Assembly (NCBI GenBank): GCA_042219475.1
Contig: JBDGPX010000007.1
Location: 30,433 to 94,432, forward strand
Length of the DNA stretch: 64,000 bases
From: Halobacteriales archaeon
GTDB lineage: Archaea > Halobacteriota > Halobacteria > Halobacteriales > Hikarchaeaceae
Direction: 5' to 3'
Positions within the stretch are counted from its first letter, which is position 1; every line of letters begins with the position of its first letter. A program made the translations under genes and the position numbers. Positions 1 through 64,000 of the stretch are shown here, one piece after another. The notes under the pieces were generated by a model. The model was not told the origin of the DNA and ran no database searches. It worked only from the letters and a program-made list of their open reading frames with translations.

Positions 1-1682
1 AGTGGCTCGCTGACCAGGACTGGACGAACGGCCGCATCGGCATGTACGGCCTCTCGTATGGCGGTGAGACGACCCTCCGGGCGGCCGCCGAGCGGCCGGC
101 GCCGCTCGAGGCGATCGTCCCTATCCATGCGACCCACACGATGTACCGAGCCCACACCCACGGCGGCGCCGCCGAACTCTACCGCATGGCCGGTGGCTGG
201 GGGCCGATGATGCAGGTCCAGCAGGCGATGCCCCCTTCGCCGCGGGACACCGACGGCCGCTGGGCCGAGGTCTGGGAGGAGCACCTCGCGGAGCTCCGGG
301 AGGGGACTCCCTGGTTGTTCCAGCTCGTCGAACACGACACCCGGGACGCCTATTGGCAGGGCGAGGACATCCCTGTCGACCGGATCGATGTCCCGACGTT
401 CGCGATGACGGGGTGGCGAGATCTGTTCACCACCGCGACCATGGAGTATTTTCCACAGCTGGGCGGCGAGAAACGCCTGCTGCTCGGCCCATGGCGGCAT
501 AACCTTCCCTACGCCGGGCGCGAATCGGCGGTCGACCTCCGCCGGCAGATGGTCGAGTGGTTCGATTACTTCCTCAAGGACGCCGATAACGACGCACTCG
601 ACCATCCGACGATCGAGTACTGGACCGAACGCGACGGCGGCGGAACCGTCGATGGCGGCGTCTGGCGAGGCCGGGAGGAGTGGCCGACCGTCGATACCGA
701 CCCGACGCTTTCGTATGCGTTGACGCCGGATGGACTCTCGGAGACGTCGGCCTACACCGACGGGAAGGGGGTCGTCGAACGCGAGTACGAGTACGATCAC
801 ACCGTCGGCGCTCACTCCACCGAAACCGTCATCCAGACCGTCTGTGAACCGCCGGATACGAGCCCCGATGACGCTCGATCGGTCGTCTTCGAGACCGACC
901 CCCTCGCCGATCCGATCGAGATCACCGGCACGGGTGAGGTCACCCTCCGCGTGACGGCGACGACTGCCGATCCGAACCTCTCGGTGCGGCTCATCGACGT
1001 CAGCCCCGACGGGACGGCCCATCTGGTCACCCACCGGGAGCTCCGGCTGAGCCATCGTAATGGCGATTCGGATCCGGAGTCGCTTACCCCTGGTGAGGAA
1101 TACGAGGTGACCCTCCCGTTGCGGCCGAACTCCCATCTTTTCGAGGCCGGCCATCGGATCCGGCTTGCGATCAGCGCCGGTCTGTTCCCGGGGATGATGC
1201 CACCCCGCGAACAGGGATCGTTCGTGTTCCATTCGATACCCGACCGGCCGTCTACGCTCACCTTTCCCGGTCGCGTTCACGAGGATGATGCGACGTTCGA
1301 GAACGCGATCGAGATGACCGATCCCGACGACACCATGCCGGTCACTTCGCCGCTCATCCGCCGGGACGAGACCGACTGGCGGACGACCCGCAGCCATGTC
1401 GACGATTCAGTGACAGTGACGGTCACCAGCGACAGCGAGACCGACCTCCCATACGCCGATTCCCTGACCTGGCAGTCCGAAACTACTGCCTCAGTGGCGG
1501 CAGCCGATCCGATGTCCGTCGAGATCAGCCGTACCATCACCGCGACGATCGATTATGGGTCCGAAGCGGTCGTGATCGAATCCCAAAGTCGGGTCTCCCA
1601 GGATCTCATTCAACTCGAGACGACGATCACGATCGATGGGACGACGCTGTTCGACGAGTCTTGGTCCCAACACGGCCACTGA
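1..1682 (+). CDS. CocE/NonD family alpha/beta hydrolase (X-Pro dipeptidyl-peptidase-like), 5' end cut by window edge
   Basis: Frame 3 is open from nt 3 (WLADQDWTNGRIGMYGLSYGG), so the listed ATG at 42 is internal. Nucleophile elbow G-L-S-Y-G. C-terminal beta-sandwich-like region (RLIDVSPDGTAHLVTHRELRL, GHRIRLAISAGLFP). Confidence 0.8.
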   Translation, partial: WLADQDWTNGRIGMYGLSYGGETTLRAAAERPAPLEAIVPIHATHTMYRAHTHGGAAELYRMAGGWGPMMQVQQAMPPSPRDTDGRWAEVWEEHLAELREGTPWLFQLVEHDTRDAYWQGEDIPVDRIDVPTFAMTGWRDLFTTATMEYFPQLGGEKRLLLGPWRHNLPYAGRESAVDLRRQMVEWFDYFLKDADNDALDHPTIEYWTERDGGGTVDGGVWRGREEWPTVDTDPTLSYALTPDGLSETSAYTDGKGVVEREYEYDHTVGAHSTETVIQTVCEPPDTSPDDARSVVFETDPLADPIEITGTGEVTLRVTATTADPNLSVRLIDVSPDGTAHLVTHRELRLSHRNGDSDPESLTPGEEYEVTLPLRPNSHLFEAGHRIRLAISAGLFPGMMPPREQGSFVFHSIPDRPSTLTFPGRVHEDDATFENAIEMTDPDDTMPVTSPLIRRDETDWRTTRSHVDDSVTVTVTSDSETDLPYADSLTWQSETTASVAAADPMSVEISRTITATIDYGSEAVVIESQSRVSQDLIQLETTITIDGTTLFDESWSQHGH

Positions 1683-1703
1683 AATCGCCCGGTGAGTCTC
1701 TAG

Positions 1704-1709
1704 TTTTTT
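1704..1709 (+). terminator. oligo-T tract (T6) downstream of the hydrolase gene
   Basis: TTTTTT 22 nt after the stop codon. Archaeal termination commonly uses oligo-T. No experimental support. Confidence 0.3.
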
Positions 1710-1733
1710 GCCCGGTCCGGTCCAGTACGAGCT

Positions 1734-3338
1734 ATGGCCTACGATCTCCTCATCGACAACGCAAAGGTCGTCGACGGCACCGGTGCCCCGTGGTTTCGCG
1801 GATCAGTCGGCGTACGCGACGGCGTGATCGATGCCGTCCACCGCGAGGCCGATCCCGGCGTCGATGCCACCGAGATAATCGATGCTGACGGTGCTGTCGT
1901 CTGCCCCGGATTCGTCGATACCCATTCCCACTCGGATCTCCAGCTGTTCGCCGATCCGGCCTTGGAACCGAAGATCAGACAGGGTATCACCACCGAAATC
2001 CTCGGCCAGGACGGCTTTTCGATGGCGCCGCTCTATCGGTCGGATGCCCCGGCTGAGTGGCAGCGCCACCTCAGTGCCCTCGCCGGCAGCGTCGATCTCG
2101 ACTGGTCCTGGCAGTCCCTCGCGGAGTACTTCGACGCGATCGAGGCGAACGGTCTCGTGCCCAACGTCGCCTCGCTTGTCGGTCATGGGACGGTTCGGTT
2201 CGAAGTGCTTGGGATGGCCGACCGGGCGCCCACTGACGAGGAACGCGAGCGAATGGGGGAGCTGGTAACGGAAGCGCTCGAGGACGGCGCCGTCGGCTTT
2301 TCGACCGGTCTGATCTATACCCCCCAGTCCCACGCGACCACCGAGGAAGTCCGGGCGTTGGCCACCCGACTCGGCCCCTACGGGCGGCCGTTCATCGCCC
2401 ACATCCGTTCGGAAGGCCGCTGGCTCTGGGAGGGGCTCGATGAGTTCGTCGATATCGGTGCGGAAGCCGGTGTGCCGTTGCACCTCTCACACTTCAAAGT
2501 CGCTGGCGCCCAACAGCACGGGAAGGCCGACCGGGCGATCGAACTGGTCGAGACAGCCCGCGAACGTGACGTCGATTTCACCGTCGAACAGTACCCCTAC
2601 ACCGCCGGGAGTACGATGCTCTCGGCCGTTCTCCCGCCGTGGGTCCACGCCGAGGGCACCGAGCAGGCTCTCGCGTATCTCGCTGATCCCGAGGCTCGTG
2701 AGCGCATCCGCCGGGATATCACCGAGTGGCGGATCGACGGCTGGGAGAACATCGGTACCCTCTCTGGATGGGAAAATGTCGTCGTCTCGAGCGTGACCAC
2801 CGAGGCGAACACCGACCTCGAAGGGCAGTCGATCGCCGACATCGCGGCCGAACGCGGTCCAGGGCCGGTCGAAACTGTCTGTGATATCTTGCTTGAGGAG
2901 GAATTAGGCGCCTCGATGGTCATCCATCTCCTCGACGAGGCCGACGTACGGAAGATTCTCGCGTTCGAACGGGTGAACGTCGCGACCGACGGCTTGTTCG
3001 GCGGCACGCCCCATCCCCGCGTCTACGGCACCTATCCACGAGTGTTGGGTCACTATGTCCGCGAGGAAAACCTCCTCACCCTTGAGGAAGCAGTCCGGAA
3101 GATGACATCGCTGCCCGCTCGCGCGATGGGGCTCCAACACAAAGGTGTGATCCGGCCGGGGATGGACGCCGACCTCGTGGTGTTCGATCCCGCCCGCATC
3201 GCCAGCCGGGCGACCTTCGAGGAGCCGACGCAGTTCCCGGTCGGTCTCCCACACGTCATTGTCAACGGCGTACCGGTCGTCCGTGACGGCGAGACGACCG
3301 ACGAGCGTCCCGGGTCAGTCGTGCGGGACGGCCACTAA
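1734..3338 (+). CDS. N-acyl-D-amino-acid deacylase (D-aminoacylase) family amidohydrolase
   Basis: 534-aa ORF. N-terminal metal motif PGFVDTHSHSD. Overall layout matches the D-aminoacylase branch of the amidohydrolase superfamily. Confidence 0.8.
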   Translation: MAYDLLIDNAKVVDGTGAPWFRGSVGVRDGVIDAVHREADPGVDATEIIDADGAVVCPGFVDTHSHSDLQLFADPALEPKIRQGITTEILGQDGFSMAPLYRSDAPAEWQRHLSALAGSVDLDWSWQSLAEYFDAIEANGLVPNVASLVGHGTVRFEVLGMADRAPTDEERERMGELVTEALEDGAVGFSTGLIYTPQSHATTEEVRALATRLGPYGRPFIAHIRSEGRWLWEGLDEFVDIGAEAGVPLHLSHFKVAGAQQHGKADRAIELVETARERDVDFTVEQYPYTAGSTMLSAVLPPWVHAEGTEQALAYLADPEARERIRRDITEWRIDGWENIGTLSGWENVVVSSVTTEANTDLEGQSIADIAAERGPGPVETVCDILLEEELGASMVIHLLDEADVRKILAFERVNVATDGLFGGTPHPRVYGTYPRVLGHYVREENLLTLEEAVRKMTSLPARAMGLQHKGVIRPGMDADLVVFDPARIASRATFEEPTQFPVGLPHVIVNGVPVVRDGETTDERPGSVVRDGH

Positions 3339-3820
3339 CGGTCCCTTCGCTTTGCCGCGTCGTTCTTTAAGTGGTTCTCGTTACAAGCAGTAGATATGAA
3401 CGAGCTGCAGAGCGACAGCGCTCTTCGTCGATCGTCGTGAGCGTCGTCTGATGATCATATTCGATCCCCGGTTCGATGCTTTGGCCGACGATACAATCTT
3501 CGTCATAGACTGCCAAACTATCGGTTCGGATCATCCCCGAACTGCAGGTAGGATATCCCCTTCGCTGACACAACTGCTCACGACGATCTCGCGCTGTCAC
3601 CGTCGCTCCACCCCACGGCCGGTGACACGATTGAACGCCCCCGGAATATCTGCCAGATCGAGACCAGAGTGAAAGTGATTTATCACCCCTCCAAAACGAC
3701 AGCAGACGGTCGGATCCCCAGTGGAAGCACAGGGGTTGGTGAACCGTCCGGATGGACCCCCACCAACTCTTGCCCGTTCGATGCCGTTTTTCGATTCTAT
3801 CCTATGTTGGATCCCCTTCT

Positions 3821-4657
3821 TCACTCCGGTGGACTGTCCCACTCCGCGCCGTTGTCCTGTGGTTCGTAGCCGATCACGTCCCGAGCATGGTCTAGGTCAT
3901 CGAGCCACCGCGTGTCGTTGTTGCTCACGCCGTAGAACTGATCCCACTCGACCGTCTCGTCTTGGAGACAACAGTCGACCATCTGTGCCAGATCCCGTCG
4001 GGACTGCCAGACCGCCTTCAGTCGGGCAACGCGTTCCGCGTATTCATCGCTCCCGCGTTCCCACCTACCGTCGTCGACTCCCATCTCGGCGTACCCGTAC
4101 GGGTGATCATACTCCGGTGCCAAGACAGCCCCGATCCGTAGTGCGTAAAAACGGATGCCGTGAGCCTCGTTCGCCAGCCGTCCGAGATCCTCGCCGTAGG
4201 TTTTAGTCAGTCCGTAAGGCGAATCGGGTCGGTGTGGCTCCGTTTCATCGATGCGGTAGCTCGTGTCGTGATAGATCTCCGGGCGGTTTCGAACCTCGAC
4301 CATGCCGACGGCGTGGTGTGAGGACGCGAACACGATCGAGTCCAGATCCGCGTCGACCGCCGCCTTGAACACGTTGTTGTGTCCCTGTAGGTTGTCTTTT
4401 ACTGGTTCCATCCAGCCGAGCTCTCGGGAATGGCGGCCGCCAGTTCCCGGAATCAGGGCCAAGTGAACAACGGCATCCATGCCGTCGAAGTGTGGTCGGA
4501 GTGCGTCATAGTCGCGGACGTCCGCCGTAACCGATTCACCGGGGATGTTGTCATCCTCGAGGTCGACGTACGTGAACTCATAGCGGTCGTCGTCGTGGAG
4601 ATGATCCGTAATGGCTGTTCCAACCTTGCCGTTCGCGCCTGTTACAAGGACATCCAT
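3821..4657 (-). CDS. NAD-dependent epimerase/dehydratase family protein
   Basis: 278 aa. N-terminal Rossmann motif MDVLVTGANGKVG. Confidence 0.75.
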   Translation of the reverse strand: MDVLVTGANGKVGTAITDHLHDDDRYEFTYVDLEDDNIPGESVTADVRDYDALRPHFDGMDAVVHLALIPGTGGRHSRELGWMEPVKDNLQGHNNVFKAAVDADLDSIVFASSHHAVGMVEVRNRPEIYHDTSYRIDETEPHRPDSPYGLTKTYGEDLGRLANEAHGIRFYALRIGAVLAPEYDHPYGYAEMGVDDGRWERGSDEYAERVARLKAVWQSRRDLAQMVDCCLQDETVEWDQFYGVSNNDTRWLDDLDHARDVIGYEPQDNGAEWDSPPE

Positions 4658-4686
4658 GTTCCCAGATTCCGAGTGTTCTATTTAAT

Positions 4687-4870
4687 TGTTGTTCAGGGCG
4701 CTAAGTGCCCTTCCTCACGGAGTGAGCCGAAGGCAGGCGAGTAGGGAGGGGATACAGCGCCAGTCACCGTCTTCCGCGTCTTCCGAACAGACCCTCCATC
4801 ACACTTACTCCCCGGACTCGCGGTGTGACCGCGAATTGAGCTCCCACCGTTTTCGCCTACGTAAATTCAC
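4687..4870 (+). repeat. GC-rich hairpin repeat, copy A (colinear with 34507-34711)
   Basis: By-eye alignment to copy B shares the blocks GCTAAG, CCTTCCTCA, CGGAG, GCCGAAGG, GGGAGGG, ATAC, GTCACCG, TCGCGG and CCCACC in the same order. Non-coding. Confidence 0.6.
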
Positions 4871-5073
4871 CCGTTGAGGGTAAAGACATGTTCTCGGTCG
4901 GCCCCACAGCTCGGACAGACGTGGTGATAGACGATTTGGCGACCGTCCGTCCGGCTCGTCCAATTGCCGTTGTCGTCGACGAACCCACATTCCGGACACT
5001 TCGTCTCGGTGGTCTCGTACCGCCGCCGGAGCCGTGCGAGCGCTGTTTTCCCGTCTATGCCGTTTGTTACCAT
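4867..5073 (-). CDS. small zinc-ribbon protein (two CPxCG motifs)
   Basis: 68-aa ORF with CPECG and CPSCG. Small CPxCG zinc-finger proteins are common in haloarchaea. Confidence 0.6.
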   Translation of the reverse strand: MVTNGIDGKTALARLRRRYETTETKCPECGFVDDNGNWTSRTDGRQIVYHHVCPSCGADREHVFTLNG

Positions 5074-5228
5074 GGTACATCATTGGTGCTGTTTAGCAAT
5101 AAAATCCTCGTCGATCAGTCACCGGTTTCGATCGAGGCAGTGACGCTGGATTCGGGTTCGGCATCTCTTCCCGGCAATACCGTCGTGGAGGCGACGCCGT
5201 GGACGGCCACTTCCGATCCCCCGATCGA

Positions 5229-6422
5229 TTAGGTCCGATCGAGACCGCGTTCGAGATCGGCCAGAATATCCGCTGTCCGCTCGATCCCGACCGACAGTCG
5301 GAATAGTGAATCGGAGATCCCCATTGCATCGAGTATCTTCTGGTCGAGATAGTGATGCGTCATCGTCGGCACGTGGGCGATCAGGGATTCGACACCGCCC
5401 AGACTCACGGCCGGCCGGATGTGCTCAACGGCGTCGAGTACCGTCGCGGCTGCCGACTCTCCCCCGTCGATCTCAAACGATAGCATGCCGCCGTATCCAT
5501 CCATCTGTTCGGTCGCTAACGTGTGCTGGGGATGCCGCTCCAACCCCGGATAGTGGATCGCGTCTACTGCGGGGTGATTCGCTAAAAATTCGGCAACGGC
5601 CATCGCATTGCGCTGGTGTCGATCCATCCGAGCCGGGAGCGTCTTGCTCCCTCGGAGAACGAGGTACGCATCGACCGGCGAGAGGACCGATCCAGTCCCG
5701 TATTTTTGTACGAATTCGACAGCCTCGGCGATGGCATCATCGCGGGTGATGATAGCGCCGCCGAGCGAATCGGAGTGGCCGTTAATGTATTTCGTGGTGC
5801 TGTGGACGACGACATCGGCCCCCAGTTCAAGCGGTCGCTGACAGTAGGGGCTCGCGAACGTATTATCGACACAGAACGTAGCACTCGTCTCGGCGGTGAG
5901 TTCGGCGATCGCTTCGATATCACAGAGTTTCATCAGTGGGTTCGTCGGGCTTTCGACCCAGACGAGCGCTGTTTCGGGCGTGATGGCGGCTTCGACTGCC
6001 TCGATCGTCGTCGCATCGACGTACTCGACGTCGATATCGAAGGTGGGTGCGTAGATCTCGTCGAACAGCTTCCGGGTGCCCCCATACAAATAATTGAACG
6101 CGACGACGTGGTCGCCAGGTTCAAGCAACGACATGGCGATCGTTCCGATGGCGCCCATCCCCGATGCGAGCGCCAGCGCGTGTTCACCGCTCCCAAGCGA
6201 GGCCAGTCGGTGCTCGAGGGCCGTCCGAGTCGGATTGCCGCTCCTGGTGTAGGTGTACTCGGGATCGCTCGCCACTTCCTCGTGGGTGAACGTCGTCGAC
6301 AGGTGGATCGGTGAGACGATATCGCCGACAGCAGTCGTCTGGGGATCTTCGCCGACAGCGATCGCTCGGGTGGCGAAATGATGGGCTGAATCGTCGCGGG
6401 TCGGATCAGGATTACTGGGCAC
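5229..6422 (-). CDS. Cys/Met-metabolism PLP-dependent enzyme (cystathionine gamma-synthase/gamma-lyase/sulfhydrylase family)
   Basis: 397 aa with a GTG start. PLP-lysine region VVHSTTKYINGHSD. Family-typical length. Confidence 0.85.
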   Translation of the reverse strand: MPSNPDPTRDDSAHHFATRAIAVGEDPQTTAVGDIVSPIHLSTTFTHEEVASDPEYTYTRSGNPTRTALEHRLASLGSGEHALALASGMGAIGTIAMSLLEPGDHVVAFNYLYGGTRKLFDEIYAPTFDIDVEYVDATTIEAVEAAITPETALVWVESPTNPLMKLCDIEAIAELTAETSATFCVDNTFASPYCQRPLELGADVVVHSTTKYINGHSDSLGGAIITRDDAIAEAVEFVQKYGTGSVLSPVDAYLVLRGSKTLPARMDRHQRNAMAVAEFLANHPAVDAIHYPGLERHPQHTLATEQMDGYGGMLSFEIDGGESAAATVLDAVEHIRPAVSLGGVESLIAHVPTMTHHYLDQKILDAMGISDSLFRLSVGIERTADILADLERGLDRT

Positions 6423-6589
6423 TCTCTATAAATCGTAATAACACGATATATAATTGGCTATCTTTTACCAACCCTCGATTTGATGGCTGATTTACCGGTA
6501 AAAAGTCTTGAAACCACCGAAATGATACCTTGGAATATTTAATATATCGTGTCATACCGATCCGTTTTATTGGATCCGTAATATTTATA

Positions 6590-6619
6590 TTAGCAATAGC
6601 TAATATTAGTAATTGCTAA
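6590..6619. promoter_or_regulatory. nested 30-bp palindrome abutting the arsR start codon (candidate ArsR operator)
   Basis: TTAGCAAT ag CTAATATTAG ta ATTGCTAA. The outer 8-bp arms and the inner 10-bp perfect palindrome share the same centre (6604.5). A TTTATAT TATA-like box lies at 6584-6590 and the ATG at 6621. Confidence 0.5.
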
Positions 6620-6620
6620 A

Positions 6621-6995
6621 ATGGATCAACAACACGCTAATGGTGAAGTGGCTGATCCCTCGCACCGACCCGCTGGCTGCTGTCGACCAGCCGGTCATTC
6701 CCTTTCCGAAGCGGAGGTCGCAACTGACGTCCAGACATTTGCGGCCCTCGGAAACGATACCCGATATGAAGCCCTCCGACTCATCGCGGAGACCGACGGC
6801 GCCGTGTGTGTCTGTGATCTAGAGCCAGCTCTCGGCGTGAGCCAGGGTGCCGTGAGCCAGGCCCTCTCACGGCTCTTTAGCGCCGGATTAGTTGAGCGCG
6901 AAAAGGAGGGGCGATGGCGCTACTACACCGCAACGACACGTGCAAACCGACTCCTCGATACCGTCGATGCGACACGGACATCTACCGATGAGTGA
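6621..6995 (+). CDS. arsR: ArsR/SmtB family metalloregulator
   Basis: 124 aa. wHTH with the CVCDL metalloid-binding motif. Followed by an arsenite methyltransferase-like gene. Confidence 0.85.
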   Translation: MDQQHANGEVADPSHRPAGCCRPAGHSLSEAEVATDVQTFAALGNDTRYEALRLIAETDGAVCVCDLEPALGVSQGAVSQALSRLFSAGLVEREKEGRWRYYTATTRANRLLDTVDATRTSTDE

Positions 6996-7686
6996 TGAGT
7001 CATCCACTCCCGACATCGCCGAACAATCGCTCGATGCCGACACACAACGCGCTGCCGTACGGGATCGTTACGGCCAGCTCGCGACGACTTCGGGATCATG
7101 TTGCCATCACGTCGATCTCAATAAGGAACCACCACACTCCGGCGAGTATTTAGATCTAGGATGTGGCGATCCGACTGCCATCGCCAATCTGGAGACGGGC
7201 GATACCGTGCTTGATCTGGGCTCCGGTGGCGGTTTCGATTGTTTCCGTGCGGCCAAGCACGTCGGGTCGGACGGTCACGTCATCGGTGTCGACATGACGC
7301 CGGAAATGGTCGATACTGCACGCGAGCGTGCCGAAGCACGCGATACGGGGACTGTCGAGTTCCGACTCGGCGAAATCGAACATCTCCCGGTCGCGAACAC
7401 TTCCATCGATGTGGTCCTATCGGACTGTGTGATCAACCTCTCGCCGGACAAATCACGGGTGTTTCGTAAGGCCTATCGAGCTCTGCGTCCGGGTGGCAAT
7501 CTCGTGATCTCCGATATCGTCGCGACGACCGAGCTCCCAACCGATGTCCAGCATGACCCGGACGCAGTCGCCGCCTGCATTGGCGGTGCCACAGCCATGC
7601 GCGACTATGAACGGCTACTGACCGCTTGCCGGGTTCACGGAGATCACGACCGAATCAACGACCGCGGGCCAGCACTGTGCCTGTGA
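6988..7686 (+). CDS. arsM: arsenite S-adenosylmethionine methyltransferase-like protein, 3' end apparently frameshifted
   Basis: SAM motif [11 protein letters not shown]. Conserved Cys regions SCCH/LGCGDP, SDCVINL and AACIGGA. ATG 6988 overlaps the arsR stop by 8 nt (ATGAGTGA). The expected AGFTEI C-terminal continuation is in the +1 frame from about 7626 and runs to a stop at 7780. Confidence 0.8.
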
Positions 7687-7862
7687 TTGTGATGCTGACG
7701 CTGCGCTGATCGATCACCTACTGACCGCGACGATCGAAGCGACGAAACCTCCAACAGCGGCGAACTCTCCTGTGAGTTAACCACGCCGGGATATCCCGCT
7801 CCCGTCACCGACTGTCCTGTATCGAATAACATAGCCACAACCCCAACAGCATTCCAGTATCA

Positions 7863-8141
7863 ATGTACCCCCCAGCAACCATCCTCACGAGTCGTTCGAC
7901 CACACAACCGCCCAGCTGGAGCGCTCTCGTCGTCAGCTACGCTTTGATCCCCATTGTCTTCCTGTCGTTGTGGATCCTCGAACAGCCACTGGCTGGGAGT
8001 TTCGTGATCGCAACACTCGCCGGGATCGGGCTTGGAACGCGACGGATACTAACGGTGATTCGATGTGTCCGCGATTGTGGCGCCTGTTCGCTGGCTGTGG
8101 CCGGTGATATCCACATCACGATTGCCCGGATCGATGGCTGA
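7863..8141 (+). CDS. hypothetical small membrane protein
   Basis: 92-aa ORF with two hydrophobic segments and a Cys-rich tail CVRDCGAC. No family recognised. Confidence 0.3.
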   Translation: MYPPATILTSRSTTQPPSWSALVVSYALIPIVFLSLWILEQPLAGSFVIATLAGIGLGTRRILTVIRCVRDCGACSLAVAGDIHITIARIDG

Positions 8142-8693
8142 TCACACGTCGGAGTACCATGGGGAGGTTTCAAGCTCCTCCTACGGCCTACCTTCCAGAA
8201 CGATCGAAACCGCCGGAAAGACCGTGAGAGGAGGTGGGTAATCCCACACAGTGGCACAGTAGAGAGTATTCAACCCCAAGCAGTGGACGTCGGATACCAC
8301 GCCTCCGACAGGGCAGTCGGGTTTTCGGACCGGTTTCTTGCAGCCCTACGGATGGCGGATACTGTTACCCCGAATCGGCACAGTACAACTCCTTGTCCAC
8401 GCCGTGACATACCGACCGTGCCGCGATCCTCCGCAAGTCGGCGATGTACTGATCCCGACGCGGCTACAATTTCTTCGACATGTGGGAGCCATAGCGGTTG
8501 AGCACGCTATCGAACACGGCGCGAGACGGCTCGGAAATACTGACCTCGTGCTAGGTTTTGATATCGATTTCGCCATTGTCTCGACGCATTCGAGTCAACG
8601 CTGGTCGCCCGCTCCTGACTGTCACTAGATCGTCAACTGTTTCGTCGAGCGGGAGGAAAGGATGTTTCAGTGCTGACCTGCTTCTGTGGGCTA

Positions 8694-9671
8694 ATGAGCG
8701 AATCGGACGGGCCAAAGCAGGTCGACAATCCGGACTACCATAACGTCGATCACACGGCCGCCCAGACCTGTGGCTGGACAAAAAACGCCCTCCGAGGAGA
8801 GGGAAAGTGTTACAAAAATATCTTCTACGGGATCGAGTCCCATCGCTGCATTCAGATGACACCGGTCGTCCGGTGTAATGAACGCTGTGTGTTTTGTTGG
8901 CGGGATCACCAGGGCCATGCCTACGAACTCGACGGCGTTGAGTGGGATGATCCCGAGGATGTCGTCGACGCCTCGATCGAACTCCAGCGCAAGCTTCTCT
9001 CGGGGTTTGGCGGCAATGACGAGGTCCCCCGCGAGCGGTTCGACCAGGCTATGGAGCCACGTCACGTCGCGATCAGCCTCGACGGCGAGCCCACGCTCTA
9101 TCCCTACCTCCCCGAGCTGATCGAGGAATTCCACACACGAGATATCACGACCTTCCTCGTCAGCAACGGGACTCGTCCCGATGTCCTCGCCGAGTGTAAC
9201 CCTACACAGCTGTACGTCAGCGTCGATGCCGCCGATCGGGCGACTTTCGATGAGGTGGTACGGGCGATCGAGGACGACGCCTGGGAGCGACTGATCGAGA
9301 CTATGGACGTCCTGCATGCCAAAAACGAGACCCGCACGGTGTTGCGGACGACCGCGATCAAGGGACTGAATATGGACCATCCCGACTGGTTCGCGGGCTT
9401 TTTCGAGCGGGCCGATCCCGATTTCATCGAGCTGAAGGCCTACATGCACGTCGGCCACTCCCGGGGCCGGCTTGATCGTTCGTCGATGCCTGACCACGAG
9501 GAGGTCGTCGAATTCGCCGAGGCGATCGGCGAGTATCTCCCCGAGTATGATACCCTGAAGGAGGTGCCCGCCTCGCGCGTGGCGCTGCTCTCGAAGACCG
9601 AGGACACCTGGGTGCCGAAGCTGAAGAAAGACAGCGCATTCTGGACCGACGATCCGCTGGCGGACGTCTAA
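8694..9671 (+). CDS. taw1: tRNA 4-demethylwyosine synthase (radical SAM, TYW1/Taw1)
   Basis: Radical-SAM cluster motif CNERCVFCWR. Family-typical length. ATG 8694 preferred over ATG 8670. Confidence 0.85.
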   Translation: MSESDGPKQVDNPDYHNVDHTAAQTCGWTKNALRGEGKCYKNIFYGIESHRCIQMTPVVRCNERCVFCWRDHQGHAYELDGVEWDDPEDVVDASIELQRKLLSGFGGNDEVPRERFDQAMEPRHVAISLDGEPTLYPYLPELIEEFHTRDITTFLVSNGTRPDVLAECNPTQLYVSVDAADRATFDEVVRAIEDDAWERLIETMDVLHAKNETRTVLRTTAIKGLNMDHPDWFAGFFERADPDFIELKAYMHVGHSRGRLDRSSMPDHEEVVEFAEAIGEYLPEYDTLKEVPASRVALLSKTEDTWVPKLKKDSAFWTDDPLADV

Positions 9672-9822
9672 GTGGCTTTTCGGCCCGCTGCCCGCTTGTC
9701 ATGGTTCGTTTCCCGCTTTCATTAAGGGGAAGTAACGTCGGTTAACGCGCGTGTATCCCATCTCGGTGGGTGATCGCTGGACGTGAATTTATGTGTCCGA
9801 TCGCTGTGGGTATATAGCATCC

Positions 9823-11907
9823 ATGCGAGCGGAGCACGCTCATCTCGGCATCGATATCGGTGGAACGTTCACCGATATCACGTTCGTCGATCGTGCCACC
9901 GAAGAGATCGACGTCGGGATCGAAAAACACCCGACGAGTGCCAATCCGGCCGAGACGGTCAAAGACGCCATCGATCGGTTGGCTGATACAAACCGGTTCG
10001 ATATCACCGACTGTCGGATCTTCACTCACGCGACGACAGTCGCCGGAAATACGTTACTTGAACGGGCAGGCAGTCAGGTCGGGTTACTCACGACGGCGGG
10101 ATTCCGGGACATCATTGAAATGCGGGATGAAAGCCGCTATGACCTCTATGATGCCCATATTTCGTTCCCGGAGCCGATCCCGGAACGGCGGTTCCGGACC
10201 GGCGTTACCGAGCGGGTAACCGAAGATGGTACGGTCATGGAGCCGATCGATCCGGACGAACTCAAACGGGCGGTTCGGACGCTACGCCAGCGTGGGGCCG
10301 AAACGATCGCGGTCAGTTTTCTCCACTCCTACGTGAACGACGCGAACGAACAACGTGCCAACGCCATCATCCAGGAGGCCTTTCCGGAATTGTCCGTGAG
10401 TCTTTCCGCCGAGACCGCGCCCCGGCTTGGCGAATATCCCCGAACGACTACCACGACGATCAACGCCTACCTCAAGCCGATCGTTCAGGACTATCTCACC
10501 GAACTGGAGGCCTTTTTGACCGAGGAGGGATTTACGGGTGCGTTCCTGATCATGACGTCCGGCGGTGGCGTCGTCCCGGCAGCGTCCGCCCGGGAGCTTC
10601 CCGTTAGGTTGCTCGAATCCGGCCCGACGGCCGGCGCGCTTGTCGCTCAATATCTCGGGCAACGGTATGAAACACCTGACGTGATCGCCTTCGATATGGG
10701 CGGCACGACATCGAAAGGTTGTATTATCGAGGATTATGCCGTCGACAAAGCGTTCGAATTCGAAGCCGCACGGGAACACGAATTCAAAGCCGGCAGCGGC
10801 TATCCCGTGTTGATTCCAAACGTCAACCTCATCGAATTCAGTTCCGGAGGCGGTAGCATCGCCGATATCGATGACTTCGGATCGCTCACGATCGGTCCCG
10901 AAAGCGCCGGTGCGGTCCCCGGACCGGCCTGTTATGACCGGGGTGGCACGCGGGCGACCATCACCGATGCCGATGCCGTGCTGGGATATCTGCGCGAGGA
11001 TACCTTTGGGGACGGTCCCATCGATCTGAACCGGCAGCGGGCCAAGGATGTGATCCGTTCGGAGATCGCTGCACCCCTCGGTATTGATACCATCGATGCG
11101 GCTGCTGGCATCGTCCGCACCGCGAATGAGCGCATCTCGAATGCGTTCAAAGAACACGCCGCCGAACGCGGCATCGATATCCGGCGCAGTCGGCTGCTCG
11201 CCTTCGGCGGGGCCGGACCGATGCACGCCGGCGCGATCGCGAAATCTCTGAACATCGACACCGTCATTGTTCCACCTAACGCCGGTGTCCTCTCGAGTTT
11301 CGGGTTGCTGGTGACGCCGAAGTCGGTGTCGGTGAGCGAGGAAGTTCGCAACGCCGTGGATGACGTCCGTATCGACGATATCGAGACGGTGATCCAGACG
11401 TTGACTGACGAGGCGGCATCGGTCTTGGATGTCGACGCTGCCGACCGTACCGCCATCACGAAACGTCTCACGTTCGACATGCGGTTCGATGGCCAGGGAT
11501 TCGATGAGGAAATCAGCTTCCCGGCGGAGACGCCATTGACGATTCCCAACCTCCTGGAGGCGTTCGAGATCCACTACGAGGACACCTACGGCGTGTTGCC
11601 CGAGAAGGATATCCGGCTGTCTCGGATCAAACTGGAACTGACGCTGTCTGACGAGCCGGACGCTATCGAATTAACGACGGACGGCCCCGCTAATTCCCAA
11701 ATGGATCCGGTGCTGGCGGAACGCGAGGCGTATTTCCCGGCCACGGCCTCGTTCCATCGGACGCGATTTCTGGCGCGGGAGCGGTTGAGCATCGATCAAC
11801 AGCTCACCACGCCGTGTATCATCGAAGGCAACGGATCGACAACCGTGATCGGGCCCGATTCCGACGCCCGTATCGATGAACATCGCAATATCGTCGTGGG
11901 GTGCTAA
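9823..11907 (+). CDS. hyuA: hydantoinase/oxoprolinase family protein, A subunit
   Basis: N-terminal LGIDIGGTFTD motif. AATTTAT TATA-like box about 34 nt upstream of ATG 9823. The ORF track starts at GTG 9793. Confidence 0.85.
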   Translation: MRAEHAHLGIDIGGTFTDITFVDRATEEIDVGIEKHPTSANPAETVKDAIDRLADTNRFDITDCRIFTHATTVAGNTLLERAGSQVGLLTTAGFRDIIEMRDESRYDLYDAHISFPEPIPERRFRTGVTERVTEDGTVMEPIDPDELKRAVRTLRQRGAETIAVSFLHSYVNDANEQRANAIIQEAFPELSVSLSAETAPRLGEYPRTTTTTINAYLKPIVQDYLTELEAFLTEEGFTGAFLIMTSGGGVVPAASARELPVRLLESGPTAGALVAQYLGQRYETPDVIAFDMGGTTSKGCIIEDYAVDKAFEFEAAREHEFKAGSGYPVLIPNVNLIEFSSGGGSIADIDDFGSLTIGPESAGAVPGPACYDRGGTRATITDADAVLGYLREDTFGDGPIDLNRQRAKDVIRSEIAAPLGIDTIDAAAGIVRTANERISNAFKEHAAERGIDIRRSRLLAFGGAGPMHAGAIAKSLNIDTVIVPPNAGVLSSFGLLVTPKSVSVSEEVRNAVDDVRIDDIETVIQTLTDEAASVLDVDAADRTAITKRLTFDMRFDGQGFDEEISFPAETPLTIPNLLEAFEIHYEDTYGVLPEKDIRLSRIKLELTLSDEPDAIELTTDGPANSQMDPVLAEREAYFPATASFHRTRFLARERLSIDQQLTTPCIIEGNGSTTVIGPDSDARIDEHRNIVVGC

Positions 11908-11911
11908 TCCG

Positions 11912-13552
11912 ATGAGCGACATCGACGACATTTCACTCGGTGTGTACCGGGACAAATTGGTGTCGATCTGTGACCAGATGACGAACACGCTGGCCAGAAC
12001 GAGTTTCTCCCCGATCCTCCGAGAGGCCTTTGATCTGAGCGTCGGCATTACGGACAGGGACGGCCGACTCGTTGCCGAGGCGACCAATAGCCTGCCGAAT
12101 TTCACCCGGTTTCTCTCCCAGGCCTCGAAGAATATGATCGACGAGTTCGGCTATGATGGCATCGACGACGGGGATGTCCTGGTGAGCAATGACCCGTGGA
12201 GCGAAACAACCCACCAGTACGATATCGCCATCATCCACCCCGTCTTCTACGACGATGAATTCGTCGGCTTCACGACCGGGATGGGCCATCTATCGGATAT
12301 CGGTGGCAAGCCGTATTCGGCCGAGGCGAAATCGACGTTCGAAGAGGGACTGATCATCCCGCCGATGAAACTGATTCGTGGTGGCGAGCTGAACGATGAC
12401 ATCGTCGATATCATCCGAGCGAACGTGCGGGTCCCCAACGAAGTCATCGGCGACATCAAGTCGTTTCTGGCAGCGACCCATACCGGTCACGAGGAGATCA
12501 TCCGATTCATCGACCAGTACGATATTGACTTCCAGGCGGTGAGTGACGGCATCATCCGGCAATCAACCGCCAACATGCAACACGCGATCGGTGACCTCCC
12601 GGATGGCCGATACGAGGAATCTATTACTGTCGACGGCGTGAATCGAGATATCCGGATCGCGTGTGCGATCACGATCGAGGGTGATCGGCTGGCTGTGGAT
12701 TATGCAGGAACGGATGAGGAGGTCGACACGGCGATCAACGTCCCGAAACTGTACACCGACGCGTACACCCAGTACGCGATCAAATGCGTGACAACGCCCC
12801 AGACACACGAAACCGACGGCGATTTCCAGCCGGTGACGATCGACGCGCCGACGGGTTCGATCCTCAATCCGACGTATCCGGCCGCTATCGCGGGTCGGGC
12901 CTTGATCGGCCATCACTGTGCGGTCATCACAAACCGGGTGTTGTCCCAGATCGCCCCCGACATGACGATGGCCGACCCTGGTATGACGATGACGAGCCAG
13001 ATCAACTTCGAAACCGCTGACGGCGAGCAGCAGTCCGAAATGATGTTCAGTGCCGGCGGAAGCGGGGCCACCGCCCGCAAGGACGGTGCACCGACGCTGT
13101 CACTCCCGACTAATACCGCCTCGATCTCGATCGAGGATCTTGAGTCAAAGACCGGCCGCCTGCTGTTTCTCAGAAAAGCGCTCAGACAGGATTCCGGTGG
13201 TCCCGGCGAAACCCGTGGTGGATTAGGCCAAGAAATCGCGGTCCGGAACCGGTCGGATACGACCATCGACATCAACTTCCTCGGGAGAAAGGGCGCGTTC
13301 CCGGCCAAGGGGATTCAGGGTGGCCACGATGGGACGTGTCAGTCCGTTTATATCGATGATAAACAGGTCCCCGTCAAATCCGATCAACAACTAAAACCGA
13401 ACGAAGTCGTCAGCTATTACGAGGCTGGCGGCGGCGGATTTGGCGATCCAACTGATCGTTCGCCCGAACGGATTCGGAACGATCTCGGTAACGGCTATAT
13501 TTCCGAACAACACGCCCGTGAGGCCTATGATTTCGATCCCGATTCGATGTAG
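11912..13552 (+). CDS. hyuB: hydantoinase B/oxoprolinase family protein, B subunit
   Basis: 546 aa from ATG 11912, 4 nt after the hyuA stop. Hydantoinase_B-like sequence throughout. Confidence 0.85.
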   Translation: MSDIDDISLGVYRDKLVSICDQMTNTLARTSFSPILREAFDLSVGITDRDGRLVAEATNSLPNFTRFLSQASKNMIDEFGYDGIDDGDVLVSNDPWSETTHQYDIAIIHPVFYDDEFVGFTTGMGHLSDIGGKPYSAEAKSTFEEGLIIPPMKLIRGGELNDDIVDIIRANVRVPNEVIGDIKSFLAATHTGHEEIIRFIDQYDIDFQAVSDGIIRQSTANMQHAIGDLPDGRYEESITVDGVNRDIRIACAITIEGDRLAVDYAGTDEEVDTAINVPKLYTDAYTQYAIKCVTTPQTHETDGDFQPVTIDAPTGSILNPTYPAAIAGRALIGHHCAVITNRVLSQIAPDMTMADPGMTMTSQINFETADGEQQSEMMFSAGGSGATARKDGAPTLSLPTNTASISIEDLESKTGRLLFLRKALRQDSGGPGETRGGLGQEIAVRNRSDTTIDINFLGRKGAFPAKGIQGGHDGTCQSVYIDDKQVPVKSDQQLKPNEVVSYYEAGGGGFGDPTDRSPERIRNDLGNGYISEQHAREAYDFDPDSM

Positions 13553-13832
13553 TCCGGGTCAACTGACCCAAGGTTTACTGTCCGCTGGATGATAGGCTCA
13601 ATCCGCATATCTACAACCTACGCTTGAGCGGCTATTCAACGACGGATCAGCCCGATGAACGATACTTTGTACCGTGTTGATCGATATGGCCCAGCTCACG
13701 AGGATCCTCCCGTATTAGCTCCGATTCGTGATTCCATAGGTTTAATGTCATTCCCGTCTGGAATCACACTACTTGGCTCGTTTGAGAATCATCCGTCCGC
13801 CTGATTCGTCTCGATAGGTTCTCAATTCTGAG

Positions 13833-14588
13833 ATGCATCTCGAATCCGGTATCCTTATCACGCCTGTGAATCAATATCCGGACATGGCAGGACGGACGTC
13901 GCTCGCCGTCGGGCACGACGAACTCGCGACGTTGCGACAGATCGCGCTCGACGGCGGGATTGCCGGGGAGACGAAGCTCTCCTGTGCCGATCTCGCCGGT
14001 ACTCTCGACGTATCGACCCAAACTGCCTCGCGACGGCTCCAGCGGCTCGAGGAGGTCGACTACCTCGAACGGGAAACCGTCGCTGACGGCCAGTGGGTCC
14101 GGATCACCGATTCGGGTGAAAGTGCCCTTCGAGAGGAGTATGAGGCCTATCGTCGCATCTTCGAGGAACCCGAACAGCTCGAACTGCGAGGGACCGTCAC
14201 CAGCGGGATGGGCGAGGGACGTCACTACATCTCCCTGTCCGGGTATATGAAGCAGTTCAGAGAGCGACTCGGGTATGAGCCGTTTGCGGGGACATTGAAC
14301 CTCGAACTCGACGCCGAGAGTGTCCGGCTCCGGGCCGGATTGCGGACCTTCGAACCGATCCCCATCGACGGCTGGGAGGACGACGATCGGACCTACGGTC
14401 CGGCGGTCTGCTATCCCGCATCCATCGAGACTGCAACGGGTGACCGCTACGAGGAGTGCCACGTGATCGCTCCCGAGCGGACCCACCACGACGAAGACCA
14501 ACTCGAACTGATCGCCCCCGTGAAGCTCCGGGATGCCCTTGAGCTCGAAGACGGCGATCACATCAACGTCTATGTCCAGGAGCGATAA
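13833..14588 (+). CDS. ribK: CTP-dependent riboflavin kinase fused to an N-terminal winged-HTH domain (RbkR-like)
   Basis: HTH segment [26 protein letters not shown]. Kinase motifs [11 protein letters not shown] and FAGTLNLEL. Alternative start at ATG 13884. Confidence 0.85.
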
Positions 14589-15267
14589 CCGCGTGAGTCA
14601 GCAACATTCGACCGATGTCGAGCGAGCGATTGCCGCCTTCCAGACCGGCGAGGCGGTCCTGATCCACGACGATGACGATCGGGAAGCCGAGACTGATCTC
14701 CTCTTTCCCGCCGCAGGGATCACTCACGAACGGATCGCTCAGCTCCGCAACGACGCCGGTGGTCTCCTTTTTGTCGCCCTTGCCGCTGATGTGGCCGATG
14801 CGTTCGAACTCCCATTTTTACACGACGTGATCGAACATCCCGCTAACGATCACTCGGATCTCTCCTATGACGCGCGGCCGTCCTTTTCGCTGTCAGTCAA
14901 CCATCGAGACACCTACACCGGGATCACCGACGCCGATCGCGCACGGACCGTCAGCGCGCTCGCAACAGCCGCGGCGGCTGCTCGGGCGGGTGAGTACGAC
15001 GCCGAGGCGTTTGGCGCCGAGTTCCGGACGCCGGGCCACGTCCATCTCCTCCGGGCGGCCGATGGACTGCTTGCCGAACGACAGGGCCATACCGAATTCG
15101 GCATCGCCCTCGCCGAGGCAGCCGGCCAGCCGCCGGCCGTCGTCGGCTGCGAAATGCTTGATGACGAAACCGGGGGCGCCCTCTCGACGCCGGCCGCCCG
15201 CGACTACGCCGCCCGTCACGACCTCGTGTTCGTTGAAGGGGCCGCGTTGCTCAACGCGTTGCGCTGA
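14572..15267 (+). CDS. ribB: 3,4-dihydroxy-2-butanone-4-phosphate synthase
   Basis: Motif [16 protein letters not shown]. Start is ambiguous: ATG 14572 overlaps ribK by 17 nt, or the in-frame GTG at 14593. Confidence 0.85.
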
Positions 15268-15425
15268 TCGCTCGATCCGGATTATCGTCTCGTCTCCTCT
15301 CCTCGCGACGAGCGGAGTCGAGCGCAAAACACCAAGCACGCTCGTTGGCCGCTGACACTACTGACGACTCGCTTTTCGTCCAATAGGAATAAATAATAGT
15401 CCCCGTCCGACTACTGGGAGATACC

Positions 15426-16367
15426 ATGAGTGATCGTCCCGAAATGTTCCAAGGCGTCGACTCGATTTGGATGAACGGCGAGTTCGTTGATTTCGATGAC
15501 GCGACGATTCATGTGCTGACCCACGGCCTCCACTACGGCACCGGTATCTTCGAAGGCGTCCGGGCCTACGATACCGAGAACGGTCCCGCGATCTTCCGCT
15601 GGGAAGAACACCTCGAGCGCTTCTATCACTCCGCGGAACCCTACGATCTCGATATCGACTATGAGCCCGAGGAACTCACCGAGGCGACCGTTGAGTTGCT
15701 CCGTCGGGAGAACCTCGAGTCCGGGTATATCCGTCCGATCGCCTTCTATGGCTACGAAAGTCTCGGGCTCGATCCGTCGGGCGTTCCGACCGACGTCGCG
15801 ATCGCCGCCTGGCCGTGGGGGACGTACCTCGGCGAGGACGCCTTGGAGAACGGGGTCGAAGTGATGGTTTCCTCCTGGCGAAAGCACGCCTCGAGCCAGA
15901 TCCCGACCAACGCGAAGACGACCGGCCTCTACGTCAACAGCCTGCTTGCGGGCGAGGAAGCTCGCCGGAACGGCTACGCCGAGGCGATCGTCCTCAACAA
16001 GGAGGGCAACGTCGCCGAAGGCCCCGGCGAGAACCTCTTTTTGGTGCGCGACGGCGAGGTCTTCACACCCGGTCTCGCCGAAGGGATCCTCGATGGAATC
16101 ACGCGCCGGACCGTGATCACGCTGGCCCGCGAGTTGGGCTACACGGTGCATGATGAGGCGACGATCAGCCGCGGCGAACTCAACACCGCCGACGAGCTGT
16201 TCTTCTGTGGCACCGCCGCCGAAGTGACCCCGATCCGAAAGATCGACAACGTCGTCATCGGCAACGGCAGCCGCGGCCCGGTCACCGAGGAGATCCAATC
16301 GGCATTCTTCGATCTGGTCGAACGGCGGACCGACGACCATCCCGAGTGGTTCACCTTCGTCGAGTGA
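15426..16367 (+). CDS. ilvE: branched-chain amino acid aminotransferase (class IV)
   Basis: 313 aa with GLHYGTGIFEGVRAY and class IV layout. ATAAATAA box about 34 nt upstream. Confidence 0.9.
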   Translation: MSDRPEMFQGVDSIWMNGEFVDFDDATIHVLTHGLHYGTGIFEGVRAYDTENGPAIFRWEEHLERFYHSAEPYDLDIDYEPEELTEATVELLRRENLESGYIRPIAFYGYESLGLDPSGVPTDVAIAAWPWGTYLGEDALENGVEVMVSSWRKHASSQIPTNAKTTGLYVNSLLAGEEARRNGYAEAIVLNKEGNVAEGPGENLFLVRDGEVFTPGLAEGILDGITRRTVITLARELGYTVHDEATISRGELNTADELFFCGTAAEVTPIRKIDNVVIGNGSRGPVTEEIQSAFFDLVERRTDDHPEWFTFVE

Positions 16368-16378
16368 TCGCCGCGTGC

Positions 16379-16738
16379 TCACTCCTCGGGAGCGTATTCC
16401 TCGTGGATACGATCCATCCGAGCGGCCATCACGAAGTCCGCCTGATGTAAGCCGTCGATTTTGTGGGTCCACATCTCGACGACGACTTCACCCCACGAGA
16501 GATGGATATCGGGATGGTGCCACTCCTCCTCTGCGAGTTCGCCGATTTCGTAGGTGAACTCTAACGCGTCTCGGAAATCTTCGAACTCATAGGTCCCTTC
16601 GAGATGGTGTTCATCGATGATGTCCCAGACCTCAGTGTCGATCTGTTCGTACAACGCGTCCAAATCTTCGCCCGTGAGCGGTTCGTCCTCGCTCGTACAC
16701 GCCTCACACTCCTGATCGGCTAATGCTTGCTGAGACAT
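16379..16738 (-). CDS. 4a-hydroxytetrahydrobiopterin (pterin-4a-carbinolamine) dehydratase
   Basis: 119 aa with signature [22 protein letters not shown]. Confidence 0.85.
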
Positions 16739-16842
16739 GCTCGATACATCGGCTGGGACAGAATTGAATCTTTGCCACCATTACAGCAGTAGCGAGGCGA
16801 AGGTCCACTCAACAGCGCTGTGTGAATTCTGTAATCTCTGTG

Positions 16843-17526
16843 TTATTCACCGGATCGGGAGGTGGGTTGGCCATTGTCGGCTCCGTCGCCGCCGTCCCGT
16901 TCGTTGGCGACAGCATCGGTAACCTCGATCGGGATCCCCTGCTCGCGGCTTTCGCCGAAGCCAGCACTCAGAATGCGCGTGAGGGCGTCCTCGACCTTCT
17001 CGTCGGATTCATCGAGCCGCTCGGGTTCGATCTCCATGACGAAGCCGGTCGTGATGTTCGGTGCCGTTGGCATAAATACGATTTCACGCCCGTCGTCGGT
17101 CCGCTTGCCGGTCTTAAACGCCGTCAGACGGGCCCCGTTCCAGAGCTCGAGTTTGACCGGTCGTTGGAAATCCTCCGTTCCCGAGAGTGCCGTCCTGACG
17201 GCCATCTTCGAAGCGTTGTATACCACTCGTAATCCGGGGACATAGTTGATGAGATCATCGAGCGCCTCCTCTAGGATGCTCCCCAGCGCCGTCCGCATTA
17301 GATAGCCGATCGAGAGCACGAGCCCCCCGAAAATCAGCAGCGTCAACACCACCCGAACGAGTTCCGCCATCAGCATGCTGCCGCCAAACAGCGACGGTTT
17401 GATCATCGTCTGGAGGAGGGGTACGCTGGCAATGATCGTATAGAGCCACGTGACGACATAGAGGGTCACGAGGATCGGGATCAACACGATGAGCCCACTG
17501 GCAACATCGCGCTTCCAAGTCGACAT
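16843..17526 (-). CDS. DUF502-type membrane protein
   Basis: 227 aa. N-terminal TM pair (GLIVLIPILVTLYVVTWLY) followed by a soluble domain, as in DUF502 proteins. Confidence 0.7.
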   Translation of the reverse strand: MSTWKRDVASGLIVLIPILVTLYVVTWLYTIIASVPLLQTMIKPSLFGGSMLMAELVRVVLTLLIFGGLVLSIGYLMRTALGSILEEALDDLINYVPGLRVVYNASKMAVRTALSGTEDFQRPVKLELWNGARLTAFKTGKRTDDGREIVFMPTAPNITTGFVMEIEPERLDESDEKVEDALTRILSAGFGESREQGIPIEVTDAVANERDGGDGADNGQPTSRSGE

Positions 17527-17695
17527 CGTCTCACCCGGCTATTCGACCCCCTGGACTAATGAGTGCCACGTTACTCGCAAACGTCGTGTTTGTCCGTGCT
17601 GGTCTACGATCCGCTTTATTGATGTTCCTTGATCGATCGTGATCTCGATCCGGTCAGCCGAAGGCTTTTCTCGGTCTCCGTCGGCGTGGCTCCAT

Positions 17696-18871
17696 ATGGA
17701 CCGGGCGATCGTCGCCGAGAAGACCGAGCAGGCGAGCCGTACTCTCGCGGACCTCGATCTCGATTGCTGGCCGACGTTTTGTCGTGAATCGGACGCCATC
17801 GGTGAACCCTCACTCCCCTTCGTCCTCGGATACGACGTCGTCTGGCCGGCCGCCATCCTGGTGACTGACGTGGGTCGAGCGATCGCGATCCTTGGCGAGA
17901 ACGATGCGGCCCCAGCACGCGAGCTCGACGTGCATGATGTCTACGCTTATCGGGAGTCGCTTGAACCGACACTCATCGAGCAGGTAGCGGCGATCGATCC
18001 CGACTCGATCGCGATCAATTACGCCGAGGACTTCCGCACCGCCGACGGGCTGACCCACGGAATGTACCGTCGATTTCTCGGGCATCTCGGTGGAACCCCC
18101 TATGCGGATCGGCTCGTGAGTGCATCGGATGTGATCCGGCGGGTCCGTGGCCGGAAATCGCCGACCGAGCGCGATCGAATCTATCGGGCCGCCGAAACGA
18201 CCGAGGAACTGTTCGCCGAATTCGCCGAAGCGTGGCACCCTGACTGGACTGACTCAGTCCGCCGACTGGCTTCACGAACGGGTGGCTGATCGCGGTCTCG
18301 ACCTCGCGTGGAGTCCGGATTACTGCCCCGCTGTCGACGCGGGCGGTGCCGCCACGGCCGGCCACACGGTGCCCGGCGATCGAACGCTCCCGCCAGGCGA
18401 GGTCTTGCACTTCGACTTCGGCGTCCGGTACGACGGGTATACTGCCGATCTGCAGCGGTGTTACTACCGTCCCAGCGTGGACGCTCCCGATCCTCCGGAC
18501 GTGTTACAGACAGCGCTTCAGAACGTCCGGGCGGCGATCGAGACGGTCGAACCCGGTCGAACCGGCCGGTCAATCGACGCGGCCGCCCGCGAGACGCTAA
18601 CTGATCGGGGCTGGCCAGAGCCCAATCACGGTATCGGCCACGAGGTCGGCCGTGAGGCTCACGACGGCGGAACGCTCTTCGGACCGCCCTGGGAACCCTA
18701 CGGCGCGTCCGTCGAGGCATCGGTGCATGTGGTGGCATCTACGCCGTCGAGCTCGGCGTCGACACCGAGTATGGATACATCGGTTTCGAGGATATGATCG
18801 GAGTAACTGACAGCGGGGTCGAGTACGTCGTCGAGCCCCAACGATCGCTCCGAATCCTTGAGAATCCTTGA
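17696..18871 (+). pseudogene. M24 family Xaa-Pro peptidase gene disrupted by two frameshifts
   Basis: The reading frame goes 2 -> 3 -> 2. The first shift is at a GACT-GACT 4-nt tandem duplication (18247-18254), the second at about 18732-18737. The joined translation is a continuous M24 protein with canonical motifs (FDFGVRYDGYTADLQR, HGIGHEVG, AVELGV, IGFEDMIGV). Confidence 0.8.
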
Positions 18872-18889
18872 TGACCCTGATCGATCGAT

Positions 18890-19726
18890 TCAGCCGCTGA
18901 GAACCGCTCGGAGGCCAAAGAGGAGATTTTCCTTGCGTTCGAGCAGCCGGCGATAGAAGTATGCGGCCCACTTGTCGCCGTAGGGGACGTACTGCCAGAC
19001 CGGATACTCCGTGGCCAGATCGTACTGGGCGTCTTCCCGAACGCCCATGAGCATCTGGATCTCGAAGTCGGTCCCGTGTTCGGCATAGAGTTCTTCGGCT
19101 CGCTCGATCATCGCCGGATCATGGCTCCCGACTGCGATCCCGCCGTCGTACGCCTCGAAGACGTATTCGAGGAGGCTTTCGTACTCTTCGTCGACCCTGG
19201 ATTTCTCGGTGTAGGCGATCTCCTTGGGTGGATCGTAGGCGCCTTTCACTAACCGGATTTTCCCATCGACGTCCTGCAGCCGCTCGAGGTCTTCACGGCT
19301 CCGTCTCATGTTCGCCTGAATACAGACACCGACGCCATTAGGGTAGTGGGCAGCGGCGTCCTCGAAGGCGTCAAGGGTCGCGTCGATGGTCGTGTGGTCC
19401 TCCATGTCGATCCAGACGAACTGTCCGTTGGCGTTCGCCCGCTCGACGATCCGTTCGAGGTTGTCCACGAACACTGACTCGTCGACATCGAGTCCGATCT
19501 GGGACGGTTTCACCGAGATGCAGGCGTCGATGTCCGCGGTATCGATATCGTCGAGCAATCGGCAGTATGTCTCGGTGTCGGCATCGGCTGGTTCACGGTT
19601 CGAGTAGTGCTCACCCAAGAGATTCAGAATCGCACCGACGTCGTGTTCGTTGAGCTGTCGGGCGTGGTCGATCGCCGTTGCTTCGGTTTCTCCGGCGACG
19701 AACTGGGAGGCGATTGGTGGGATCAT
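18890..19726 (-). CDS. proline dehydrogenase family protein
   Basis: 278 aa. N-terminus MIPPIASQFVAGETEATAIDHARQLNEHDVGAILNLLGEHY is typical of monofunctional archaeal/bacterial ProDH. Confidence 0.8.
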   Translation of the reverse strand: MIPPIASQFVAGETEATAIDHARQLNEHDVGAILNLLGEHYSNREPADADTETYCRLLDDIDTADIDACISVKPSQIGLDVDESVFVDNLERIVERANANGQFVWIDMEDHTTIDATLDAFEDAAAHYPNGVGVCIQANMRRSREDLERLQDVDGKIRLVKGAYDPPKEIAYTEKSRVDEEYESLLEYVFEAYDGGIAVGSHDPAMIERAEELYAEHGTDFEIQMLMGVREDAQYDLATEYPVWQYVPYGDKWAAYFYRRLLERKENLLFGLRAVLSG

Positions 19727-19891
19727 GGTTATGGATGTTCTATGGATGATAGTGACGTCGGGCGCATCGTGGGTGCCGGGGGTGGAGCGTCCTCACAGCC
19801 CCGACATCCGATCATATTGATATCTGAGGTGAACCACCGGAATGAATGTGCGGGAATCGATGTGATGTCGGCGAGATCGATGATGACTTGA

Positions 19892-20776
19892 TTAGCCGGT
19901 GTATCCCAATGCTTCGGCCGCCCCGAAGTACCGCTCGACGATGATGATCGCGACTAGGACGATCACGATGTTGACCGTCGAGACGGCGGCGATCACCGGA
20001 CTGGCGCCGAAGGTCATCTGCGCGAAGATCCGTACCGGGATCGGGATCACCCCCGGCCCTTGGAGGAAGATCGCGATCTGAAGGTTCGCGTAGCTCACGA
20101 TAAACGAGAAGATGGCCGCCGTGAGCACGCCGGGGAGCAACGCCGGGAAGGTCACATACCGGAACGTCTGGATCTCATCGGCACCGAGATTCATCGCGGC
20201 TTCCTCGATGGAGCGATCGAAGTTGTACATCGTCGTGAGGATACTCCGCGTCGCGTATGGCGTCGCGTACACCGCGAGTGCGAGCGACAGCCCAAGCAGA
20301 TTGCCGACGAGTCCGAAGTTCTTCAGGAACAACAGCAACGCGAGCCCGAGGATGACCTGGGGGATCATCAGTGGCAGGAACGTCCCCGCATCAAGGAGAT
20401 CCCGACCGGCGAAATCGAACCGGCCGATGGCATAGGCTGCCGCCGAGGAGAGGGCGATCGCGATGACGGTCGCCAACAGTGAATACTGGAAGCTGACCAC
20501 GAACGATGAGATCCAGGTCGTTCGCGAGAGGATCTCGGCATACCATTTCAGCGTGATCGATTCCGGCGGGAACGCATAGAGGTCGGATGGGTTGAAGCTG
20601 ATGAGCACCGCGAAGACGACCGGCAACAACAGAAAGACGAACATGCTCACCAGGGTGACGATCCACAGCGCCTGGGCAAGCGAGACGCCACCCAGGGAGT
20701 GATCGAGATTGATCTTTCCGAGTACCCCGGCCAGCCGGAACGGTTTCGACCGACCGATGTCCGATTCGTTGCTCAT
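19892..20776 (-). CDS. ABC transporter permease (PotC-like)
   Basis: 294 aa, multi-TM. 4-nt overlap with the upstream permease gene. Confidence 0.85.
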   Translation of the reverse strand: MSNESDIGRSKPFRLAGVLGKINLDHSLGGVSLAQALWIVTLVSMFVFLLLPVVFAVLISFNPSDLYAFPPESITLKWYAEILSRTTWISSFVVSFQYSLLATVIAIALSSAAAYAIGRFDFAGRDLLDAGTFLPLMIPQVILGLALLLFLKNFGLVGNLLGLSLALAVYATPYATRSILTTMYNFDRSIEEAAMNLGADEIQTFRYVTFPALLPGVLTAAIFSFIVSYANLQIAIFLQGPGVIPIPVRIFAQMTFGASPVIAAVSTVNIVIVLVAIIIVERYFGAAEALGYTG

Positions 20777-21729
20777 AGCATCCCCCCGCTTTCGGTGTAT
20801 TGGAGGTTGACGACTTTCCGATAGATGTAGACGAAGACGATCGAGACGAACAACAGCACGAACGACATCGCGGCCCCGAGCGGCCAGTTCAGGTCAGTCG
20901 TCGCGACACTGTAAATGAACGGCGCGATCATGCCGACCTCCGGCATGCCGATGAACACCGCCGTGGCGAAGGTCCCCATCGTGAGGACAAAGGCGATCAG
21001 CGTCGCGCCGACGACGCCGGGCAACGACAGTGGGAAGGTCACATACATAAACGTCTGCAGGCGATTCCCGCCGAGATTGTACGCGGCCTCGATGATCTCC
21101 TCATCGATCGTATAGAGGACGCTCATCAGGATGAGCACCGCAAAGGGCATCAGGACCGACGAGATCGCGATCACGAGCCCGGGTTTGGTGTTGAGCAACG
21201 TATAGCGCATTCCGAACACCCCGAGGATCTGGTTGATGACGCCGCTGCTCCCCATCAGCGCAAACCAGCCGAACGCACGGACCACGTTCCCCACGAGGAG
21301 GGGCGCAATCACCAGCAGAATGAGCGCTTTCGCGTAGGCCCAGTTCGAGAAGACGATGAAGTACGCCACCGGATAGCTGACGACGATCGTAAACAGCGTC
21401 GAGATGAGGCTGATCTCCACGGTGGTATAGAGCGTATTCATATAGAGGCTTGAGTTGAAGAACCGGATGTAGTTCTCCACCGTCAGCACCGGCTCCATCG
21501 TCGCCGTGGGGACGTTCGTAAAGAAGCTCACCAAGAGCATATATGCGATCGGGATCGCGAAGAAGATCGCCATGTAAAGCAGATACGGCCCCGCCAACAG
21601 ATACGCCGCATAGGGGCGGTCCTTGTGCTTTTGGATAAACACGCGCAGTCGTTCGTGGATGCGGGCGCCGATTGATCCGGTGGGACCGCCAACCGGCTCG
21701 GCAGCCGCTCCGGCGGTCTCGTCGCTCAC
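20773..21729 (-). CDS. ABC transporter permease (PotB-like)
   Basis: 318 aa, multi-TM. 4-nt overlap with the ATPase gene. Confidence 0.85.
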   Translation of the reverse strand: MSDETAGAAAEPVGGPTGSIGARIHERLRVFIQKHKDRPYAAYLLAGPYLLYMAIFFAIPIAYMLLVSFFTNVPTATMEPVLTVENYIRFFNSSLYMNTLYTTVEISLISTLFTIVVSYPVAYFIVFSNWAYAKALILLVIAPLLVGNVVRAFGWFALMGSSGVINQILGVFGMRYTLLNTKPGLVIAISSVLMPFAVLILMSVLYTIDEEIIEAAYNLGGNRLQTFMYVTFPLSLPGVVGATLIAFVLTMGTFATAVFIGMPEVGMIAPFIYSVATTDLNWPLGAAMSFVLLFVSIVFVYIYRKVVNLQYTESGGML

Positions 21730-22841
21730 GCTCGACCACCCGGGATCGCGAACGGGGTATCGGGGCTGAAGCTCAATGTTATCTCGTCGCCCTGTGTGAA
21801 GCCCATCTCCCGTTCGATGTTCTGTTGGACGGCTTGCAGTTCCTGACCGGCGGCAGTAACGAAGTAGTCGACCCGTGAACCGAGATAGGTTGCCTCCCGG
21901 ATCTCGCCCATCATCGTATTTGCCGCGTCGCCATCGTAATCCGGGCCATGGATCGAGAACCGTTCGGGTCGGAACAACAGCGTCACCGCCCGTCCGGTCG
22001 AGAGATCGATGCGGTCAGCTGTCGACTTGTCCAATGTAAAGTGCGGGCCGTCAGGGATTTCCACCGTATACGTTCCATCGCTGATGGCAGTGATTTCGCC
22101 GGTCAAGAGGTTGGCGTTGCCGATAAAATCGGCGACGAACTCGTCGTTTGGCTCCTGATAGACTTCCTCCGGCGTCCCGACCTGGTGGATCTTTCCCTCG
22201 GACATGACCGCCATCCGATCCGAGATCGTCAGCGCCTCTTCCTGGTTGTGTGTCACATAGACCATCGTGACGTCCAGTTCACGGTGTAGACGGAGGATCT
22301 CCAAGCGCATCTCCTCGCGGAGTTTCTTGTCAAGATCCGACAGTGGTTCGTCGAGCAGCATGACCGACGGTTCGATAACCAGCGCCCGTGCGAGCGCGAC
22401 GCGCTGTTGTTGGCCACCCGAAAGCTCCGATGGGTATCGATCGCCGAGTCCCTCGAGACGGACCATCGCGAGGGCATCCTCGACCCGTTCATCGATCTCG
22501 GCGTCAGGCAGGCCTTCCATTTCGAGACCGAAGGCGATATTGTCCGCTACCGTCATGTGGGGAAACAGCGCATAATGCTGGAAGACCATCCCCGTATCAC
22601 GACTATAGGCGGGCGTGTTCGTAACCGACTGCTGGTTGATCAAAACGCTGCCGTCAGTGGGTTTCTCGAACCCAGCGATCATCCGTAACGTCGTCGTCTT
22701 GCCACAGCCTGACGGCCCAAGCAGGGTCAACAATTCGCCCTCGCGGATTTCGAGGTCGATGTCGTCGACTGCGGTGACGTCGCGGAATTGTTTCGTCAGG
22801 TCCTGCAGTTCGACGACTGAGGACGGCTGAGCAGCACACAT
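21726..22841 (-). CDS. ABC transporter ATP-binding protein (PotA-like, with C-terminal regulatory/OB domain)
   Basis: Walker A GPSGCGKTT, signature LSGGQQQRVALARAL, Walker B MLLDEPLS. Confidence 0.9.
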   Translation of the reverse strand: MCAAQPSSVVELQDLTKQFRDVTAVDDIDLEIREGELLTLLGPSGCGKTTTLRMIAGFEKPTDGSVLINQQSVTNTPAYSRDTGMVFQHYALFPHMTVADNIAFGLEMEGLPDAEIDERVEDALAMVRLEGLGDRYPSELSGGQQQRVALARALVIEPSVMLLDEPLSDLDKKLREEMRLEILRLHRELDVTMVYVTHNQEEALTISDRMAVMSEGKIHQVGTPEEVYQEPNDEFVADFIGNANLLTGEITAISDGTYTVEIPDGPHFTLDKSTADRIDLSTGRAVTLLFRPERFSIHGPDYDGDAANTMMGEIREATYLGSRVDYFVTAAGQELQAVQQNIEREMGFTQGDEITLSFSPDTPFAIPGGRA

Positions 22842-22923
22842 GGGAGTTAGGTCTGTAAGTGTTGGTGTAGGGAGTTAATCGTAACGTGATCGTTCTCTCC
22901 AAGCGTAATGGTGGGCCGATCGA

Positions 22924-24012
22924 TCAGCTGTATTTATTGATGATCGTGTTTGCCCGCTCACGCCAGTCGGCCCGCCGCTCGGCGATCCAGTCGAAGTCCG
23001 GTACGTTCAGGTTTTCGAGGTCCTCCGACTGGACGAGTTTGTCCTCGATATCAGATGGGTATTCCGCCGACGGGTTCGGGTTGGTGTAGAACATGTTCTT
23101 CGCGATCACCTTGGCGGCATTGTTCTGCAGCGTCCGGTCGATGAATTTCCCGGCCCACTCGATTTTGTTCTCCGGGATGTTCTTCGGGATCGCGTTGCCG
23201 AAGTTCGTCGTCATCGCACCCTCTTTTGGAATCGTACTCGTCACCGGCTTTCCTTCTGAATTCCACTGGGCGGCCCGGGCCGACCAGTAGCGCCCACCGA
23301 TGACCTCCTCTTGGGCGAAGAGCTTGCCGTATTCCTCACTGGAGGTGACATAGACGGGATTCATCGTCTTGACGACCTCCTCGTACATCGAGAACGCCTT
23401 GTCGACGGCCTTGAACGATTCGCCACCAGTCTGGGCCAACGAGAACGCAAGCACGTCGTGGGTGGGATCCTCCGAGAAGAGACCGACCTTTCCTTTATAA
23501 TCGGTATTGAGATAGATATCTTTCCAGGATTCCGGCTCGGAACTCACCTGATTGGGGTTGTACAACAGGGCGCTGGCGGCGAAAATCTGCAACACCCAGT
23601 CCTCGCCCTTGAAGTTGTCCGGGATATCCGGGTACGTCGGGACGATGTCACCATCGAGATCGAGCCAGAGATCGGAACTCGCCCCGCGTACCAATCCGGC
23701 GCCGTCCTGCTGGGAGACATCAACCGGCGGGTTGTTCTTCTGCGCGATGATCTTGTTGAGTCGTTCGGTGTTGTCACCGAGGACGTACTCGACACTGATG
23801 TCGGTCTCCTCTTCATAGGGCTCGACGACCGCCTTGATCATCAGATCCTGCCAGGTCCCACCCCACGTACCGAGAGTGAGGCTGCTAGGTTTCCCGCCCC
23901 CGCCACCACCGATCCCGCCGGCACAGCCGGCCAGACCGAGCGTCGCCGCGGCACTCCCGAACGCACCGGCACGTTTCAAATACTCTCTCCGAAGCATGCG
24001 TTGCCGTGACAT
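22924..24012 (-). CDS. ABC transporter substrate-binding lipoprotein (PotD/PotF-like) with Tat signal
   Basis: From ATG 24012: MSRQRMLRREYLKRAGAFGSAAATLGLAGCAG, which gives a twin-arginine motif plus a lipobox Cys. Periplasmic-binding-protein-like remainder. Confidence 0.85.
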   Translation of the reverse strand: MSRQRMLRREYLKRAGAFGSAAATLGLAGCAGGIGGGGGGKPSSLTLGTWGGTWQDLMIKAVVEPYEEETDISVEYVLGDNTERLNKIIAQKNNPPVDVSQQDGAGLVRGASSDLWLDLDGDIVPTYPDIPDNFKGEDWVLQIFAASALLYNPNQVSSEPESWKDIYLNTDYKGKVGLFSEDPTHDVLAFSLAQTGGESFKAVDKAFSMYEEVVKTMNPVYVTSSEEYGKLFAQEEVIGGRYWSARAAQWNSEGKPVTSTIPKEGAMTTNFGNAIPKNIPENKIEWAGKFIDRTLQNNAAKVIAKNMFYTNPNPSAEYPSDIEDKLVQSEDLENLNVPDFDWIAERRADWRERANTIINKYS

Positions 24013-24238
24013 GATGCAAATATTGCTTATTGTTATAGCATACTTAATGATACTGTATCTCGAACCGGATGCGGCCATCGCTGGGGAGTCTAATCAGCGA
24101 TATCGTTGGTTACGGCCTCTCATCCGACTTCGTACTCCATTCAGGTGTAGGTCGCGGATGGCATCGATCGGTGTCGTGGATCGGACCGTCGACGATCAAT
24201 CCATGATTTAAGGGCTGTGCTGACGAGATACTGGCGTG

Positions 24239-25429
24239 ATGGAACCCGACAAACTCAGGATTCCGCCATCGGAGCACCGCGAACGAATGGATGCCGTCCT
24301 CGAAGCGGCACAGGACGATGGGTACGATGGTGTCGTCCTCTTTGGCGCCCTGGATATCCACTACGTCAGCGGTATGTATCACCTTCCGACCGAACGCCCC
24401 GTCGTGCTCGGCGTCACGGATGCGGGATCCCAAATCGTCGTGCCCCGGCTCGAACAGGAACACGCCGAACGGGATGATTTCATCATCGACGATGTCCACG
24501 TCTATTTCGATTATCCCCAGGGTGAACCGATGGAACGGGTCGCCGAGATGTGTGCCGAGCTCGGCCTCGATTCCGGACGTGTCGCCGCCGACGCCGATGG
24601 GAGCCCATCCCGGAACGGCTACGAGGGGCCGGCGTTGTCGGAGGTCATCGACGCCGACGTCGGTGTCGAGGACTACATCACCGACATGCGGGAGGTCAAA
24701 AGCGACACCGAAATCGATCTCATTCGCGAAGCGAGTGTTTGGTCGAATCTCGGTCACCGGATGCTTCAAGAGAAGATCGATGTCGGACGGTATCCGGCCG
24801 TGATCAGCGCGGAGGTCGAAGCCGAAGGCACCAAGGCCATGCTCGACACCCTCGGCGATCGGTACGAGATGATGGATTGGTCGAGCCCGATGATGTGCAA
24901 ATTCACGGCCGGGGAGATCACCGCACTCCCCCACAGCGTCGACCAGACGACCCGCATCGAGCCGGGGGACAACATCGTCACGGTCGTCAAGCCGCATGTG
25001 GGCGGGTACACGACCGAGCTCGAACGAACGATGATCGTTGGCGAACCAAGCGCCGAACAACGGGATTATTTCGAGATCATGCAGGAATCCCAGGAGATCG
25101 CGATCGACGCCATCGCGCCCGGTGTCGAGTACGCCTACGTCGAGGAAGCGGTCGTCGACTACTACGAGGAACAGGGCGTCAACAACTACACCCAACACCA
25201 CATCGGTCACAACATCGGTATGGAGGGCCACGAGCGGCCCTTCCTCGACATCGGGTACGATGGTGAACTCCGGCAGGGGGAACTCTACACTGTTGAACCG
25301 GGATTTTACGTCCCGGAGATCGGCGGATTCCGTCACTCCGATACGGTGTTGGTAACCGGCGATGGCACCGAGACGCTGACGTATTACCCGCGTGATCTCG
25401 AGAGCCTGACCATCGATATCGATGCGTGA
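24239..25429 (+). CDS. atypical M24-fold hydrolase (creatinase/prolidase-like), paralog a
   Basis: 396 aa. Retains HHIGHNIGMEGHERP and TVEPG. The canonical ligand positions read V, E and S (GDNIVTVVKPHVGGYTTELERT; GGFRHSD). TTTAAG box about 30 nt upstream of the ATG. Confidence 0.8.
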   Translation: MEPDKLRIPPSEHRERMDAVLEAAQDDGYDGVVLFGALDIHYVSGMYHLPTERPVVLGVTDAGSQIVVPRLEQEHAERDDFIIDDVHVYFDYPQGEPMERVAEMCAELGLDSGRVAADADGSPSRNGYEGPALSEVIDADVGVEDYITDMREVKSDTEIDLIREASVWSNLGHRMLQEKIDVGRYPAVISAEVEAEGTKAMLDTLGDRYEMMDWSSPMMCKFTAGEITALPHSVDQTTRIEPGDNIVTVVKPHVGGYTTELERTMIVGEPSAEQRDYFEIMQESQEIAIDAIAPGVEYAYVEEAVVDYYEEQGVNNYTQHHIGHNIGMEGHERPFLDIGYDGELRQGELYTVEPGFYVPEIGGFRHSDTVLVTGDGTETLTYYPRDLESLTIDIDA

Positions 25430-26582
25430 ACTCGCCCCCTCTCCGGCCGATCGGTTCGTCGATCCCGACCGCTTCGATCGAATCCGAACGGCCCTGACGG
25501 AGAGCAATCTCGATGGGTTGGTCGGCCTCTCGCCGGCGAACTCGTATTACCTCACCGGCGTCTACGCCGGGATGTACTCCCGACCGGTCGTCGGCGTCGT
25601 CACCGATCGGACGAGCGCGTTCGGCGGTCCCCGACTCGAAGCCCGCAAGGCCGAACGGACCGGATGGGTCGATCGGGCAGTCGTCTACGAGGACGCTGAC
25701 GATCCGTTCGACGTATTGGCCAGTATTATCCCCGACAATGTCGACCGGATCGGGTACGATCAGGCCTACGCCCGTCCCGGCTGGATCGACGAACTCGACG
25801 CTCGACTCGATGTCGCGTTCGTCGATGCGACCGATACCTTCCTCGACTGTCGGATGATCAAAACCGAGTGGGAACTCGAGATGATGCGTCGGACCGCCGA
25901 CCTGGCGGGGGCGGGCATCGAGGCCTACACCGATGCTGTGGCTGCTGGCCGACCGGAACTCGACGTGGTGGATGCCATTCAGGATGCGTTTTATGAGACT
26001 TACCTCGACCAGCATCCGGAATACGACATCGGCACGGCCAACGAACTGGGCCAATACGGCTTCGCGAGCGTGCTGTCGGGCGGTCACGCCCTCGAACCCC
26101 ACAGCATTTCCTCGGCCAAACCGATCGAGGACGGCGAGACCGTCGTCGGCATTGCGCTTCCATCACTGCAGGGCTACGTCTGTGAGGAGGAACGGACCGT
26201 GTTGGTCGGCGATGTTGACGCCGATATCGTCGAAGCGATGGAGACGCTCGTCCGGGTGCGCCGGGAGACAATGGATCTCCTCGAGGCCGGACGGGGGACC
26301 GACGAGATCGATGACTGGACCGCGACCGAGCTTCGAGACGCCGGCTACGGCGAGCATATCATCCACCGTACTGGCCATGGCGAGGGGATCACGATCCACG
26401 AGGGTCCGGCGTTGAACGCCCGGGAATCCGGCCAGCTCGAACCCGGCATGGTGATCAGTGTCGAACCGGGGCTGTACTTCCCCGACCGTGACGTTGCCCT
26501 GCGACATTCGGATACGTTCATCATCACCGACACCGGGGCCGAACGGCTCACACACACCGACGACGGCGTCCGTCGCGCCTGA
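25422..26582 (+). CDS. atypical M24-fold hydrolase (creatinase/prolidase-like), paralog b
   Basis: 386 aa. The start overlaps the paralog-a stop by 8 nt (ATGCGTGA). Same substitution pattern (GETVVGIALPSLQGYVCEEERT; ALRHSD), with HRTGHGEG and SVEPG retained. Confidence 0.8.
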   Translation: MRELAPSPADRFVDPDRFDRIRTALTESNLDGLVGLSPANSYYLTGVYAGMYSRPVVGVVTDRTSAFGGPRLEARKAERTGWVDRAVVYEDADDPFDVLASIIPDNVDRIGYDQAYARPGWIDELDARLDVAFVDATDTFLDCRMIKTEWELEMMRRTADLAGAGIEAYTDAVAAGRPELDVVDAIQDAFYETYLDQHPEYDIGTANELGQYGFASVLSGGHALEPHSISSAKPIEDGETVVGIALPSLQGYVCEEERTVLVGDVDADIVEAMETLVRVRRETMDLLEAGRGTDEIDDWTATELRDAGYGEHIIHRTGHGEGITIHEGPALNARESGQLEPGMVISVEPGLYFPDRDVALRHSDTFIITDTGAERLTHTDDGVRRA

Positions 26583-26587
26583 CACCC

Positions 26588-27772
26588 ATGGCCACGTTCG
26601 ATCTCCTCTTACACGGCGATTGCTGGGATGCCGATCGGGGTCGACGATCGGATCGCTGGCTGGCGATCGACGACGGCGTTATCGCCGGCTGTTTTCGCGA
26701 GAAACCCGGTGACGCTGCCCTCGAACGGTCGGTTTCGCTCATCACTCCCGGGCTGATCGACATGCACGTCCATCTCGTCTGGGATGGCAGTGCGGATCCG
26801 GTCGCGACGCTCCGGTCGGAATCCGAACAGGCCCTGCTGATCCGCGCGTTGGAGAACGGCCGTACCCAACTTCGTCACGGCGTCACGACGGTCCGTGATG
26901 TCGGCAGTGTCGCCGATATCGCTATTACTGTTGCGACGGCGATCCGACGGGACCGACTGTTCGGGCCGCGGACGTTCGCCAGCGGCCGAACCGTGATCAT
27001 CACCGCCGGTCACGATCCGTTCTGGGGGATCATGAGCGACGGTCCCGATGCCTGCCGGCAGGCGGTGCGGGAGCTACGGGGCGCTGGCGCCGACCTGATC
27101 AAGGTCTCGGCGACCGGCGGCGTCTACGGTCAGGCCATCGGCGAGGAGCCCGGGGCGACCGAATTAACGCGGGCCGAACTCGAAGCGGTCGTCGACGAGG
27201 CGGCCCGGTTTGATCTCCCCGTTGCGGCCCATGCTGTCGGCCAGGACGGAATCGAGAACGCGGTCGCCGTCGGCGTGGATACGATCGAACACGGCAACCT
27301 CATGGCCGACAGGACGCTCGACCGGCTGATCGACGCCGATATCGCCTATGACCCAACGCTATACGTCTATCGGGAGATCGCTCACTCCGATACGGCGCCG
27401 GCCTACGCCCGGGCGAACGCCCAAGCGGTATTCGAACGACATTGGGAAGTCGCCCGGCGCGCGATCGCCGAAGACGCCCGGATTATCGCCGGGAGCGATG
27501 CGGGCTCCCCGGGTACCCCGCATCCAAGTCTCCACCGCGAACTGACCTGTTTAGTCGAGGCTGGTATGGACGAGACGGCCGCGTTGACAGCGGCGACACA
27601 GACGCCGGCGGCCGAACTCGGCCGTCCCAAACTGGGCACGCTTGAGACAGGAACGCCGGCGGATGTCCTCGGGTTCGATGACGATCCCCTCGTCGACATC
27701 GGTGTCACCGCCTCACCGACGGTCGTGGTCCGGGACGGCGACCCCGCGTTCTATCCTGATCTGCCGGTGTGA
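26588..27772 (+). CDS. amidohydrolase superfamily protein (imidazolonepropionase/prolidase-like branch)
   Basis: 394 aa. PGLIDMHVHLVWDG metal motif, KVSATGGV, AAHAVG, IEHG, AGSDAG. Starts 5 nt after the M24b stop. Confidence 0.8.
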   Translation: MATFDLLLHGDCWDADRGRRSDRWLAIDDGVIAGCFREKPGDAALERSVSLITPGLIDMHVHLVWDGSADPVATLRSESEQALLIRALENGRTQLRHGVTTVRDVGSVADIAITVATAIRRDRLFGPRTFASGRTVIITAGHDPFWGIMSDGPDACRQAVRELRGAGADLIKVSATGGVYGQAIGEEPGATELTRAELEAVVDEAARFDLPVAAHAVGQDGIENAVAVGVDTIEHGNLMADRTLDRLIDADIAYDPTLYVYREIAHSDTAPAYARANAQAVFERHWEVARRAIAEDARIIAGSDAGSPGTPHPSLHRELTCLVEAGMDETAALTAATQTPAAELGRPKLGTLETGTPADVLGFDDDPLVDIGVTASPTVVVRDGDPAFYPDLPV

Positions 27773-27817
27773 CTGGACCGCACTCGACGGATCGGGCGAA
27801 ACGGCAGTCACGGCCGA

Positions 27818-28930
27818 TCAGAGGATCCGGAGCTCCCGGGGGAATCCCGTGAGCACCTCGGCCCCCTCCTCCGTAAGAACGACGTCGTCCTCGATCCGTA
27901 CGCCGCCGAACTCCTCGACATAGACGCCCGGTTCGACGGTAAACGCGTTGCCGATCACCAGGGGTGTCTCGTTCCCCTCGACCAGATACGGTGGTTCGTG
28001 ACCTTCGAGTCCGAGACCATGGCCGAGTCGGTGGGTGAAGTACTCCCCGTAGCCGGCCTCTTCGATGACCTCGCGAGCGGCACGATCAAGCGCCTGGAGT
28101 TCGACGCCTTCTTCGACAGCTTCCCGTCCTGCTCGGGCGCCCTCCCGGACGACCTCGTAGATCTCGCGGAATTCCTCGTCAGGCTCGCCGACGTTGAACG
28201 TGCGGGTGATGTCGGAATAATACCCCTTACAGACGACGCCTGCGTCGATCATCAGCGGATCCCCATCCTCGATCTCACGCTCGCCGGTGTTGGTGTGTGG
28301 TTTCGCCGTGTTCGGCCCACTCGTCACGATGAGTACACCCAATTCATCGGCCCGACTGTCGATCGCTCGCTTCTCGATATCGCGGGCGACATCACGCTCG
28401 GTCATCCCCGGTTCGACGGTTTCGATAGTCGCCGCCAGGATGTCGTCAATGATCGATGCGGCCTCCCGCATGTGCTCGATCTCCTGATCGTCCTTGCGGG
28501 CCCGCAATGAAGCGATCGCGTCCTCGGCATCGACGATTTCTCCCCACTCGAAGGCGTCGGCGATCAGTTCGTACTCAAGCAGGCGGGTCGAGCGGTATTC
28601 CATACCGACCCGACCGGTGATGGTACGGTCTACCTGGAGTTCCTCGAACGCGTCGCGGGCAGCTTCAAGTGGATCAGTCGCGTCCGTATAGATGAAAAAT
28701 TCGGTAGCCTCTCCGAGGGCATCCCGCACTCGGCTCGTCTCGAGGGCCGGTAACACGACTGCCGGTGGCTGGTCTCGCTGTAAGACCAGCACGGTCGGCC
28801 GTTCACTCTGATGCATCTCCAGTCCGGTGAAGTACCGCATCGTCCGGCTCGGCGGAATCATCACCGCCTCGATCGCACTATCGAGTGTTTCGAACAGCCG
28901 TTCGCGTCGGTCTGCATGGATCTCGGCCAT
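27818..28930 (-). CDS. pepQ: Xaa-Pro dipeptidase/aminopeptidase (canonical M24B, PepQ-like)
   Basis: All five canonical ligand motifs are present: GDPLMIDAGVVCKGYYSDITRT, HRLGHGLGLEGHEPP, FTVEPGVY, GGVRIEDDV. ATG 28930 preferred over the upstream start at 28975. Confidence 0.85.
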   Translation of the reverse strand: MAEIHADRRERLFETLDSAIEAVMIPPSRTMRYFTGLEMHQSERPTVLVLQRDQPPAVVLPALETSRVRDALGEATEFFIYTDATDPLEAARDAFEELQVDRTITGRVGMEYRSTRLLEYELIADAFEWGEIVDAEDAIASLRARKDDQEIEHMREAASIIDDILAATIETVEPGMTERDVARDIEKRAIDSRADELGVLIVTSGPNTAKPHTNTGEREIEDGDPLMIDAGVVCKGYYSDITRTFNVGEPDEEFREIYEVVREGARAGREAVEEGVELQALDRAAREVIEEAGYGEYFTHRLGHGLGLEGHEPPYLVEGNETPLVIGNAFTVEPGVYVEEFGGVRIEDDVVLTEEGAEVLTGFPRELRIL

Positions 28931-28974
28931 CGTCTGAGAATCCGCTATTCGGCACCTAAACCTTTCCACTCTCA

Positions 28975-29030
28975 CGGTCGGCGAGCGGCGTCGTTATCGG
29001 TCCGAGCGAGTACCGGATTCATTCACTTCG
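28975..29030 (+). repeat. partial copy of the GC-rich repeat family (B2/C-type module)
   Basis: GGCGAGCGGCGT...CCGAGCGAGTA...ATTCACT parallels GAGCGAGCGCGT...CGAGCGAGTA...AGTTCACT at 37737-37780. Confidence 0.4.
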
Positions 29031-29099
29031 AGAATCACCGAGTCGTTCCCGAACCCGGGTGATTAACACCTCTCGCCGGGATAGCCTTGGGCGAGATCC

Positions 29100-29648
29100 A
29101 TGGTGGCACTTGCTGCCGTTATCGCGACGGCGATCTGGGCGATGCTGCCCGCGTACGTTCCCAACAACGCTGCCGTTCTGGTGGGAGGGGGACCGCCGAT
29201 CGATGGTGGGCGCTCCTGGCGGGGGCGCCGCCTTCTCGGTGACGGCAAGACCTGGCGGGGGACTGTTGGTGGAATCGTCGCCGGCGCCCTGTTGGCGGCG
29301 CTTCTGAACGGAGTGGTCACCCCCGCTTCGACTTTTCTCGGCGTTGACTTCCCGTCGTTTCCGATCCGAGCGGCCATCGGACTCCCGGCTGGAGCGATGC
29401 TCGGGGATATCACTGCCTCGTTTCTCAAGCGACGAACCGGCCGCGAACGCGGTGCCGCCTTCCCCGGCCTCGATCAACTTGATTTCGTCCTTGGGGCGCT
29501 CGTGATCGCGGCGTTGCTCGCCCCCGGCTGGACGATACGGGTGTTCACCCTCCCGGTGGTGGTGACCGTGCTGATCATCACGCCGTTGTTACATGTCCTT
29601 ACGAACGTGATCGCCTACGGGCTCGGTCTCAAAAACGAGCCCTGGTAA
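29100..29648 (+). CDS. carS: CDP-2,3-bis-(O-geranylgeranyl)-sn-glycerol (CDP-archaeol) synthase
   Basis: 182-aa membrane protein. [14 protein letters not shown] and [10 protein letters not shown] motifs typical of CarS/DUF46. Confidence 0.85.
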
Positions 29649-29737
29649 CCTGGTTTGAGTCGATCGGCGAATCGATGATCGACGTTGTACTGCGCTGATC
29701 GCGGCGTTTATACCCTCTCCACCACCGATGTCGACCG

Positions 29738-30277
29738 ATGGCCGATCAGGAACTCATCGATGCATTGCGTACGGCTGATGCCGTCAAATTCGGCGAATTC
29801 GAACTCTCCCATGGCGGGACGAGCAACTACTACGTGGACAAATATCTCTTCGAGACCGATCCTCGCTGTCTTCGGTTGCTCGCGAAAGCGTTCGCTGATC
29901 GCGTCGGAGAGACGAAACTCGCTGGCGTCGCCCTGGGAGCTGTTCCGTTGGTCGCCGTGATCGCGGCCGAGACGGGTAATCCCTACGTCATCGCCCGGAA
30001 GGCTGCCAAGGATTACGGCACGGGCAATCGTATCGAGGGCCGGCTCGATCCCGGTGACCGGGTCGTCGTCATCGAGGACATCGCCACCACCGGCACCAGC
30101 GCGATCGAGGCCGTCGAAGCGCTTCGGGAGGCCGGCGCCGAGGTGGATCGTGTCATTGTAGTTGTAGATCGTGAGGAGGGCGCCAAAGCAAATCTCGCCG
30201 CCCACGATATCGAACTCGAATCGTTGCTGACGGCCTCGGATCTGCTCGCCGCCGAGGAACCTGATCCTGGCGACTAG
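29738..30277 (+). CDS. pyrE: orotate phosphoribosyltransferase
   Basis: 179 aa. PRPP-binding motif [15 protein letters not shown]-terminus [17 protein letters not shown]. Confidence 0.9.
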
Positions 30278-30403
30278 CGCTGTCACTCTGTTTTCACCCG
30301 ATTAGGTGTCCCATCTACCAAGCGACGGCGTTACGTAATCGTGTATATTTTCTCGAGTAAAATGACCATGATATTCATACTTGTGGGATCGTGCATATCG
30401 TGT

Positions 30404-31117
30404 ATGAACCGCGTTGAGAAGGCCACCCTCCAACTCCGGGCGGTGGAGATCCTCCGGGTCCTCAAAGAACATCGGACTTACGAGGAGCTGGCCGCGGTGA
30501 CTGATCTGCCGGCCGGTGATCTCAACCGGTATGTCAACGGCCACGTCCTCCCGGGGCTTGATCGCGCCGCCCGGATCGTTGGTGATTTGGGACGTGAACT
30601 GCTCGCTGACGAGCTCAAGGCCCGGATCCGGACGGATGCTGACGGCTACGTCGATACGACCGAGGCTGTCTTCGCACAGTCATTGTTGGATCTCGTCCCC
30701 GCCGTCGCAACCGAAACTAACGATTTCCAACGGCCGGATGTGGTGTTGACCGCCGCGACCGACGGGATCACTCTCGGCGCTGCCATGGCTCGACAGTTCG
30801 ACGCCCGATGTGCATATGCGAAAAAGACCAAAGAGACTGCCGTCGAGGAATTCATCGAGTCGCGCAAACGGCTCGAATCGGGGATCGAACTCACCTACTA
30901 TCTCCCGATGACGGCGATCGCCCCCAACGATGCTGTCCTAGTCGTCGATGACTTGATCCGCTCCGGCGAGACACAGGATATCTTGTTGAATATCATCGAA
31001 CGGGCCGGTGCGACGACTGTGGGTGTGTTTGCGTTGATTGCAGCCGGCGAAGAGGGACTTATCCGGACTCGAAACCGGGTCGATGCTCCGGTCGACGCCT
31101 TGGTCATCGTGGACTGA
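30404..31117 (+). CDS. HTH-PRTase fusion regulator (PyrE2/GfcR-like)
   Basis: N-terminal HTH (ILRVLKEHRTYEELAAVTDLPAGDLNRYVNGHVLP) fused to a phosphoribosyltransferase domain (VLVVDDLIRSGETQ). Confidence 0.75.
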   Translation: MNRVEKATLQLRAVEILRVLKEHRTYEELAAVTDLPAGDLNRYVNGHVLPGLDRAARIVGDLGRELLADELKARIRTDADGYVDTTEAVFAQSLLDLVPAVATETNDFQRPDVVLTAATDGITLGAAMARQFDARCAYAKKTKETAVEEFIESRKRLESGIELTYYLPMTAIAPNDAVLVVDDLIRSGETQDILLNIIERAGATTVGVFALIAAGEEGLIRTRNRVDAPVDALVIVD

Positions 31118-31208
31118 AATCTGATGTCTATACAATATCATGGATAATCTACCCGGAAAGTATATTAACGCTTAAGTTAGTCTCGTTTCGTTTGGCCGAA
31201 CGTATACC

Positions 31209-32642
31209 ATGGCTGTCAGTGACACCCTGGCGGAGTATTTCGGCTTCCGGGAGCATGGCACGGATCTTCGCACGGAGCTCCTCGCCGGGCTGACGACGTT
31301 TCTGACGATGTCGTACATCATCCTGGTGAACCCGCTCGTGTTGAGCGCCGCGATCACCGATGAGAAACTCGGCGTTCCCGAGGGACGAGCGATCCAGCTC
31401 CTCACTGTGGCTACCATCTTAGCGGCCGTCGCTGCGATGCTTGTGATGGCCTTTTACGCTAATCGACCATTCGGCCTGGCTTCGGGGATGGGGCTGAACG
31501 CCTTCTTCGTGATCGTGGTCACACAGATGGGCGTCTCCTGGCAGACGGCGTTCGCGGCCGTATTTGTTGAGGGGCTCATCTTCATTTTGCTGACGGCCAT
31601 CGGCGCCCGGGAGTACATCGTCCAACTGTTTCCGGAACCAGTCAAACGCTCGGTCGGCCCGGCGATCGGGCTGTTTCTCGCGTTCATCGGCCTGCAGTTC
31701 ATGCACATCATCGCTGCCGACGCGAACGATATCGTCCAGGTCAACCCGGTGCTCGCACAGGACCCCATCGCGATCCTGTCAGTATTTGGGATCTTCCTGA
31801 CGTTCGTACTCTACGCCCGGAACGTTCGGGGTGCGATCATTGTGGGCATCCTGACCGCGAGTGTCGCCGCCTACGCCGCCGCCGGTGCGGGGATCACGAA
31901 ATTCAGCGGTGAACTTCCGGCGGGGCTCGGACTTGCGTTCGCGACGTTCGCTCCGGGACTCCAGTCGGTCACGTACAGTACGGCGGCCTACGATATCTCG
32001 CCGTTATTGGGTGCTTTTCTCACCGGACTGACGAACGCCGAACCGCTGTCGTTTGCGCTTGTCGTCTTCACGTTCTTCTTTGTCGATTTCTTCGACACCG
32101 CCGGTACCGTCACGGGACTCGGTCAGGCGGCGGGCTTCCTGGATGAGGAGGGCAACCTCCGGGAGATGGACAAGCCACTGATGGCCGACGCGATCGGGAC
32201 CACCGTCGGAAGTATCGTCGGTACGTCGACGGTTACGACCTTCATCGAATCGTCCACCGGTATCGAGGAGGGTGGCCGGACCGGGATGGTTCCACTCGTC
32301 GTCTCGGGCTTGTTCCTCCTCGCGTTGATTTTCGTGCCGCTCGTCGCCGCGATCCCTTCCTTCGCGCCGTACGTCGCGTTCCTCGCGGTCGCTGTGTTCA
32401 TGTTCCAGAATATTACTGAGATCGAGTGGCACGATGTCACCCACGCCGTTCCGGCGACGCTTACTATTGCCTTGATGCCACTGACCCGCTCGATCTCACA
32501 GGGTATTGCCGCCGGCATCATCGCCTATCCCATCGTCGCGACCGCGGCCGGTCGAACGGAGGACGTTCGTCCCGGTCACTGGGTGCTCGCTGTCGCGTTC
32601 GTGATCTACTTCATTATCCGCACGGGCGGCTTCATTCGCTGA
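31209..32642 (+). CDS. NCS2 family purine permease (AzgA-like adenine/guanine/hypoxanthine transporter)
   Basis: 477 aa, polytopic. N-terminus YFGFREHGTDLRTELLAGLTTFLTMSYIILVNP is typical of AzgA-type permeases. Confidence 0.85.
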   Translation: MAVSDTLAEYFGFREHGTDLRTELLAGLTTFLTMSYIILVNPLVLSAAITDEKLGVPEGRAIQLLTVATILAAVAAMLVMAFYANRPFGLASGMGLNAFFVIVVTQMGVSWQTAFAAVFVEGLIFILLTAIGAREYIVQLFPEPVKRSVGPAIGLFLAFIGLQFMHIIAADANDIVQVNPVLAQDPIAILSVFGIFLTFVLYARNVRGAIIVGILTASVAAYAAAGAGITKFSGELPAGLGLAFATFAPGLQSVTYSTAAYDISPLLGAFLTGLTNAEPLSFALVVFTFFFVDFFDTAGTVTGLGQAAGFLDEEGNLREMDKPLMADAIGTTVGSIVGTSTVTTFIESSTGIEEGGRTGMVPLVVSGLFLLALIFVPLVAAIPSFAPYVAFLAVAVFMFQNITEIEWHDVTHAVPATLTIALMPLTRSISQGIAAGIIAYPIVATAAGRTEDVRPGHWVLAVAFVIYFIIRTGGFIR

Positions 32643-32723
32643 TCCTTCCGATCGCCGTTTCGGAATCGGCCCTGGATAGGAAGATACTCAACGATCCATT
32701 CCCTTCTCCCGCCGAGATCCCGG

Positions 32724-34139
32724 ATGAAGCCGAGTGCCCTCCCTCGCCGTTGGTTGGTTCGAGGTGCTGTCGTGGTCGTAATCCTGTTGTTGTTGACCCC
32801 CGCGGCCATCTCGGCGGCGACCTACGAGGACGAGGAGAACGCCCTCCGTGCCGGTGCCATCCGCCAGCCGGCAAACGGATCGACCGTCGTCGGCGTCCAG
32901 GGCTTTCATTTCCGTGGGGAGGGAGCGACGAAAAAGCCCGCCCGGTTGGTTGCCTTCGGTCCCCGCGGGGATGTCCAGTGGCGGTATAACGGTAGCAAGG
33001 CCGGTGCCCGTTGGTTCTACGATGTCGATCCGCTGCCATCGGGGAACGTCCTCGTCTCGGCGACGAATCCGGATGGGACACTCGTGATGGCGATCGATCC
33101 CGATACTCAGGAGCCGGTCTGGATCGAGCGGCTTGACGCCCATGACACCCACGATGTCGATCTGATCAACGGCGATCAGTTGCTGGTCGCCAACATGCGC
33201 AACTACAACGACACGACCGGGCGCAACAACGACCGGATTTTCATCTACGACCGATCGAAGGAGACGATCGTCTGGGAGTGGAAGTTCCGCAATCACGGGT
33301 ATTCGGCCGACGGTGGCGGTACCTATCGGGGAGATAACGACGACTGGACCCACGTCAACGACGTCGATAAGATCGGCGACGGTCGCTATCTCGTCTCACC
33401 GCGGAACTTCGATCAGGTGATCGTGGTCGACCGGGCGACGAAGAACATCACCCGCCGGCTGGGTGCCGATGATGATCACGATACCCTCCACGAACAGCAC
33501 AATCCGCAATACCTGGAATCGGAGGACGGAACACCCACGATCCTGGTCGCCGATAGCGAGAACGACCGGATCGTTGAATACGCCTATCGCGATGGCGAGT
33601 GGGTCGAAACCTGGGAGTTGGGCGGCCCCGAGGTGTTTTCCTGGCCCCGGGATGCCGATCGGCTCCCAAACGGGAATACCCTCGTTGTCGATTCGTTGAA
33701 CCATCGGGTCATCGAAGTCACGCCGACCGGACAGATCGTCTGGGAGGTCTATGCTCCCTGGGGGACCTACGACGCCGAACGGACCGTCTATGGTGACGAG
33801 GGATCCGCCGTGGATGACCTGCCGACGATCGACGATCTGAACGCTTCCGGGACGTACTCCATCCGGGGTAGTGCCGGTCTCGTCCCCGGGACCGGCGACC
33901 GTCTGACCGTCTCTCAGCGGCTCATACGGGCGTTCGCGGGTACCCCATTAGAAGCGCAGGCCCGGTGGTTCGCCAGTCGATGGGCCCACATCGCGCCGTG
34001 GATCTATCCGGCCTGGATGTCCGGCTGGGATTTCCTCTGGGCCCTTCTTGCCGGCCTCCTTCTCGCCGGCTGGATCGCCACCGAGGCCGTCTACAATCGA
34101 CATCGAATCGTCGACGGATACCGGCGACATCTCTCCTGA
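32724..34139 (+). CDS. arylsulfotransferase (ASST)-like beta-propeller protein, membrane anchored
   Basis: 471 aa. N-terminal signal/anchor (RRWLVRGAVVVVILLLL) and a C-terminal TM. Repeated propeller-like segments (NGNTLVVDSLNHRVIEV, DRIVEYAYRDGEW). Confidence 0.6.
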   Translation: MKPSALPRRWLVRGAVVVVILLLLTPAAISAATYEDEENALRAGAIRQPANGSTVVGVQGFHFRGEGATKKPARLVAFGPRGDVQWRYNGSKAGARWFYDVDPLPSGNVLVSATNPDGTLVMAIDPDTQEPVWIERLDAHDTHDVDLINGDQLLVANMRNYNDTTGRNNDRIFIYDRSKETIVWEWKFRNHGYSADGGGTYRGDNDDWTHVNDVDKIGDGRYLVSPRNFDQVIVVDRATKNITRRLGADDDHDTLHEQHNPQYLESEDGTPTILVADSENDRIVEYAYRDGEWVETWELGGPEVFSWPRDADRLPNGNTLVVDSLNHRVIEVTPTGQIVWEVYAPWGTYDAERTVYGDEGSAVDDLPTIDDLNASGTYSIRGSAGLVPGTGDRLTVSQRLIRAFAGTPLEAQARWFASRWAHIAPWIYPAWMSGWDFLWALLAGLLLAGWIATEAVYNRHRIVDGYRRHLS

Positions 34140-34177
34140 CCGTTACCCTCATCCGTCTGTTTCCCGTACCCTCTCCC

Positions 34178-34444
34178 ATGTCGGAACCAACCCTCGAACT
34201 CTACGAACTCCCCGGCTGTCCGTACTGTGCGAAAGTCAAAGACAAGTTGGCTGAACTCGATATCGAATACGTCTCTCACGAGGTCCCATCGGCCCACAGC
34301 GAACGCACCGAAGTCGAAGCGGTCAGTGGTCAGACCGGCGTCCCGGTGTTGGTCGATAAAAAACATGGCATCGACGGCATGCCGGAAAGCGATGACATCG
34401 TCGAGTACTTAGAGAAGACCTACGGTAACGGCGCGAGCGCCTGA
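34178..34444 (+). CDS. glutaredoxin
   Basis: 88 aa from ATG 34178. CPYC active site. TGVPVLV motif. Confidence 0.85.
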   Translation: MSEPTLELYELPGCPYCAKVKDKLAELDIEYVSHEVPSAHSERTEVEAVSGQTGVPVLVDKKHGIDGMPESDDIVEYLEKTYGNGASA

Positions 34445-34484
34445 TCGCCGATCTGGCAGTAGTCGTTCTCAACGACCGCCCCGA

Positions 34485-34739
34485 CCGATAGCCGCTGTTG
34501 TTAGCTTGTGCGGTGTGGGGGGCTAAGCCTCCTTCCTCAACGGAGCGGCCGAAGGGACCGCAGTCGGGAGGGAATACAATCAATACGGCGCCCGTCACCG
34601 GCTTACTTTCGACGCAAGCCGACCGTCCGTGAAAAAGCGTGTCGCGGAAGCAGGAAGCCCCACCAAAAGCGAGCGCGTCAGTGCGAGCAGGGTGGAGGAG
34701 TTCACTGACGGTGTTGTTAGCTCAACCAACGGCTATCGG
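34485..34739 (+). repeat. GC-rich hairpin repeat, copy B, bracketed by an 11-bp direct repeat and a 10-bp inverted repeat (MITE-like)
   Basis: CCGATAGCCG (34485-34494) and CGGCTATCGG (34730-34739). TGTTGTTAGCT at 34496-34506 and 34712-34722. Internal modules B1 (34515-34600) and B2 (34655-34707) recur elsewhere in the window. Confidence 0.65.
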
Positions 34740-34808
34740 TGACTAGCTCTCCGATTCTGGTACTCGCTTGGATGCGGAGCGATCCCGTCGTGTTACCGGA
34801 TCGTGAGA

Positions 34809-35774
34809 TCAGGGGTCGGCCGTTTCACTGCGTTCCCGGATCAGGTCGTGGAGTTCCTCGGATTCCTCGATGTTCTCGACCTCCTCCTGTTCGACCAGTG
34901 CGGTCCCGTCGACGGATTCGCGTTTTGTCTCGTCGACGAAGTACACAGAATGGGTGCGGGTCACTTGGCCGATCGAGGACATGATACGGGCGCGTTTTTC
35001 GGCGGTCTTGTTGAGTTTGGAGTGTCCCGTCAGCAGCATCGGGTCGTCCCGTTCGGCGTCCTCGCTGACGGTCTTGAACGGTGCCCGCATCGTCGGATGG
35101 ACGATGAACCCGACCCGTGTGAGGAGATGGACGATGTGGTCGTCGTCGGGATCGGCGGGATCACCGGGGGTTGATTCATCGGTTTCACGGATCTCCTCGA
35201 GATCATCAAAGACGTCGATGGGGCTGGTCAGATCATCGCCGAACATCTCCTCGAGCTGCATCGCGATATCGACGCTGGCGTCCATTCCATCCTCATACTT
35301 TGAGACGGTCCGGCGGGAGACGCCGAGTTCGTTGGCGAGCCGGCCAAGGCTCCAGCCGCGGGCCTCCCGCTCCTCGGCAAGGATGTCGCCGTCGACGTTG
35401 ACGTACAGCCCGCCGGGAGCCGCGTAAATCAGCGGTGGGAGATCCTCGATGAAGAAGTTGAACGCGGTATCGGGGCTGAGTACCGGGACGCCGTGACGGA
35501 AGTAGACCACGCCCGGGTCGAGTTCCTTATCTCGGGTGCGGAGCCCGATCACGATCGGGGTCGCCTCGAGGAACTCCCCCAGCCGGCGCATCTCCGTTCC
35601 GGTCGGGGCATCGAAGGCGTCGATGTTCCCGAGGATCTTCAAAAGGAGGAGATCATCGCCCCGCCGTGCGGCGAGGTCGAAGCTCTTGGGGCGGATCGAA
35701 CACCGATCACTCACGGCGAACCCCGCGTCCTCGAGCATCGCGGTGACGTTCCCGACAAGTGCGGAACGGGACAT
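34809..35774 (-). CDS. archaeal XRE-type HTH transcriptional regulator (COG1395-like)
   Basis: [24 protein letters not shown] in the centre of a conserved archaeal two-domain protein. ATG 35774 preferred. Confidence 0.7.
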
Positions 35775-35901
35775 GATACTATTCGAGATGACATAAGTCA
35801 TCAAAACATATATAAATTGTGTCTACTGCAACCGTGCTATCAGGCGATTTTTCTGCCGCGGTCCTTGAAAGGATTAAACCGGGGAGACGGCCTATACAGG
35901 A

Positions 35902-37182
35902 TTGATGACAATCATCGGCATCGACGATACCGACTCCCGCGAGCGAGGGATGTGCACCACGTATCTCGCCGCCCGGATCGCCGATCGGATCGAGTCGATG
36001 CCCGCGGCGACCGTTGATCGCTGTCTCCTCGTCCGGTGTACACCGGGGGTCGAACACAAGACCCGGGGGAACGCCGCACTCGCCGTCCACGCCGATCTCG
36101 ATGCCGCCACCGCATTCGAACTCGCCGCCGAGGAACTGACGGATATCGCCGAGGTGGCCGATCCCCGGACTAATCCGGGGCTGGTGGTCGCTCCGCATTC
36201 TCCGGCGGACATCCCCGACTCGGTTGCCAGCTTCGCCCGTGAGGCGATGCGAGATATCCACGACCTCGCGGCCGCTCGTGATCTGATCGCGGCCCACGAT
36301 TACCGATCGAACGGGTGGGGAAACGGCCGCGGTCGGATCGGCGCGCTCGCCGCTGTCGGCGCGTGGGCCGCCCGCGAGGAGTGGACCTACGAACTGATCG
36401 CCTACCGGGAATCGGATCGCTGGGGCACCGAACGGACCGTCGATCGTGACTCCGTCTTTGCGGCTGCCGAGGCGTTCTATCCCGATGCTTGGGATACGGT
36501 CGATCGGATCGAGGGTGAGGCCGTCTGTGTTCCTCACACGCCGGGGCCGCTGCTCTACGGAATCCGTGGGGACGATCCCGACGCAGTCCGTGCGTTGGCT
36601 GATCGAATCGATACCGAACCGATCGAGCGCACCCGGCTGTTCGTGACGAACCAGGGCACTGATGCCCATCTCCAATCGGGAACGATCGGTGACATCCAGG
36701 ACCGACGGGCCTATCGGCTCTCCGGGACCGTCGTCACGACTCCGGAGACTCGACGGGGTGGCCACGTCTTCTTTGAGTTCCGGGCCGACGATCGGGACGC
36801 GAGTCTGCAGTGTGCGGCCTTCGAGCCGACCAAACGGTTCCGGGATCGGGTCCGCAAGCTCCGGGTTGGTGATCGACTCACAGTCTGTGGTGGTGTTCGC
36901 GACGGGACGCTCAAACTCGAGAAATTCGCCCTGCGGGATCGTCGGATGACGGAACGAGTCACACCGACCTGTTCCGAGTGTGGGAACCGGATGGAAAGCG
37001 CCGGTGCCGAGCAAGGGTATCGGTGCCGATCCTGTGGAACGACCACTCCCGGGAAGACCGAACAGCCGATCGATCGGGAGCTTGAGGTGGGCTGGTATGA
37101 GGTTCCACCATGTGCCCGCCGCCACATCGCCAAACCGCTGATCCGAGGTGGCTTTGACGCCCCAACACATCCCGAGCGGTGA
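35902..37182 (+). CDS. tiaS: tRNA(Ile2) 2-agmatinylcytidine synthetase
   Basis: 426 aa. N-terminus MTIIGIDDTDSRERGMCTTYLA and C-terminal zinc ribbon CSECG...CRSCG. Confidence 0.85.
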   Translation: MMTIIGIDDTDSRERGMCTTYLAARIADRIESMPAATVDRCLLVRCTPGVEHKTRGNAALAVHADLDAATAFELAAEELTDIAEVADPRTNPGLVVAPHSPADIPDSVASFAREAMRDIHDLAAARDLIAAHDYRSNGWGNGRGRIGALAAVGAWAAREEWTYELIAYRESDRWGTERTVDRDSVFAAAEAFYPDAWDTVDRIEGEAVCVPHTPGPLLYGIRGDDPDAVRALADRIDTEPIERTRLFVTNQGTDAHLQSGTIGDIQDRRAYRLSGTVVTTPETRRGGHVFFEFRADDRDASLQCAAFEPTKRFRDRVRKLRVGDRLTVCGGVRDGTLKLEKFALRDRRMTERVTPTCSECGNRMESAGAEQGYRCRSCGTTTPGKTEQPIDRELEVGWYEVPPCARRHIAKPLIRGGFDAPTHPER

Positions 37183-37228
37183 CTATCGGATCCTTGGAAG
37201 CAACGCGTATGGGCCTCGAACATAGAGG

Positions 37229-37720
37229 GTGACTATGACCGACGACGGATCCATGGACGGGATGGTCACGCTCGAGCCGATCGGCACGGTCAGCTCGCCA
37301 CGCACCGAGAAACGCGACGACCACTGGGGGGATGTCGTCGCCGAGATCGAACTCGCCGATCGCTTTGATCCGGAGGCACTGGCTGGCCTGGAGACGTTCT
37401 CCCACGTCGAGGTGGTCTTCTACATGCATCGTGTTCGGGCGGACGGTATCGAGAACGGCGCCCGCCATCCACGGAACAACACCGATTGGCCGAAGCTCGG
37501 TATTTTCGCCCAGCGGGCCAAAGGCCGACCGAACCGGATCGGCCTCTCACGGTGTGCAGTAATCGCTGTCGAGGACCGTCGTCTCCGTGTCAAAGCACTC
37601 GATGCGATCGACGGGACACCCGTCCTCGACATCAAACCCTACATGCGGGAGTTCGGTCCCCGGGGTAAGGTGACTCAACCAGCGTGGGTTAGTGAACTCA
37701 TGGCCGAATACTACGATTGA
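37229..37720 (+). CDS. trmO: TsaA/TrmO family SAM-dependent methyltransferase
   Basis: LEPIGTVSSPR, FSHVEVVFYMH, RPNRIGLSRCAVI and DGTPVLDIKPY motifs. Start is GTG 37229 or ATG 37235. Confidence 0.8.
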   Translation: MTMTDDGSMDGMVTLEPIGTVSSPRTEKRDDHWGDVVAEIELADRFDPEALAGLETFSHVEVVFYMHRVRADGIENGARHPRNNTDWPKLGIFAQRAKGRPNRIGLSRCAVIAVEDRRLRVKALDAIDGTPVLDIKPYMREFGPRGKVTQPAWVSELMAEYYD

Positions 37721-37780
37721 TCGACCCTGCCTCAAGGAGCGAGCGCGTTAGCACGAGCGAGTAGGCAGGGGTAGTTCACT
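37691..37780. repeat. composite palindrome (repeat copy C) spanning the 3' ends of convergent trmO and thrC; likely bidirectional terminator
   Basis: Outer IR AGTGAACT (37691-37698) / AGTTCACT (37773-37780). Inner perfect stem CCCTGCCT (37725-37732) / AGGCAGGG (37763-37770). The loop matches module B2 (AGCGAGCGCGT.AG..CGAGC). Confidence 0.6.
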
Positions 37781-38891
37781 CGCTTTTGAGGCCGCTCCCG
37801 GTGAGCGGGACGACGACGTCGGCGTCGGTCGCGAGGATATCCCGATCCCGATACACCTCGAGCGCCGCCGGTGCGGCAGCACACGTCGGTTCCGTGTAAT
37901 ACCCGTTACTGTGGAGTCGATCGAGAGCGTCCTCGACGGCCGGTTCGCTGACTGCGATCGCATCACCGTCAGTCGTCTCGATCGCCGCGATGATCTGCTC
38001 CTGTCGGGCGGGTTCGCGAATCTGGATCCCGTCGGCGACATCGTTCGTACCCGCCGCCGCCTTTTCCCCGTGGAGGGCGGCGACGATCGGCGCGTAGCCC
38101 GCCGCTTGAGCACCGAGCATTCGGGGGAGTCGGTCGATCCAGCCCGCCTCTTTGAGCGCACGGAACCCACGGTAGGCACCCAAAAAGAGCGTCCCGTGAC
38201 CGAGCGGGCTGACGACGGCCTCCGGCGGTTCCCACTCCCGTTGGGCACACACCTCCATGGCGAAGGTACTCGTCCCGGCGAAGAAGGCCGGATTCCAGGC
38301 GTGACTGGCGTACCAGGTACCGCCGGTTTCGACCCGATCGATACAGGCGTCGGTGACGTCCTCCCGGGATCCTTCGATCCGGATCGGCTCGGCACCCGTC
38401 CGCTCGATCGCTCGAAGCTTTGCCTGTTTGACCCCTGCGGGGACGTAAATCTCGGCTGGAATATCGGCGACCGCGGCATACTGGGCGATGGCCGCCCCGG
38501 CGTTGCCCGAGGAGTCATCAACGATCCGGTCGACGCCCAACTGGGCAGCGCGTGAGAGTAGTGCTGTCGCCCCACGGTCCTTGAAGCTCCCCGAGGGGAA
38601 CACCCATTCCAGTTTGAACTGCGCAGTCCAGTCATCGGCGGAGACCAGCGGCGTAAAGCCCTCGCCAAGGGTCACCCGCGGCGAGATTGGGAGGAAGTCC
38701 GCAAACGCCCAGAGCCCACCCCGTGTATCGAGCGCTGTCGGATCGGGTGCGGGTCCGTCCGGGATGGGTGTCTCGATGAAGTCAAGCGGCCCGCCACAGG
38801 TACACCGCCAAGGTTCGTCCGGTCCACTGTCGTACTCGGTGCCACAGACGCTACAGCGGAGGCCCGTCATACCGCTTCGTTGGCCGGGCAT
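37776..38891 (-). CDS. thrC: threonine synthase (PLP, with N-terminal zinc ribbon)
   Basis: 371 aa. CSVCG...CTCGG N-terminus and PLP-lysine motif PSGSFKDRGA. Confidence 0.75.
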   Translation of the reverse strand: MPGQRSGMTGLRCSVCGTEYDSGPDEPWRCTCGGPLDFIETPIPDGPAPDPTALDTRGGLWAFADFLPISPRVTLGEGFTPLVSADDWTAQFKLEWVFPSGSFKDRGATALLSRAAQLGVDRIVDDSSGNAGAAIAQYAAVADIPAEIYVPAGVKQAKLRAIERTGAEPIRIEGSREDVTDACIDRVETGGTWYASHAWNPAFFAGTSTFAMEVCAQREWEPPEAVVSPLGHGTLFLGAYRGFRALKEAGWIDRLPRMLGAQAAGYAPIVAALHGEKAAAGTNDVADGIQIREPARQEQIIAAIETTDGDAIAVSEPAVEDALDRLHSNGYYTEPTCAAAPAALEVYRDRDILATDADVVVPLTGSGLKSE

Positions 38892-38901
38892 CGGGGTAGC
38901 T

Positions 38902-38925
38902 GTGTCGGTGTCAGTGTCAGTGTCA
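38902..38925. repeat. tandem hexanucleotide repeat (GTGTCR x4)
   Basis: GTGTCG GTGTCA GTGTCA GTGTCA in the 47-nt spacer between the AstE-family gene stop and the thrC start. Confidence 0.8.
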
Positions 38926-38938
38926 GTATTTCCTCGCT

Positions 38939-39895
38939 TCAGTACTCGTCGATATCGGTTGCGACCGAGCAGACGTACTCGCCGGTCGCGACTTGAGGGA
39001 GTCGTCGCGACCGCCAGAAGATCCCGCCTTCCTTGGCGGTGACTTCGGCTTTATTCCTGCCGAAGACATCGGTCACCTCGAAGAGTACGTCGCCGCGTTG
39101 GACGCGGTCACCGAGGTCGAACCGGTAGTTGATCAGCCCGCCTGTCGGGGAATTGTGACGTTCGAATCCCTTTGCTCGGGTTTGCGTGGCGGGCTCGACG
39201 TCACCGTCGAGAAAGTCGTAGTACTCCAGCACGTTCATCACCCCCTCGAGGCCGTACTGGATCGATTCCTCATCCCAGCCAACCGCCCCGCCGAGTTCCG
39301 GGTCGATCGTGGGAATGTCCTCATCCGGCGCAGCCCGTGCGAGCTGGCCGTCGGGGCCCTTTTGATCGAGTACGTAACCACAGTCGAACACCTTCGCGAG
39401 TTCGAGACAGTCGTCGTGGAGCCGGTGGTGTCGGCCACAGCGGACCCGTGTCTCGTTGACCATGCGGCTTGTCGAACCCTGGTGGAGGTCAAGAATGTAA
39501 TCCGCCCGGGCCGCCGCCTGGAAGGTCGCATGGGCGATCCGTTCGCTCGAAGTTCCGGACGGCTCGCCCGGGTAGGCTCGATTCATCTTCGTGTTGTCGA
39601 TCGGGTTGCGATGCTCGGCGATCTGGAAGGCGTGGTAGTTGACGATACCGACGATCAGGATCGTCCCGGCGAGTGTGTCGGGATCGAGGCGTGGGACGAG
39701 CCGTTGGACGACCCCGAGCCCGTTGAGTTCATCCCCGTCGCTGACGGCTTGGATGTACAGCGTCGGGCCGTCCTGTTTCCCCTCGATTACCGCCACCGGT
39801 AGTCCAAACGGGGACCCGTCCCGCGTCTCTCCGACATCCAGGCGACCGGTGTCGATCTCGCCCGGATCGGCGTTCGCCGTCCCGAGTGTCGTCAT
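38939..39895 (-). CDS. succinylglutamate desuccinylase/aspartoacylase family (M14-like) deacylase
   Basis: 318 aa from ATG 39895. The N-terminal region TLYIQAVSDGDELNG sits at the family zinc-site position, and the layout is family-typical. Confidence 0.7.
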   Translation of the reverse strand: MTTLGTANADPGEIDTGRLDVGETRDGSPFGLPVAVIEGKQDGPTLYIQAVSDGDELNGLGVVQRLVPRLDPDTLAGTILIVGIVNYHAFQIAEHRNPIDNTKMNRAYPGEPSGTSSERIAHATFQAAARADYILDLHQGSTSRMVNETRVRCGRHHRLHDDCLELAKVFDCGYVLDQKGPDGQLARAAPDEDIPTIDPELGGAVGWDEESIQYGLEGVMNVLEYYDFLDGDVEPATQTRAKGFERHNSPTGGLINYRFDLGDRVQRGDVLFEVTDVFGRNKAEVTAKEGGIFWRSRRLPQVATGEYVCSVATDIDEY

Positions 39896-40020
39896 TAATG
39901 CGAACCGACACATCCAGCGTATTGGGTCTATCGGGTTTCGTCTCCGTTTCCGCCACCACCGACGCTGCGTACAGGCGTTGGATCGATGCCACTTTGCCGG
40001 CACCACTCGTATCGAAACCC

Positions 40021-40299
40021 GTGGCCGACGATCCCTCGGAACAATCGCCAGCGGTCGAGCTGTTCCGGGAGTTCGGTCTGCCCCGGAACGCGAAGATCGG
40101 CTTTGCGCTCGGCATCGGGATCGCCGTGATGGTCTATATTTACCGGATCGTCGAACTCCTCGGTCCGGTTCCGGCTACCCGTGGTTCGCCCGTGTTGTTC
40201 GCGCTGCTTGCGTTCGTACTCGCTATCAGTCTCGGTTCGCTTTTCACGGTCGCACTGACGATCGGGACAGCGATCCGCCGCGTCCGTCGGCTTGACTGA
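40021..40299 (+). CDS. hypothetical small membrane protein
   Basis: Two hydrophobic helices (IGFALGIGIAVMVYIY, VLFALLAFVLAISLGSLFTVAL). GTG 40021 was chosen because ATG 39886 would overlap the neighbouring gene start. Uncertain. Confidence 0.35.
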   Translation: MADDPSEQSPAVELFREFGLPRNAKIGFALGIGIAVMVYIYRIVELLGPVPATRGSPVLFALLAFVLAISLGSLFTVALTIGTAIRRVRRLD

Positions 40300-40301
40300 C
40301 T

Positions 40302-41495
40302 TCACTCCGCGAGCGCTGCTAACCGCTCGGCGCCCGCCCGGGTTCCCTTCGCAATGAGTACGTCTCCGGCCTCTAGGCGGGTCTCCGGTCCCGGCGAGAT
40401 GACCCAACCGGCCCGTTCGGCACCCTCTCGGCGGATCGCGATCACCTGCATGCCGGTTTCGGTTTCGAGATCGAGTTCGCCCAGCGTGTCGCCGGCGAGT
40501 TCGCTCCCCTCACCGACCTGTTCGCGTACGAGGACTTCATCCGATTCCGAGACCGCCTCGACGACGACTGGATGTGTCCCGACCCCACGAAGCATCCCTT
40601 CCGCGATCTCTAAGGCAGCATCCGAGATGACCTCGGTCGCCGCCGCCAGATGCATCAGTCCACGGAGGGAGATCGGATCGTCGATCCGCTTGGCTGCCCG
40701 TAACGTCCAGGCCTCGAATCGGGATTCCAATGCGTCGACCTCGGCTTCGAGTTCGAGGACCTCCTCGGCGACGCTTTCGGAGTCGAACAGCACGGCACTA
40801 TAGGCGAGATCGACGGCTAATTCACTCATGTCCTTCATGAGGACGATCGAATCGACGGCCCGTTCCAGATCATCGAACTCGGGCGCTGTCTTCTCCGGTT
40901 GCGTGTAGGCTGTGCCGGTGGCATCCTTGTAGACCCGCGCGAGTTGTGCTTCCGAGCCGCGCAGTAACGCGATATCACCGGCTTGCAGTCGCGTTTCACG
41001 GTCGGGATTCAGTAACCAGTTACCACTCCGCCGAATGGCGATCACCCGAACACCGGTTTCGGTTTCGAGGTTGAGTTCACCCAGTGTCGCTGTCGTTAAT
41101 GGCGACTCGTCAGCGATTTCGGCCCGTCCAACCATCTCTATTGCCTCGGGGAGAACCGTTCGGAGTTCGTCGGGGAGACCGATCTCTTCGAGGACGATCT
41201 TGGCAATGTCGCCGGCGGCGTCGCTGATCTTCTCCGCTGCACCAACCACTCCGAGCACCGGTGCGAGCGATTCGGCGTCCTCGGGATTCCGTGCCGCCAT
41301 CAGCAGACTCATGCGGGCTTGCATCTGGAGAACGTCCATCCGTTCCTCGAGATCGAGAACCTCCATGGCGATATCGTCGGCTCCGTACAACACCGCCGAG
41401 TAGGCGAGATCGATCAACAGCTCGGCGGTATCTTTCATCTCGGCAAGTACCGTTTTGACGCTCACCGGCTCGTATTCGACCTCATCGCCGGCCAT
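40302..41495 (-). CDS. tandem PhoU-like / TrkA-C (RCK_C) domain regulatory protein
   Basis: 397 aa made of two repeats, each a helical PhoU-like segment followed by a TrkA-C-like segment (LGELNLETETGVRVIAIRR / LGELDLETETGMQVIAIRR). Confidence 0.7.
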   Translation of the reverse strand: MAGDEVEYEPVSVKTVLAEMKDTAELLIDLAYSAVLYGADDIAMEVLDLEERMDVLQMQARMSLLMAARNPEDAESLAPVLGVVGAAEKISDAAGDIAKIVLEEIGLPDELRTVLPEAIEMVGRAEIADESPLTTATLGELNLETETGVRVIAIRRSGNWLLNPDRETRLQAGDIALLRGSEAQLARVYKDATGTAYTQPEKTAPEFDDLERAVDSIVLMKDMSELAVDLAYSAVLFDSESVAEEVLELEAEVDALESRFEAWTLRAAKRIDDPISLRGLMHLAAATEVISDAALEIAEGMLRGVGTHPVVVEAVSESDEVLVREQVGEGSELAGDTLGELDLETETGMQVIAIRREGAERAGWVISPGPETRLEAGDVLIAKGTRAGAERLAALAE

Positions 41496-41704
41496 GCACT
41501 CACTTCCGCGTATCGATTCAAAGGGTTGTCGCTGCTCTCGGCGGACGGACGACGATCGTCGAATCGTCGATCGTCAGGCGTCTATCTCGGGGCGAAATCA
41601 GTCACACATTCTCCGAATCCGACGGCAAGCGGCCCGATCGACGTTTGTCGAGAATTCCGACCTAAAGACAACCCTTTTGCGGAGCGATTGTCAACTCTCC
41701 GCAC

Positions 41705-42859
41705 ATGGCAGAGTCTGAGCTCAAAAAAGGTCTCGAGGGGGTACTGGTCGCCGAATCCTCGCTGAGTTCGATCGATGGCGAGAACGGCCGCCTAACGTAT
41801 CGCGGCTATGCGATCGAGGATCTCGCCGAGCATGCGTCCTACGAAGAAGTTCTCTATCTGTTGTGGCACGGTGAGCTCCCGACGCGAGCGGAACTCACGG
41901 CGTTTACCGATAACCTCCGTGAGGACCGGCTGGTCGATGACCGACTCTTGGAAGTCGTCCGAACTATGGCCGCACTCGATGCCGAGCCGATGGCGGCACT
42001 TCGGACGGCGGTATCGATGCTGTCGGCGGTCGATCCAGACGACGGCGCCGATCCGGAGGATCTCGATACTGCGGCCCGTAAGGGACGCCGCATTATCGCG
42101 AAGACACCGACACTATTGGCGGCCTTCGAGCGGGTCCGACAGGGGAAAGAGGTCATTGAGCCGGATCCGGATCTGGGCTACGCGGCCAATTTCCTGTATA
42201 TGCTCACCGGCATTGAGCCCGACGCGGTTGCTGCCGAGACGTTCGATATGGCGCTGACACTCCACGCCGATCATGGCCTCAACGCCTCGACGTTCACCGC
42301 GATGGTCATCGCCAGTACGCTGGCGGATATGTACGCCGCGGTGACCGGCGGTATCAGCGCGCTCGCGGGGCCGCTCCACGGCGGGGCAAACCAAGATGTC
42401 ATGGAGGTTCTCCTCGAAATCGACGACAGCGAGATGGACCCCCGCGAGTGGGTCGAAACAGCCATCGACAACGACCGGCGGATCCCCGGTTGGGGTCACC
42501 GCGTCTACAAGGTGAAAGACCCACGCGCGAAAATCCTCGAACGGAAGAGCAAGGAGCTCAGCGAGAGTTCCGGTGAGCGTAAGTGGTATGAGTATACCAA
42601 GACTATTGAGGACTATCTCACCGAGGAGGTAGATCTGCCCGACCAAGGGATCGCACCGAACGTCGATTTCTACTCCGGATCGGTCTACTATCAGCTCGGA
42701 ATCCCCATCGATATGTACACCCCTATTTTCGCGATGAGCCGTGTTGGCGGCTGGGCCGCTCACGTCCTCGAATATCAGGAGGACAATCGGCTGATCCGTC
42801 CCCGCGGTCGATACATCGGCCCCGAGTCCCAGGAGTGGGTCCCGATCGACGAACGGTAG
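41705..42859 (+). CDS. citZ: citrate synthase
   Basis: 384 aa. GPLHGGANQDV, GWGHRVYK and the family C-terminal region. Confidence 0.9.
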   Translation: MAESELKKGLEGVLVAESSLSSIDGENGRLTYRGYAIEDLAEHASYEEVLYLLWHGELPTRAELTAFTDNLREDRLVDDRLLEVVRTMAALDAEPMAALRTAVSMLSAVDPDDGADPEDLDTAARKGRRIIAKTPTLLAAFERVRQGKEVIEPDPDLGYAANFLYMLTGIEPDAVAAETFDMALTLHADHGLNASTFTAMVIASTLADMYAAVTGGISALAGPLHGGANQDVMEVLLEIDDSEMDPREWVETAIDNDRRIPGWGHRVYKVKDPRAKILERKSKELSESSGERKWYEYTKTIEDYLTEEVDLPDQGIAPNVDFYSGSVYYQLGIPIDMYTPIFAMSRVGGWAAHVLEYQEDNRLIRPRGRYIGPESQEWVPIDER

Positions 42860-42897
42860 TCCCCGTCCTATCGTTTTCTGGCCTTTCAGACAGTCGG

Positions 42898-44322
42898 TTA
42901 TTCATCGGCCACGATGCCGCCCTCTTCATCGCTGCCGCGTTCGGCCATCATCTGTTCGGCACGTTCCGCCCAACTGCCGCGATGGAAGCCGAGTCCAACG
43001 ATGGCGGCGTTCCAGGCATAAAAGAGGAAGATCCCGGCGTACACACCGAGGACACCGTAACCGAGCCAGACACCGCTCAGGTAGCTAAAGCCGAGCATGA
43101 ACCCGAACATACCGGTGGTCCGGGCGATAAACGGGATCCGGGTCTCGCTGCCGCCACGGAGCGCGCCCGCGAGCACGAGCCCGATCACCGTGAGGGGTGC
43201 GGCGAGCCCGTAAGCCCGAGCGAAATCCGCCGCGTACCCGACCGTTTCGACGTCACGGGTAAACAGTCGGACGAATTGTTCGGCACCGAGCACCAGCCCG
43301 AGGCCGATCGTACCGACGGTGACGAGCCCCAATGCTGCCGTCGCCCAGCCGTTGAATCGGGCAGTATCCGGATCGCCTTCGCCCAGTGCTTGGCCGACGA
43401 CGATGCTTGCAGCGGTGTTATATCCACGAGACAGCGGCGCTGTCACCTGCTGATACATTCGTCGGCCGATCTGATAGGCGGCGTTGACCTCCGTGCCGAA
43501 TCCCAGCAGGATCGAATTGAACGGGAACTCCGCGATCGTCGCCGCGAGACCTTCCCCGATCCGCGGGATCGACACCACGAGCACCTGTTTGATGATCGTC
43601 CGGTCGACCGTCCAGGCGAACGAAGCGGCCGTCCACGGGCTAGCGATCGCCCCCAGGAGCATGATGGCGGTAAAGACGTTGCCCACGGCTGTCGCGAGCC
43701 CGACACCGACGATCCCGAGCCGTGGCAACGGGCCGATTCCCAGCCCGAGTCCGACGGTGCCGATGATGTTGATGCTGTTGGAGACGACGTTGATGTACAT
43801 CGGCGTCCGCGTATCGCCGGTGCCCTGGAGCGCCCGGGCACCGATGAGTGCGGTGTGGCGCGCCGGTCCCGTCGCAAAGATGATTGCCAGATACGTACCA
43901 CCCATTCGGGCGACATTCGGCGATGCGCCGAGGATCGCGATCGCCGCCTGACCGAAAACGACGCCGAAGATCATGAACGGGATCCCAGCGAGGATACCGA
44001 GTGCGATCGATTGAGTGATCGCGACATCCCGGTTGGTTGTGGCGCCGCTGCCAGTATCCTGGCTCGAAAGCGCGATGGCACCGCTGCCGAGCCCGAGGCC
44101 GATCCGTAGCGGTAACCGGGCATAGAGATCCGCGAGCCCGACCGCCGCCACCGCCGCCGGGGAGAACAGCCCCGTGACGATCACGTCCGTCGTCCGCATC
44201 CCGGTCCGGAGGACGTGTTCGGCCATGATCGGCCAAGACAGCGAGAGCACCCGCTTCCAAACCGCCAACACCCGCTTATGGGCTCGGCTGATCACTGTCG
44301 GTGGGTTGCTAATCATTCTCAA
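42898..44322 (-). CDS. MATE family efflux transporter
   Basis: 474 aa, 12-TM-like. N-terminus SLSWPIMAEHVLRTGMRTTDVIVTG is typical of MATE. Confidence 0.85.
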   Translation of the reverse strand: MRMISNPPTVISRAHKRVLAVWKRVLSLSWPIMAEHVLRTGMRTTDVIVTGLFSPAAVAAVGLADLYARLPLRIGLGLGSGAIALSSQDTGSGATTNRDVAITQSIALGILAGIPFMIFGVVFGQAAIAILGASPNVARMGGTYLAIIFATGPARHTALIGARALQGTGDTRTPMYINVVSNSINIIGTVGLGLGIGPLPRLGIVGVGLATAVGNVFTAIMLLGAIASPWTAASFAWTVDRTIIKQVLVVSIPRIGEGLAATIAEFPFNSILLGFGTEVNAAYQIGRRMYQQVTAPLSRGYNTAASIVVGQALGEGDPDTARFNGWATAALGLVTVGTIGLGLVLGAEQFVRLFTRDVETVGYAADFARAYGLAAPLTVIGLVLAGALRGGSETRIPFIARTTGMFGFMLGFSYLSGVWLGYGVLGVYAGIFLFYAWNAAIVGLGFHRGSWAERAEQMMAERGSDEEGGIVADE

Positions 44323-44425
44323 TTAATCTATCCACACTTCGACAGCCGTCCGCTGGAGCTCACCGTGTTGCCCGTCGGGGACTCGTCACCGGAACGTGAA
44401 AGACGGTGTTCGGCGTGACATCGCT

Positions 44426-44854
44426 ATGGCCCCGACGACGGCTGTCGACCGGTACTCCGTCTTCGTCTATGGGACTCTTGCCGATCCGGATCGCGTCGAG
44501 GCGGTCCTTACGGACTTTGTGTTCCGGGGACGGGCCGTCCTCGATGGACTCCATCGCGTCGAGGGGCGATATCCGACGTTGGCCCCCGGAGGGACGGTCG
44601 AGGGACGGCTTCTCGAAACCACAACGATCGAGCCTCTCGATGAATACGAGGGCGTTCACGCCGGGCTTTACGTTCGGGTCACGGTATCGGTAGCGACTGG
44701 CTGGGATGACATCGATACCGCCGAGGTGTATATCGGCGATCCCGCGTTGTTGGACGCGCCCGCGACGTGGCCAGGGGACGACCAGTTCGCCGGGCGGGTC
44801 CGCCAGTACGTGGCTGCCAACGATGTCCGACTTCGACGCCGTGACCGGTGCTGA
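44426..44854 (+). CDS. gamma-glutamylcyclotransferase (AIG2/GGACT-like) family protein
   Basis: VFVYGTLADP motif near the N-terminus. ATG 44426 preferred. Confidence 0.7.
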   Translation: MAPTTAVDRYSVFVYGTLADPDRVEAVLTDFVFRGRAVLDGLHRVEGRYPTLAPGGTVEGRLLETTTIEPLDEYEGVHAGLYVRVTVSVATGWDDIDTAEVYIGDPALLDAPATWPGDDQFAGRVRQYVAANDVRLRRRDRC

Positions 44855-44929
44855 TCTCGTGTTGTCAGTGTCCGAACGCAGTCACTGGGAGAATTAACCG
44901 TTAACCGCACCGACCGCGAACCCCGGACC

Positions 44930-46147
44930 ATGGCCGTTATTGATCTGGATGATGTCACGGCGGCGGCCGATCGGATCGCCGAGGTGATCCGACATACGCC
45001 GCTTGAGTACTCACATACGTTCTCGGCGATGACCGGCGCCGAGGTCCATCTCAAACTCGAGAACAAACAGCGCACCGGCGCGTTCAAGATCCGCGGAGCG
45101 ACCAATCGGATCGCCACCATGGCAGCGGACGAACAGGAAGCCGGCGTCGTGACTGCCTCGGCGGGCAACCACGCCCAAGGGGTTGCCCTGGCGGCGACCA
45201 GAAACGGCGTCGATTCCGTCATCGTCATGCCAGAGCACGCCCCGGTCTCGAAGATCAAGGCGACCCGGAACTATGGGGCCGAGGTCCTTCTCCACGGCGA
45301 GGATTACGATGAGGCAGCCGAGCGTGCTCACGAGATCGAACGGGAAGAGGATCGGACGTACCTCCACGCGTTCAATGACGAATACGTGATGGCGGGCCAG
45401 GGAACGATCGGGCTTGAGATCGTCAACGATGTCCCGGATGTCGACACCGTCGTCGTTCCGATTGGCGGGGGTGGCCTGATCAGCGGGATCGCCACGGCGG
45501 TCAAGGGACGAAAGTCCGACACGCGGGTGATCGGTGTCCAACCCGAGGGGGCCGCTAGTGCGGCCAAATCCGTCCAACGGGGTGAGATCACCGCTGTCGA
45601 CACGCTTGAGACGATCGCCGACGGCCTGGCGACTCACCGGATCGGCGAGAAACCCTTCGCCGTGATCCAAGACCGTGTCGATGAGGTCGTCACCGTCTCC
45701 GATTCGGAGATCGCCGTCGCGGTGATGTATGCTCTCGAACGGAGCAAAACGCTCCTCGAGGGCGCTGGAGCGGTGTCGCTGGCGGCGGTTCTCGGCGAGG
45801 CGTTCGAGTACGAGGCCAATGAGGTGATCGTCCCCGCCCTCTGTGGCGGAAACATCGACATGAATATGCTGACGACCGTGATCATGCGGGGGTTAGTCGA
45901 GACGGGCCGGTATCTCAAATTCCGGACCGTTCTCAAGGACCGCCCGGGTGCGCTCGAAGACCTGACGCGACTGCTGAGTGCCAACAAGGCGAACATATAC
46001 GCGATCAAACACGATCGGACGTCCCGGGATATCGCGATGAACGACGCCGAGGTCGAAATCGAACTCGAAACTCACGACGAGGCCCACGTCGAGGAGCTAT
46101 TGGAAGTCCTTCGCTCGAACGGCTATGAGGTCGACGTGTTGATGTAG
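44930..46147 (+). CDS. ilvA: threonine ammonia-lyase (threonine dehydratase) with one C-terminal ACT-like domain, paralog 1
   Basis: PLP-lysine motif TGAFKIRGA, SAGNHAQGVALAA, and a C-terminal ACT-like segment DRPGALEDLTRLL. Confidence 0.85.
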   Translation: MAVIDLDDVTAAADRIAEVIRHTPLEYSHTFSAMTGAEVHLKLENKQRTGAFKIRGATNRIATMAADEQEAGVVTASAGNHAQGVALAATRNGVDSVIVMPEHAPVSKIKATRNYGAEVLLHGEDYDEAAERAHEIEREEDRTYLHAFNDEYVMAGQGTIGLEIVNDVPDVDTVVVPIGGGGLISGIATAVKGRKSDTRVIGVQPEGAASAAKSVQRGEITAVDTLETIADGLATHRIGEKPFAVIQDRVDEVVTVSDSEIAVAVMYALERSKTLLEGAGAVSLAAVLGEAFEYEANEVIVPALCGGNIDMNMLTTVIMRGLVETGRYLKFRTVLKDRPGALEDLTRLLSANKANIYAIKHDRTSRDIAMNDAEVEIELETHDEAHVEELLEVLRSNGYEVDVLM

Positions 46148-46207
46148 TCACAGACGTTGGGTTACTGGTTCGACCGATCGTCCGGCGACGATGGCCGAAG
46201 GCAGGTC

Positions 46208-46214
46208 TTTTAAG
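46208..46214 (+). promoter_or_regulatory. TATA-like box upstream of ridA
   Basis: TTTTAAG about 30 nt upstream of ATG 46244, consistent with a leaderless or near-leaderless haloarchaeal promoter. Confidence 0.4.
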
Positions 46215-46243
46215 ACAATACTGGCCGATGGTGATGCTGTCTC

Positions 46244-46624
46244 ATGAAACGGATCATCAGCACCCAGGACGCCCCCGAAGCCGTCGGCGCCTACAGCCAG
46301 GCGACGACGAACGGAGACATCGTTTTCACCGCCGGCCAGATCCCGATGACACCCGATGGCGAGATGCTCGATGACGAATCGATCGATGTCCAGACCAGAC
46401 AGTCCCTCGAGAACATCAAGGGCATTCTCGAAGAGGAGGGATTGACGATGCAAGACGTCCTGAAGGTGACGGTCTTCATGGACGATATCGACGATTTCGA
46501 GACGATGAACGACGCCTACAAGGAGTACTTCCAGGACAACCCGCCGGCCCGGAGCGCCGTCGAGGTGGCGAACCTTCCACGAGGCGTCGGCGTCGAGATC
46601 GAAGCGATCGCAGCCCAAAAATAG
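46244..46624 (+). CDS. ridA: RidA family reactive enamine/imine deaminase
   Basis: 126 aa. AVGAYSQA and PARSAVEVA..LPRGVGVEIEAIA motifs. Confidence 0.9.
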   Translation: MKRIISTQDAPEAVGAYSQATTNGDIVFTAGQIPMTPDGEMLDDESIDVQTRQSLENIKGILEEEGLTMQDVLKVTVFMDDIDDFETMNDAYKEYFQDNPPARSAVEVANLPRGVGVEIEAIAAQK

Positions 46625-46628
46625 AGCC

Positions 46629-46826
46629 GTGGACCGCCGGACAAGTCTGCTCTGGGGCCTTGTCGGCGGGCTCTCCTTTCTGGTGTTAGTCCAAGCCTAC
46701 GAATTACTCGTGGCGGTGCGCATCGGATTTCCGATCAAGTTCGGCGTGGCGGCCATCGTCGTAGTCGGCGCAGCCGTTCTCTCTCACGTTCTCGGCCCGC
46801 GAATCACGACGATTGAACAGTCTTAA
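46629..46826 (+). CDS. hypothetical small membrane protein
   Basis: 65 aa, GTG start 4 nt after the ridA stop, two hydrophobic helices. Confidence 0.4.
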   Translation: MDRRTSLLWGLVGGLSFLVLVQAYELLVAVRIGFPIKFGVAAIVVVGAAVLSHVLGPRITTIEQS

Positions 46827-46856
46827 GCCCCTCAGTCGGGTACGATCCAGACACGA

Positions 46857-46938
46857 GCCAGGATGGCCGAACGGTAAGGCGCACGCTTGGAGAGCGTGTT
46901 CCCGTAAGGGATTCTGGGTTCAAATCCCAGTCCTGGCG
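46857..46938 (+). tRNA. tRNA-Ser (anticodon GGA)
   Basis: Hand-folded cloverleaf: acceptor GCCAGGA/TCCTGGC, anticodon stem CACGC/GCGTG with loop TTGGAGA, long variable arm TTCCCGTAAGGGATT, T arm CTGGG-TTCAAAT-CCCAG, discriminator G. No encoded CCA. Followed by a pyrimidine-rich tract. Confidence 0.9.
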
Positions 46939-47013
46939 TGTCTTTCCCTTCTTCTGTCATGTTTCACCGATACCGTCGACTCGGATGTTCGTGACGATTG
47001 ACAAGGTGTATTA

Positions 47014-47820
47014 ATGACTGGAGCGGGCGTTGTTGTATCCACCATGACCGGTATGATCCATAGCGACCGACGGGACGGTATCTGTACGATCACGATCGAA
47101 AACGAGGGCAAGCGTAACGCGCTCGATTACTCGATGGCGGGAGATATCGCCGATATTCTCGCCGACCTCGAGGCTGACGAGGAGGACCACGTCGTCATTC
47201 TCACCGGCGCCGGCGAGAAGGCGTTCAGCGCCGGATTCGATCTCTCGATCGATCGCACCGACCAGTCCAGCGATGATTCTTCGGAGTGGGAACGAATGAT
47301 CACCAACCTCTCCGAATACGAGTTCCCGACGATCGGCCGGATCAACGGCGTCACTTACGGCGGCGCCGTCGAGATCGCGGCCGCCTGTGATCTCCGTGTG
47401 GGCGTTCGGGGTGTGACCTTCGGCATCACTCCCGCGAAGATCGGACTTGTCTACGAGGGTGACGCGATCAATCGCGTGATGAGCCTGATCGGTCCCGCGA
47501 AGACCAAGGAGATGCTCTTTACGGGCGAGCCGATTGACGCTGAACACGCCTACGAGATCGGTCTGTTGAACTACGTCGTCGATCGGGACACACTGGACGA
47601 CCGGGTCAACGAATTAGCCGAAACCATGGCGTCGAACGCACCGCTGTCGCTGAAGTACATGAAGGAGATCGTCGACGCTCTGCTGGAGAAAGACCGACTC
47701 ACCGACGCCGAGCGCAAGTGGATCGCTCGACTTCGAGAGGAATCGTTCGCGAGCGAGGACCACGCCGAAGGTGTCGAGGCGTTCCGGAAGGACCGCGAAC
47801 CGGAGTTCAAGGGTCGGTGA
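47014..47820 (+). CDS. enoyl-CoA hydratase/isomerase (crotonase) family protein
   Basis: GAGEKAFSAGFDL and GGAVEIAAACDLRV motifs. The true start may be an internal ATG (47044 or 47053). Confidence 0.85.
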   Translation: MTGAGVVVSTMTGMIHSDRRDGICTITIENEGKRNALDYSMAGDIADILADLEADEEDHVVILTGAGEKAFSAGFDLSIDRTDQSSDDSSEWERMITNLSEYEFPTIGRINGVTYGGAVEIAAACDLRVGVRGVTFGITPAKIGLVYEGDAINRVMSLIGPAKTKEMLFTGEPIDAEHAYEIGLLNYVVDRDTLDDRVNELAETMASNAPLSLKYMKEIVDALLEKDRLTDAERKWIARLREESFASEDHAEGVEAFRKDREPEFKGR

Positions 47821-47914
47821 ACCCTCGGGCTTGACTCAACGGCGGACGGCCGGCTCTGCCTGTGGAGCCACCGTCAGCGTCCGCACCGACGGGAACGACA
47901 CGACGGCTACTCGA

Positions 47915-49096
47915 TCATTCGAGGACACCGTCCTCGTGGAGGCGTTCGATCTCCGCCTCGTCGATGCCGAGTTTCTCGACCAGCACCTCGTCGGTGTGTT
48001 CACCGAGCTGTGGGGGGCCCGACCTGACTTCCCGTTCACTCCCCGAGAGGTGTAGCGGATGGCCGTGGAGGGTCACCTCACCGATGTTGGGATCGTCGTA
48101 CTCGAAGACGTACCCCCGATCGCGGGCCTGGGGGTGCTCAACGACATCGCTGACCTGATTGAGTGGTCCGCAGGGAAAGCCGAGTTCATCGAAGATCTCG
48201 ATCCACTCCTCGGTCGTCCGCTCTTTGAGCACCGGCCGGACCGATTCCATGATCTCCTCGTAGTGTTCCTGGCGGAGCTGACTGCTGTCGTACTGAAGTA
48301 GTGAGTCGTCCTCGATGATTTCGGTGACGAACGTCTCCCAGTCGGTGACGAACAGTGCCATATCCCCGTCTTTCGTCTCGAACACCTCGTAGGGGACTTC
48401 AGTCTGGTGGCGTCGACCGAACGGTGTCGGATTCTCGCCGGTGATGCCGTACATCGTGAGATACTCTTCCATAAACGAGACGATCGTCCCGAAGAGGTTG
48501 GTCTCGACCTTGCCGCCCTCACCGGTTCGTTCCCGTTCCTGGAGCTTCGTGAGGATCCCGATCGTCGCATAGAGGCCCGTCCCGATGTCCCCGATCGCCT
48601 GGCCGACCTTGACGGGCTCGCCGTCTTCGGGACCGGTGACGCTCATGATCCCCCCCTCGGCCTGCATGATCAGATCGACTCCTTTCCGGTCTTTGTAGGG
48701 CCCCTTCTCGCCGTATCCCTTGATCGAGGCGTAGACGAGCCCTGGATTGACTTCCTCATGGAGATATTCGTACCCCAATCCGAGTCGATCGAGCACGCCT
48801 AGACTGAAGTTCTCGACGAGCACGTCGGCGTCGGCGATGAGTTCCTCGACGAGAACGCGGCCGCTATCGGTCTTCAGATCGACGACGACGCTCTTTTTGT
48901 TTCGGTTCCGCGAGATGAAGTTCAGGCCCATCCCGCCCTGTTCGGGATGGCTGTGACGAGTGCCGTCACCGCCACCCGGTGGTTCGATTTTGATGATCTC
49001 GGCACCGAGTTCGCCGAGGATCTGGGTACACCAGGGACCGGCGCGGGCATGTGTAAAATCGATGACGGTAAGGTGCGATAACGGTGCATCTGACAT
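47915..49096 (-). CDS. CaiB/BaiF family (class III) CoA-transferase
   Basis: N-terminus LTVIDFTHARAGPWCTQILGELGAEIIKIE. ATG 49096 preferred over GTG 49108. Confidence 0.85.
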   Translation of the reverse strand: MSDAPLSHLTVIDFTHARAGPWCTQILGELGAEIIKIEPPGGGDGTRHSHPEQGGMGLNFISRNRNKKSVVVDLKTDSGRVLVEELIADADVLVENFSLGVLDRLGLGYEYLHEEVNPGLVYASIKGYGEKGPYKDRKGVDLIMQAEGGIMSVTGPEDGEPVKVGQAIGDIGTGLYATIGILTKLQERERTGEGGKVETNLFGTIVSFMEEYLTMYGITGENPTPFGRRHQTEVPYEVFETKDGDMALFVTDWETFVTEIIEDDSLLQYDSSQLRQEHYEEIMESVRPVLKERTTEEWIEIFDELGFPCGPLNQVSDVVEHPQARDRGYVFEYDDPNIGEVTLHGHPLHLSGSEREVRSGPPQLGEHTDEVLVEKLGIDEAEIERLHEDGVLE

Positions 49097-49420
49097 ACCC
49101 GCTTTCACTTGTGACGATGGATTAAAACCACCGTCTGATGTTTGATCGTTCGGTGTCCGTAGCGATCGATCGATACAAACTGGCGTTCGTTTCTCGACTC
49201 ATCGTGCAGGATGACAGTCATCCCTCCCACTCGAACGAGAACGGTCCCGATTGATGGGGCCGTATCCTGGTACTTAAATCGTCGATCATCCACGTTCGAT
49301 TATCGATCATGTGTATGTTAACCGATACCACGAATATCTGTGATAACGACTGTTTTCCGGTGGATATCTCATCGTTTCCGACGAGCTATCGTGATGTCGT
49401 CGCTTCCGATATTGCGAAGT

Positions 49421-49428
49421 TTTATATA
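49421..49428 (+). promoter_or_regulatory. TATA box of the thermosome gene
   Basis: TTTATATA about 30 nt upstream of ATG 49455, at the end of a 358-bp lower-GC upstream region. Confidence 0.5.
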
Positions 49429-49454
49429 GAATCACAATCAATTCTCTGCTGATT

Positions 49455-51128
49455 ATGAGCCAGCAAATGCAAGGTCAGCCGATGGTCATTCTCGGCGAGG
49501 ATTCCCAGCGCGTCAAGGACAAGGACGCGCAGGAACACAACATCAGCGCCGCCCGCGCCGTGGCCGACGCGGTACGGTCGACGCTTGGTCCGAAAGGCAT
49601 GGATAAGATGCTCGTCGACAACATCGGCGACGTCACGATCACTAACGACGGCGTGACGATCCTCTCGGATATGGATATCGACAACCCGACCGCCGAGATG
49701 ATCGTCGAGGTCGCCGAAACACAGGAAGACGAAGCCGGTGACGGCACCACGACCGCCGTCGCGATCGCCGGTGAACTCCTGAAAAACGCCCAGGATCTTC
49801 TCGAACAGGACATCCATCCGACGGCGATCATCCGCGGGTTCGCGATGGCCTCCGAGCGCGCCCGTGAAGAGATCGACGATATCGCTCAGGAAATCGATGT
49901 CACCGACGAGGATCTCCTCCGTAAGGTCGCCGAAACCTCGATGACGGGGAAAGGCGCCGAAGTCAACAAAGAGCATCTCTCTCAACTCATCGTCGACGCC
50001 GTCAACGCCGTCACCGTCGAAACCGACGACGGGGAGTATGTCGTTGATCAGGAATACCTCCGTGTCGAGACTCAGACCGGCCGCTCGGTGAGCGATTCGA
50101 TGCTCATCCATGGGGCGACCGTCGATAAGGATCCTGTCCACGACAACATGCCGCGTGAGGTCGAGGATGCGAACATCCTGCTGCTCGATGATCCGATCGA
50201 GGTCGATGAAACCGACGCCGACGCTTCGATCACCGTTGACGATCCGAGTCAGCTCCAGCAATTCCTCGACCGTGAGGAAGAGCAGCTCAAAGAGCAGGTC
50301 GATCACATCGCCGAGATCGGTGCCGACGTCGTGTTCTGCCAGAAAGGCATCGACGACCTCGCCCAACACTACCTCGCGAAGAAGGGCATCCTCGCGGCTC
50401 GCCGCGTGAAGAAATCCGACATCGAGTTCATGCGAAACGTCCTCGATTCGACGATCGTCTCCAACGTCTTGAACGCTAGTGCGGATGATCTCGGCGTCGG
50501 TGATGTCACTCGCGACGAGGACGACGACATGTTCCACGTCACCGGACAGACCGACGAATCCCACGGCGTTACTCTGGTGTTGCGCGCTTCGACCGACCAC
50601 GTCGTCGACGAGCTCGAACGCGGCGTCGAGGACGCCCTCGAAGTCGTCGCTACGACCGTCGCGGACGGCCGTGTGCTCGCCGGCGGCGGCGCCATCGAGG
50701 TCGAACTCGCCGGCCGCCTCCGTGATTACGCCGATTCCGTCTCCGGCCGCGAGCAGCTTGCCGTCGAGGAATTCGCCGCGTCGCTTGAGCTCGTCCCCCG
50801 CGTGCTCGCCGAGAACGCCGGGCTCGATCCGATCGACACGCTGGTCGACCTCCGTTCGGCCCACGACAACGGCGACCTTGCCGCCGGGCTCAACGTCTTC
50901 ACCGGCAGCATCGTCGACAACTACGAGGCCGGCGTCGTCGAGCCCGCCCACGCCAAAGAACAAGCCGTCTCCAGCGCGGCCGAGGCTGCCAATCTCGTCC
51001 TCAAAATCGACGACATCATCTCGGCGGGCGATCTGTCGACTTCCGCCGACGTCGACGAGCAAGAAGCCATGCAGAACGCCCCGCCGGGCGCTATGGGCGG
51101 TGGCGGCATGGGCGGCGGCATGATGTGA
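49455..51128 (+). CDS. cct: thermosome subunit (group II chaperonin)
   Basis: [24 protein letters not shown], and a C-terminal GGM-repeat tail. Confidence 0.95.
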
Positions 51129-51377
51129 TCACGTCGGGACCTACCTACTACATCGCGACCTGTTGATTCGATGTCTCGATTTTTCCGTTGATATCCGTTC
51201 TGTATTCGGTGTCCGTGTGTTTGCCTGCGGCTATTGGCCCGTTCATCCGATACCGTGGCCGTGGTCGCTCTGTTCGGTATGGCGACGATCCGAACAACCG
51301 ATCTGAAACACAGAGATTCGGCGGTCCTGACGGGGGTTTTCGATTCTTCTAAGTGGATTGCCGCGGGAATTCGGTAC

Positions 51378-52373
51378 ATGGATACGCTTCTCCTCAACAA
51401 GGATGATGTCGATACGAACGCGCAAATGACCGAGGTGATCGACGCGGTCGAGGCGGCGTTTCGCGCCTACGAACGGGGCGACGCCAAGATGCCGGCGAAA
51501 TCGTATATCGATCTCCCACAGTACAACGGCGATTTCCGATCGATGCCGGCGTATCTCGCCGCCGAGGACTGGGATGCTGCCGGGATCAAATGGGTCAACG
51601 TCCACCCGGACAACCCGGACGATCATGCCCTCCCGACGGTCATGGGGACGGTGATCTACTCGGATCCGGAGACAGCGTTCCCGCTCGCCATCATGGACGG
51701 GACGGAACTGACGATGAAACGCACCGGCGCGGCCGCGGCCGTCGCGACCCGACATCTCGCCGTCGAAGATGCCACGAGTATGGGGATCATCGGTGCCGGC
51801 GTCCAATCCTACACCCAACTCGAGGCGGTGTCGGCGATCCGTCCGATCGAGGAGGTGGTCGTCTCCGATGTCGACGAGGAGGCGATCGAGGCGTTCATCG
51901 AGTATTTCGACGATGAATTCGATGTCCGATCCGGATCGATCAGCGAGGCGGGCCACTGTGATGTCCTCTCGACGGTAACACCGGTCGAATCACCGATCGT
52001 CTCCCCCGACGATATCGGCGAGAAAACACACATCAACGCCATGGGCGCTGACGCCGAAGGGAAACACGAATTGGCCGACGAGATCCTCCTGAACGCAAAG
52101 CTCGTGATCGACGACTACGATCAGTGTACCCATTCCGGGGAGATCAATGTCCCGTGGGCCGCGGGAATCCTCGACGATGACGATATCTACGGTGAGATCG
52201 GACAGATCGCCTCCGGTGTCACACCCGGCCGGACGGCCGACGACGGTGTGACGGTCTTCGACAGCACCGGCCTGGCGATCCAGGACGTCGCGTCGGCTCA
52301 CGTCGTCTACGAACACGCCATCGACAACGACAACGGTCAGCCATTCAACCTCGTCGGTACCACCGTCAGATAA
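51378..52373 (+). CDS. ornithine cyclodeaminase/mu-crystallin family protein (possibly archaeal-type alanine dehydrogenase)
   Basis: 331 aa from ATG 51378. Rossmann motif MGIIGAGVQS. Family-typical N-terminus LLLNKDDV. Confidence 0.8.
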   Translation: MDTLLLNKDDVDTNAQMTEVIDAVEAAFRAYERGDAKMPAKSYIDLPQYNGDFRSMPAYLAAEDWDAAGIKWVNVHPDNPDDHALPTVMGTVIYSDPETAFPLAIMDGTELTMKRTGAAAAVATRHLAVEDATSMGIIGAGVQSYTQLEAVSAIRPIEEVVVSDVDEEAIEAFIEYFDDEFDVRSGSISEAGHCDVLSTVTPVESPIVSPDDIGEKTHINAMGADAEGKHELADEILLNAKLVIDDYDQCTHSGEINVPWAAGILDDDDIYGEIGQIASGVTPGRTADDGVTVFDSTGLAIQDVASAHVVYEHAIDNDNGQPFNLVGTTVR

Positions 52374-52461
52374 ATCCCGCTCCGTTCGATCGGTTCACGT
52401 TTCCTCCCGTTGCTCGCCTCGCACCGATCCGCTCTGTCCTGTCTGAAATCGACTCGATCGA

Positions 52462-52686
52462 TCAGCTCGGGCCGGGGCCCGGACCACTTCCTTCCCGGCC
52501 GACGCCACCGCCGAGTTTCGAGAGCACCCAGATGAGCAGCATAAACGGCGCGAGTGGGATCATGATCATGATCAATCCGGCGCCGAGTAACATCCCCATC
52601 AGGCTCATCTCGTCGTCAGGTCGACTCCGGTAGGGTTTGGTGACCGTCCGGATCAACCCTTCGTCGTCGTCCTCACTCTGGCTCAT
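52462..52686 (-). CDS. hypothetical small membrane protein
   Basis: 74 aa. Acidic N-terminus, one or two TM segments (MGMLLGAGLIMIMIPLAPFMLLIWVL), Gly/Pro tail. Confidence 0.45.
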   Translation of the reverse strand: MSQSEDDDEGLIRTVTKPYRSRPDDEMSLMGMLLGAGLIMIMIPLAPFMLLIWVLSKLGGGVGREGSGPGPGPS

Positions 52687-52763
52687 AGATATCGGAGAGT
52701 TCTGGCGTCAGGGGCATAAGAATACGGATGTCTTTCATCCCCTCGTGTGGCGGCGTTCCGCGA

Positions 52764-55625
52764 TCACTCGAGATGGATCGCCGGCCGGAACGGCACCGCA
52801 CTCCCAGCACGGTCAGCCGGGTCGTAGGGATTCCCGTCTTCGGCGTAGAGTTCGACGGCGGCGTCGAACTCCCGTTCGAGGAAGCCCTCGGCGGCCTCGT
52901 AGACCGCTTGTTCGTCGATATTCACTAGCTGTTTGACCTCCGCATCGGGCCGTTCTCGAACGTCTTCGACGAGTTCGGTCACGACCTCGTTGACCTGATC
53001 GCCCTTCGATCGGAGCGAATCACGCTGCATGACGTTGCCCATCACGGCTCCGACATCCGGTCCCCGATCGACGACTTCCTCGAAGACCGTGTACTTCCAG
53101 TCGGCGGCGGTATAGAGCCGGATCGTCTCGGGATCGGTGTCGGTCACGTCGATGACTTCCCGGACGTCGGCGGCTAAGTCCTCGATGAGCGTCTCCTCGA
53201 GTTCGATCCGATCGCTGATGGCGTCGTAGTCAACCGTCGGCCACGCCGCGTCTTCGACGGGTTCGCCGACCAGTTGCTCGTAGAGCTCGTTGGCCATGAA
53301 GGGAATAAACGGTGCCAGCAGACGCAATCGTGTCCGAAGGACTTCTTGGAGCGTCCACCGAGCGCCCGGACGGTCGGTGTCGGTTCGGCGGCGGTACCAA
53401 CGGAGGTCCTCAGCGAACTCATAGAACGCCGTCTGACTCGCCGTCCGGGTCTCGAAGCGATCCATCGCTTCGGTGATGTCCCCGATTAACCGGTTGAGGC
53501 GTGAGAGCAGCCACCGATCGATGCGCCGGAGATCGGGTTGTTCGGCCGGCGTCTCGGCATCGATGATCCCCTGGGCGCGCGTCCAGAACCGTTCGAGCTG
53601 ATCGCGCGTGCTCTGGACTTCCTCGGCCCGCCAGTCGTAGTCCTGCCAGGGCTCGGAGCTGTTCAGGAGGAAAAAGCGGACCGTATCGGCGCCGTATCGA
53701 TCGATGGCGTTGCTGGGTAACACGACATGCCCCTTCGAGGAGCTCATGGCCTCGCCCTCAAGCAGTCCCATTCCCATCGTCGTGATGCCCTGTGGCCAGT
53801 TGTCCTCCTCGAAGAGTTCGGCGTGGTGATAGAGATAGAACGTGAGGTGATTGCGGATCAGATCCCGGCCCGAACAGCGGTAATCAACCGGATACCAGTA
53901 CTGCCACTCCTCGCGGAGTTCAAGGGCCCGTTCGTCCGGATCCTCGACCGCATCGCCTCCATAAAAGAGCGCATCGAAGAACGCATCATCGAGATCCTCG
54001 ACGGGAATCTCCCGGAGCCGCGGGGCGATGGTGTAGTAGGCCATGTATATCGTCGAATCCGACAGCGGCTCGATAACGAACTCATCGTCCCACGGCAGCC
54101 GCGTTCCCAGCCCGTAGTTGCGGATACAGGGCCACTCGTTGAGCCAGTCGATCGTGTCGTAGTATTCGTCGCGGGTGTTCTCGGGAATCGTGTCGAGCCC
54201 TTCGACGGCGGCTTCGGCCTTCGATCGCCACTCGGCGTCGTTGTACCGGAGGAACCAGGTCTCCTGTTCGGATACTTCGACGTCGGCGCCACAGCGACAG
54301 ACGACTTCCTCTGAGAACTCGTACATCGCGTCGAAGGCCCCAGCTCCCTGATATCGCTCACGGAAGGGTTCCCGGGCCTGTTCGACCGTTTCGCCGGCGA
54401 ATTCGCCGTACATTTCCCGGAGGATCCCATCGTGGAACTCACGATTGTACAACTCCTGGGTAGCTTCCTCGAGGGCAGGGTCGTCCTGGTGTTCGATGCC
54501 CCGTTCGTTGACGGCATCCTCGGCGGGATACTCGCCATACCCCTCGATGTCGAGAATCGCCACCGGCTCGATCGACCGAATCGTCTCGGGATCGAGAGGA
54601 TACTCCTCGGCGACCTGATCGGCGTTGGCCTTGATCTCCTCGAGGGCGATCCAGTCGTCGGGGCTGTGGGCTGGCACCGACATCACGACTCCCGTCGCGT
54701 TGTCCGGGTCGACGAACGTCGCCGGCAGGATGGGGACATTGTCGCCAGTCACCGGGTTGGTGACGAACTCGCCGACCAGCTCGTGGCCCGGAAGCCGATC
54801 GGTGACCTCGATGTCCCGGCGCTGGAGGTTGAACTTCTCGACGGCCGCCGCCGAGATCAACCACTCCTCGTTATCGACGTCGGCGAAGACGTACTCGGCT
54901 TCGGGATCGACGTAGGCGTTGGTGACGCCGTGGACGGTCTCCGGGCGCAACGTTGCCATCGGGGCGATCGTCCCGTCGTATTCGAATTTGATGAGGGTAT
55001 ACTCCTGGAAGTCGGCGCCCTCGCCTTCGAGCAGATCGTGATCGGTGACGGGCTGTTCCTCGTTCGTACAGTACCGCACCGGCTGGTAGCCCTTCTCTAA
55101 GAGTTCCCGCTCGTTCAGCGTGTTGTACTGCCAGGTGATGAACTTCGAGTAGCGGTCGTCGTTGGTGGTGAATTCACGGCGCCAGTCGATCGACAGCCCC
55201 AGCGCCTTCATGTTCTTTTTGTAGTGATTCTCGATGAAGTAGTGGGCAAACCCCATCGGCGTCTCGAGGTCCTTCAACGTCTCTTCGGGGACATTGTAGG
55301 TGTCCCGTAGCACCGAGAGCTGTTCTTCCTCACCGCTTTTCAATCGCTCGACGGCGCCGATGATCGGCGTGCCGGTCACATGCCAGGCCAGCGGGAAGAG
55401 AACGTTATCGCCTTGGAGCCGACGGTACCGGGCCCATGTGTCGGGTACCGTATACGTCCGGGCGTGGCCGATATGCATTCCACCACTCGGATACGGATAC
55501 GGCACCGTGACGAAGGTGGCATCATCGCCGTCGTCGGCATCGGCATCGGGATCCGCCTCGTAGCGGCCCGTCTCACGCCAGCGGGACCGCCACTTCTCCT
55601 CGAGTTCCCGTGGCTCGTAATCCAT
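52764..55625 (-). CDS. leuS: leucine--tRNA ligase
   Basis: HIGH-type motif GGMHIGHARTY and KMSKS-type motif AMSSSKGHV. About 953 aa from ATG 55625. Confidence 0.95.
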   Translation of the reverse strand: MDYEPRELEEKWRSRWRETGRYEADPDADADDGDDATFVTVPYPYPSGGMHIGHARTYTVPDTWARYRRLQGDNVLFPLAWHVTGTPIIGAVERLKSGEEEQLSVLRDTYNVPEETLKDLETPMGFAHYFIENHYKKNMKALGLSIDWRREFTTNDDRYSKFITWQYNTLNERELLEKGYQPVRYCTNEEQPVTDHDLLEGEGADFQEYTLIKFEYDGTIAPMATLRPETVHGVTNAYVDPEAEYVFADVDNEEWLISAAAVEKFNLQRRDIEVTDRLPGHELVGEFVTNPVTGDNVPILPATFVDPDNATGVVMSVPAHSPDDWIALEEIKANADQVAEEYPLDPETIRSIEPVAILDIEGYGEYPAEDAVNERGIEHQDDPALEEATQELYNREFHDGILREMYGEFAGETVEQAREPFRERYQGAGAFDAMYEFSEEVVCRCGADVEVSEQETWFLRYNDAEWRSKAEAAVEGLDTIPENTRDEYYDTIDWLNEWPCIRNYGLGTRLPWDDEFVIEPLSDSTIYMAYYTIAPRLREIPVEDLDDAFFDALFYGGDAVEDPDERALELREEWQYWYPVDYRCSGRDLIRNHLTFYLYHHAELFEEDNWPQGITTMGMGLLEGEAMSSSKGHVVLPSNAIDRYGADTVRFFLLNSSEPWQDYDWRAEEVQSTRDQLERFWTRAQGIIDAETPAEQPDLRRIDRWLLSRLNRLIGDITEAMDRFETRTASQTAFYEFAEDLRWYRRRTDTDRPGARWTLQEVLRTRLRLLAPFIPFMANELYEQLVGEPVEDAAWPTVDYDAISDRIELEETLIEDLAADVREVIDVTDTDPETIRLYTAADWKYTVFEEVVDRGPDVGAVMGNVMQRDSLRSKGDQVNEVVTELVEDVRERPDAEVKQLVNIDEQAVYEAAEGFLEREFDAAVELYAEDGNPYDPADRAGSAVPFRPAIHLE

Positions 55626-55791
55626 ACCCAAAGCGTTTCGTTCAGGGGCTAAAAGGGCTACCATCCATTCAACGGCGCCGTCTTCTGATCTCCCGTTTAC
55701 CGACCGATACGAACATCGGGATGACCGGATTACGATCCGTTCATTCGGGCACAGCCTATATTTTCCCGGGCCTCACTGCGATGAACGTACC

Positions 55792-56541
55792 ATGCCCGAG
55801 ACACCATCACCGCTGGACGGCGAGACGGCCCTCGTCACCGGAGCAAGCGCCGGCATCGGCCGGGCGACCGCCGAGGCGCTCGCCAACGACGGCGCCAACA
55901 TCGCGCTGGCAGCCCGCAGTGAGGACCGCCTTGAGACGCTGGCAGGCGATATCGAATCGGCCTTCGGTGTCGAGACGCTGGTCGTTCCAACCGACGTCAC
56001 CGAGGAACGCCAGGTCGAACGGATGATCGATCGAACGGTCGATCGTTTCAACCGTCTCGATGTCGTCGTGAACAACGCCGGAATCGGTCGGCCGGAACCG
56101 GTCGAGGAGATGCCGACGGCGTCCTACCGGGAGATCATGGGCGTCAACATCGATGGGATGTTCTTCACCAGTCGGGACGCGATCCCGCACCTCAAATCGA
56201 CGGCGGGGACGCTGGTGTTCATCGCCAGCTATGCGGGAACGGTCCCGTATCCGAGCAATCCGGTCTATGCGGCGACGAAATGGTGGACGCGGGGGTTCGC
56301 CCTGAGCCTTGCGGGCAGCCTCGGGGAGGATGACATCGCCGTCACGGTGATCAACCCCTCGGAGGTCCGGACCGAGTTCGGCTCGTCGTACGACACGCCG
56401 TACACCGATCGATACGATCCGGGCGAGGTCACCGAACCAGAGGAGATCGGGGCAGCGGTCGCCTTTGCGGCGGCCCAAGAGCCGCCGAATGCCGTCACCG
56501 AACTCGATCTCTATCGTCGCGATAAGTTCAGTGGACTGTGA
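55792..56541 (+). CDS. SDR family oxidoreductase
   Basis: TGASAGIGRA cofactor motif and YAATKWW catalytic YxxxK. TATATTTT box about 32 nt upstream. Confidence 0.85.
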   Translation: MPETPSPLDGETALVTGASAGIGRATAEALANDGANIALAARSEDRLETLAGDIESAFGVETLVVPTDVTEERQVERMIDRTVDRFNRLDVVVNNAGIGRPEPVEEMPTASYREIMGVNIDGMFFTSRDAIPHLKSTAGTLVFIASYAGTVPYPSNPVYAATKWWTRGFALSLAGSLGEDDIAVTVINPSEVRTEFGSSYDTPYTDRYDPGEVTEPEEIGAAVAFAAAQEPPNAVTELDLYRRDKFSGL

Positions 56542-56581
56542 CCCCGCACGCCCGCTACCGCTCCGCGTCGATCCAGAACGG

Positions 56582-56690
56582 CTCTCTTGACTCAGCGAGA
56601 GAATCCCGTCCTTCCCGCGAAGGACGAGCGTTCCGATGCTCTGTCGGAACCGAGGACTGAGCAGGGCGGGAGCGAATCGCATAAGCTCAG
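56582..56690 (+). other. array of four consecutive short hairpins between the SDR gene and the tnpB remnant
   Basis: CTCTC/GAGAG (56582-56601), GTCCTTC-ccgc-GAAGGAC (56608-56625), GTTCCGA-tgctctg-TCGGAAC (56630-56650), CTGAGC/GCTCAG (56657-56690). Confidence 0.6.
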
Positions 56691-56788
56691 CTACGACGCC
56701 CACTGGGTAACAGCCAGGCCCGATATTTCACGTTCTCTTTCACTCCGGTAGACCACCTCTTATCGATCTCGCATACACCAGACTATGT

Positions 56789-57875
56789 ATGGCGAATCAG
56801 GTCACCCACACCTACCTTGCATCCATCCGCAATCACCAGCAGGTGTGCGAGGATCTCGATTCGCTTGGGGTCGCCGCCTCGAAACTCTAGAATGTCGTCC
56901 GGTGGACGTGTGGCCGTATCTGGCACGAAACCGGAACGATACCAGACCACGGTGTTCCCAAAGCGTACCTCAAGGACCACGAACGCTACGCGGATTTGAA
57001 CACACAATCCAGTCAGACAATTTTCGAACAATTGGCTGAGCCGTTCGACTCGTGGTATGCCCACCGTGAGAATGACAACGAGAACGCGAACCCACCCGGT
57101 TACCGAAAACGCGGCGACGACCATCCACGCTCGACGGTCACGTTCAAAGCAGACGGATTCAAGTACGACCCCGACCACAACAGGATTCGGCTCTCGAAAG
57201 GACGAACCCTGAAAGATCGGCGGCGAGACTTCATCCTCTGTGAGTATGCTGCTGACCCGGATATGGCCGTACAGAACTCCAGCAGGTCCGGACGATTACT
57301 ACTTTCAAAAAGAGCGAGCGAAGTGCGATGACAGTTCCTCTCGACAAGCGCGACGGCTGGACCGGAAGCGCAATGAGCGCCGGACACACTTCTTCCACGC
57401 CGTCTCGAAGGACATTGTAGCCGAGTGTGCCGCCCGAAAGGTCGGAACGATTGCCGTGGGCGACCTGACTGGTATTCGCGAAGACGTAGACTGGGGTGAC
57501 CACGGCAACCTCGACGTGCATGGGTGGGCGTTCGACAGGTTCACGGAGATACTGGAATACAAAGCCACCGAGCGCGGTATCACTGTTGAGCGCGTGGATG
57601 AACGGGGTACGTCCAAGTCCTGTGGATCGTGTGGGACCACCGACGACGGCCAGCGTGTCGAACGCGGGCTGTACGTGTGTGAGGAGTGTTGGCTGGTCGC
57701 CAATGCCGACGTGAATGGAGCCGAGAACATCCGAGGGCAGGTACTCCCGACTCTCGTCTGTGACGGAGACGGGGGAGATAGGGATAACGGCTGGACGGCA
57801 CAGCCAGCGGTGCGCCTGTTCGACAAATCGACGGGGAGAGTACGCCCACAAGACCAGGTGAATCGCGAACCATAG
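56789..57875 (+). mobile_element. tnpB: degenerate IS200/IS605-family (IS1341-type) tnpB pseudogene, no tnpA
   Basis: N-terminus MANQVTHTYLASIRNHQQVCEDLDSLGVAASKL, then an in-frame TAG (56888-56890). The frame then continues (NVVRWTCGRIW...NPPGYRKRGDDHPRST). A frame switch 2 -> 3 occurs near 57265-57285, with loss of the segment that should carry the first RuvC Asp motif. The C-terminal part is intact (IAVGDLTGIRE, CGSCG...CEEC zinc finger, NADVNGAENI). Confidence 0.85.
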
Positions 57876-57920
57876 TATCCCAACGCTCGGGAAACCGCGA
57901 CGTGAACGGCGCGGAGGATG

Positions 57921-58334
57921 TCATTCGATTTCGATCTGTTTGCCCTCGTCGGGTTCGGCCTTCGGTAACGTCACGGTCAACACGCCATCGCTAAACGTCG
58001 CTTCGATCCCGTCGGCCTCGACGTCCTCGGGGAGACGCACCGACCGGTCGATGGATTCCTGGTGCCGTTCTTGGCGAACGACGTCGACATCCTCCGTTGT
58101 GGCACTGGTCTCACGTTCGCCCCTGATGCGAAGCGTCCGTCCCGAGAGGGTCACCTCGATATCGGCCTTTTCGTATCCGGGCAAGTCGGCATGGACGACG
58201 AACGTCGATTCCTCATCGATCACGTCCACCGGAATCGTCGGCGACTGCAGGTTCAGTTCGGAGTCGAAGGTAAACTCACGGCTCATCTGGTCGAGCAACT
58301 CTTCGATTTCCTCGAATGGGTTTGTTCGCCGCAT
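57921..58334 (-). CDS. Hsp20/alpha-crystallin family small heat-shock protein
   Basis: 137 aa from ATG 58334. Alpha-crystallin domain FVVHADLPGYEKADIEVTLSGRTLRIRGER...GVLTVTLPK. Confidence 0.85.
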   Translation of the reverse strand: MRRTNPFEEIEELLDQMSREFTFDSELNLQSPTIPVDVIDEESTFVVHADLPGYEKADIEVTLSGRTLRIRGERETSATTEDVDVVRQERHQESIDRSVRLPEDVEADGIEATFSDGVLTVTLPKAEPDEGKQIEIE

Positions 58335-58446
58335 CCCGATCACAGCCACGCTTCGGCCGCCAGCGGCTAAAAGTAACCGGCCAGTCCAGGCGGCATCGCG
58401 TTGTGTGGGTCCTCCCGAGCGTACCCGCTCGGACCGTCGGCCGGTC

Positions 58447-59427
58447 TCAGGCGTTGCCTTTCCTGGTCGCGGTATCGATGCGTTCGTCGATCTCTTCAGG
58501 GGGAATCTCGCGATCGACCTCCTCCAGCCGCCCGAGCACGCATTCGAGCAAGTTGAAACTCTCCAGTAGCTCACGGGTCGACTCCCGGTCGAGGGACAAC
58601 TCACGCTGGATGTCGTGGATGGTCCGGGCGTCCGTGACGATCCGTTTCAACGCCTCGATATCGATCCCGTCAGGGAGGACGACGCCATCGGGGATCGCGT
58701 CGGCTGTCAGGGCATCATTCTCGGCGTTCTCGGTGCCATCGGAGTTGGTGGCACCATCGGTCGTCTCGTTGTCACCCTCGTCAGGGTGATCAACCGTGTC
58801 GTCGACCCCGTCCTCCGCCTCCTCGACTGGTGCATCGTCGTCGGTATCCGTCCTCGATTCCGGGTCGTGAATCCCGTGGTCGATCATGTGCCGACGCACC
58901 GTCTGTGGCGTCACGTCGACATCGAGGGCCTCCGTCATCGCGGCGAAGCTGTCGTATTCTGCATAGACCGACGCGAGCCGATCCGGATCCTGGTACACCG
59001 GTGGTTCCTCATCGGCTTCGGTCTCGGTTTCGCTCTCGCGCTCGGCCTTGGAATCCGTCTCCGATGTTGTTTGCTCACTCCGTCGTGATGATGATGTTTC
59101 GTCCTCGTCTTGGGGACTTTCCTCATCGGACGATCTCGAATCGACCGTAGCGGTGATATCGGCCGATCCCTTCCCATTACCTGCGTCCTCGATGGATGAC
59201 GCTTCGTCTGTCTGGTTAGCGTGCGTTGGGACTTCAGTCGTACCGGCCGTCTCGGCTGTGGATTCCGTAGCGGGGAGTTCGATCGTCAGGTCGGCCCGAA
59301 GGACCGGCTCCGCGGAAGTATCCGACAGAGTCGCGGTGACATCGACGACGTCGATATCCGTCTGTTCGAGTTGTTCTAAGACGCCTGTGAGTTTCCGGAA
59401 CGAACTGCTTGAACGCATGGTAGACAC
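58447..59427 (-). CDS. hypothetical highly acidic protein with two HTH-like modules
   Basis: 326 aa. Long D/E/S/T-rich low-complexity linkers. Two helical segments resemble HTH modules (FAAMTEALDVDVTPQTVRRHMIDHGI; TIHDIQRELSLDRESTRELLESFNL). Confidence 0.6.
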   Translation of the reverse strand: MSTMRSSSSFRKLTGVLEQLEQTDIDVVDVTATLSDTSAEPVLRADLTIELPATESTAETAGTTEVPTHANQTDEASSIEDAGNGKGSADITATVDSRSSDEESPQDEDETSSSRRSEQTTSETDSKAERESETETEADEEPPVYQDPDRLASVYAEYDSFAAMTEALDVDVTPQTVRRHMIDHGIHDPESRTDTDDDAPVEEAEDGVDDTVDHPDEGDNETTDGATNSDGTENAENDALTADAIPDGVVLPDGIDIEALKRIVTDARTIHDIQRELSLDRESTRELLESFNLLECVLGRLEEVDREIPPEEIDERIDTATRKGNA

Positions 59428-59549
59428 CCTCTTTCTGCCCGTCCGAACTCGGATCGCCTTACTATCGTGTCAGATATAACCTCATCGGCCGATGGGTCGC
59501 TGTTGGCCGATCCGGTTCGAGGAGGGTCCGTTGGATGCTGTCCGGCCGT

Positions 59550-60359
59550 TCAAACGACGTGTTCGGTGTCGTAGGAGCCGAGCCGGCGCACCCAGCCGTT
59601 CTCGGCGATCGCCTCGATATCATCGAGGGCTGCCTGGGCGCGGTCCTCGTACAGTCCTGCCTCGAAGTCGACGTGGAAGAGATAATCTCCGAGACGGGTC
59701 CCACTGGGTCGGGATTCGATCCGGCTGAGGTTGATATCACGGTCGGCGAACGCCTCGAGGATCTCTAGGAGTAGCCCCGGGTAGTTCGCGTTCGGATAGA
59801 CGATCACCGAGGTTTTGCCACCGGAGATCGCCCCTTCGTCCGCCGGTGCGATCGCAAAAAAGCGGGTGGCATTCGACGAGCGGTCTTGGATGTCTTCGGC
59901 CAGCACTTCGAGGACCTCATCCGCGTTGTCAGGGTGGCCGATTCCGGCGACGGTCGGATCCTCCCTGGCGCGTTCGACGCCACGGGCGGTACTCGCGACC
60001 GCCTCGAGGGCCACCTCTGGATAGTTCTCTTCGAGATACGTTCGACACTGGGCCAGTGCCTGGGAGTGGCTGGCGACGGTCTCAAAGGAGTCCGACTGGG
60101 CTAACAATGCGTGTCGGATCGGGGTGACGATCTCGCGAACGACTGATACCTCATACTCGACGAGGGCGTCGAGGCTTTCGGTGACACTCCCCTCGATGCT
60201 GTTCTCGACAGGGATTACACCGCGGTCATAGCCGTCCTCGGCGACACCTTCGACGATGCTGTAGACCGATTCCCGGAAATCGACCGCGTCCTCGTCGACG
60301 ACCGCCGTGGCGGCCCGATGGGAGTAGGTCCCCGCCGGTCCCAGGGTGACTGCCTTCAT
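59550..60359 (-). CDS. pheA: prephenate dehydratase with C-terminal ACT domain
   Basis: MKAVTLGPAGTYSH N-terminus. ACT segment PGLLLEILEAFADRDINLSRIESRP. Confidence 0.9.
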   Translation of the reverse strand: MKAVTLGPAGTYSHRAATAVVDEDAVDFRESVYSIVEGVAEDGYDRGVIPVENSIEGSVTESLDALVEYEVSVVREIVTPIRHALLAQSDSFETVASHSQALAQCRTYLEENYPEVALEAVASTARGVERAREDPTVAGIGHPDNADEVLEVLAEDIQDRSSNATRFFAIAPADEGAISGGKTSVIVYPNANYPGLLLEILEAFADRDINLSRIESRPSGTRLGDYLFHVDFEAGLYEDRAQAALDDIEAIAENGWVRRLGSYDTEHVV

Positions 60360-60426
60360 ACGTGAGCGGTCGCTATCTCGGCGTAAAAGCGCGTCGGGTC
60401 CGTCGATTGACAGGAGAACGGTCGTA

Positions 60427-61851
60427 TTACCGGTTGAGCGTGTGGATCGCCTGGCCGCGGGCGTTCGCCGCGGCCTCCATCACGGCTTCCGACAGCGTTG
60501 GGTGGGTGTGGATCGTCGCCTCGATGTCCTCAAGGGTCGCCCCCATCTCGATGGCCAGCCCGATCTCACCGATCAACTCGGAGGCCTCCGGCCCGACGAT
60601 CTGGGCGCCGAGGACGAACCCGGCCTCCGCGTCGGTGACGAGCCGAACGAACCCCTCGTCGTGGCCGGTGGTCAAAGCCCGGCCGCTGGCCCGGAAGGGG
60701 AATTCGCCAACGACCGGCGAGAAGCCGGCTTCTTCGGCCTCGGTTTCGGTCATCCCGACGGTTCCGATCTCGGGATCGGTGAACACCGCAGCCGGGATCG
60801 CCTGATAGTCGAGGGCCGCGGGTTCGCCGGCGATGACGTCGGCCGCGACGTGGCCCTCCTTCGAACCCTTGTGGGCGAGCATCGGTTCGCCGGCGACATC
60901 GCCCACGGCGAAGATATGATCGACGTCGGTCCGAGCCCGGTCGTCGGTCGGGATGAAGCCGTTATCGTCGGTCGTGAGTCCGGTTGCCTCGAGGTTCAGG
61001 GTGTCCGTTACGGGTTCCCGACCGACCGCCACCAGAATCTTCTCGCCGGCGTGTTCGTAGGTCTCGCCGTCCTCGTCTTCGGTGAGGGCGACGACACCGT
61101 CATCGGCCTCGGTCCACTCGCTTGCGGCCTGGCCGAAGTGGAATTCGACGCCGAGCTCTTCGGCGCGTTTTCTGACGATGCGGGCGACGTCGTCCTCGTA
61201 TCCCGGGAGGGCGTCGTCGAGCATCTCGACGACCGCCACGTCGGCGCCGAGCTTCGCGAACACCGTCGACAGCTCCATGCCGATGTAGCCGGCGCCGATC
61301 ACGACGAGTCGGTCGGGGATGTCCGTCATTTCGAGGGCGGCTGCCGAATCCATGATCGGCTCGGCCTCGTACTCGAAGCCGGGGATCTGGATCGGCCGCG
61401 AGCCCGTCGCGATGATGGCGTGTTCGAACTCGATCGTCTCGGCGCCTTGGCCTTCGCCCTCGTGGATGATTCGGGCGGTCGACTCGTCACGGAACTCCGC
61501 TCGGCCTTCGACGAGATTGACGCCGTTTGCCTTACAGAGCTTCTCGACGCCGCTAGTGAGCTGATCGACTACCCCGTCTTTCCAGTCGATCATTGCCTCC
61601 ATGTCGACCTCGGGATCGGCGTGTACCCCCATCGATTTGGCGTGGCCTGCCTCGTGGACCAACCCGGCGCTCGTCACGAGCGCTTTCGAGGGGATACAGC
61701 CGCGATTGAGACAGACGCCGCCGTAGGCGTCCTTTTCAACGAGTGTTACGTCGAGATCGAGCTGGCCGGCCCGGATCGCGGCCACATAGCCACCCGGCCC
61801 GGCACCGATCACCAGTACGTCGGTCCCGGTCGAGATATCGCCGACAACCAT
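60427..61851 (-). CDS. lpdA: dihydrolipoyl dehydrogenase (E3)
   Basis: GAGPGGY FAD motif and redox-active disulfide GGVCLNRGCIPSK. ATTTAT-like box about 29 nt upstream (61878-61883). Confidence 0.95.
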   Translation of the reverse strand: MVVGDISTGTDVLVIGAGPGGYVAAIRAGQLDLDVTLVEKDAYGGVCLNRGCIPSKALVTSAGLVHEAGHAKSMGVHADPEVDMEAMIDWKDGVVDQLTSGVEKLCKANGVNLVEGRAEFRDESTARIIHEGEGQGAETIEFEHAIIATGSRPIQIPGFEYEAEPIMDSAAALEMTDIPDRLVVIGAGYIGMELSTVFAKLGADVAVVEMLDDALPGYEDDVARIVRKRAEELGVEFHFGQAASEWTEADDGVVALTEDEDGETYEHAGEKILVAVGREPVTDTLNLEATGLTTDDNGFIPTDDRARTDVDHIFAVGDVAGEPMLAHKGSKEGHVAADVIAGEPAALDYQAIPAAVFTDPEIGTVGMTETEAEEAGFSPVVGEFPFRASGRALTTGHDEGFVRLVTDAEAGFVLGAQIVGPEASELIGEIGLAIEMGATLEDIEATIHTHPTLSEAVMEAAANARGQAIHTLNR

Positions 61852-61921
61852 GTGCGGATCCGTCGCGGACCCGCTACATAAATGTGTCAGAACGGGATGG
61901 GGCGGCCGGATCCACTTTCGA

Positions 61922-63148
61922 CTAATTCACCCGAGAGACCTCGTAGCCGCCCGACTCGATCGCTTCGATGACTCGCTGGGCGTGCTCCTCGCCGCCGGTC
62001 ACCACCTCGAAGACGAGGTAGGCCTCCCCTACGTGGAGATCGCCGACCGCCCGGTCATGACGGACGGTCCGAATGTTGGCACCTTCCTGGCCGATCAGTC
62101 CCGCAATCATTCCCATCTGGCCGGGTTCGTCGTCGATACGGACCTGGAGGTCCAACAGCTGGTCGCGTTCGGTCAGGGCATAGGTGAGGACTATTTGCAG
62201 CATCGACGGATCGATGTTCCCGCCACAGAGTACGGGCAGCACCAGCTCGTCGGTGACGTCGAGGTCGGGGCTCAAGAGACCGGCGACCGAGGCGGCACCG
62301 GATCCCTCGACGAGCTGTTTGGCCCGCTCGAGGAGGATCAACATCGCGTTTGCGATCTCATCGTCGGAGACGAGGACGATCTCGTCGACGTGTTCGTCGA
62401 TGAGCTCGAGGGTGAGTTCCGAAATGCCGCCGGTCGCGATTCCGTCGGCGATCGTATCGGGGTCGTCGATGTCGACCGGAACACCCTTTTTGAGACTCTG
62501 GGGCACGGTCGCCGCTTCCTCGGCCTGGACACCGACGATGCGGATGTCCGCATCCTGGCTTTTGATCGCGGTCGCGATCCCGCCGATGAGTCCACCGCCC
62601 CCGATCGGTACGATTACTGTATCGACCGCTGGAAGCTGGGTGTACATTTCGAGGCCGAGTGTGCCTTGTCCGGCGACGATATCCGGGTCGTCGTAGGCGT
62701 GGATGAACGCCGTTCGGTCCGCATCGGCGAGCGTTCTGGCGTGCTCGACCGCCTCCTGGAAGGTGTTGCCCTCTAAGACCACTTCGGCACCGTAGGAGGC
62801 GGTGGCGTTGATCTTCGTTTGGGGTGCGGTTTGGGGCATGACGATCGTCGAATCGAGCCCGGTCTTCGTCGCTGCTAGTGCCACGCCTTGTGCGTGGTTG
62901 CCGGCGCTGGCGGCGACGACCTGTTCGACATACCCCTCGGCTGCGAGTTGGGTGAGCTTGTTGTACGCACCACGGGTTTTGAACGATCCCGTCCGTTGGA
63001 GGTGCTCCATTTTCAGTCGGACGTTGGCACCGGCCATGCGGCTCAGCGATCGGCTTTCCTCGATCGGTGTGGTCATGACAACATCCTCGTCATCGATCCG
63101 GTCATCGGCCCGTTTGATGTCGGCAAGCGCAACCCGGCCCATGTTCAT
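61922..63148 (-). CDS. ilvA: threonine ammonia-lyase (threonine dehydratase) with one ACT-like domain, paralog 2
   Basis: PLP-lysine motif TGSFKTRGA, SAGNHAQGVALAA, and C-terminal ACT-like DEPGQMGMIAGLI. TTAAAC-like box 63168-63173 upstream. Confidence 0.85.
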   Translation of the reverse strand: MNMGRVALADIKRADDRIDDEDVVMTTPIEESRSLSRMAGANVRLKMEHLQRTGSFKTRGAYNKLTQLAAEGYVEQVVAASAGNHAQGVALAATKTGLDSTIVMPQTAPQTKINATASYGAEVVLEGNTFQEAVEHARTLADADRTAFIHAYDDPDIVAGQGTLGLEMYTQLPAVDTVIVPIGGGGLIGGIATAIKSQDADIRIVGVQAEEAATVPQSLKKGVPVDIDDPDTIADGIATGGISELTLELIDEHVDEIVLVSDDEIANAMLILLERAKQLVEGSGAASVAGLLSPDLDVTDELVLPVLCGGNIDPSMLQIVLTYALTERDQLLDLQVRIDDEPGQMGMIAGLIGQEGANIRTVRHDRAVGDLHVGEAYLVFEVVTGGEEHAQRVIEAIESGGYEVSRVN

Positions 63149-63224
63149 TCCTCTTCAGAACTGAGGGGTTTAACACTTCACCTCTGGCGATCTATGATCA
63201 CCGTTTCCTCGGGGTAGCGTTCCG

Positions 63225-64000
63225 TTATTCGAGTAGGAGGAGCCGGGGTTCCTCGAGGTATTCGGCAACGTAGTTGGTGAACTGCCCGGCCATCGCGCCG
63301 TCGAGCACCCGGTGGTCGAACGACAGCGACACCGGCATCGTCTGGCGGGCGACGACGTCGCCATCGACGACCATTGGTCGTTCCTCGATCGCACCCGTCC
63401 CGAGGATCGCGACCTCGGGGTGGTTGATGATCGGGGTGCCGTACTCCCCGCCGATCGCACCGTAGTTGGTGATCGTGAACGTACTCCCCTGCATCTCCTC
63501 GCGGGTGATCGTCCGGTCTCTGGCCTTCTGGGCCAGTTCGGCGATCTCGGAGGCTAGCTGGAGGATCCCCTTCCGATCGACGTGTTCGATCACCGGCACG
63601 AGGAGACCGTCCTCGGTCGCGGCCGCGAAGCCGATGTGATAGTCGTTCTTGAGGACGATCTCCTCGGCGTCCATATCGAGTGAGGCGTTGAGATAGGGGT
63701 ACTCTTTGAGCCCCGCGACGACTGCCTTCATCACGAAGGGGAGATACGTCAGCGTGATGTCCCGCTCCTCGGTGCGATCCTTGAGTTCGTTACGGGTCGC
63801 CACCAGCTCCTCGACGTCAAGCAGGTCGTGATGGGTGACATGCGGGATCGTGTCGACGGACTCGGTCATGTGTTCGCCGATCGTCCGTCTGATCCCACGA
63901 TAGGGGATCCGCTCCTCGCCGCCGCTTGGATGCTCGGTTGCGGGCGTGGGGTGGCCGGCAGCGCCGGTCGATTCGGCCGCGGCCGGTTCTGCTGTTCTCG
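63225..64000 (-). CDS. 2-oxoacid dehydrogenase E2 acyltransferase (catalytic domain), 5' part beyond window edge
   Basis: The frame stays open past the listed ATG (EERIPYRGIRRTIGEHM...). Catalytic motif SFDHRVLDGA. Confidence 0.9.
   Translation of the reverse strand, partial: RTAEPAAAESTGAAGHPTPATEHPSGGEERIPYRGIRRTIGEHMTESVDTIPHVTHHDLLDVEELVATRNELKDRTEERDITLTYLPFVMKAVVAGLKEYPYLNASLDMDAEEIVLKNDYHIGFAAATEDGLLVPVIEHVDRKGILQLASEIAELAQKARDRTITREEMQGSTFTITNYGAIGGEYGTPIINHPEVAILGTGAIEERPMVVDGDVVARQTMPVSLSFDHRVLDGAMAGQFTNYVAEYLEEPRLLLLE

Follow-up and report, generated by a model that had tools for sequence, protein, structure and literature searches.

We describe a gene cluster that is real, conserved among salt-loving archaea and modular in its composition, combining an ABC importer with several hydrolases and a proline dehydrogenase (ProDH); its genes appear, from their recurrent neighborhoods, to behave as a linked uptake-plus-hydrolysis unit. 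On balance, we favor the reading that it would be a catabolic module that imports a small proline-yielding amide, hydrolyzes it stepwise and then oxidizes the proline, with an N-acyl-proline or a special Xaa-Pro compound as a plausible candidate substrate.

Organization of the gene cluster

The window, i.e., the whole 64,000-nucleotide stretch of Halobacteriales DNA analyzed, carries ten genes of this cluster. All ten lie on the strands and at the coordinates given by the first-pass annotation, every overlap and domain assignment of it that we checked held, and Pfam searches returned the families that it had named. On the minus strand are the genes for a Tat-signal lipoprotein solute-binding protein (22924–24012; SBP_bac_8), an ATPase with a C-terminal TOBE_2 domain (21726–22841; ABC_tran), a PotB-like permease (20773–21729; BPD_transp_1) and a PotC-like permease (19892–20776; BPD_transp_1), the last three joined by two 4-nt overlaps, of which the one between the permease genes lies at 20773–20776. 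The ProDH gene (18890–19726) follows 165 bp downstream on the same strand. On the plus strand, M24a (24239–25429) overlaps M24b (25422–26582; both Creatinase_N+Peptidase_M24) by 8 nt, and a 5-nt gap separates the latter from an amidohydrolase gene (26588–27772). The gene for a canonical PepQ-type Xaa-Pro dipeptidase (27818–28930, minus strand; Creatinase_N+Peptidase_M24, 217 bits for Peptidase_M24) is convergent on the amidohydrolase gene. The annotated starts in a sister MAG are identical for the binding protein (362 aa) and PepQ (370 aa).

A fourth M24 gene, M24d (17696–18871, plus strand), converges on the ProDH gene. It had been read as decayed, and comparison with an intact 395-aa orthologue from the sister MAG (L087:3360-4547; tblastn and blastn) bears this out: frame changes near 18260 and near 18730 break and inactivate the gene. 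In a three-frame translation its middle frame still scores 86.6 bits against Peptidase_M24, and its metal ligands are canonical.

These genes form four separate transcription units, and the gene content of the locus includes no regulator. The locus has no GC anomaly, flanking tRNA or integrase that would mark it as a mobile, inserted "island". In the divergent promoter spacer (24013–24238), the predicted TATA-like TTTAAG is present at 24207–24212, about 29 nt ahead of the M24a ATG at 24239, a spacing of the leaderless type. Both copies of the heptamer GATACTG also exist (24049 and 24227), but a role as a shared operator is not supported: shuffling this 226-bp spacer yields a repeated 7-mer 65% of the time, 265 of the 283 genuine tiles of that length across the window hold one, and the orthologous spacers in three other genomes lack GATACTG. 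The repeat is at chance level. An Rfam search of the spacer gave no match.

Conserved linkage with exchangeable parts

Comparison of neighborhoods found the importer, M24b, amidohydrolase and PepQ genes linked across 12 haloarchaeal loci, in which the ABC operon is accompanied by M24b, the amidohydrolase and PepQ in 11 loci each and by M24a in 10. These loci, from Haloprofundus, a Haladaptatus megaplasmid, Halolamina, Halopenitus, DL31, Halobellus and metagenome contigs among others, have unrelated flanks and three gene orders. The binding-protein and M24b orthogroups are met essentially only within such clusters, and both are restricted to haloarchaea: the 47 relatives found for the binding protein are all haloarchaeal or hypersaline, and identity in the M24b orthogroup falls from 54% through 45/43% to 31%. 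For M24a, over 85 clusters of orthologues have 59% identity or higher.

The proposal that this is one module thus stands as regards linkage, but not as a fixed assembly. A transporter always adjoins M24a; however, in nine loci it is a PutP-like SSF Na+ symporter and not the ABC system. M24a without M24b and M24b without M24a both occur; hence, they are not obligate partners. M24b in turn nearly always adjoins a second amide hydrolase, either the Amidohydro_1 enzyme, whose gene lies directly 3' of it in 11 loci, or a divergent signature Amidase (L097).

The hydrolases and their remodeled metal site

M24a and M24b share 26% identity and are members of a large M24 clade of haloarchaea whose metal site is remodeled. 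In alignments to the Pyrococcus prolidases, the canonical ligands D,D,H,E,E, all five of which PepQ retains, become V,E,H,E,S in M24a and I,E,H,E,S in M24b: the first Asp is replaced by Val or Ile, the second by Glu and the last Glu by Ser, with an additional invariant Glu two residues past the second of these positions. His, Glu, Glu and the Arg preceding the last ligand position are retained. The pair is therefore atypical, as first claimed, with two of the five metal ligands replaced, so that its peptidase activity is not assured; in canonical M24B enzymes, the second metal site holds the free amino group of the substrate. The further step from an atypical pair to a non-peptide substrate is weakened, since the same altered site is found beyond the locus, both in a near-universal haloarchaeal paralogue, a housekeeping gene without conserved context, and in a sister clade, M24_x, which lies directly beside Dpp/Opp-type peptide importers and is also accompanied by proline-racemase-family and DAO genes.

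By sequence, the affinities are with the prolidases (PepQ, M24B; Pyrococcus furiosus and P. horikoshii, 1PV9/1WY2), with which M24a, M24b and PepQ share the Creatinase_N and pita-bread architecture and find their best matches. M24a and M24b score 131 and 124 bits with PepQ_Arch, although they, like PepQ, fall far under its equivalog cut-off, and their PDB E-values are 1e-35 for prolidases against ~1e-13 to 1e-14 for creatinase. Ectoine and creatine were rejected as candidate substrates, as the family thresholds are not reached; the ectoine-hydrolase models give 43 and 77 bits for M24a and M24b, respectively, against cut-offs of 575–613.

The amidohydrolase (Amidohydro_1, 132.8 bits) belongs to the group of carboxypeptidases and N-acyl-amino-acid hydrolases, its best PDB and NCBIfam relatives being superfamily prolidases and carboxypeptidases (Sgx9260b/c, 3MKV/3FEQ/3N2C; Cc2672, 3MTW; the Alteromonas enzyme, 2QS8; ochratoxinase, 4C5Y). 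Alignments to the PDB hits show its binuclear ligands intact: HxH, the carbamylated-Lys position, two His and Asp. These relatives hydrolyze Xaa-Pro, Xaa-Arg and N-acyl-amino-acids; the specificity for the C-terminal residue is not readable from the sequence. In contrast to them, the gene is fixed directly 3' of an M24 gene, and its product reaches 209 bits against a cut-off of 500 for the Caulobacter-type Xaa-Pro dipeptidase (NF051886). As no enzyme of the locus attains an NCBIfam equivalog cut-off, no specific activity can be transferred to any of them.

A creatinase- or ectoine-hydrolase-like system is the alternative that best survives, though we consider it fairly unlikely. Here M24b, perhaps with M24a, would be a C–N hydrolase and not a peptidase, opening or cleaving a solute that is cyclic or N-blocked, for example a lactam, a cyclic amidine, a guanidino compound or a diketopiperazine; the amidohydrolase would deacylate the product in the EutD/EutE style, with PepQ and ProDH handling end products only or being bystanders. 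Apart from the ligand replacements and the near-constant amide hydrolase beside M24b, this alternative draws on structure: the AlphaFold model of M24b (pLDDT 85) has its top TM-scores with creatinases (0.83–0.85; 1CHM/1KP0/7YTO) and EutD (0.80), against 0.71–0.77 for prolidases, although its fold as a whole lies equally close to all three. Creatinase has the same two-domain M24 fold and a similar length, and likewise lacks the canonical dinuclear site. Further, the binding protein has a paralogue, 46% identical to it, that is located with creatininase-family and Amidohydro_3 genes; one of the binding protein's liganded structural neighbors is AgtB, whose ligand, agropinic acid, is a lactam; and the exchange between ABC and SSF transporters suits a small solute. 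There is also a precedent in EutD/EutE (DoeA/DoeB), which pair a hydrolase of the M24 fold, its metal site non-canonical, with a deacetylase and are encoded next to their own importer, Ehu/Ueh (PMC8739950). The ectoine catabolic core is conserved while its transporter type differs by lineage (PMC8739950, PMC13188858), much as transporters vary around the catabolic core here. Against this stand the sequence similarity to prolidases, the retained His, Glu, Glu and Arg, the failure of the ectoine-hydrolase models, the altered site in M24_x and the housekeeping paralogue, and the repeated linkage to PepQ, ProDH and P5C dehydrogenase. Moreover, the partner is Amidohydro_1 rather than an adjacent EutE-type (AstE/AspA-family) enzyme, ProDH takes the downstream place that DABA transaminase and dehydrogenase have in the ectoine system, with no DABA-catabolic genes present, and the locus has no sarcosine or urea catabolic genes. 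Putative haloarchaeal EutD clusters carry BCCT transporters and aminotransferases (PMC13188858), which sets those loci apart from the present cluster.

Proline as the likely product

The ProDH is a monofunctional enzyme of 278 aa (Pro_dh, 103.7 bits; ProDh_Thermus, 200.7 bits, below the cut-off of 500). A ProDH gene lies within 10 kb of M24a/M24b in nine of 24 loci, i.e., the window and eight others, in at least four arrangements: after PotC (the window and L087), paired with PepQ (L010, L096, L099, L102), after an HTH_10 regulator (L007, L011) and after DppF (L015). In one locus (L014), a P5C dehydrogenase gene adjoins the amidohydrolase gene. By our estimate, a single-copy gene in a ~3.5 Mb genome would fall within 10 kb by chance in ~0.6% of loci. 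This recurrence, together with the P5C dehydrogenase, points to proline as the likely product released, as had been proposed.

The same counts bear on a reading without any dedicated pathway, in which general cytoplasmic peptidases of bulk turnover would be chance neighbors of an importer and ProDH, each unit acting independently. We consider this distinctly improbable. The four transcription units without an internal regulator, the chance spacer motif, the modular composition with ProDH missing from most loci and M24a or M24b occurring alone, and the context-free housekeeping paralogue are in line with it; but the same eight genes recur as a group in different genera, and also on a megaplasmid, despite unrelated flanks and rearrangement, two orthogroups are essentially confined to these clusters, and ProDH far exceeds its chance expectation.

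The importer and its ligand

The four-component architecture is that of the PotABCD spermidine/putrescine importer, and the ATPase passes the potA subfamily model TIGR01187 (366 bits, cut-off 355.6), though not the PotA equivalog (395 against 482); the permeases match PotB (132 against 348) and PotC (124 against 326) best. The Pot-like ATPase and permeases thus bear out part of the claimed polyamine-type transporter, but the binding protein does not. Its N-terminus, MSRQRMLRREYLKRAGAFGSAAATLGLAGC, has the expected twin-arginine motif and LAGC lipobox. An identity with PotD was rejected: the protein scores 39.8 bits against the equivalog cut-off of 582, PotD residues W255, D257 and D168 are not conserved, and homologues of PotD come no higher than about 41st in the ranking of its structural neighbors, of which the nearest with ligands bind GABA or the opines agropinic acid and mannopine. 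Sequence and structural comparison together support that it is not a polyamine binder. Uptake of polyamines or acyl-polyamines, with the hydrolases processing acetylated or γ-glutamylated forms and an incidental proline link, is thus highly improbable despite the Pot-like components and the JGI annotation of orthologues as a putative spermidine/putrescine system, given also that no enzyme of the locus is from a polyamine-catabolic family, that a PutP-like symporter serves orthologous M24a genes and that ProDH, P5C dehydrogenase and PepQ recur.

A proposed pathway

Returning to the favored proline-yielding amide, we start from what is observed, namely which genes are present, how they are arranged in operons, their conserved linkage and the state of their active-site residues, and propose the following plausible sequence of events, whose order, product and substrate class we infer. 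The Tat-exported lipoprotein would capture the solute, most likely an Xaa-Pro-type di-/tripeptide or an N-acyl or otherwise N-blocked proline, and the Pot-architecture ABC importer would bring it in. Its amide bonds would then be cut in the cytoplasm by three intact hydrolase types: the prolidase-like M24a and M24b without the second metal site; the binuclear amidohydrolase of the carboxypeptidase/N-acyl-amino-acid class; and the canonical PepQ prolidase. Finally, ProDH would convert the released proline to P5C, with P5C dehydrogenase encoded elsewhere. Prolidase-type best scores, the amidohydrolase relatives, M24_x beside peptide importers, the PutP-like alternative transporter and the amino-acid-derived carboxylates bound by the binding protein's neighbors speak for a proline amide. 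On the other side are the ligand loss in M24a and M24b, an M24b model that fits creatinase and EutD at least as well as prolidases, the absence of ProDH from 15 of 24 loci, the four transcription units that no regulator joins in this genome and the sub-threshold equivalog scores. Peptide importers are normally of the Opp/Dpp type, like those beside M24_x, whereas ABC systems of Pot architecture and SSF symporters are not known to carry peptides, which counts against this reading.

The locus is a variation on a familiar kind of nutrient scavenging, although two of its hydrolases have an unusual metal site.

Gene content of the cluster

The combination of an ORF map and Pfam scans reproduced exactly the gene list of the first-pass annotation, with each gene falling in the family that had been named for it. 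On the minus strand, a solute-binding protein of the SBP_bac_8 family (22924–24012) is followed by an ABC ATPase with a TOBE_2 domain (21726–22841) and by two BPD_transp_1 permeases (20773–21729 and 19892–20776), each joined to the preceding gene by a 4-nt overlap. Proline dehydrogenase (ProDH; 278 aa, 18890–19726, minus strand) lies 165 bp beyond the second permease gene; its full-length Pro_dh domain (Pfam, 103.7 bits) covers profile positions 2–272 of 278, and it scores 200.7 bits against the Thermus-type equivalog, below the cut-off of 500. Divergently, on the plus strand, two Creatinase_N–Peptidase_M24 genes, M24a (24239–25429) and M24b (25422–26582), overlap by 8 nt and are separated by a 5-nt gap from an Amidohydro_1 amidohydrolase (26588–27772); the prolidase gene PepQ (27818–28930, minus strand; Creatinase_N and M24 domains) converges on this operon. 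The decay of a fourth M24 gene, M24d (17696–18871), was likewise borne out: it is a pseudogene with frame changes near 18260 and 18730 relative to the intact 395-aa copy in a sister MAG, where the gene order is that of the cluster in the window.

A probable proline-yielding module

On the best-supported reading, in which we have moderate confidence, the cluster would import and hydrolyse a small proline-yielding amide, with subsequent oxidation of the proline. ProDH is found less than 10 kb away in nine of the 24 M24a/M24b loci listed, in at least four arrangements; by a rough estimate, a single-copy gene of a ~3.5-Mb genome would lie that near by chance in well below 1% of loci. The amidohydrolase of Halopenitus has a P5C dehydrogenase (P5CDH; 472 bits to the glutamate-semialdehyde dehydrogenase subfamily) next to it; no P5CDH was found within the 64-kb window. 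Since ProDH is near more often than expected by chance, the canonical prolidase is a fixed companion and PepQ and ProDH recur as a pair, the gene content supports proline as the product of the cluster, in keeping with what had been proposed at the outset.

The amidohydrolase has its best relatives in 2QS8, which is annotated as a Xaa-Pro dipeptidase, Cc2672, an Arg/Lys carboxypeptidase, the ochratoxin-degrading amidohydrolases and the Sgx9260 prolidases. In alignments to 9KOV and 2QS8 it conserves all residues of the binuclear center (HxH, Lys, His, His and Asp), and among the NCBIfam models it comes closest to NF051886, the Caulobacter-type Xaa-Pro dipeptidase (209 bits, below the cut-off of 500). 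Work from the Raushel laboratory is said to have found that enzymes of this group remove an acyl or aminoacyl moiety from a C-terminal L-amino acid.

Beyond the cluster, the window encodes a hydantoinase A/B pair (9793–13552) 4 kb away, with best NCBIfam matches to the caprolactamase alpha and beta subunits (427 and 200 bits against 1000), i.e., of the ATP-dependent lactamase or oxoprolinase type. At the left edge of the window, 42–3338 holds two more genes of the amide-hydrolase kind, a truncated one resembling CocE/NonD or S15 X-Pro dipeptidyl-peptidases (42–1682) and, following it, an Amidohydro_3 gene (1734–3338). A member of the ornithine cyclodeaminase/mu-crystallin family, which may form proline, is encoded 22 kb away from the cluster (51234–52373). 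In other genomes, namely Halocatena marina (1689–21179 of its two fetched loci, L015/L085) and Halococcus salifodinae (L036, 246–12485), we observed a larger proline/hydroxyproline-peptide cluster comprising genes for an IclR regulator, a member of the proline-racemase family that most resembles trans-3-hydroxy-L-proline dehydratase (398 bits against 540), DAO, an aminotransferase, a PutP-like SSF symporter, M24a, its sister-clade paralogue M24_x, a Dpp/Opp ABC system, ProDH and a further M24 gene.

A haloarchaeal M24 clade with a remodelled metal site

M24a, M24b and PepQ all contain the Creatinase_N and Peptidase_M24 (pita-bread) domains above the Pfam gathering score, and none reaches the cut-off of 630 bits for the archaeal PepQ equivalog NF040821 (PepQ 194, M24a 131 and M24b 124 bits). 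All five canonical ligands (D,D,H,E,E) are retained in PepQ and in the intact orthologue of M24d. The corresponding residues are V,E,H,E,S in M24a and I,E,H,E,S in M24b, and both proteins have an extra invariant glutamate two residues past the second position (ELERT/EEERT) and an invariant RHSD. The fetched loci contain 133 M24 genes; among them, the altered site is present in every orthologue of M24a, M24b and M24_x, and in ~60 copies of a housekeeping paralogue from almost every haloarchaeon sampled. As it is common to all of these, the altered site is a feature of a clade rather than a peculiarity of the locus; thus, the description of the M24a/M24b pair as atypical stands with respect to the replacement of two ligands and falls with respect to their being special to this cluster. 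The clade, with G/V/I, ExE, H, E and HS in lieu of D, D, H, E, E, is seen in ~60 loci (L017–L081) and at 24239–26582 of the window, and its housekeeping paralogue is near-universal and single-copy in the haloarchaea sampled. Its nearest PDB entries are canonical prolidases at ~30% identity or less, with no solved or characterised clade member among them, and its relatives at 42–45% identity come from Alicyclobacillus, Acetothermia and a Heimdallarchaeota MAG.

The positions lost are those that, in canonical M24B enzymes, form the second metal site, which contacts the free amine of the substrate; loss of this site would fit substrates without a free N-terminus. Two observations count against an exotic chemistry for the pair: prolidases outscore ectoine hydrolase and creatinase as matches to M24a and M24b, and M24_x adjoins five-gene Dpp/Opp peptide importers, together with genes for ProDH, DAO and the proline-racemase family. 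In its favor, the AlphaFold model of M24b (pLDDT 85) superposes on creatinases (TMq 0.85) and EutD (0.80) no worse than on prolidases (0.71–0.77); the predicted fold does not decide between prolidase and creatinase/EutD-like chemistry. The M24b orthogroup is confined to haloarchaea and sharply bounded, with identity stepping down from 54% through 45/43% to 31%; the relatives at ~31% are bacterial, in unrelated contexts and without a functional lead.

The main rival to the proline-yielding module, which we judge unlikely, is that M24b and the amidohydrolase form a bimodule acting on a cyclic or N-blocked amide, in the manner of the ectoine hydrolase–deacetylase pair EutD/EutE (DoeA/DoeB; PMC8739950). 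Ectoine itself, listed for growth tests in the first-pass annotation, was rejected: M24a and M24b score 43–44 and 45–77 bits against EutD/DoeA cut-offs of 613 (TIGR02993) and 575 (NF038259), and the partner enzymes are missing. An ectoine hydrolase gene would be expected to have an AstE/AspA-family deacetylase gene (EutE/DoeB) juxtaposed to it; the neighbor of M24b here is an Amidohydro_1 enzyme. The haloarchaeal EutD clusters reported in 2026 are other loci (PMC13188858). The only AstE/AspA-family gene of the window (37776–40006; best match the DoeB deacetylase, 112 against 402 bits) is 11 kb off and adjoins a PALP enzyme gene rather than any M24 gene. For creatine catabolism the support is one of fold similarity: creatinases give weak sequence matches in the PDB (1e-13 to 1e-14) but the top TM-scores for the M24b model. 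A literature search for this gene combination, and for residue-level data on creatinase and EutD, returned nothing usable.

Conserved linkage and modular composition

We mapped all proteins of the window onto at least 80 genome loci near relatives of M24a, 10 metagenome loci near relatives of M24b, which were all that the metagenome scan yielded, and several annotated contigs. An orthologue of the ABC system is present in at least 12 distinct loci (the window, the sister MAG L087, L002, L003, L005, L010, the Halopenitus persicus locus L014, L093, L095, L096, L099 and L102); M24b, the amidohydrolase and canonical PepQ are each found in 11 of the 12 listed, and M24a in 10. The flanks of these loci are wholly different from one another: in Haladaptatus pallidirubidus the eight genes reside on a 572-kb plasmid, with a VapC toxin gene on one side and a tricarboxylate transporter on the other, whereas in Haloprofundus their neighbors encode a metallo-beta-lactamase-fold protein and an FAA hydrolase. 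Four loci (L010, L096, L099 and L102) share a second gene order, in which PepQ–ProDH diverges from M24a–M24b–amidohydrolase and the ABC operon comes next, together with an IclR regulator. As the linkage has been kept through both rearrangement and relocation, it argues for function rather than common descent alone, and a chance adjacency of the genes appears quite improbable.

The idea of one uptake-plus-hydrolysis module holds for the linked unit but not for a fixed composition. In at least nine of the loci listed (Natrialba, Natronococcus, Halobiforma, Halalkalicoccus and a second Haladaptatus plasmid), an SSF symporter adjoins or diverges from M24a in place of the ABC system; it is most similar to PutP, the Na+/proline symporter, at 124–141 bits and below the cut-off. 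In several such loci M24a stands alone with an HTH_10 regulator, and ProDH may be present or absent. In strain DL31 and in L095, the ABC system, M24b, the amidohydrolase and PepQ are present and M24a is absent, and seven of the Natrialbaceae and Haladaptatus loci listed have M24a without M24b. Since each occurs without the other, the two are not obligate partners, and an obligate M24a/M24b heteromer is ruled out. An Amidohydro_1 gene lies directly downstream of M24b in at least 11 of the loci listed. On one metagenome contig (LKMJ01000001.1; L097, 8463–17939), the gene divergent from M24b encodes instead a signature-family Amidase, with an MFS transporter and a copper amine oxidase nearby. In Halopenitus persicus (L014, 6870–8039), the one locus of the 12 without M24b, an ISH3-family transposase (373 bits, above the cut-off) sits between M24a and the ABC operon, at the position expected for M24b.

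The importer and its binding protein

The PotA-type ATPase with its TOBE domain and the two BPD_transp_1 permeases give the system a Pot-like importer architecture: the ATPase passes the potA subfamily model TIGR01187 (366 against 355.6 bits), and the permeases are nearest to PotB and PotC, below the equivalog cut-offs. The N-terminus of the binding protein, MSRQRMLRREYLKRAGAFGSAAATLGLAGC, reads in translation as a twin-arginine signal with a lipobox (MLRREYLK...LGLAGC), and its RR, G29 and C30 are conserved across orthologues, as befits a Tat lipoprotein. The original description of it as polyamine-type did not survive: it scores 39.8 bits against PotD versus 582, and of the polyamine-binding PotD residues W255, D257 and D168 are not conserved, E171 is replaced by Asp and W229 is kept. 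Its family has only 47 detectable members, all haloarchaeal. The folds nearest to its model (pLDDT 79) are unliganded structural-genomics proteins, followed by Atu4243 (GABA), AttC, AgtB (agropinic acid) and MotA (mannopine), with PotD homologues at about the 41st place. Because of the mismatch to PotD and these GABA- and opine-type structural neighbors, the ligand is probably a small amino-acid-derived solute and not a polyamine, and polyamine uptake by the cluster is highly improbable despite the Pot-like architecture. To our knowledge, there is no peptide-binding member of this importer architecture. A Logan contig (ERR9830979; L094, 223–7070) carries a paralogue of the binding protein, at 46% identity and with PotABC-like genes of its own, beside creatininase-family and Amidohydro_3 genes; this is a different small-amide uptake cluster.

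The divergent spacer and the question of mobility

The heptamer GATACTG, noted earlier beside both transcription units, can be attributed to chance and is ruled out as a shared operator. Its nine copies in the window are unremarkable against the 4.7 ± 2.0 expected, a repeated 7-mer appears in 65% of spacer shuffles and in 265 of 283 real 226-bp tiles, and no GATACTG-type motif is shared by the orthologous spacers of Halobellus, Haloprofundus and Haladaptatus. A perfect 8-nt inverted pair at 24055–24062 and 24224–24231 (GTATCTCG / CGAGATAC) overlaps both heptamer copies; since shuffling yields such pairs in 33% of cases and 180 of the 283 real tiles contain one, it is not significant. TTTAAG at 24207–24212 lies ~29 nt ahead of the M24a ATG, a distance usual for leaderless haloarchaeal transcripts. 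No Rfam match to a riboswitch or other RNA element was found.

For an island in the sense of a mobile insertion, no evidence was seen: the GC content of the cluster (0.58–0.65) is similar to that of its flanks, which are DUF502 and CarS, the sole tRNA found is at 46857, and the features of a classical integrative island (GC anomaly, flanking tRNA, integrase) are lacking. The gene block is nevertheless seen in differing genomic contexts, including a plasmid. Farther along the window, a 211-aa TnpB/Cas12f-like ORF with OrfB_IS605 and TNB domains (57240–57875) is probably a truncated IS605-family element.

Implications

A more specific reading of the cluster, to which we assign a low probability, is that M24a and M24b, lacking the metal site that anchors a free N-terminal amine in canonical enzymes, constitute with the amidohydrolase a dedicated pathway for cyclic or N-blocked proline amides, such as proline-containing 2,5-diketopiperazines, cyclo(Xaa-Pro). 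One enzyme would then open the ring, the others would cut the linear Xaa-Pro or Pro-Xaa product, and ProDH would consume the proline. As diketopiperazines are small neutral molecules, this would explain the interchangeability of the ABC and SSF transporters. Few of the enzymes that break down diketopiperazines have been identified so far (PMC3852281).

The locus is uncharacterised and the M24 clade undescribed, yet all of the components belong to known families and the overall logic of the proline-yielding module is a familiar one. As a conserved, haloarchaea-restricted cluster it offers a defined experimental target, and substrate screening and genetics are feasible because it occurs in several cultivable species. 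The chemistry of the remodelled-site M24 clade, once learnt, would correct blanket annotations as "Xaa-Pro peptidase". If the substrate is an ordinary Xaa-Pro peptide, the locus would be a routine peptide-scavenging system with an unusual transporter; if it is a special proline amide, it would be an additional nutrient source to include when the flow of carbon and nitrogen through hypersaline brines is modelled.

What the first reader, a model, noticed from the sequence alone, without database searches (positions are those of the whole stretch)
24239..26582. Two translationally coupled M24 paralogs with three of five canonical metal-ligand positions substituted the same way
Seen by aligning the four M24 copies in this window around the ligand motifs. 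PepQ reads GDPLMIDAGVVCKGYYSDITRT ... EPGVY ... GGVRIEDD. The decayed copy reads GEVLHFDFGVRYDGYTADLQR ... IGFEDM. M24a reads GDNIVTVVKPHVGGYTTELERT ... EPGFY ... GGFRHSD. M24b reads GETVVGIALPSLQGYVCEEERT ... EPGLY ... ALRHSD. In both M24a and M24b the first Asp is lost (Val/Ile), the second Asp is Glu, and the last Glu is Ser within a shared R-H-S-D motif. The His (GH.G) and the EPG Glu are retained. The two genes overlap by 8 nt (ATGCGTGA), which is typical of translational coupling and of subunits made in fixed stoichiometry. Established knowledge: the pita-bread M24 fold has been recruited for non-peptidase chemistry, namely creatinase (metal independent) and ectoine hydrolase DoeA/EutD. 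Inference: M24a and M24b may form a heteromeric hydrolase that lacks the usual dinuclear metal centre and acts on a non-peptide amide or amidine.
Basis: partly seen in the sequence, partly recalled or inferred. Interest (0 to 1): 0.65.

Follow-up and report, generated by a model that had tools for sequence, protein, structure and literature searches.

The report
Two variant M24 hydrolases, not subunits
Two neighbouring peptidase-like genes do share an unusual active site, but it is the hallmark of a large, unstudied enzyme subfamily that each gene inherited separately, and the two genes also occur apart, so they are probably separate enzymes in one nutrient-uptake operon and not two halves of one enzyme.

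Summary
M24a (24239-25429) and M24b (25422-26582) overlap by 8 nt (ATGCGTGA). At the five canonical metal-ligand positions they read V/E/H/E/S and I/E/H/E/S, against D/D/H/E/E in the neighbouring PepQ.

- **The pattern is inherited, not pair-specific.** It marks a large, deep M24B clade found in haloarchaea, Bacillota, Asgard archaea, Chloroflexota and others. M24a and M24b (26% identical) sit on its two deepest branches.
- **The site is remodelled, not just decayed.** The clade also gains a Glu (D-I-T-R-T becomes E-x-E-R-T) and a His (R-I-E-D becomes R-H-S-D). The gained Glu aligns with creatinase Glu262 (A-L-E-R-T).
- **The two genes occur apart.** M24a orthologs occur without M24b. M24b orthologs occur without M24a, once inside the same transporter/amidohydrolase/PepQ cassette. 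In Haladaptatus the 8-nt overlap recurs between M24b and the amidohydrolase, so it reflects operon compaction.

An obligate heteromer is therefore unlikely. The most likely reading is two self-sufficient hydrolases in a mobile catabolic cassette for a small imported nitrogen compound. Substrate and metal content remain unknown. No family member has a solved structure or a specific name.

The parts
24239..25429 (+). M24a: variant M24B hydrolase. Ligand positions are V249/E260/H324/E353/S367. It also carries the gained E262 (ELERT) and H366 (RHSD).
   Evidence: ORF. Pfam PF01321 + PF00557. Alignments to 1pv9 and 1wy2. AF2 pLDDT 95. Orthologs at 60-92% identity in haloarchaea.
25422..26582 (+). 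M24b: a second variant M24B hydrolase, with pattern I/E/H/E/S and motifs EEERT and RHSD. It is 26% identical to M24a, and its start overlaps the M24a stop by 8 nt.
   Evidence: It is 100% identical to P0269, from a Halobacteriales MAG. AF2 pLDDT 93. The N-terminus M-R-E is conserved in orthologs.
26588..27772 (+). Amidohydrolase-superfamily enzyme of the Cc2672/ochratoxinase 'carboxypeptidase / N-acyl-amino-acid hydrolase' type. It is co-oriented with M24b and starts 5 nt after it.
   Evidence: Pfam Amidohydro_1. NF051886 at 209 bits, below the cutoff of 500. PDB neighbours are 2qs8, 3mtw (Cc2672 L-Arg carboxypeptidase), 8ihq and 3be7. It is syntenic in L001, L091 and L095.
27818..28975 (-). 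Canonical prolidase-type PepQ (D/D/H/E/E), convergent with the M24a-M24b-amidohydrolase operon.
   Evidence: Pfam M24 at 217 bits. Alignment. Conserved in the cassette in L001, L091 and L095.
22924..24078 (-). PotD/MotA-like substrate-binding protein, divergent from M24a. The likely true start is the internal Met before the RREYLK twin-arginine motif and the LAGC lipobox.
   Evidence: SBP_bac_8. PDB neighbours are 3pu5, 5l9s (mannopine MotA) and PotD. Translation.
19892..22841 (-). PotA-like ATPase (21726-22841) and two permeases (20773-21729, 19892-20776) of the same ABC importer.
   Evidence: Syntenic in L001, L091 and L095.
18890..19726 (-). Proline dehydrogenase next to the transporter. 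This adjacency is specific to this window among the haloarchaeal cassettes.
   Evidence: Pfam Pro_dh. NF045947 at 200 bits. Absent from L001, L091 and L095. Present near Bacillota family members L064 and L074.
24079..24238 (.). Divergent intergenic region. It contains an A/T-rich ATTTAAG about 30 nt upstream of the M24a ATG, which may be an archaeal TATA box for a leaderless transcript.
   Evidence: Read directly from the sequence. Not tested further.

Best explanation
M24a and M24b are two anciently diverged, individually functional members of a large uncharacterised M24B ('pita-bread') subfamily.

**The remodelled site**
- The first ligand Asp is lost and replaced by a variable residue.
- D-I-T-R-T becomes E-x-E-R-T.
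- R-I/L-E-D becomes R-H-S-D.
- The ligand His and the EPG Glu are kept.

**The operon (shown)**
The two genes are co-transcribed with an amidohydrolase-superfamily carboxypeptidase-type enzyme. They face a PotABCD-type importer and sit beside a canonical prolidase. Together these form a mobile, often megaplasmid-borne catabolic cassette.

**Mechanism (inferred)**
- Each enzyme acts on its own, probably as a homodimer like other two-domain M24B enzymes.
- Each cleaves a C-N bond in a small imported nitrogen compound. A proline-containing or cationic peptide-like substrate is the most likely.
- The active-site pocket is rich in acidic residues (E260/E262/E353 with H324). It holds either a single metal ion or the substrate's cationic group.
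- The 8-nt overlap simply couples translation within a compact operon.
For: **Pattern and register**
-.

**Clade-wide signature**
- About 200 of 230 full-length relatives read x-E-H-E-S.
- The extended signature HxEEHHERHSD dominates the 167 sequences aligned.
- Variants separate from canonical sequences in an NJ tree, and M24a and M24b fall on the two deepest branches (91 vs 66 leaves).

**Wide distribution, mostly single genes**
- 595 confirmed loci in species-representative genomes.
- Only 2 of the best 80 carry the a/b pair.

**Independence of the two genes**
- M24a alone: L002, L004, L081, L096.
- M24b alone: L085, L086, L093, L094.
- The same cassette without M24a: L091.
- Symporter + a + b: L003.
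- The associated symporters are 75-79% identical to each other, while the M24s beside them are about 28% identical.

**Overlap is not pair-specific**
- The M24b/amidohydrolase junction also overlaps by 8 nt in L095.

**Cassette conservation**
- L001, L095 and L091.

**Peptide or proline context**
- Canonical PepQ is present in the cassettes.
- In Bacillota, the family member follows a Dpp-type transporter in L064, with ProDH upstream and M55 and M20 peptidases downstream. In L067 it sits with a PotD-type transporter and a canonical M24.

**Conservation**
- All motif residues are invariant or nearly so in both branches.
- Both AF2 models are confident.
Against: - No biochemical data exist for any family member. 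All database names are generic, and no structure is solved.
- Where the pair exists, the junction is tightly conserved (8, 8, 8 and -1 nt). At least 13 metagenomic contigs appear to carry both genes, judged from matching contig lengths. A facultative hetero-oligomer therefore cannot be excluded.
- The substrate guess is weak. PotD-type and PutP-type transporters are not typical peptide importers, ProDH adjacency is not conserved in the haloarchaeal cassettes, and the creatinase-like Glu262 equivalent points towards non-peptide chemistry.
- The tree is a simple NJ tree on sequences selected by similarity to the queries.
Confidence: 0.6

Rival explanations
1. M24a and M24b form a dedicated heteromeric hydrolase made in fixed stoichiometry by translational coupling. 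It has two non-equivalent active sites at the dimer interface.
For: - The 8-nt overlap is conserved in the window, L003 and L095.
- The pair recurs in several haloarchaeal genera and in many metagenomic contigs (matching contig lengths).
- From established knowledge, two-domain M24B enzymes are dimers whose N-terminal domain approaches the partner's active site.
Against: - Each gene occurs without the other, including M24b inside the otherwise identical cassette (L091).
- Named genomes carrying M24a orthologs (Natronococcus occultus, Natrialba, Halopiger and others) do not appear among the M24b orthologs, and the reverse holds for Halorussus salinisoli.
- The same 8-nt overlap joins M24b to the unrelated amidohydrolase.
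- Most family members are single genes.
Confidence: 0.12
2. Both are metal-independent, creatinase-like amidino- or amide-hydrolases acting on a non-peptide cationic solute, such as a guanidino or amidino compound or a compatible-solute derivative. Each acts on its own. E262 and E353 grip the cationic group and H232 acts as the catalytic base.
For: - Alignment with the verified P. putida creatinase sequence puts creatinase His232, Glu262, His324 and Glu358 on M24a H232, E262, H324 and E353 (ALERT vs ELERT).
- Creatinases give the highest query-normalised TM-scores (0.85-0.86) to the M24a model.
- The linked transporters are of small-molecule types: PotD/MotA-like ABC and PutP-like SSF.
- The adjacent amidohydrolase is nearest to L-Arg/Lys carboxypeptidase-type enzymes.
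Against: - Sequence similarity is highest to true prolidases (1pv9 at 218 bits vs creatinase at 174 bits with the family profile).
- E260 and S367/H366 differ from creatinase A260 and H376/E375.
- A cluster of three carboxylates and a His is more typical of a metal site.
- No urea, sarcosine or diaminobutyrate pathway genes lie in the cassette.
- Family members sit in peptide-type operons in Bacillota.
Confidence: 0.25
3. One or both proteins are catalytically dead pseudo-enzymes, acting as binding or regulatory proteins like PA2G4/Ebp1 or the Spt16 N-terminal domain. The ligand losses would then be decay.
For: Two of the five canonical ligands are replaced by residues that cannot chelate in the usual way. 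A truly decayed M24 copy lies 6 kb away.
Against: - The replacement residues, including the gained Glu and His, are near-invariant across two domains of life. That is the opposite of decay.
- The genes sit consistently in transporter-linked catabolic operons.
Confidence: 0.03

Closest known systems
Small two-domain archaeal/bacterial prolidases (Pyrococcus furiosus and P. horikoshii prolidase, 1PV9/1WY2; Lactococcus lactis prolidase, 7N02)
   Same: Best sequence matches, at E 1e-32 to 1e-35 for single sequences and 218 bits with the family profile. They share the Creatinase_N + pita-bread architecture. The PH His, the GH ligand His, the HE His, the EPG Glu and the N-domain RP motif are all conserved. 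Foldseek gives its best E-values for them.
   Different: The first Asp and the last Glu ligands are missing, and the second Asp is Glu. An extra Glu (i+2) and an extra His are present. Scores are far below the PepQ equivalog cutoff (131 and 125 bits vs 630). M24a is about 45 residues longer.
Creatinase (creatine amidinohydrolase, P. putida, 1CHM)
   Same: Same length class and fold, with TMq 0.86. It also lacks the dinuclear ligand set while keeping His324 and Glu358. It shares the x-L-E-R-T motif, so creatinase Glu262 aligns with E262, and His232 is aligned.
   Different: Identity is only about 21%. Creatinase has N249/A260/H376 where M24a has V249/E260/S367, and R-E-H-D where M24a has R-H-S-D. 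There are no sarcosine or urea genes in the cassette. The roles of creatinase residues are recalled from the literature and were not tested here.
Ectoine hydrolase DoeA/EutD (6TWK; S. meliloti EutD)
   Same: A non-peptidase M24B enzyme of similar size, found in a transporter-linked catabolic operon, with TMq about 0.8.
   Different: The five positions read E/P/Y/M/T, and there is no ExERT or RHSD motif. TIGR02993 scores are 43-46 bits against a cutoff of 613. No adjacent DoeB-type deacetylase is present.
Monometalated methionine aminopeptidase (established knowledge: MetAP is active with only the tight His/Glu site filled)
   Same: The positions kept in M24a and M24b (second acidic ligand, His, EPG Glu) correspond to the tight M1 site. 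The lost first Asp belongs only to the loose M2 site.
   Different: The bridging last Glu is also lost (Ser), and a new Glu is added, so the geometry cannot be the same. Metal content was not tested.

Membership tests
Peptidase family M24 / pita-bread fold (Pfam PF00557 with PF01321 N-domain) | Significant match to both Pfam models, and the two-domain fold. | tested here: met
   M24a scores 132.7 and 42.4 bits, and M24b 120.9 and 64.3 bits, all above the cutoffs. The AF2 models match prolidase and creatinase structures at TM 0.74-0.89.
Canonical dinuclear M24B peptidases (prolidase / aminopeptidase P) | Five metal ligands Asp, Asp, His, Glu, Glu. | tested here: not met
   M24a reads V/E/H/E/S and M24b reads I/E/H/E/S.
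Canonical dinuclear M24B peptidases (prolidase / aminopeptidase P) | Score above a curated equivalog cutoff (archaeal PepQ NF040821, PepP NF008131, YpdF-type NF007310). | tested here: not met
   Best scores are 131 and 125 bits against a cutoff of 630. All other models are also far below cutoff.
Canonical dinuclear M24B peptidases (prolidase / aminopeptidase P) | Co/Mn-dependent Xaa-Pro hydrolysis. | not testable with these tools
   Needs an enzyme assay and metal analysis.
Creatinase | Active-site set His232, Glu262, Glu358 (with His324) in the absence of the dinuclear ligands. | tested here: met
   H232, E262, H324 and E353 align to these residues of 1CHM.
Creatinase | The remaining creatinase-specific residues (N249, A260, R-E-H-D with H376) and close sequence relationship. 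| tested here: not met
   M24a has V249, E260 and R-H-S-D. Identity is about 21%. Prolidases score higher than creatinase.
Ectoine hydrolase DoeA/EutD | Match to TIGR02993 or NF038259 above cutoff, the EutD active-site pattern, and a neighbouring DoeB/EutE. | tested here: not met
   Scores are 43-78 bits against cutoffs of 575 and 613. EutD reads E/P/Y/M/T. The cassette has no AstE/AspA-family gene.
Obligate two-subunit (heteromeric) enzyme | The two genes always co-occur, and neither is found functioning alone. | tested here: not met
   Solitary M24a: L002, L004, L081, L096. Solitary M24b: L085, L086, L091, L092, L093, L094.
Obligate two-subunit (heteromeric) enzyme | Physical a/b complex. 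| not testable with these tools
   No multimer prediction or pull-down was available.
Variant 'ExERT / RHSD' M24B clade (defined here) | x at ligand 1, E-x-E-R-T, the GH His, the EPG Glu and R-H-S-D. | tested here: met
   Both proteins carry the full signature, HVEEHHERHSD and HIEEHHERHSD. Both fall inside the variant clade.

The most novel reading that the evidence does not exclude
The ExERT/RHSD clade is a third catalytic type of pita-bread enzyme, alongside dinuclear peptidases and metal-free creatinase/DoeA. Its centre is remodelled: either a single metal held by Glu/His/Glu with a creatinase-like second Glu, or no metal at all. Its substrate class is new, a small cationic or imino-acid solute imported by dedicated PotD-, PutP- or Dpp-type transporters. 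It is widespread in halophilic archaea, Bacillota, Asgard archaea and Chloroflexota. M24a and M24b would be two specificities of this chemistry combined in one cassette.
Probability: 0.3. Interest if true: 0.7.

Novelty: new variant of a known kind. Interest (0 to 1): 0.45.

Why it matters
Hundreds of genomes annotate these proteins as 'Xaa-Pro peptidase' or 'M24 metallopeptidase', although they lack two of the five ligands that define that chemistry and carry two conserved replacements instead. Working out what the remodelled site does would have three uses:

- It would correct a widespread annotation.
- It could add a new reaction or metal stoichiometry to a textbook fold.
- It would identify the nutrient, possibly a proline- or arginine-related peptide or solute, that haloarchaea and halophilic Bacillota import through the linked transporters.

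For this window specifically, the result removes an attractive but unsupported heteromer hypothesis.

Tried and rejected
- **Literature.** Five searches for a characterised M24 with this ligand pattern, or for a heteromeric M24, found nothing relevant. The P. horikoshii 'putative dipeptidase' paper turned out to describe a canonical D/D/H/E/E enzyme.
- **EutD structure paper.** It is not held in the library. I recovered S. meliloti EutD from pSymB instead.
- **Solved structures.** A search of the PDB with a family profile found only canonical prolidases, creatinase and DoeA.
- **Metagenome scan with M24b.** It returned only two loci, though one of them (L091) was decisive.
- **AFDB fold search.** The library was unavailable.
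- **Heteromer prediction.** A multimer or fused-chain prediction was not possible with the tools.
- **Agrobacterium Ti-plasmid M24.** It lies next to a PotD-type transporter and looked like a possible analogue, but it carries a different degenerate pattern (L/C/R/E/G) and is not in this clade.
- **Tandem pair in L069.** This is a recent duplication (75% identity) with one copy mutated at the ligand His. It is not comparable with the a/b pair.
- **Proline dehydrogenase as a conserved partner.** Its adjacency is specific to this window among the haloarchaeal cassettes.
- **Cluster names.** Names for ten bacterial representatives were all generic.
Full report
**What is in the window**

The region lies in a haloarchaeal genome fragment with about 60% G+C and acidic proteins. 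M24b is 100% identical to a protein from a Halobacteriales MAG. The genes are:

| Coordinates | Strand | Gene |
|---|---|---|
| ~17.7-18.87 kb | + | frameshifted canonical-type M24 pseudogene |
| 18890-19726 | - | proline dehydrogenase |
| 19892-20776, 20773-21729 | - | two ABC permeases |
| 21726-22841 | - | PotA-like ATPase |
| 22924-24078 | - | PotD/MotA-like binding protein |
| 24239-25429 | + | M24a |
| 25422-26582 | + | M24b |
| 26588-27772 | + | amidohydrolase-superfamily enzyme |
| 27818-28975 | - | canonical PepQ |

M24a and the binding protein are divergently transcribed.

**Checking the observation**

- The 8-nt overlap ATGCGTGA is present.
- phmmer alignments of M24a to P. furiosus and P. 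horikoshii prolidases, and of M24b to L. lactis prolidase, fix the motif register with high posterior probability.
- M24a reads V249/E260/H324/E353/S367. M24b reads I/E/H/E/S. The window's PepQ reads D/D/H/E/E. MAFFT alignments agree.
- The two proteins are only 26% identical.

**The pattern is a clade signature, not a property of the pair**

- A full HMMER scan of 1.84 billion representatives, together with the word-indexed search, returned relatives of which about 200 of 230 full-length sequences read x-E-H-E-S.
- Extending the comparison shows four linked changes. Ligand 1 is lost and becomes variable (G, I, S, V and others). D-I-T-R-T becomes E-x-E-R-T. R-I/L-E-D becomes R-H-S-D.
- The clade therefore gains a Glu two residues after the second ligand, and a His before the Ser. 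Both are near-invariant in the M24a-like and M24b-like alignments. This is remodelling under selection, not decay.
- In an NJ tree the variants separate from canonical sequences, and M24a and M24b fall on the two deepest variant branches, 91 and 66 leaves. The tree is approximate and the sampling is biased towards the queries.
- The clade is found in Halobacteria, Bacillota, Asgard and Bathyarchaeota MAGs, Chloroflexota, Acetothermia, Actinomycetota and Deinococcus plasmids.
- All database names are generic. No member has a solved structure.

**Relation to known non-peptidase pita-bread enzymes**

- I verified a P. putida creatinase sequence as 100% identical to 1CHM and aligned it.
- Creatinase His232, Glu262, His324 and Glu358 fall on M24a H232, E262, H324 and E353. 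Creatinase A-L-E-R-T aligns with E-L-E-R-T.
- Creatinase N249, A260 and H376 fall on V249, E260 and S367.
- Creatinases also give the highest query-normalised TM-scores to the AF2 model of M24a (0.85-0.86). Small prolidases give the best E-values.
- S. meliloti EutD, recovered from pSymB next to EutE, reads E/P/Y/M/T and lacks both motifs. DoeA/EutD is therefore not a close analogue.
- The variant clade thus sits between prolidase and creatinase at the active site.
- From established knowledge of MetAP and prolidase, the lost first Asp ligates only the loose M2 metal, while the second acidic ligand, the His and the EPG Glu make the tight M1 site. A single-metal centre is therefore plausible, and so is a metal-free site that binds a cation. 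The sequence cannot decide between them.

**Testing the heteromer idea**

| Gene arrangement | Loci |
|---|---|
| ABC importer + M24a + M24b + amidohydrolase + PepQ | window, L001 (Haloprofundus), L095 (Haladaptatus plasmid) |
| ABC importer + M24b + amidohydrolase + PepQ, no M24a | L091 |
| PutP-like symporter + M24a + M24b | L003 (Halalkalicoccus) |
| Symporter + M24a only | L002, L004, L081-83, L096 |
| Symporter + M24b only | L085, L086 |
| M24b isolated | L093, L094 |

- The symporters beside solitary M24a and solitary M24b are 75-79% identical to each other. The M24s beside them are about 28% identical.
- Named genomes in the M24a ortholog list largely do not recur in the M24b ortholog list, and the reverse also holds.
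- Where the pair exists, the junction is tight: an 8-nt overlap in three loci and a 1-nt gap in the fourth.
- In Haladaptatus the M24b/amidohydrolase junction has the same 8-nt overlap.
- Of the best 80 genome loci for the family, only two have the a/b pair.

Together this shows that each enzyme is self-sufficient. The two are functionally linked, sharing the same transporters and probably related substrates, but they are not obligate subunits. A facultative heterodimer cannot be excluded.

**What the cassette probably does**

- The amidohydrolase is nearest to the Cc2672 L-Arg/Lys carboxypeptidase and ochratoxinase group.
- The binding protein is nearest to PotD, mannopine MotA and GABA-type binders.
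- PepQ is a canonical prolidase. A proline dehydrogenase lies next to the transporter in this window only.
- In Bacillota, family members follow Dpp-type importers in at least 11 of 80 loci. Some loci also carry ProDH, M55 and M20 peptidases. One Bacillota locus repeats the combination of a PotD-type importer with a canonical M24.
- The best-supported reading is a catabolic cassette for a small imported peptide-like or cationic nitrogen compound, with proline among the products.
- The substrate identity is inference only. A non-peptide amidine or amide substrate remains a live alternative because of the creatinase-like Glu.

**Verdict**

The feature is a new variant of a known kind. Its interest lies in the uncharacterised ExERT/RHSD clade, not in the pairing.

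Noticed in passing
window 17690-18870 (+): The 'decayed' M24 copy is a full-length canonical-type (D/D/H/E/E-like) M24 gene broken by two frameshifts (frame 0, then 1, then 0). It has an intact-looking N-domain and the C-terminal IGFEDM motif. It is either a pseudogene or an assembly error in the MAG.
   Followed up: partly
window 37776-40006 (-): Adjacent PALP (threonine-dehydratase-like) and AstE/AspA-family (succinylglutamate desuccinylase/aspartoacylase) genes. These are the same families as EutB and EutE/DoeB of ectoine catabolism. They lie about 11 kb from the M24 pair, and no link has been shown.
   Followed up: no
L081, L002, L096, L085, L086, L003 (symporter upstream of the M24 gene): One subfamily of PutP-like sodium:solute symporters (469-480 aa, 66-96% identical to each other) is divergently paired with M24a, with M24b or with both, often alongside an HTH_10 regulator. 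The symporters group by which M24 they accompany and not by host taxonomy, which suggests mobile two-gene cassettes.
   Followed up: partly
P0090 (Natrinema zhouii plasmid), P0121: A sub-branch next to M24a carries yet another pattern, F/Y-K-H-E-C (a Lys at the second ligand position and R-H-C-D). It is a variant of the variant.
   Followed up: no
L098 (Agrobacterium Ti plasmid NZ_CP048467.1, locus 1906-13328): A PotD-type ABC importer, a degenerate M24 protein (L/C/R/E/G at the ligand positions), an SDR and a SIS-domain protein lie beside the T-DNA genes ipt and rolB. This may be an opine-catabolic non-peptidase M24. It is unrelated to the ExERT/RHSD clade.
   Followed up: partly
L069 644-3038: A tandem pair of ExERT/RHSD genes in a Pseudoneobacillus MAG. 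They are 75% identical, and the second copy has the ligand His replaced by Leu (HHTGLAIG).
   Followed up: partly
window 24206-24212 and 22924-24078: ATTTAAG lies about 30 nt upstream of the M24a ATG, which may be a TATA box for a leaderless mRNA. The binding-protein ORF probably starts at an internal Met, just before a twin-arginine signal (RREYLK) and a lipobox (LAGC).
   Followed up: no
L095 (Haladaptatus pallidirubidus plasmid), L096 (Halostagnicola plasmid): The cassette and the symporter-M24a module sit on haloarchaeal megaplasmids of about 570 kb, near transposases and toxin-antitoxin genes. This is consistent with horizontal mobility.
   Followed up: no

What the first reader, a model, noticed from the sequence alone, without database searches (positions are those of the whole stretch)
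34485..34739. MITE-like ~205-nt insertion bracketed by an 11-bp direct repeat inside a 10-bp palindrome; founder of a window-wide structured repeat family
Seen: the 364-bp gap between the convergent glutaredoxin and HTH-regulator genes has no ORF of haloarchaeal composition. The only ORF there, 34508..34708, is strongly basic. CCGATAGCCG (34485-34494) and its exact reverse complement CGGCTATCGG (34730-34739) bracket the region. Just inside them, TGTTGTTAGCT occurs twice as a perfect direct repeat (34496-34506 and 34712-34722). Deleting one repeat copy plus the ~205 nt between them would leave a plain hairpin with a 10-bp stem. So this looks like an insertion with target-site duplication into a pre-existing terminator-like hairpin. 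The insert holds two GC-rich hairpin modules. B1 (34515-34600) is colinear with 4696-4770. B2 (34655-34707) closely matches 37733-37780, with the blocks AGCGAGCGCGT, AG, CGAGC and AGTTCACT identical. Weaker partial copies are listed separately below. Caveat: copy A also starts with TGTTGTT (4687-4693), so the repeat could be part of the element or a preferred target rather than a true duplication.
Basis: seen in the sequence. Interest (0 to 1): 0.6.

Follow-up and report, generated by a model that had tools for sequence, protein, structure and literature searches.

The report
Decayed gene-less remnant of a TnpB transposon
The ~200-nt insert is a worn-down, gene-less remnant (a "PATE") of a TnpB-carrying IS200/IS605-type transposon that is common in salt-loving archaea; it is an ordinary, already described kind of mobile-element relic, and only its 11-bp flanking repeat is unusual.

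Summary
The sequence features are all real.

- **What it is.** Window 34505-34705 (+) is a PATE, a palindrome-associated transposable element. It consists of the left and right ends of an IS200/IS605-family, IS1341-group (tnpB-only) insertion sequence, fused by a core deletion.
- **Family.** The same ends flank TnpB genes in more than 40 haloarchaeal loci. They match the published Haloquadratum PATE HqIRS71.
- **Ends.** It sits 3' of the target TTAG and ends in ...GTTCAC. In 103 of 109 family copies, the 4th target base is Watson-Crick complementary to the base just 5' of the left-end hairpin. That is the pattern expected for IS608-type TnpA cleavage-site recognition.
- **Condition.** This copy lacks about 190 nt present in its closest relatives (~394-nt PATEs). 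It has lost the 5' half of the omega-RNA scaffold and is mutated at otherwise invariant positions. It is probably inert.
- **The repeat.** The family makes no target duplication (0 of 49 other copies). The right repeat copy lies 6 nt outside the element, so the 11-bp repeat is not an ordinary TSD. Its origin is unresolved.
- **"Window-wide family".** This amounts to three fragments.

Novelty and interest are low.

The parts
34484..34494 (+). Left arm of the flanking palindrome (ACCGATAGCCG). This is host intergenic DNA, not part of the element.
   Evidence: The exact 11-mer occurs nowhere else in the window; the other matches at up to 1 mismatch all carry a mismatch and sit at scattered, unrelated positions.
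34496..34506 (+). Left copy of the 11-bp direct repeat TGTTGTTAGCT. It consists of 5 flank bases, the target TTAG and the first 2 bases (CT) of the element.
34501..34504 (+). TTAG: the target / left cleavage site of the transposon and the predicted TAM for the cognate TnpB.
   Evidence: Conservation starts sharply at TTAN in 109 family copies. Dyall-Smith 2011 Table S9 lists TTAG as the targeting sequence of HqIRS71.
34505..34705 (+). The PATE itself: 201 nt, left end and right end fused by a core deletion.
   Evidence: Boundaries come from the alignment of flanks of about 110 left ends and 50 right ends. Left-end profile E 1e-9 and right-end profile E 7e-11.
34525..34528 (+). Left-end 'guide' AAGC, immediately 5' of the hairpin foot. 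Its last base C (34528) is complementary to the G of TTAG.
   Evidence: Covariation G:C 61, C:G 25, A:T 12, T:A 5; 103 of 109 pairs are Watson-Crick.
34529..34574 (+). Left-end subterminal palindrome (CTCCTTCCTC...GGGAGGGAA). It is the presumed TnpA-binding hairpin on the transposed strand. About 7 of 9 consensus stem pairs are kept.
34608..34609 (+). Core-deletion junction. About 190 nt present in the closest PATEs (L082, L073) are missing here.
   Evidence: Three-way alignment.
34623..34694 (+). Relic of the last ~24 codons of tnpB (…SVKKRVAEAGSPTKSERVSAS…). It also corresponds to the 3' part of the omega-RNA scaffold.
   Evidence: tblastn against the L068 TnpB, residues 396-419 of 420: 79% identity, E 6.6e-5. 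Translation.
34654..34657 (+). Right-end 'guide' GAAG, 5' of the right-end hairpin foot. It is positionally homologous to the left-end guide.
   Evidence: Alignment of the left-end and right-end hairpins. Inference by analogy with IS608.
34658..34698 (+). Right-end subterminal palindrome, which is also the terminal omega-RNA stem-loop. It is weakened here: CCCTCA has become CCAAAA and GGGGTAG has become GGAGGAG.
34702..34705 (+). TCAC: the right cleavage site (transposon-encoded motif) at the very end of the element. Conservation stops immediately after it.
   Evidence: GTTCAC is invariant in the 39 aligned full-length elements, and nothing is conserved in the flanks of about 50 right ends.
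34706..34711 (+). TGACGG: a 6-nt spacer between the right end and the right repeat copy, of unknown origin. It would be the first bases of the omega-RNA guide.
34712..34722 (+). Right copy of the 11-bp direct repeat. It lies outside the element and contains a second intact TTAG.
34730..34740 (+). Right arm of the flanking palindrome (CGGCTATCGGT).
4682..4780 (+). Copy A: target TTAA (4682-4685) plus a left end of the same family. No recognisable right end follows.
   Evidence: Left-end profile E 6.6e-16. N = A pairs with N' = T at 4706.
37725..37779 (+). Copy C: a solo right-end terminal hairpin ending in GGGGTAGTTCAC, starting 5 nt after the stop codon of the upstream gene.
   Evidence: Right-end profile E 1.8e-9. 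Sequence.

Best explanation
Window 34505-34705 (+ strand) is a PATE (palindrome-associated transposable element). [quoted passage not shown] The full-length form carries a DUF2080 gene, tnpB and, overlapping the 3' end of tnpB, the omega guide RNA.

Shown here:
- Its LE and RE are homologous to the ends that bracket TnpB genes in many Halobacteria.
- It sits directly 3' of TTAG and ends in ...GTTCAC.
- It is the ~394-nt PATE type seen in two other archaeal MAGs, minus a further ~190 nt.
- It has lost the 5' half of the omega-RNA scaffold and is mutated at otherwise invariant positions of both hairpins.

Inferred:
- Like IS608, such elements move as single-stranded DNA ('peel and paste'), catalysed by a Y1 TnpA supplied in trans.
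- TnpA would bind the LE and RE hairpins and find its cleavage sites by pairing them with the 4 nt just 5' of each hairpin: flank TTAG with AAGC at the LE, and terminal TCAC with GAAG at the RE.
- The element inserted 3' of a TTAG exposed in the loop of a pre-existing intergenic hairpin.
- The core deletion most likely happened in place.
- The copy is now an inert relic, neither a working guide RNA nor a good TnpA substrate.
- The 11-bp flank repeat is not a product of the normal mechanism. It is either an aberrant right-end joining repaired by priming on the upstream flank, or a pre-existing short local duplication.
For: - A B1-like and a B2-like segment flank a 412-aa ORF in viral contig L031. 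That ORF is TnpB (Pfam OrfB_IS605, Cas12f1-like_TNB, HTH_OrfB_IS605; NCBIfam guided_TnpB at 292 bits against a cut-off of 100). It is preceded by a DUF2080 transposase-associated ORF.
58 LE hits are followed by a TnpB homologue. The LE-to-RE distance is mostly 1450-1820 nt, about 10 copies measure 280-385 nt, and the finding measures 128 nt.
- The boundaries are sharp: conservation starts at TTAN and stops after GTTCAC.
- The 4th target base is complementary to the base 5' of the LE hairpin foot in 103 of 109 copies, with all four pair types. None of 10000 permutations reached this value.
- The published PATE HqIRS71 has the same ends, TTAG|CTGAATACAGGCGCTAAGC... and ...GGGGTAGTTCAC. The PATE class is described as lacking inverted repeats and target duplications and as arising from IS605-type elements by core deletion.
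- Alignment with L082 and L073 shows a ~190-nt internal gap.
- The RE region of full-length elements folds into three helices, and 13 pairs show compensatory changes. The finding keeps only the 3' strands of two of these helices.
- The finding differs at 28 of 82 RE columns that are at least 90% conserved (family median 1, maximum 13). It differs at 6 of 43 such LE columns (family median 0).
- A relic of the TnpB C-terminus is 79% identical over 24 aa.
- The syntenic spacer is 59-143 bp in relatives and 364 bp here.
Against: - No empty site could be obtained. The closest homologue of the flanking regulator anywhere in the protein collection is 74% identical, so the insertion is inferred from spacer length and element anatomy, not observed.
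- The 11-bp flank repeat is not expected for this family (0 of 49 other copies) and remains unexplained.
- No tnpA was looked for in the window or the MAG, and transposition in trans is not demonstrated.
- Transcription was not assessed. A PATE-derived RNA has been reported as functional in Halobacterium salinarum (abstract of PMC4615843), so 'inert' is an inference from sequence decay.
- The covariation counts are not phylogenetically independent events, because a few subfamilies dominate the sample.
Confidence: 0.92

Rival explanations
1. It is a classical MITE. On this reading a DDE-transposase-dependent miniature element made an 11-bp target-site duplication when it inserted into the hairpin.
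For: There is a perfect 11-bp direct repeat on both sides. Removing the insert and one repeat copy restores a strong hairpin.
Against: - The segment between the repeats (34507-34711) has no terminal inverted repeats.
- Its left part starts exactly at the canonical TTAG|CT boundary of an IS200/IS605 family.
- Its conserved right end stops 6 nt before the right repeat copy.
- All homologous elements lack flank duplications.
- The published class description says there are no ITRs and no target duplications.
Confidence: 0.03
2. It is a domesticated, PATE-derived small RNA or 3'-UTR element. On this reading the remnant is transcribed, for example with the glutaredoxin mRNA on the + strand, and is kept for an RNA-level function.
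For: - The region folds better than shuffles (z -2.3 on the + strand, -3.2 on the - strand).
- It lies 60 nt downstream of the glutaredoxin stop codon on the same strand.
- A PATE-derived intergenic RNA is reported to affect growth in H. salinarum.
Against: - The fold signal is what two transposon-end hairpins plus the flanking palindrome would give anyway.
- The copy is mutated at family-invariant positions and lacks the partners of two omega-RNA helices.
- There is no Rfam match.
- No orthologous copy exists in relatives (spacers of 59-143 bp), so there is no evidence of conservation.
Confidence: 0.08
3. It is an orphan trans-acting omega RNA. On this reading the remnant still supplies a guide (TGACGGTGTTGTTAGC...) to a TnpB encoded elsewhere in the genome.
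For: PATEs often encode omega RNAs that TnpB would have to act on in trans (Meers et al.). The 3' scaffold stem-loop and the GTTCAC junction are present.
Against: - The 5' half of the scaffold is deleted, including the near-invariant ACGCCTGTGGAGACTGCGCTCCCTGT and two long-range helices.
- The terminal stem is weakened, and near-invariant positions next to the guide junction are mutated.
- The only tnpB in the window is frameshifted and belongs to another subfamily.
Confidence: 0.04
4. This rival concerns the origin of the repeat only. On this reading the locus already carried a short local duplication (TGTTGTTAG-N6-TGTTGTTAG) and the element simply used the first of two TTAG targets, by the canonical mechanism.
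For: - Nine-mer direct repeats at offsets of 9-30 nt occur 22 times in this 64-kb window, so such a site is not exotic.
- All canonical TnpA scenarios require the duplication to pre-exist.
- The left junction is perfectly canonical.
Against: - The insertion point would have to coincide exactly with the end of the first repeat copy. My estimate from the counts (an inference, not computed by a tool) is roughly 22/64000 per element, or about 2% for at least one case among 50.
- The single-copy reconstruction gives a much neater hairpin, with the target in its loop.
Confidence: 0.35

Closest known systems
PATE HqIRS71 and related 'terminal-only' IS605-type remnants of Haloquadratum walsbyi (Dyall-Smith et al. 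2011, PLoS One 6:e20968; PMC3119063)
   Same: - The published ends TTAG|CTGAATACAGGCGCTAAGC... and ...GGGGTAGTTCAC closely match the ends of the family found here.
- It has no inverted terminal repeats.
- It has near-terminal palindromes.
- It is too short to encode a transposase.
- It retains part of the tnpB C-terminal coding region.
- It arises by core deletion.
   Different: - This copy is 201 nt, against 543-590 nt for HqIRS71.
- It comes from an unrelated Halobacteriales MAG.
- It belongs to the subfamily with a longer LE leader (TTAG|CTTNTGCGGTG...), shared with L082 and L073.
- It is more decayed.
- It carries an 11-bp flank repeat that the class is stated not to produce.
IS608 / ISDra2 (IS200/IS605 family), TnpA Y1 'peel and paste' transposition. 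The motif details are recalled from Barabas et al. 2008 and Guynet et al. 2009 and were not re-read here.
   Same: - It inserts 3' of a 4-nt target.
- It has subterminal hairpins at both ends.
- The cleavage sites pair with the 4 nt 5' of each hairpin foot. As recalled, IS608 uses TTAC/AAAG and TCAA/GAAT; here the pairs are TTAN/AAGN' and TCAC/GAAG.
- Covariation supports the LE pair.
- It makes no target duplication.
   Different: The elements here carry tnpB (plus DUF2080) but no tnpA, so TnpA must act in trans. No biochemical evidence exists for this family. The target's 4th base varies naturally (G, C, A, T) together with the guide.
Omega RNA / sotRNA of IS1341-type tnpB (Gomes-Filho et al. 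2015, PMC4615843; Rfam sot0042, RF02656)
   Same: In full-length relatives, the RE region overlapping the tnpB 3' end is a structured RNA with covariation, and it ends exactly at the transposon boundary.
   Different: The finding keeps only the 3' ~80 nt of that scaffold. Neither it nor its full-length relative L031 matches any Rfam family. The sot0042 match in the window (57739-57915) belongs to a different subfamily.
PATE-like non-autonomous IS605 elements of Geobacillus stearothermophilus (Meers et al. 2023; PMC10055086)
   Same: These are gene-less elements with conserved LE and RE, TAM and TEM motifs, and often an omega RNA. They are presumed to be mobilised in trans.
   Different: They are bacterial, have unrelated sequences and have intact omega RNAs. 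The copy here is truncated.
Classical MITEs
   Same: They are short, non-coding, non-autonomous and multi-copy.
   Different: MITEs have terminal inverted repeats related to a DDE transposon and usually make target duplications. This family has neither.

Membership tests
PATE / IS200-IS605 (IS1341-group) derivative | The ends are homologous to the LE and RE of tnpB-carrying IS605-type elements. | tested here: met
   LE profile E 1e-9 and RE profile E 7e-11. The same ends flank TnpB in L031 and in more than 40 genome loci. They match the published HqIRS71 ends.
PATE / IS200-IS605 (IS1341-group) derivative | There are no terminal inverted repeats, and subterminal palindromes are present at both ends. 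| tested here: met
   The element starts CTTGTGCGG and ends GAGTTCAC, which are not inverted repeats. The hairpins lie at 34529-34574 and 34658-34698. The LE and RE hairpins are homologous to each other.
PATE / IS200-IS605 (IS1341-group) derivative | It lies immediately 3' of a conserved 4-5-nt target that is recognised through a complementary internal guide. | tested here: met
   TTAG lies at 34501-34504 and the guide base C at 34528. The pairing is Watson-Crick in 103 of 109 copies.
PATE / IS200-IS605 (IS1341-group) derivative | There is no target-site duplication. | tested here: inconclusive
   The family meets this feature: flank repeats are 6 nt or less in 49 other copies. This copy has an 11-bp repeat whose right copy is offset 6 nt from the RE. 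Its origin is unresolved.
PATE / IS200-IS605 (IS1341-group) derivative | It is too short to encode a transposase or TnpB. | tested here: met
   The element is 201 nt. Its only ORF has no family hit. Only a 24-codon tnpB relic remains.
PATE / IS200-IS605 (IS1341-group) derivative | It is mobilised as single-stranded DNA by a Y1 TnpA acting in trans. | not testable with these tools
   This needs transposition or cleavage assays. The presence of tnpA in the MAG was not examined.
Functional omega RNA (TnpB guide RNA) | A complete conserved scaffold (three helices in this subfamily) sits directly upstream of the RE boundary. | tested here: not met
   The 5' strands of two helices are deleted. 28 of 82 conserved columns differ.
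Classical MITE | Terminal inverted repeats are related to a DDE transposon. | tested here: not met
   There are no inverted termini. The only inverted repeat is the host hairpin outside the direct repeats, and it is not repeated elsewhere in the window.
Classical MITE | A target-site duplication directly abuts both termini, in every copy. | tested here: not met
   Only this copy has a flank repeat, and 6 nt separate the conserved right end from it.
Rfam RNA families (sot0042, HgcC and others) | A covariance-model score at or above the family's gathering threshold. | tested here: not met
   Nothing reaches the threshold at 34.5 kb. The best match is msiK at 17 bits against a gathering score of 33.

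The most novel reading that the evidence does not exclude
The flank repeat may record a non-canonical integration. In that scenario TnpA joined the left end correctly to a TTAG exposed in a hairpin loop, but the right-end strand transfer failed. The free 3' end was then rescued by priming on the complementary strand about 11-16 nt upstream. That would leave 6 nt of filler and a TSD-like duplication of the upstream flank. If true, IS200/IS605-type elements can occasionally leave target duplications, and hairpin loops can serve as their single-stranded targets.
Probability: 0.2. Interest if true: 0.4.

Novelty: new member of a known kind. Interest (0 to 1): 0.2.

Why it matters
For annotation, this stretch and the fragments at 4.7 kb and 37.7 kb should be labelled as IS200/IS605 (IS1341-type) PATE remnants. 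They should not be labelled as a new structured RNA family or a MITE.

The comparative by-product is modestly useful. Across about 110 haloarchaeal copies, the 4th base of the target (TTAG, TTAC, TTAA or TTAT) tracks a single base next to the left-end hairpin. This is a natural retargeting series that predicts the TAM of each associated TnpB.

The odd flank repeat is a small curiosity. It could bear on how single-strand transposons occasionally mis-integrate.

Tried and rejected
- **Known RNA families.** The Rfam scan of the window and a permissive local scan found nothing at 34.5 kb. The full-length relative L031 also has no Rfam family.
- **tRNA/tmRNA.** Only one tRNA-Ser is found, elsewhere in the window.
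- **Bulge-helix-bulge or rRNA-like processing stem formed by the palindrome and repeats.** I considered this by eye, and the bulge geometry does not fit.
- **Exact-protein look-up of the source contig.** This failed twice.
- **Empty-site search.** The nearest regulator homologues are only 74% identical. Their loci keep the synteny but have no alignable spacer.
- **First viral scan with an 18-nt motif.** It gave 34 hits. nhmmer with the finding as query matched only one of them, L031, which was the key lead.
- **Metagenome scan with a subfamily-specific 31-mer.** It found nothing. A size-class pattern found one independent mini-element, L159, of another subfamily and without a flank repeat. So no second copy with the same deletion junction was found.
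- **Palindrome arms as TIRs of a larger element.** The exact arm sequence occurs nowhere else in the window.
- **General preference of the family for hairpin targets.** Reconstructed empty sites of 46 elements are not hairpin-enriched (mean z -0.3).
- **Bacterial-type promoter and terminator scan.** It was uninformative for an archaeon.
- **Resemblance of the right flank to the start of the LE.** TGACGGTG resembles TGTGCGGTG, which would suggest a circle junction. I judged the resemblance not significant.

Full report
**1. The observation**

- The 10-bp palindrome arms lie at 34485-34494 and 34730-34739; the pairing is 11 bp if 34484/34740 are included.
- The 11-mer TGTTGTTAGCT lies at 34496-34506 and 34712-34722. 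With up to 1 mismatch there are 3 matches in the window against 0.07 expected.
- There is a 66-aa basic ORF with no family match.
- The left module resembles window 4687-4797 (nhmmer E 1.7e-6). The right module resembles 37731-37783 (E 0.08).
- Rfam and ARAGORN find nothing at this locus.
- The region folds somewhat better than shuffled sequence on both strands (z -2.3 and -3.2).

**2. What it is**

The key lead was viral contig L031. There, a B1-like segment (105-218) and a B2-like segment (1609-1692) lie 1.4 kb apart and bracket two ORFs.
- The 412-aa ORF is TnpB. It hits Pfam OrfB_IS605, Cas12f1-like_TNB and HTH_OrfB_IS605. It also hits NCBIfam guided_TnpB at 292 bits against a cut-off of 100.
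- The 50-aa ORF is a DUF2080 transposase-associated protein.

So B1 is a left end (LE), and B2 is the right end (RE), which overlaps the 3' end of tnpB.

- 58 LE hits are followed by a TnpB homologue; most of the others are cut off by the end of the locus.
- The distance from the LE motif to the RE terminus (...AGTTCAC) is mostly 1450-1820 nt. About ten copies measure 280-385 nt. The finding measures 128 nt.

This is the published class of palindrome-associated transposable elements (PATEs). The class has no inverted terminal repeats, has near-terminal palindromes, makes no target duplications, is too short to encode a transposase, and is derived from IS605-type (IS1341/tnpB) transposons by core deletion (Dyall-Smith et al. 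2011). Table S9 of that paper lists PATE HqIRS71 with ends TTAG|CTGAATACAGGCGCTAAGC... and ...GGGGTAGTTCAC, closely matching the ends of the family found here.

**3. Boundaries and likely mechanism**

Right-anchored comparison of about 110 left flanks shows that conservation begins abruptly at TTAN. Apart from a T bias at position -1, the upstream positions are unbiased. About 50 right flanks lose all conservation immediately after GTTCAC.

In the window this gives the following coordinates:
- target TTAG at 34501-34504;
- element at 34505-34705;
- terminal TCAC at 34702-34705.

The 4th target base is Watson-Crick complementary to the base immediately 5' of the LE hairpin foot (..GCTAAG-N'-CCCCTTCCTC..) in 103 of 109 distinct copies. 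The counts are G:C 61, C:G 25, A:T 12 and T:A 5. No permutation out of 10000 reached this value. Most of the six exceptions are parsing or register artefacts.

The LE and RE hairpins are homologous to each other (cross-hits). By position, the RE has GAAG 5' of its hairpin and TCAC at its tip.

This parallels the IS608 scheme as I recall it from Barabas 2008 and Guynet 2009, which I did not re-read: C_L TTAC with G_L AAAG, and C_R TCAA with G_R GAAT. Meers et al. describe the same TAM/TEM logic. I therefore infer single-strand 'peel and paste' mobilisation by a Y1 TnpA acting in trans, and TTAG as the TAM of the cognate TnpB. Neither was tested here. The covariation counts are not phylogenetically independent events.

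**4. State of this copy**

- Its nearest relatives are two ~394-nt PATEs in other MAGs: L082 (89% identity over the RE half) and L073.
- Relative to them, the finding lacks about 190 nt between 34608 and 34609. The junction shows only 2-3 nt of microhomology, judged by eye from that alignment.
- In 39 full-length elements the RE region folds into three helices, and 13 pairs show compensatory changes. This is a typical omega-RNA/sotRNA arrangement.
- The finding retains only the 3' strands of the two long-range helices, plus a weakened terminal stem. CCCTCA has become CCAAAA, and GGGGTAG has become GGAGGAG.
- It differs at 28 of 82 RE columns that are at least 90% conserved (family median 1, maximum 13). 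It differs at 6 of 43 such LE columns (family median 0, maximum 8).
- The frame 34626-34712 still reads SVKKRVAEAGSPTKSERVSAS.... This is 79% identical over 24 aa to the C-terminus of the L068 TnpB (E 6.6e-5).
- A metagenome scan with a subfamily-specific 31-mer found nothing. A scan for LE+RE elements of this size class found one independent mini-element of another subfamily, L159.

I conclude that this is a decayed, probably inert relic, and that its second deletion most likely occurred in place.

**5. The palindrome and the 11-bp repeat**

- Among 50 elements with both ends, only this copy shares more than 6 nt between its left flank and the 40 nt beyond its RE. So the family's mechanism does not make duplications.
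- The left repeat copy is 5 flank bases plus TTAG plus the element's first two bases (CT). The right copy lies 6 nt (TGACGG) beyond the RE and carries a second TTAG.
- The palindrome arms are not a repeated element.
- Removing the element, the spacer and one repeat copy gives a hairpin of -14.5 kcal/mol (z -4.1) with TTAGCT in its loop.
- Hairpin targets are not a family habit: the mean z over 46 reconstructed sites is -0.3.

Two explanations remain.
- (a) The duplication pre-existed. Nine-mer repeats at offsets of 9-30 nt occur 22 times in this window. However, the insertion point would have to fall exactly at the end of the first copy. My estimate from those counts is about 2% for at least one such case among 50 elements.
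- (b) The left-end joining was canonical and the right-end joining was aberrant. It would have been repaired by priming on the complementary strand upstream of the insertion point, leaving filler plus a TSD-like duplication.

I cannot decide between them without an empty allele.

**6. Synteny**

- The source is a Halobacteriales MAG (P0001, 100% identity over a 112.7-kb contig). The next-best regulator homologues are only 74% identical.
- Their loci keep the order TiaS, regulator, glutaredoxin (the last two convergent) and arylsulfotransferase-like gene. Their spacers are 59 bp (L154) and 143 bp (L155/L156), against 364 bp here.
- Subtracting the 216-nt insert leaves 148 bp. This is consistent with an insertion, but it is not a sequence-level empty site.

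**7. The 'window-wide family'**

Family profiles find only three fragments in 64 kb:
- the finding;
- copy A, an LE at about 4682-4780 with target TTAA paired to N' = T;
- copy C, a solo RE hairpin at 37725-37779.

A frameshifted tnpB with an Rfam sot0042 match at 56996-57915 belongs to a different IS1341 subfamily.

**8. Verdict**

This is a new, degraded member of a known kind. 'MITE', 'target-site duplication' and 'founder' do not. Interest is low. The unexplained flank repeat and the clean natural target/guide covariation are the only points worth a second look.

Noticed in passing
window 56996-57915 (+): A frameshifted tnpB is split into two ORFs, 56996..57331 and 57240..57875. The second has OrfB_IS605 and Cas12f1-like_TNB domains. 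It overlaps an Rfam sot0042 (RF02656) match at 57739-57915 (88.9 bits against a gathering score of 88). Its right end reads ...GGAGGATGTCA, so it belongs to a different IS1341 subfamily from the finding.
   Followed up: partly
window 4682-4780 (+), next to gene 3821..4657 (-): Copy A is a left-end-only fragment whose target is TTAA. This AT-rich target lies 25-30 nt upstream of the ATG of an epimerase-like gene on the opposite strand. That is where the TATA box of a leaderless-type archaeal promoter would sit (reverse complement CAATTAAATAG). The insertion may therefore have landed in, or may now form part of, that promoter.
   Followed up: partly
window 37725-37779 (+): Copy C is a solo right-end terminal hairpin ending in a perfect GGGGTAGTTCAC. 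It starts 5 nt after the stop codon of the upstream + strand gene. Everything upstream of the hairpin has been replaced by coding sequence.
   Followed up: partly
loci L036-L153 (genome scan), LE region: The family splits into subfamilies by target: TTAG, TTAC, TTAA and TTAT. Each has the complementary base next to the LE hairpin. The TnpB proteins of these subfamilies would be expected to differ in TAM specificity at one position. This was not examined.
   Followed up: no
L082 247-640 (-) and L073 4503-4900 (+): Two ~394-nt PATEs from different MAGs share the same architecture, about 80% identity and an apparently complete omega-RNA region, but have different flanks. They are candidate trans-acting guide-RNA carriers.
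   Followed up: partly
L159 6397-6600 (-), JGI contig Ga0209946_1000007: An independent ~208-nt LE+RE mini-element of another subfamily, with a different deletion junction and no flank repeat. It shows that ultra-short forms arise repeatedly.
   Followed up: yes
window 34706-34713 compared with 34506-34514: The 8 nt after the right end (TGACGGTG) resemble the first bases of the left end (TGTGCGGTG), as a circle junction would. I judged this not significant, but it is unexplained.
   Followed up: partly
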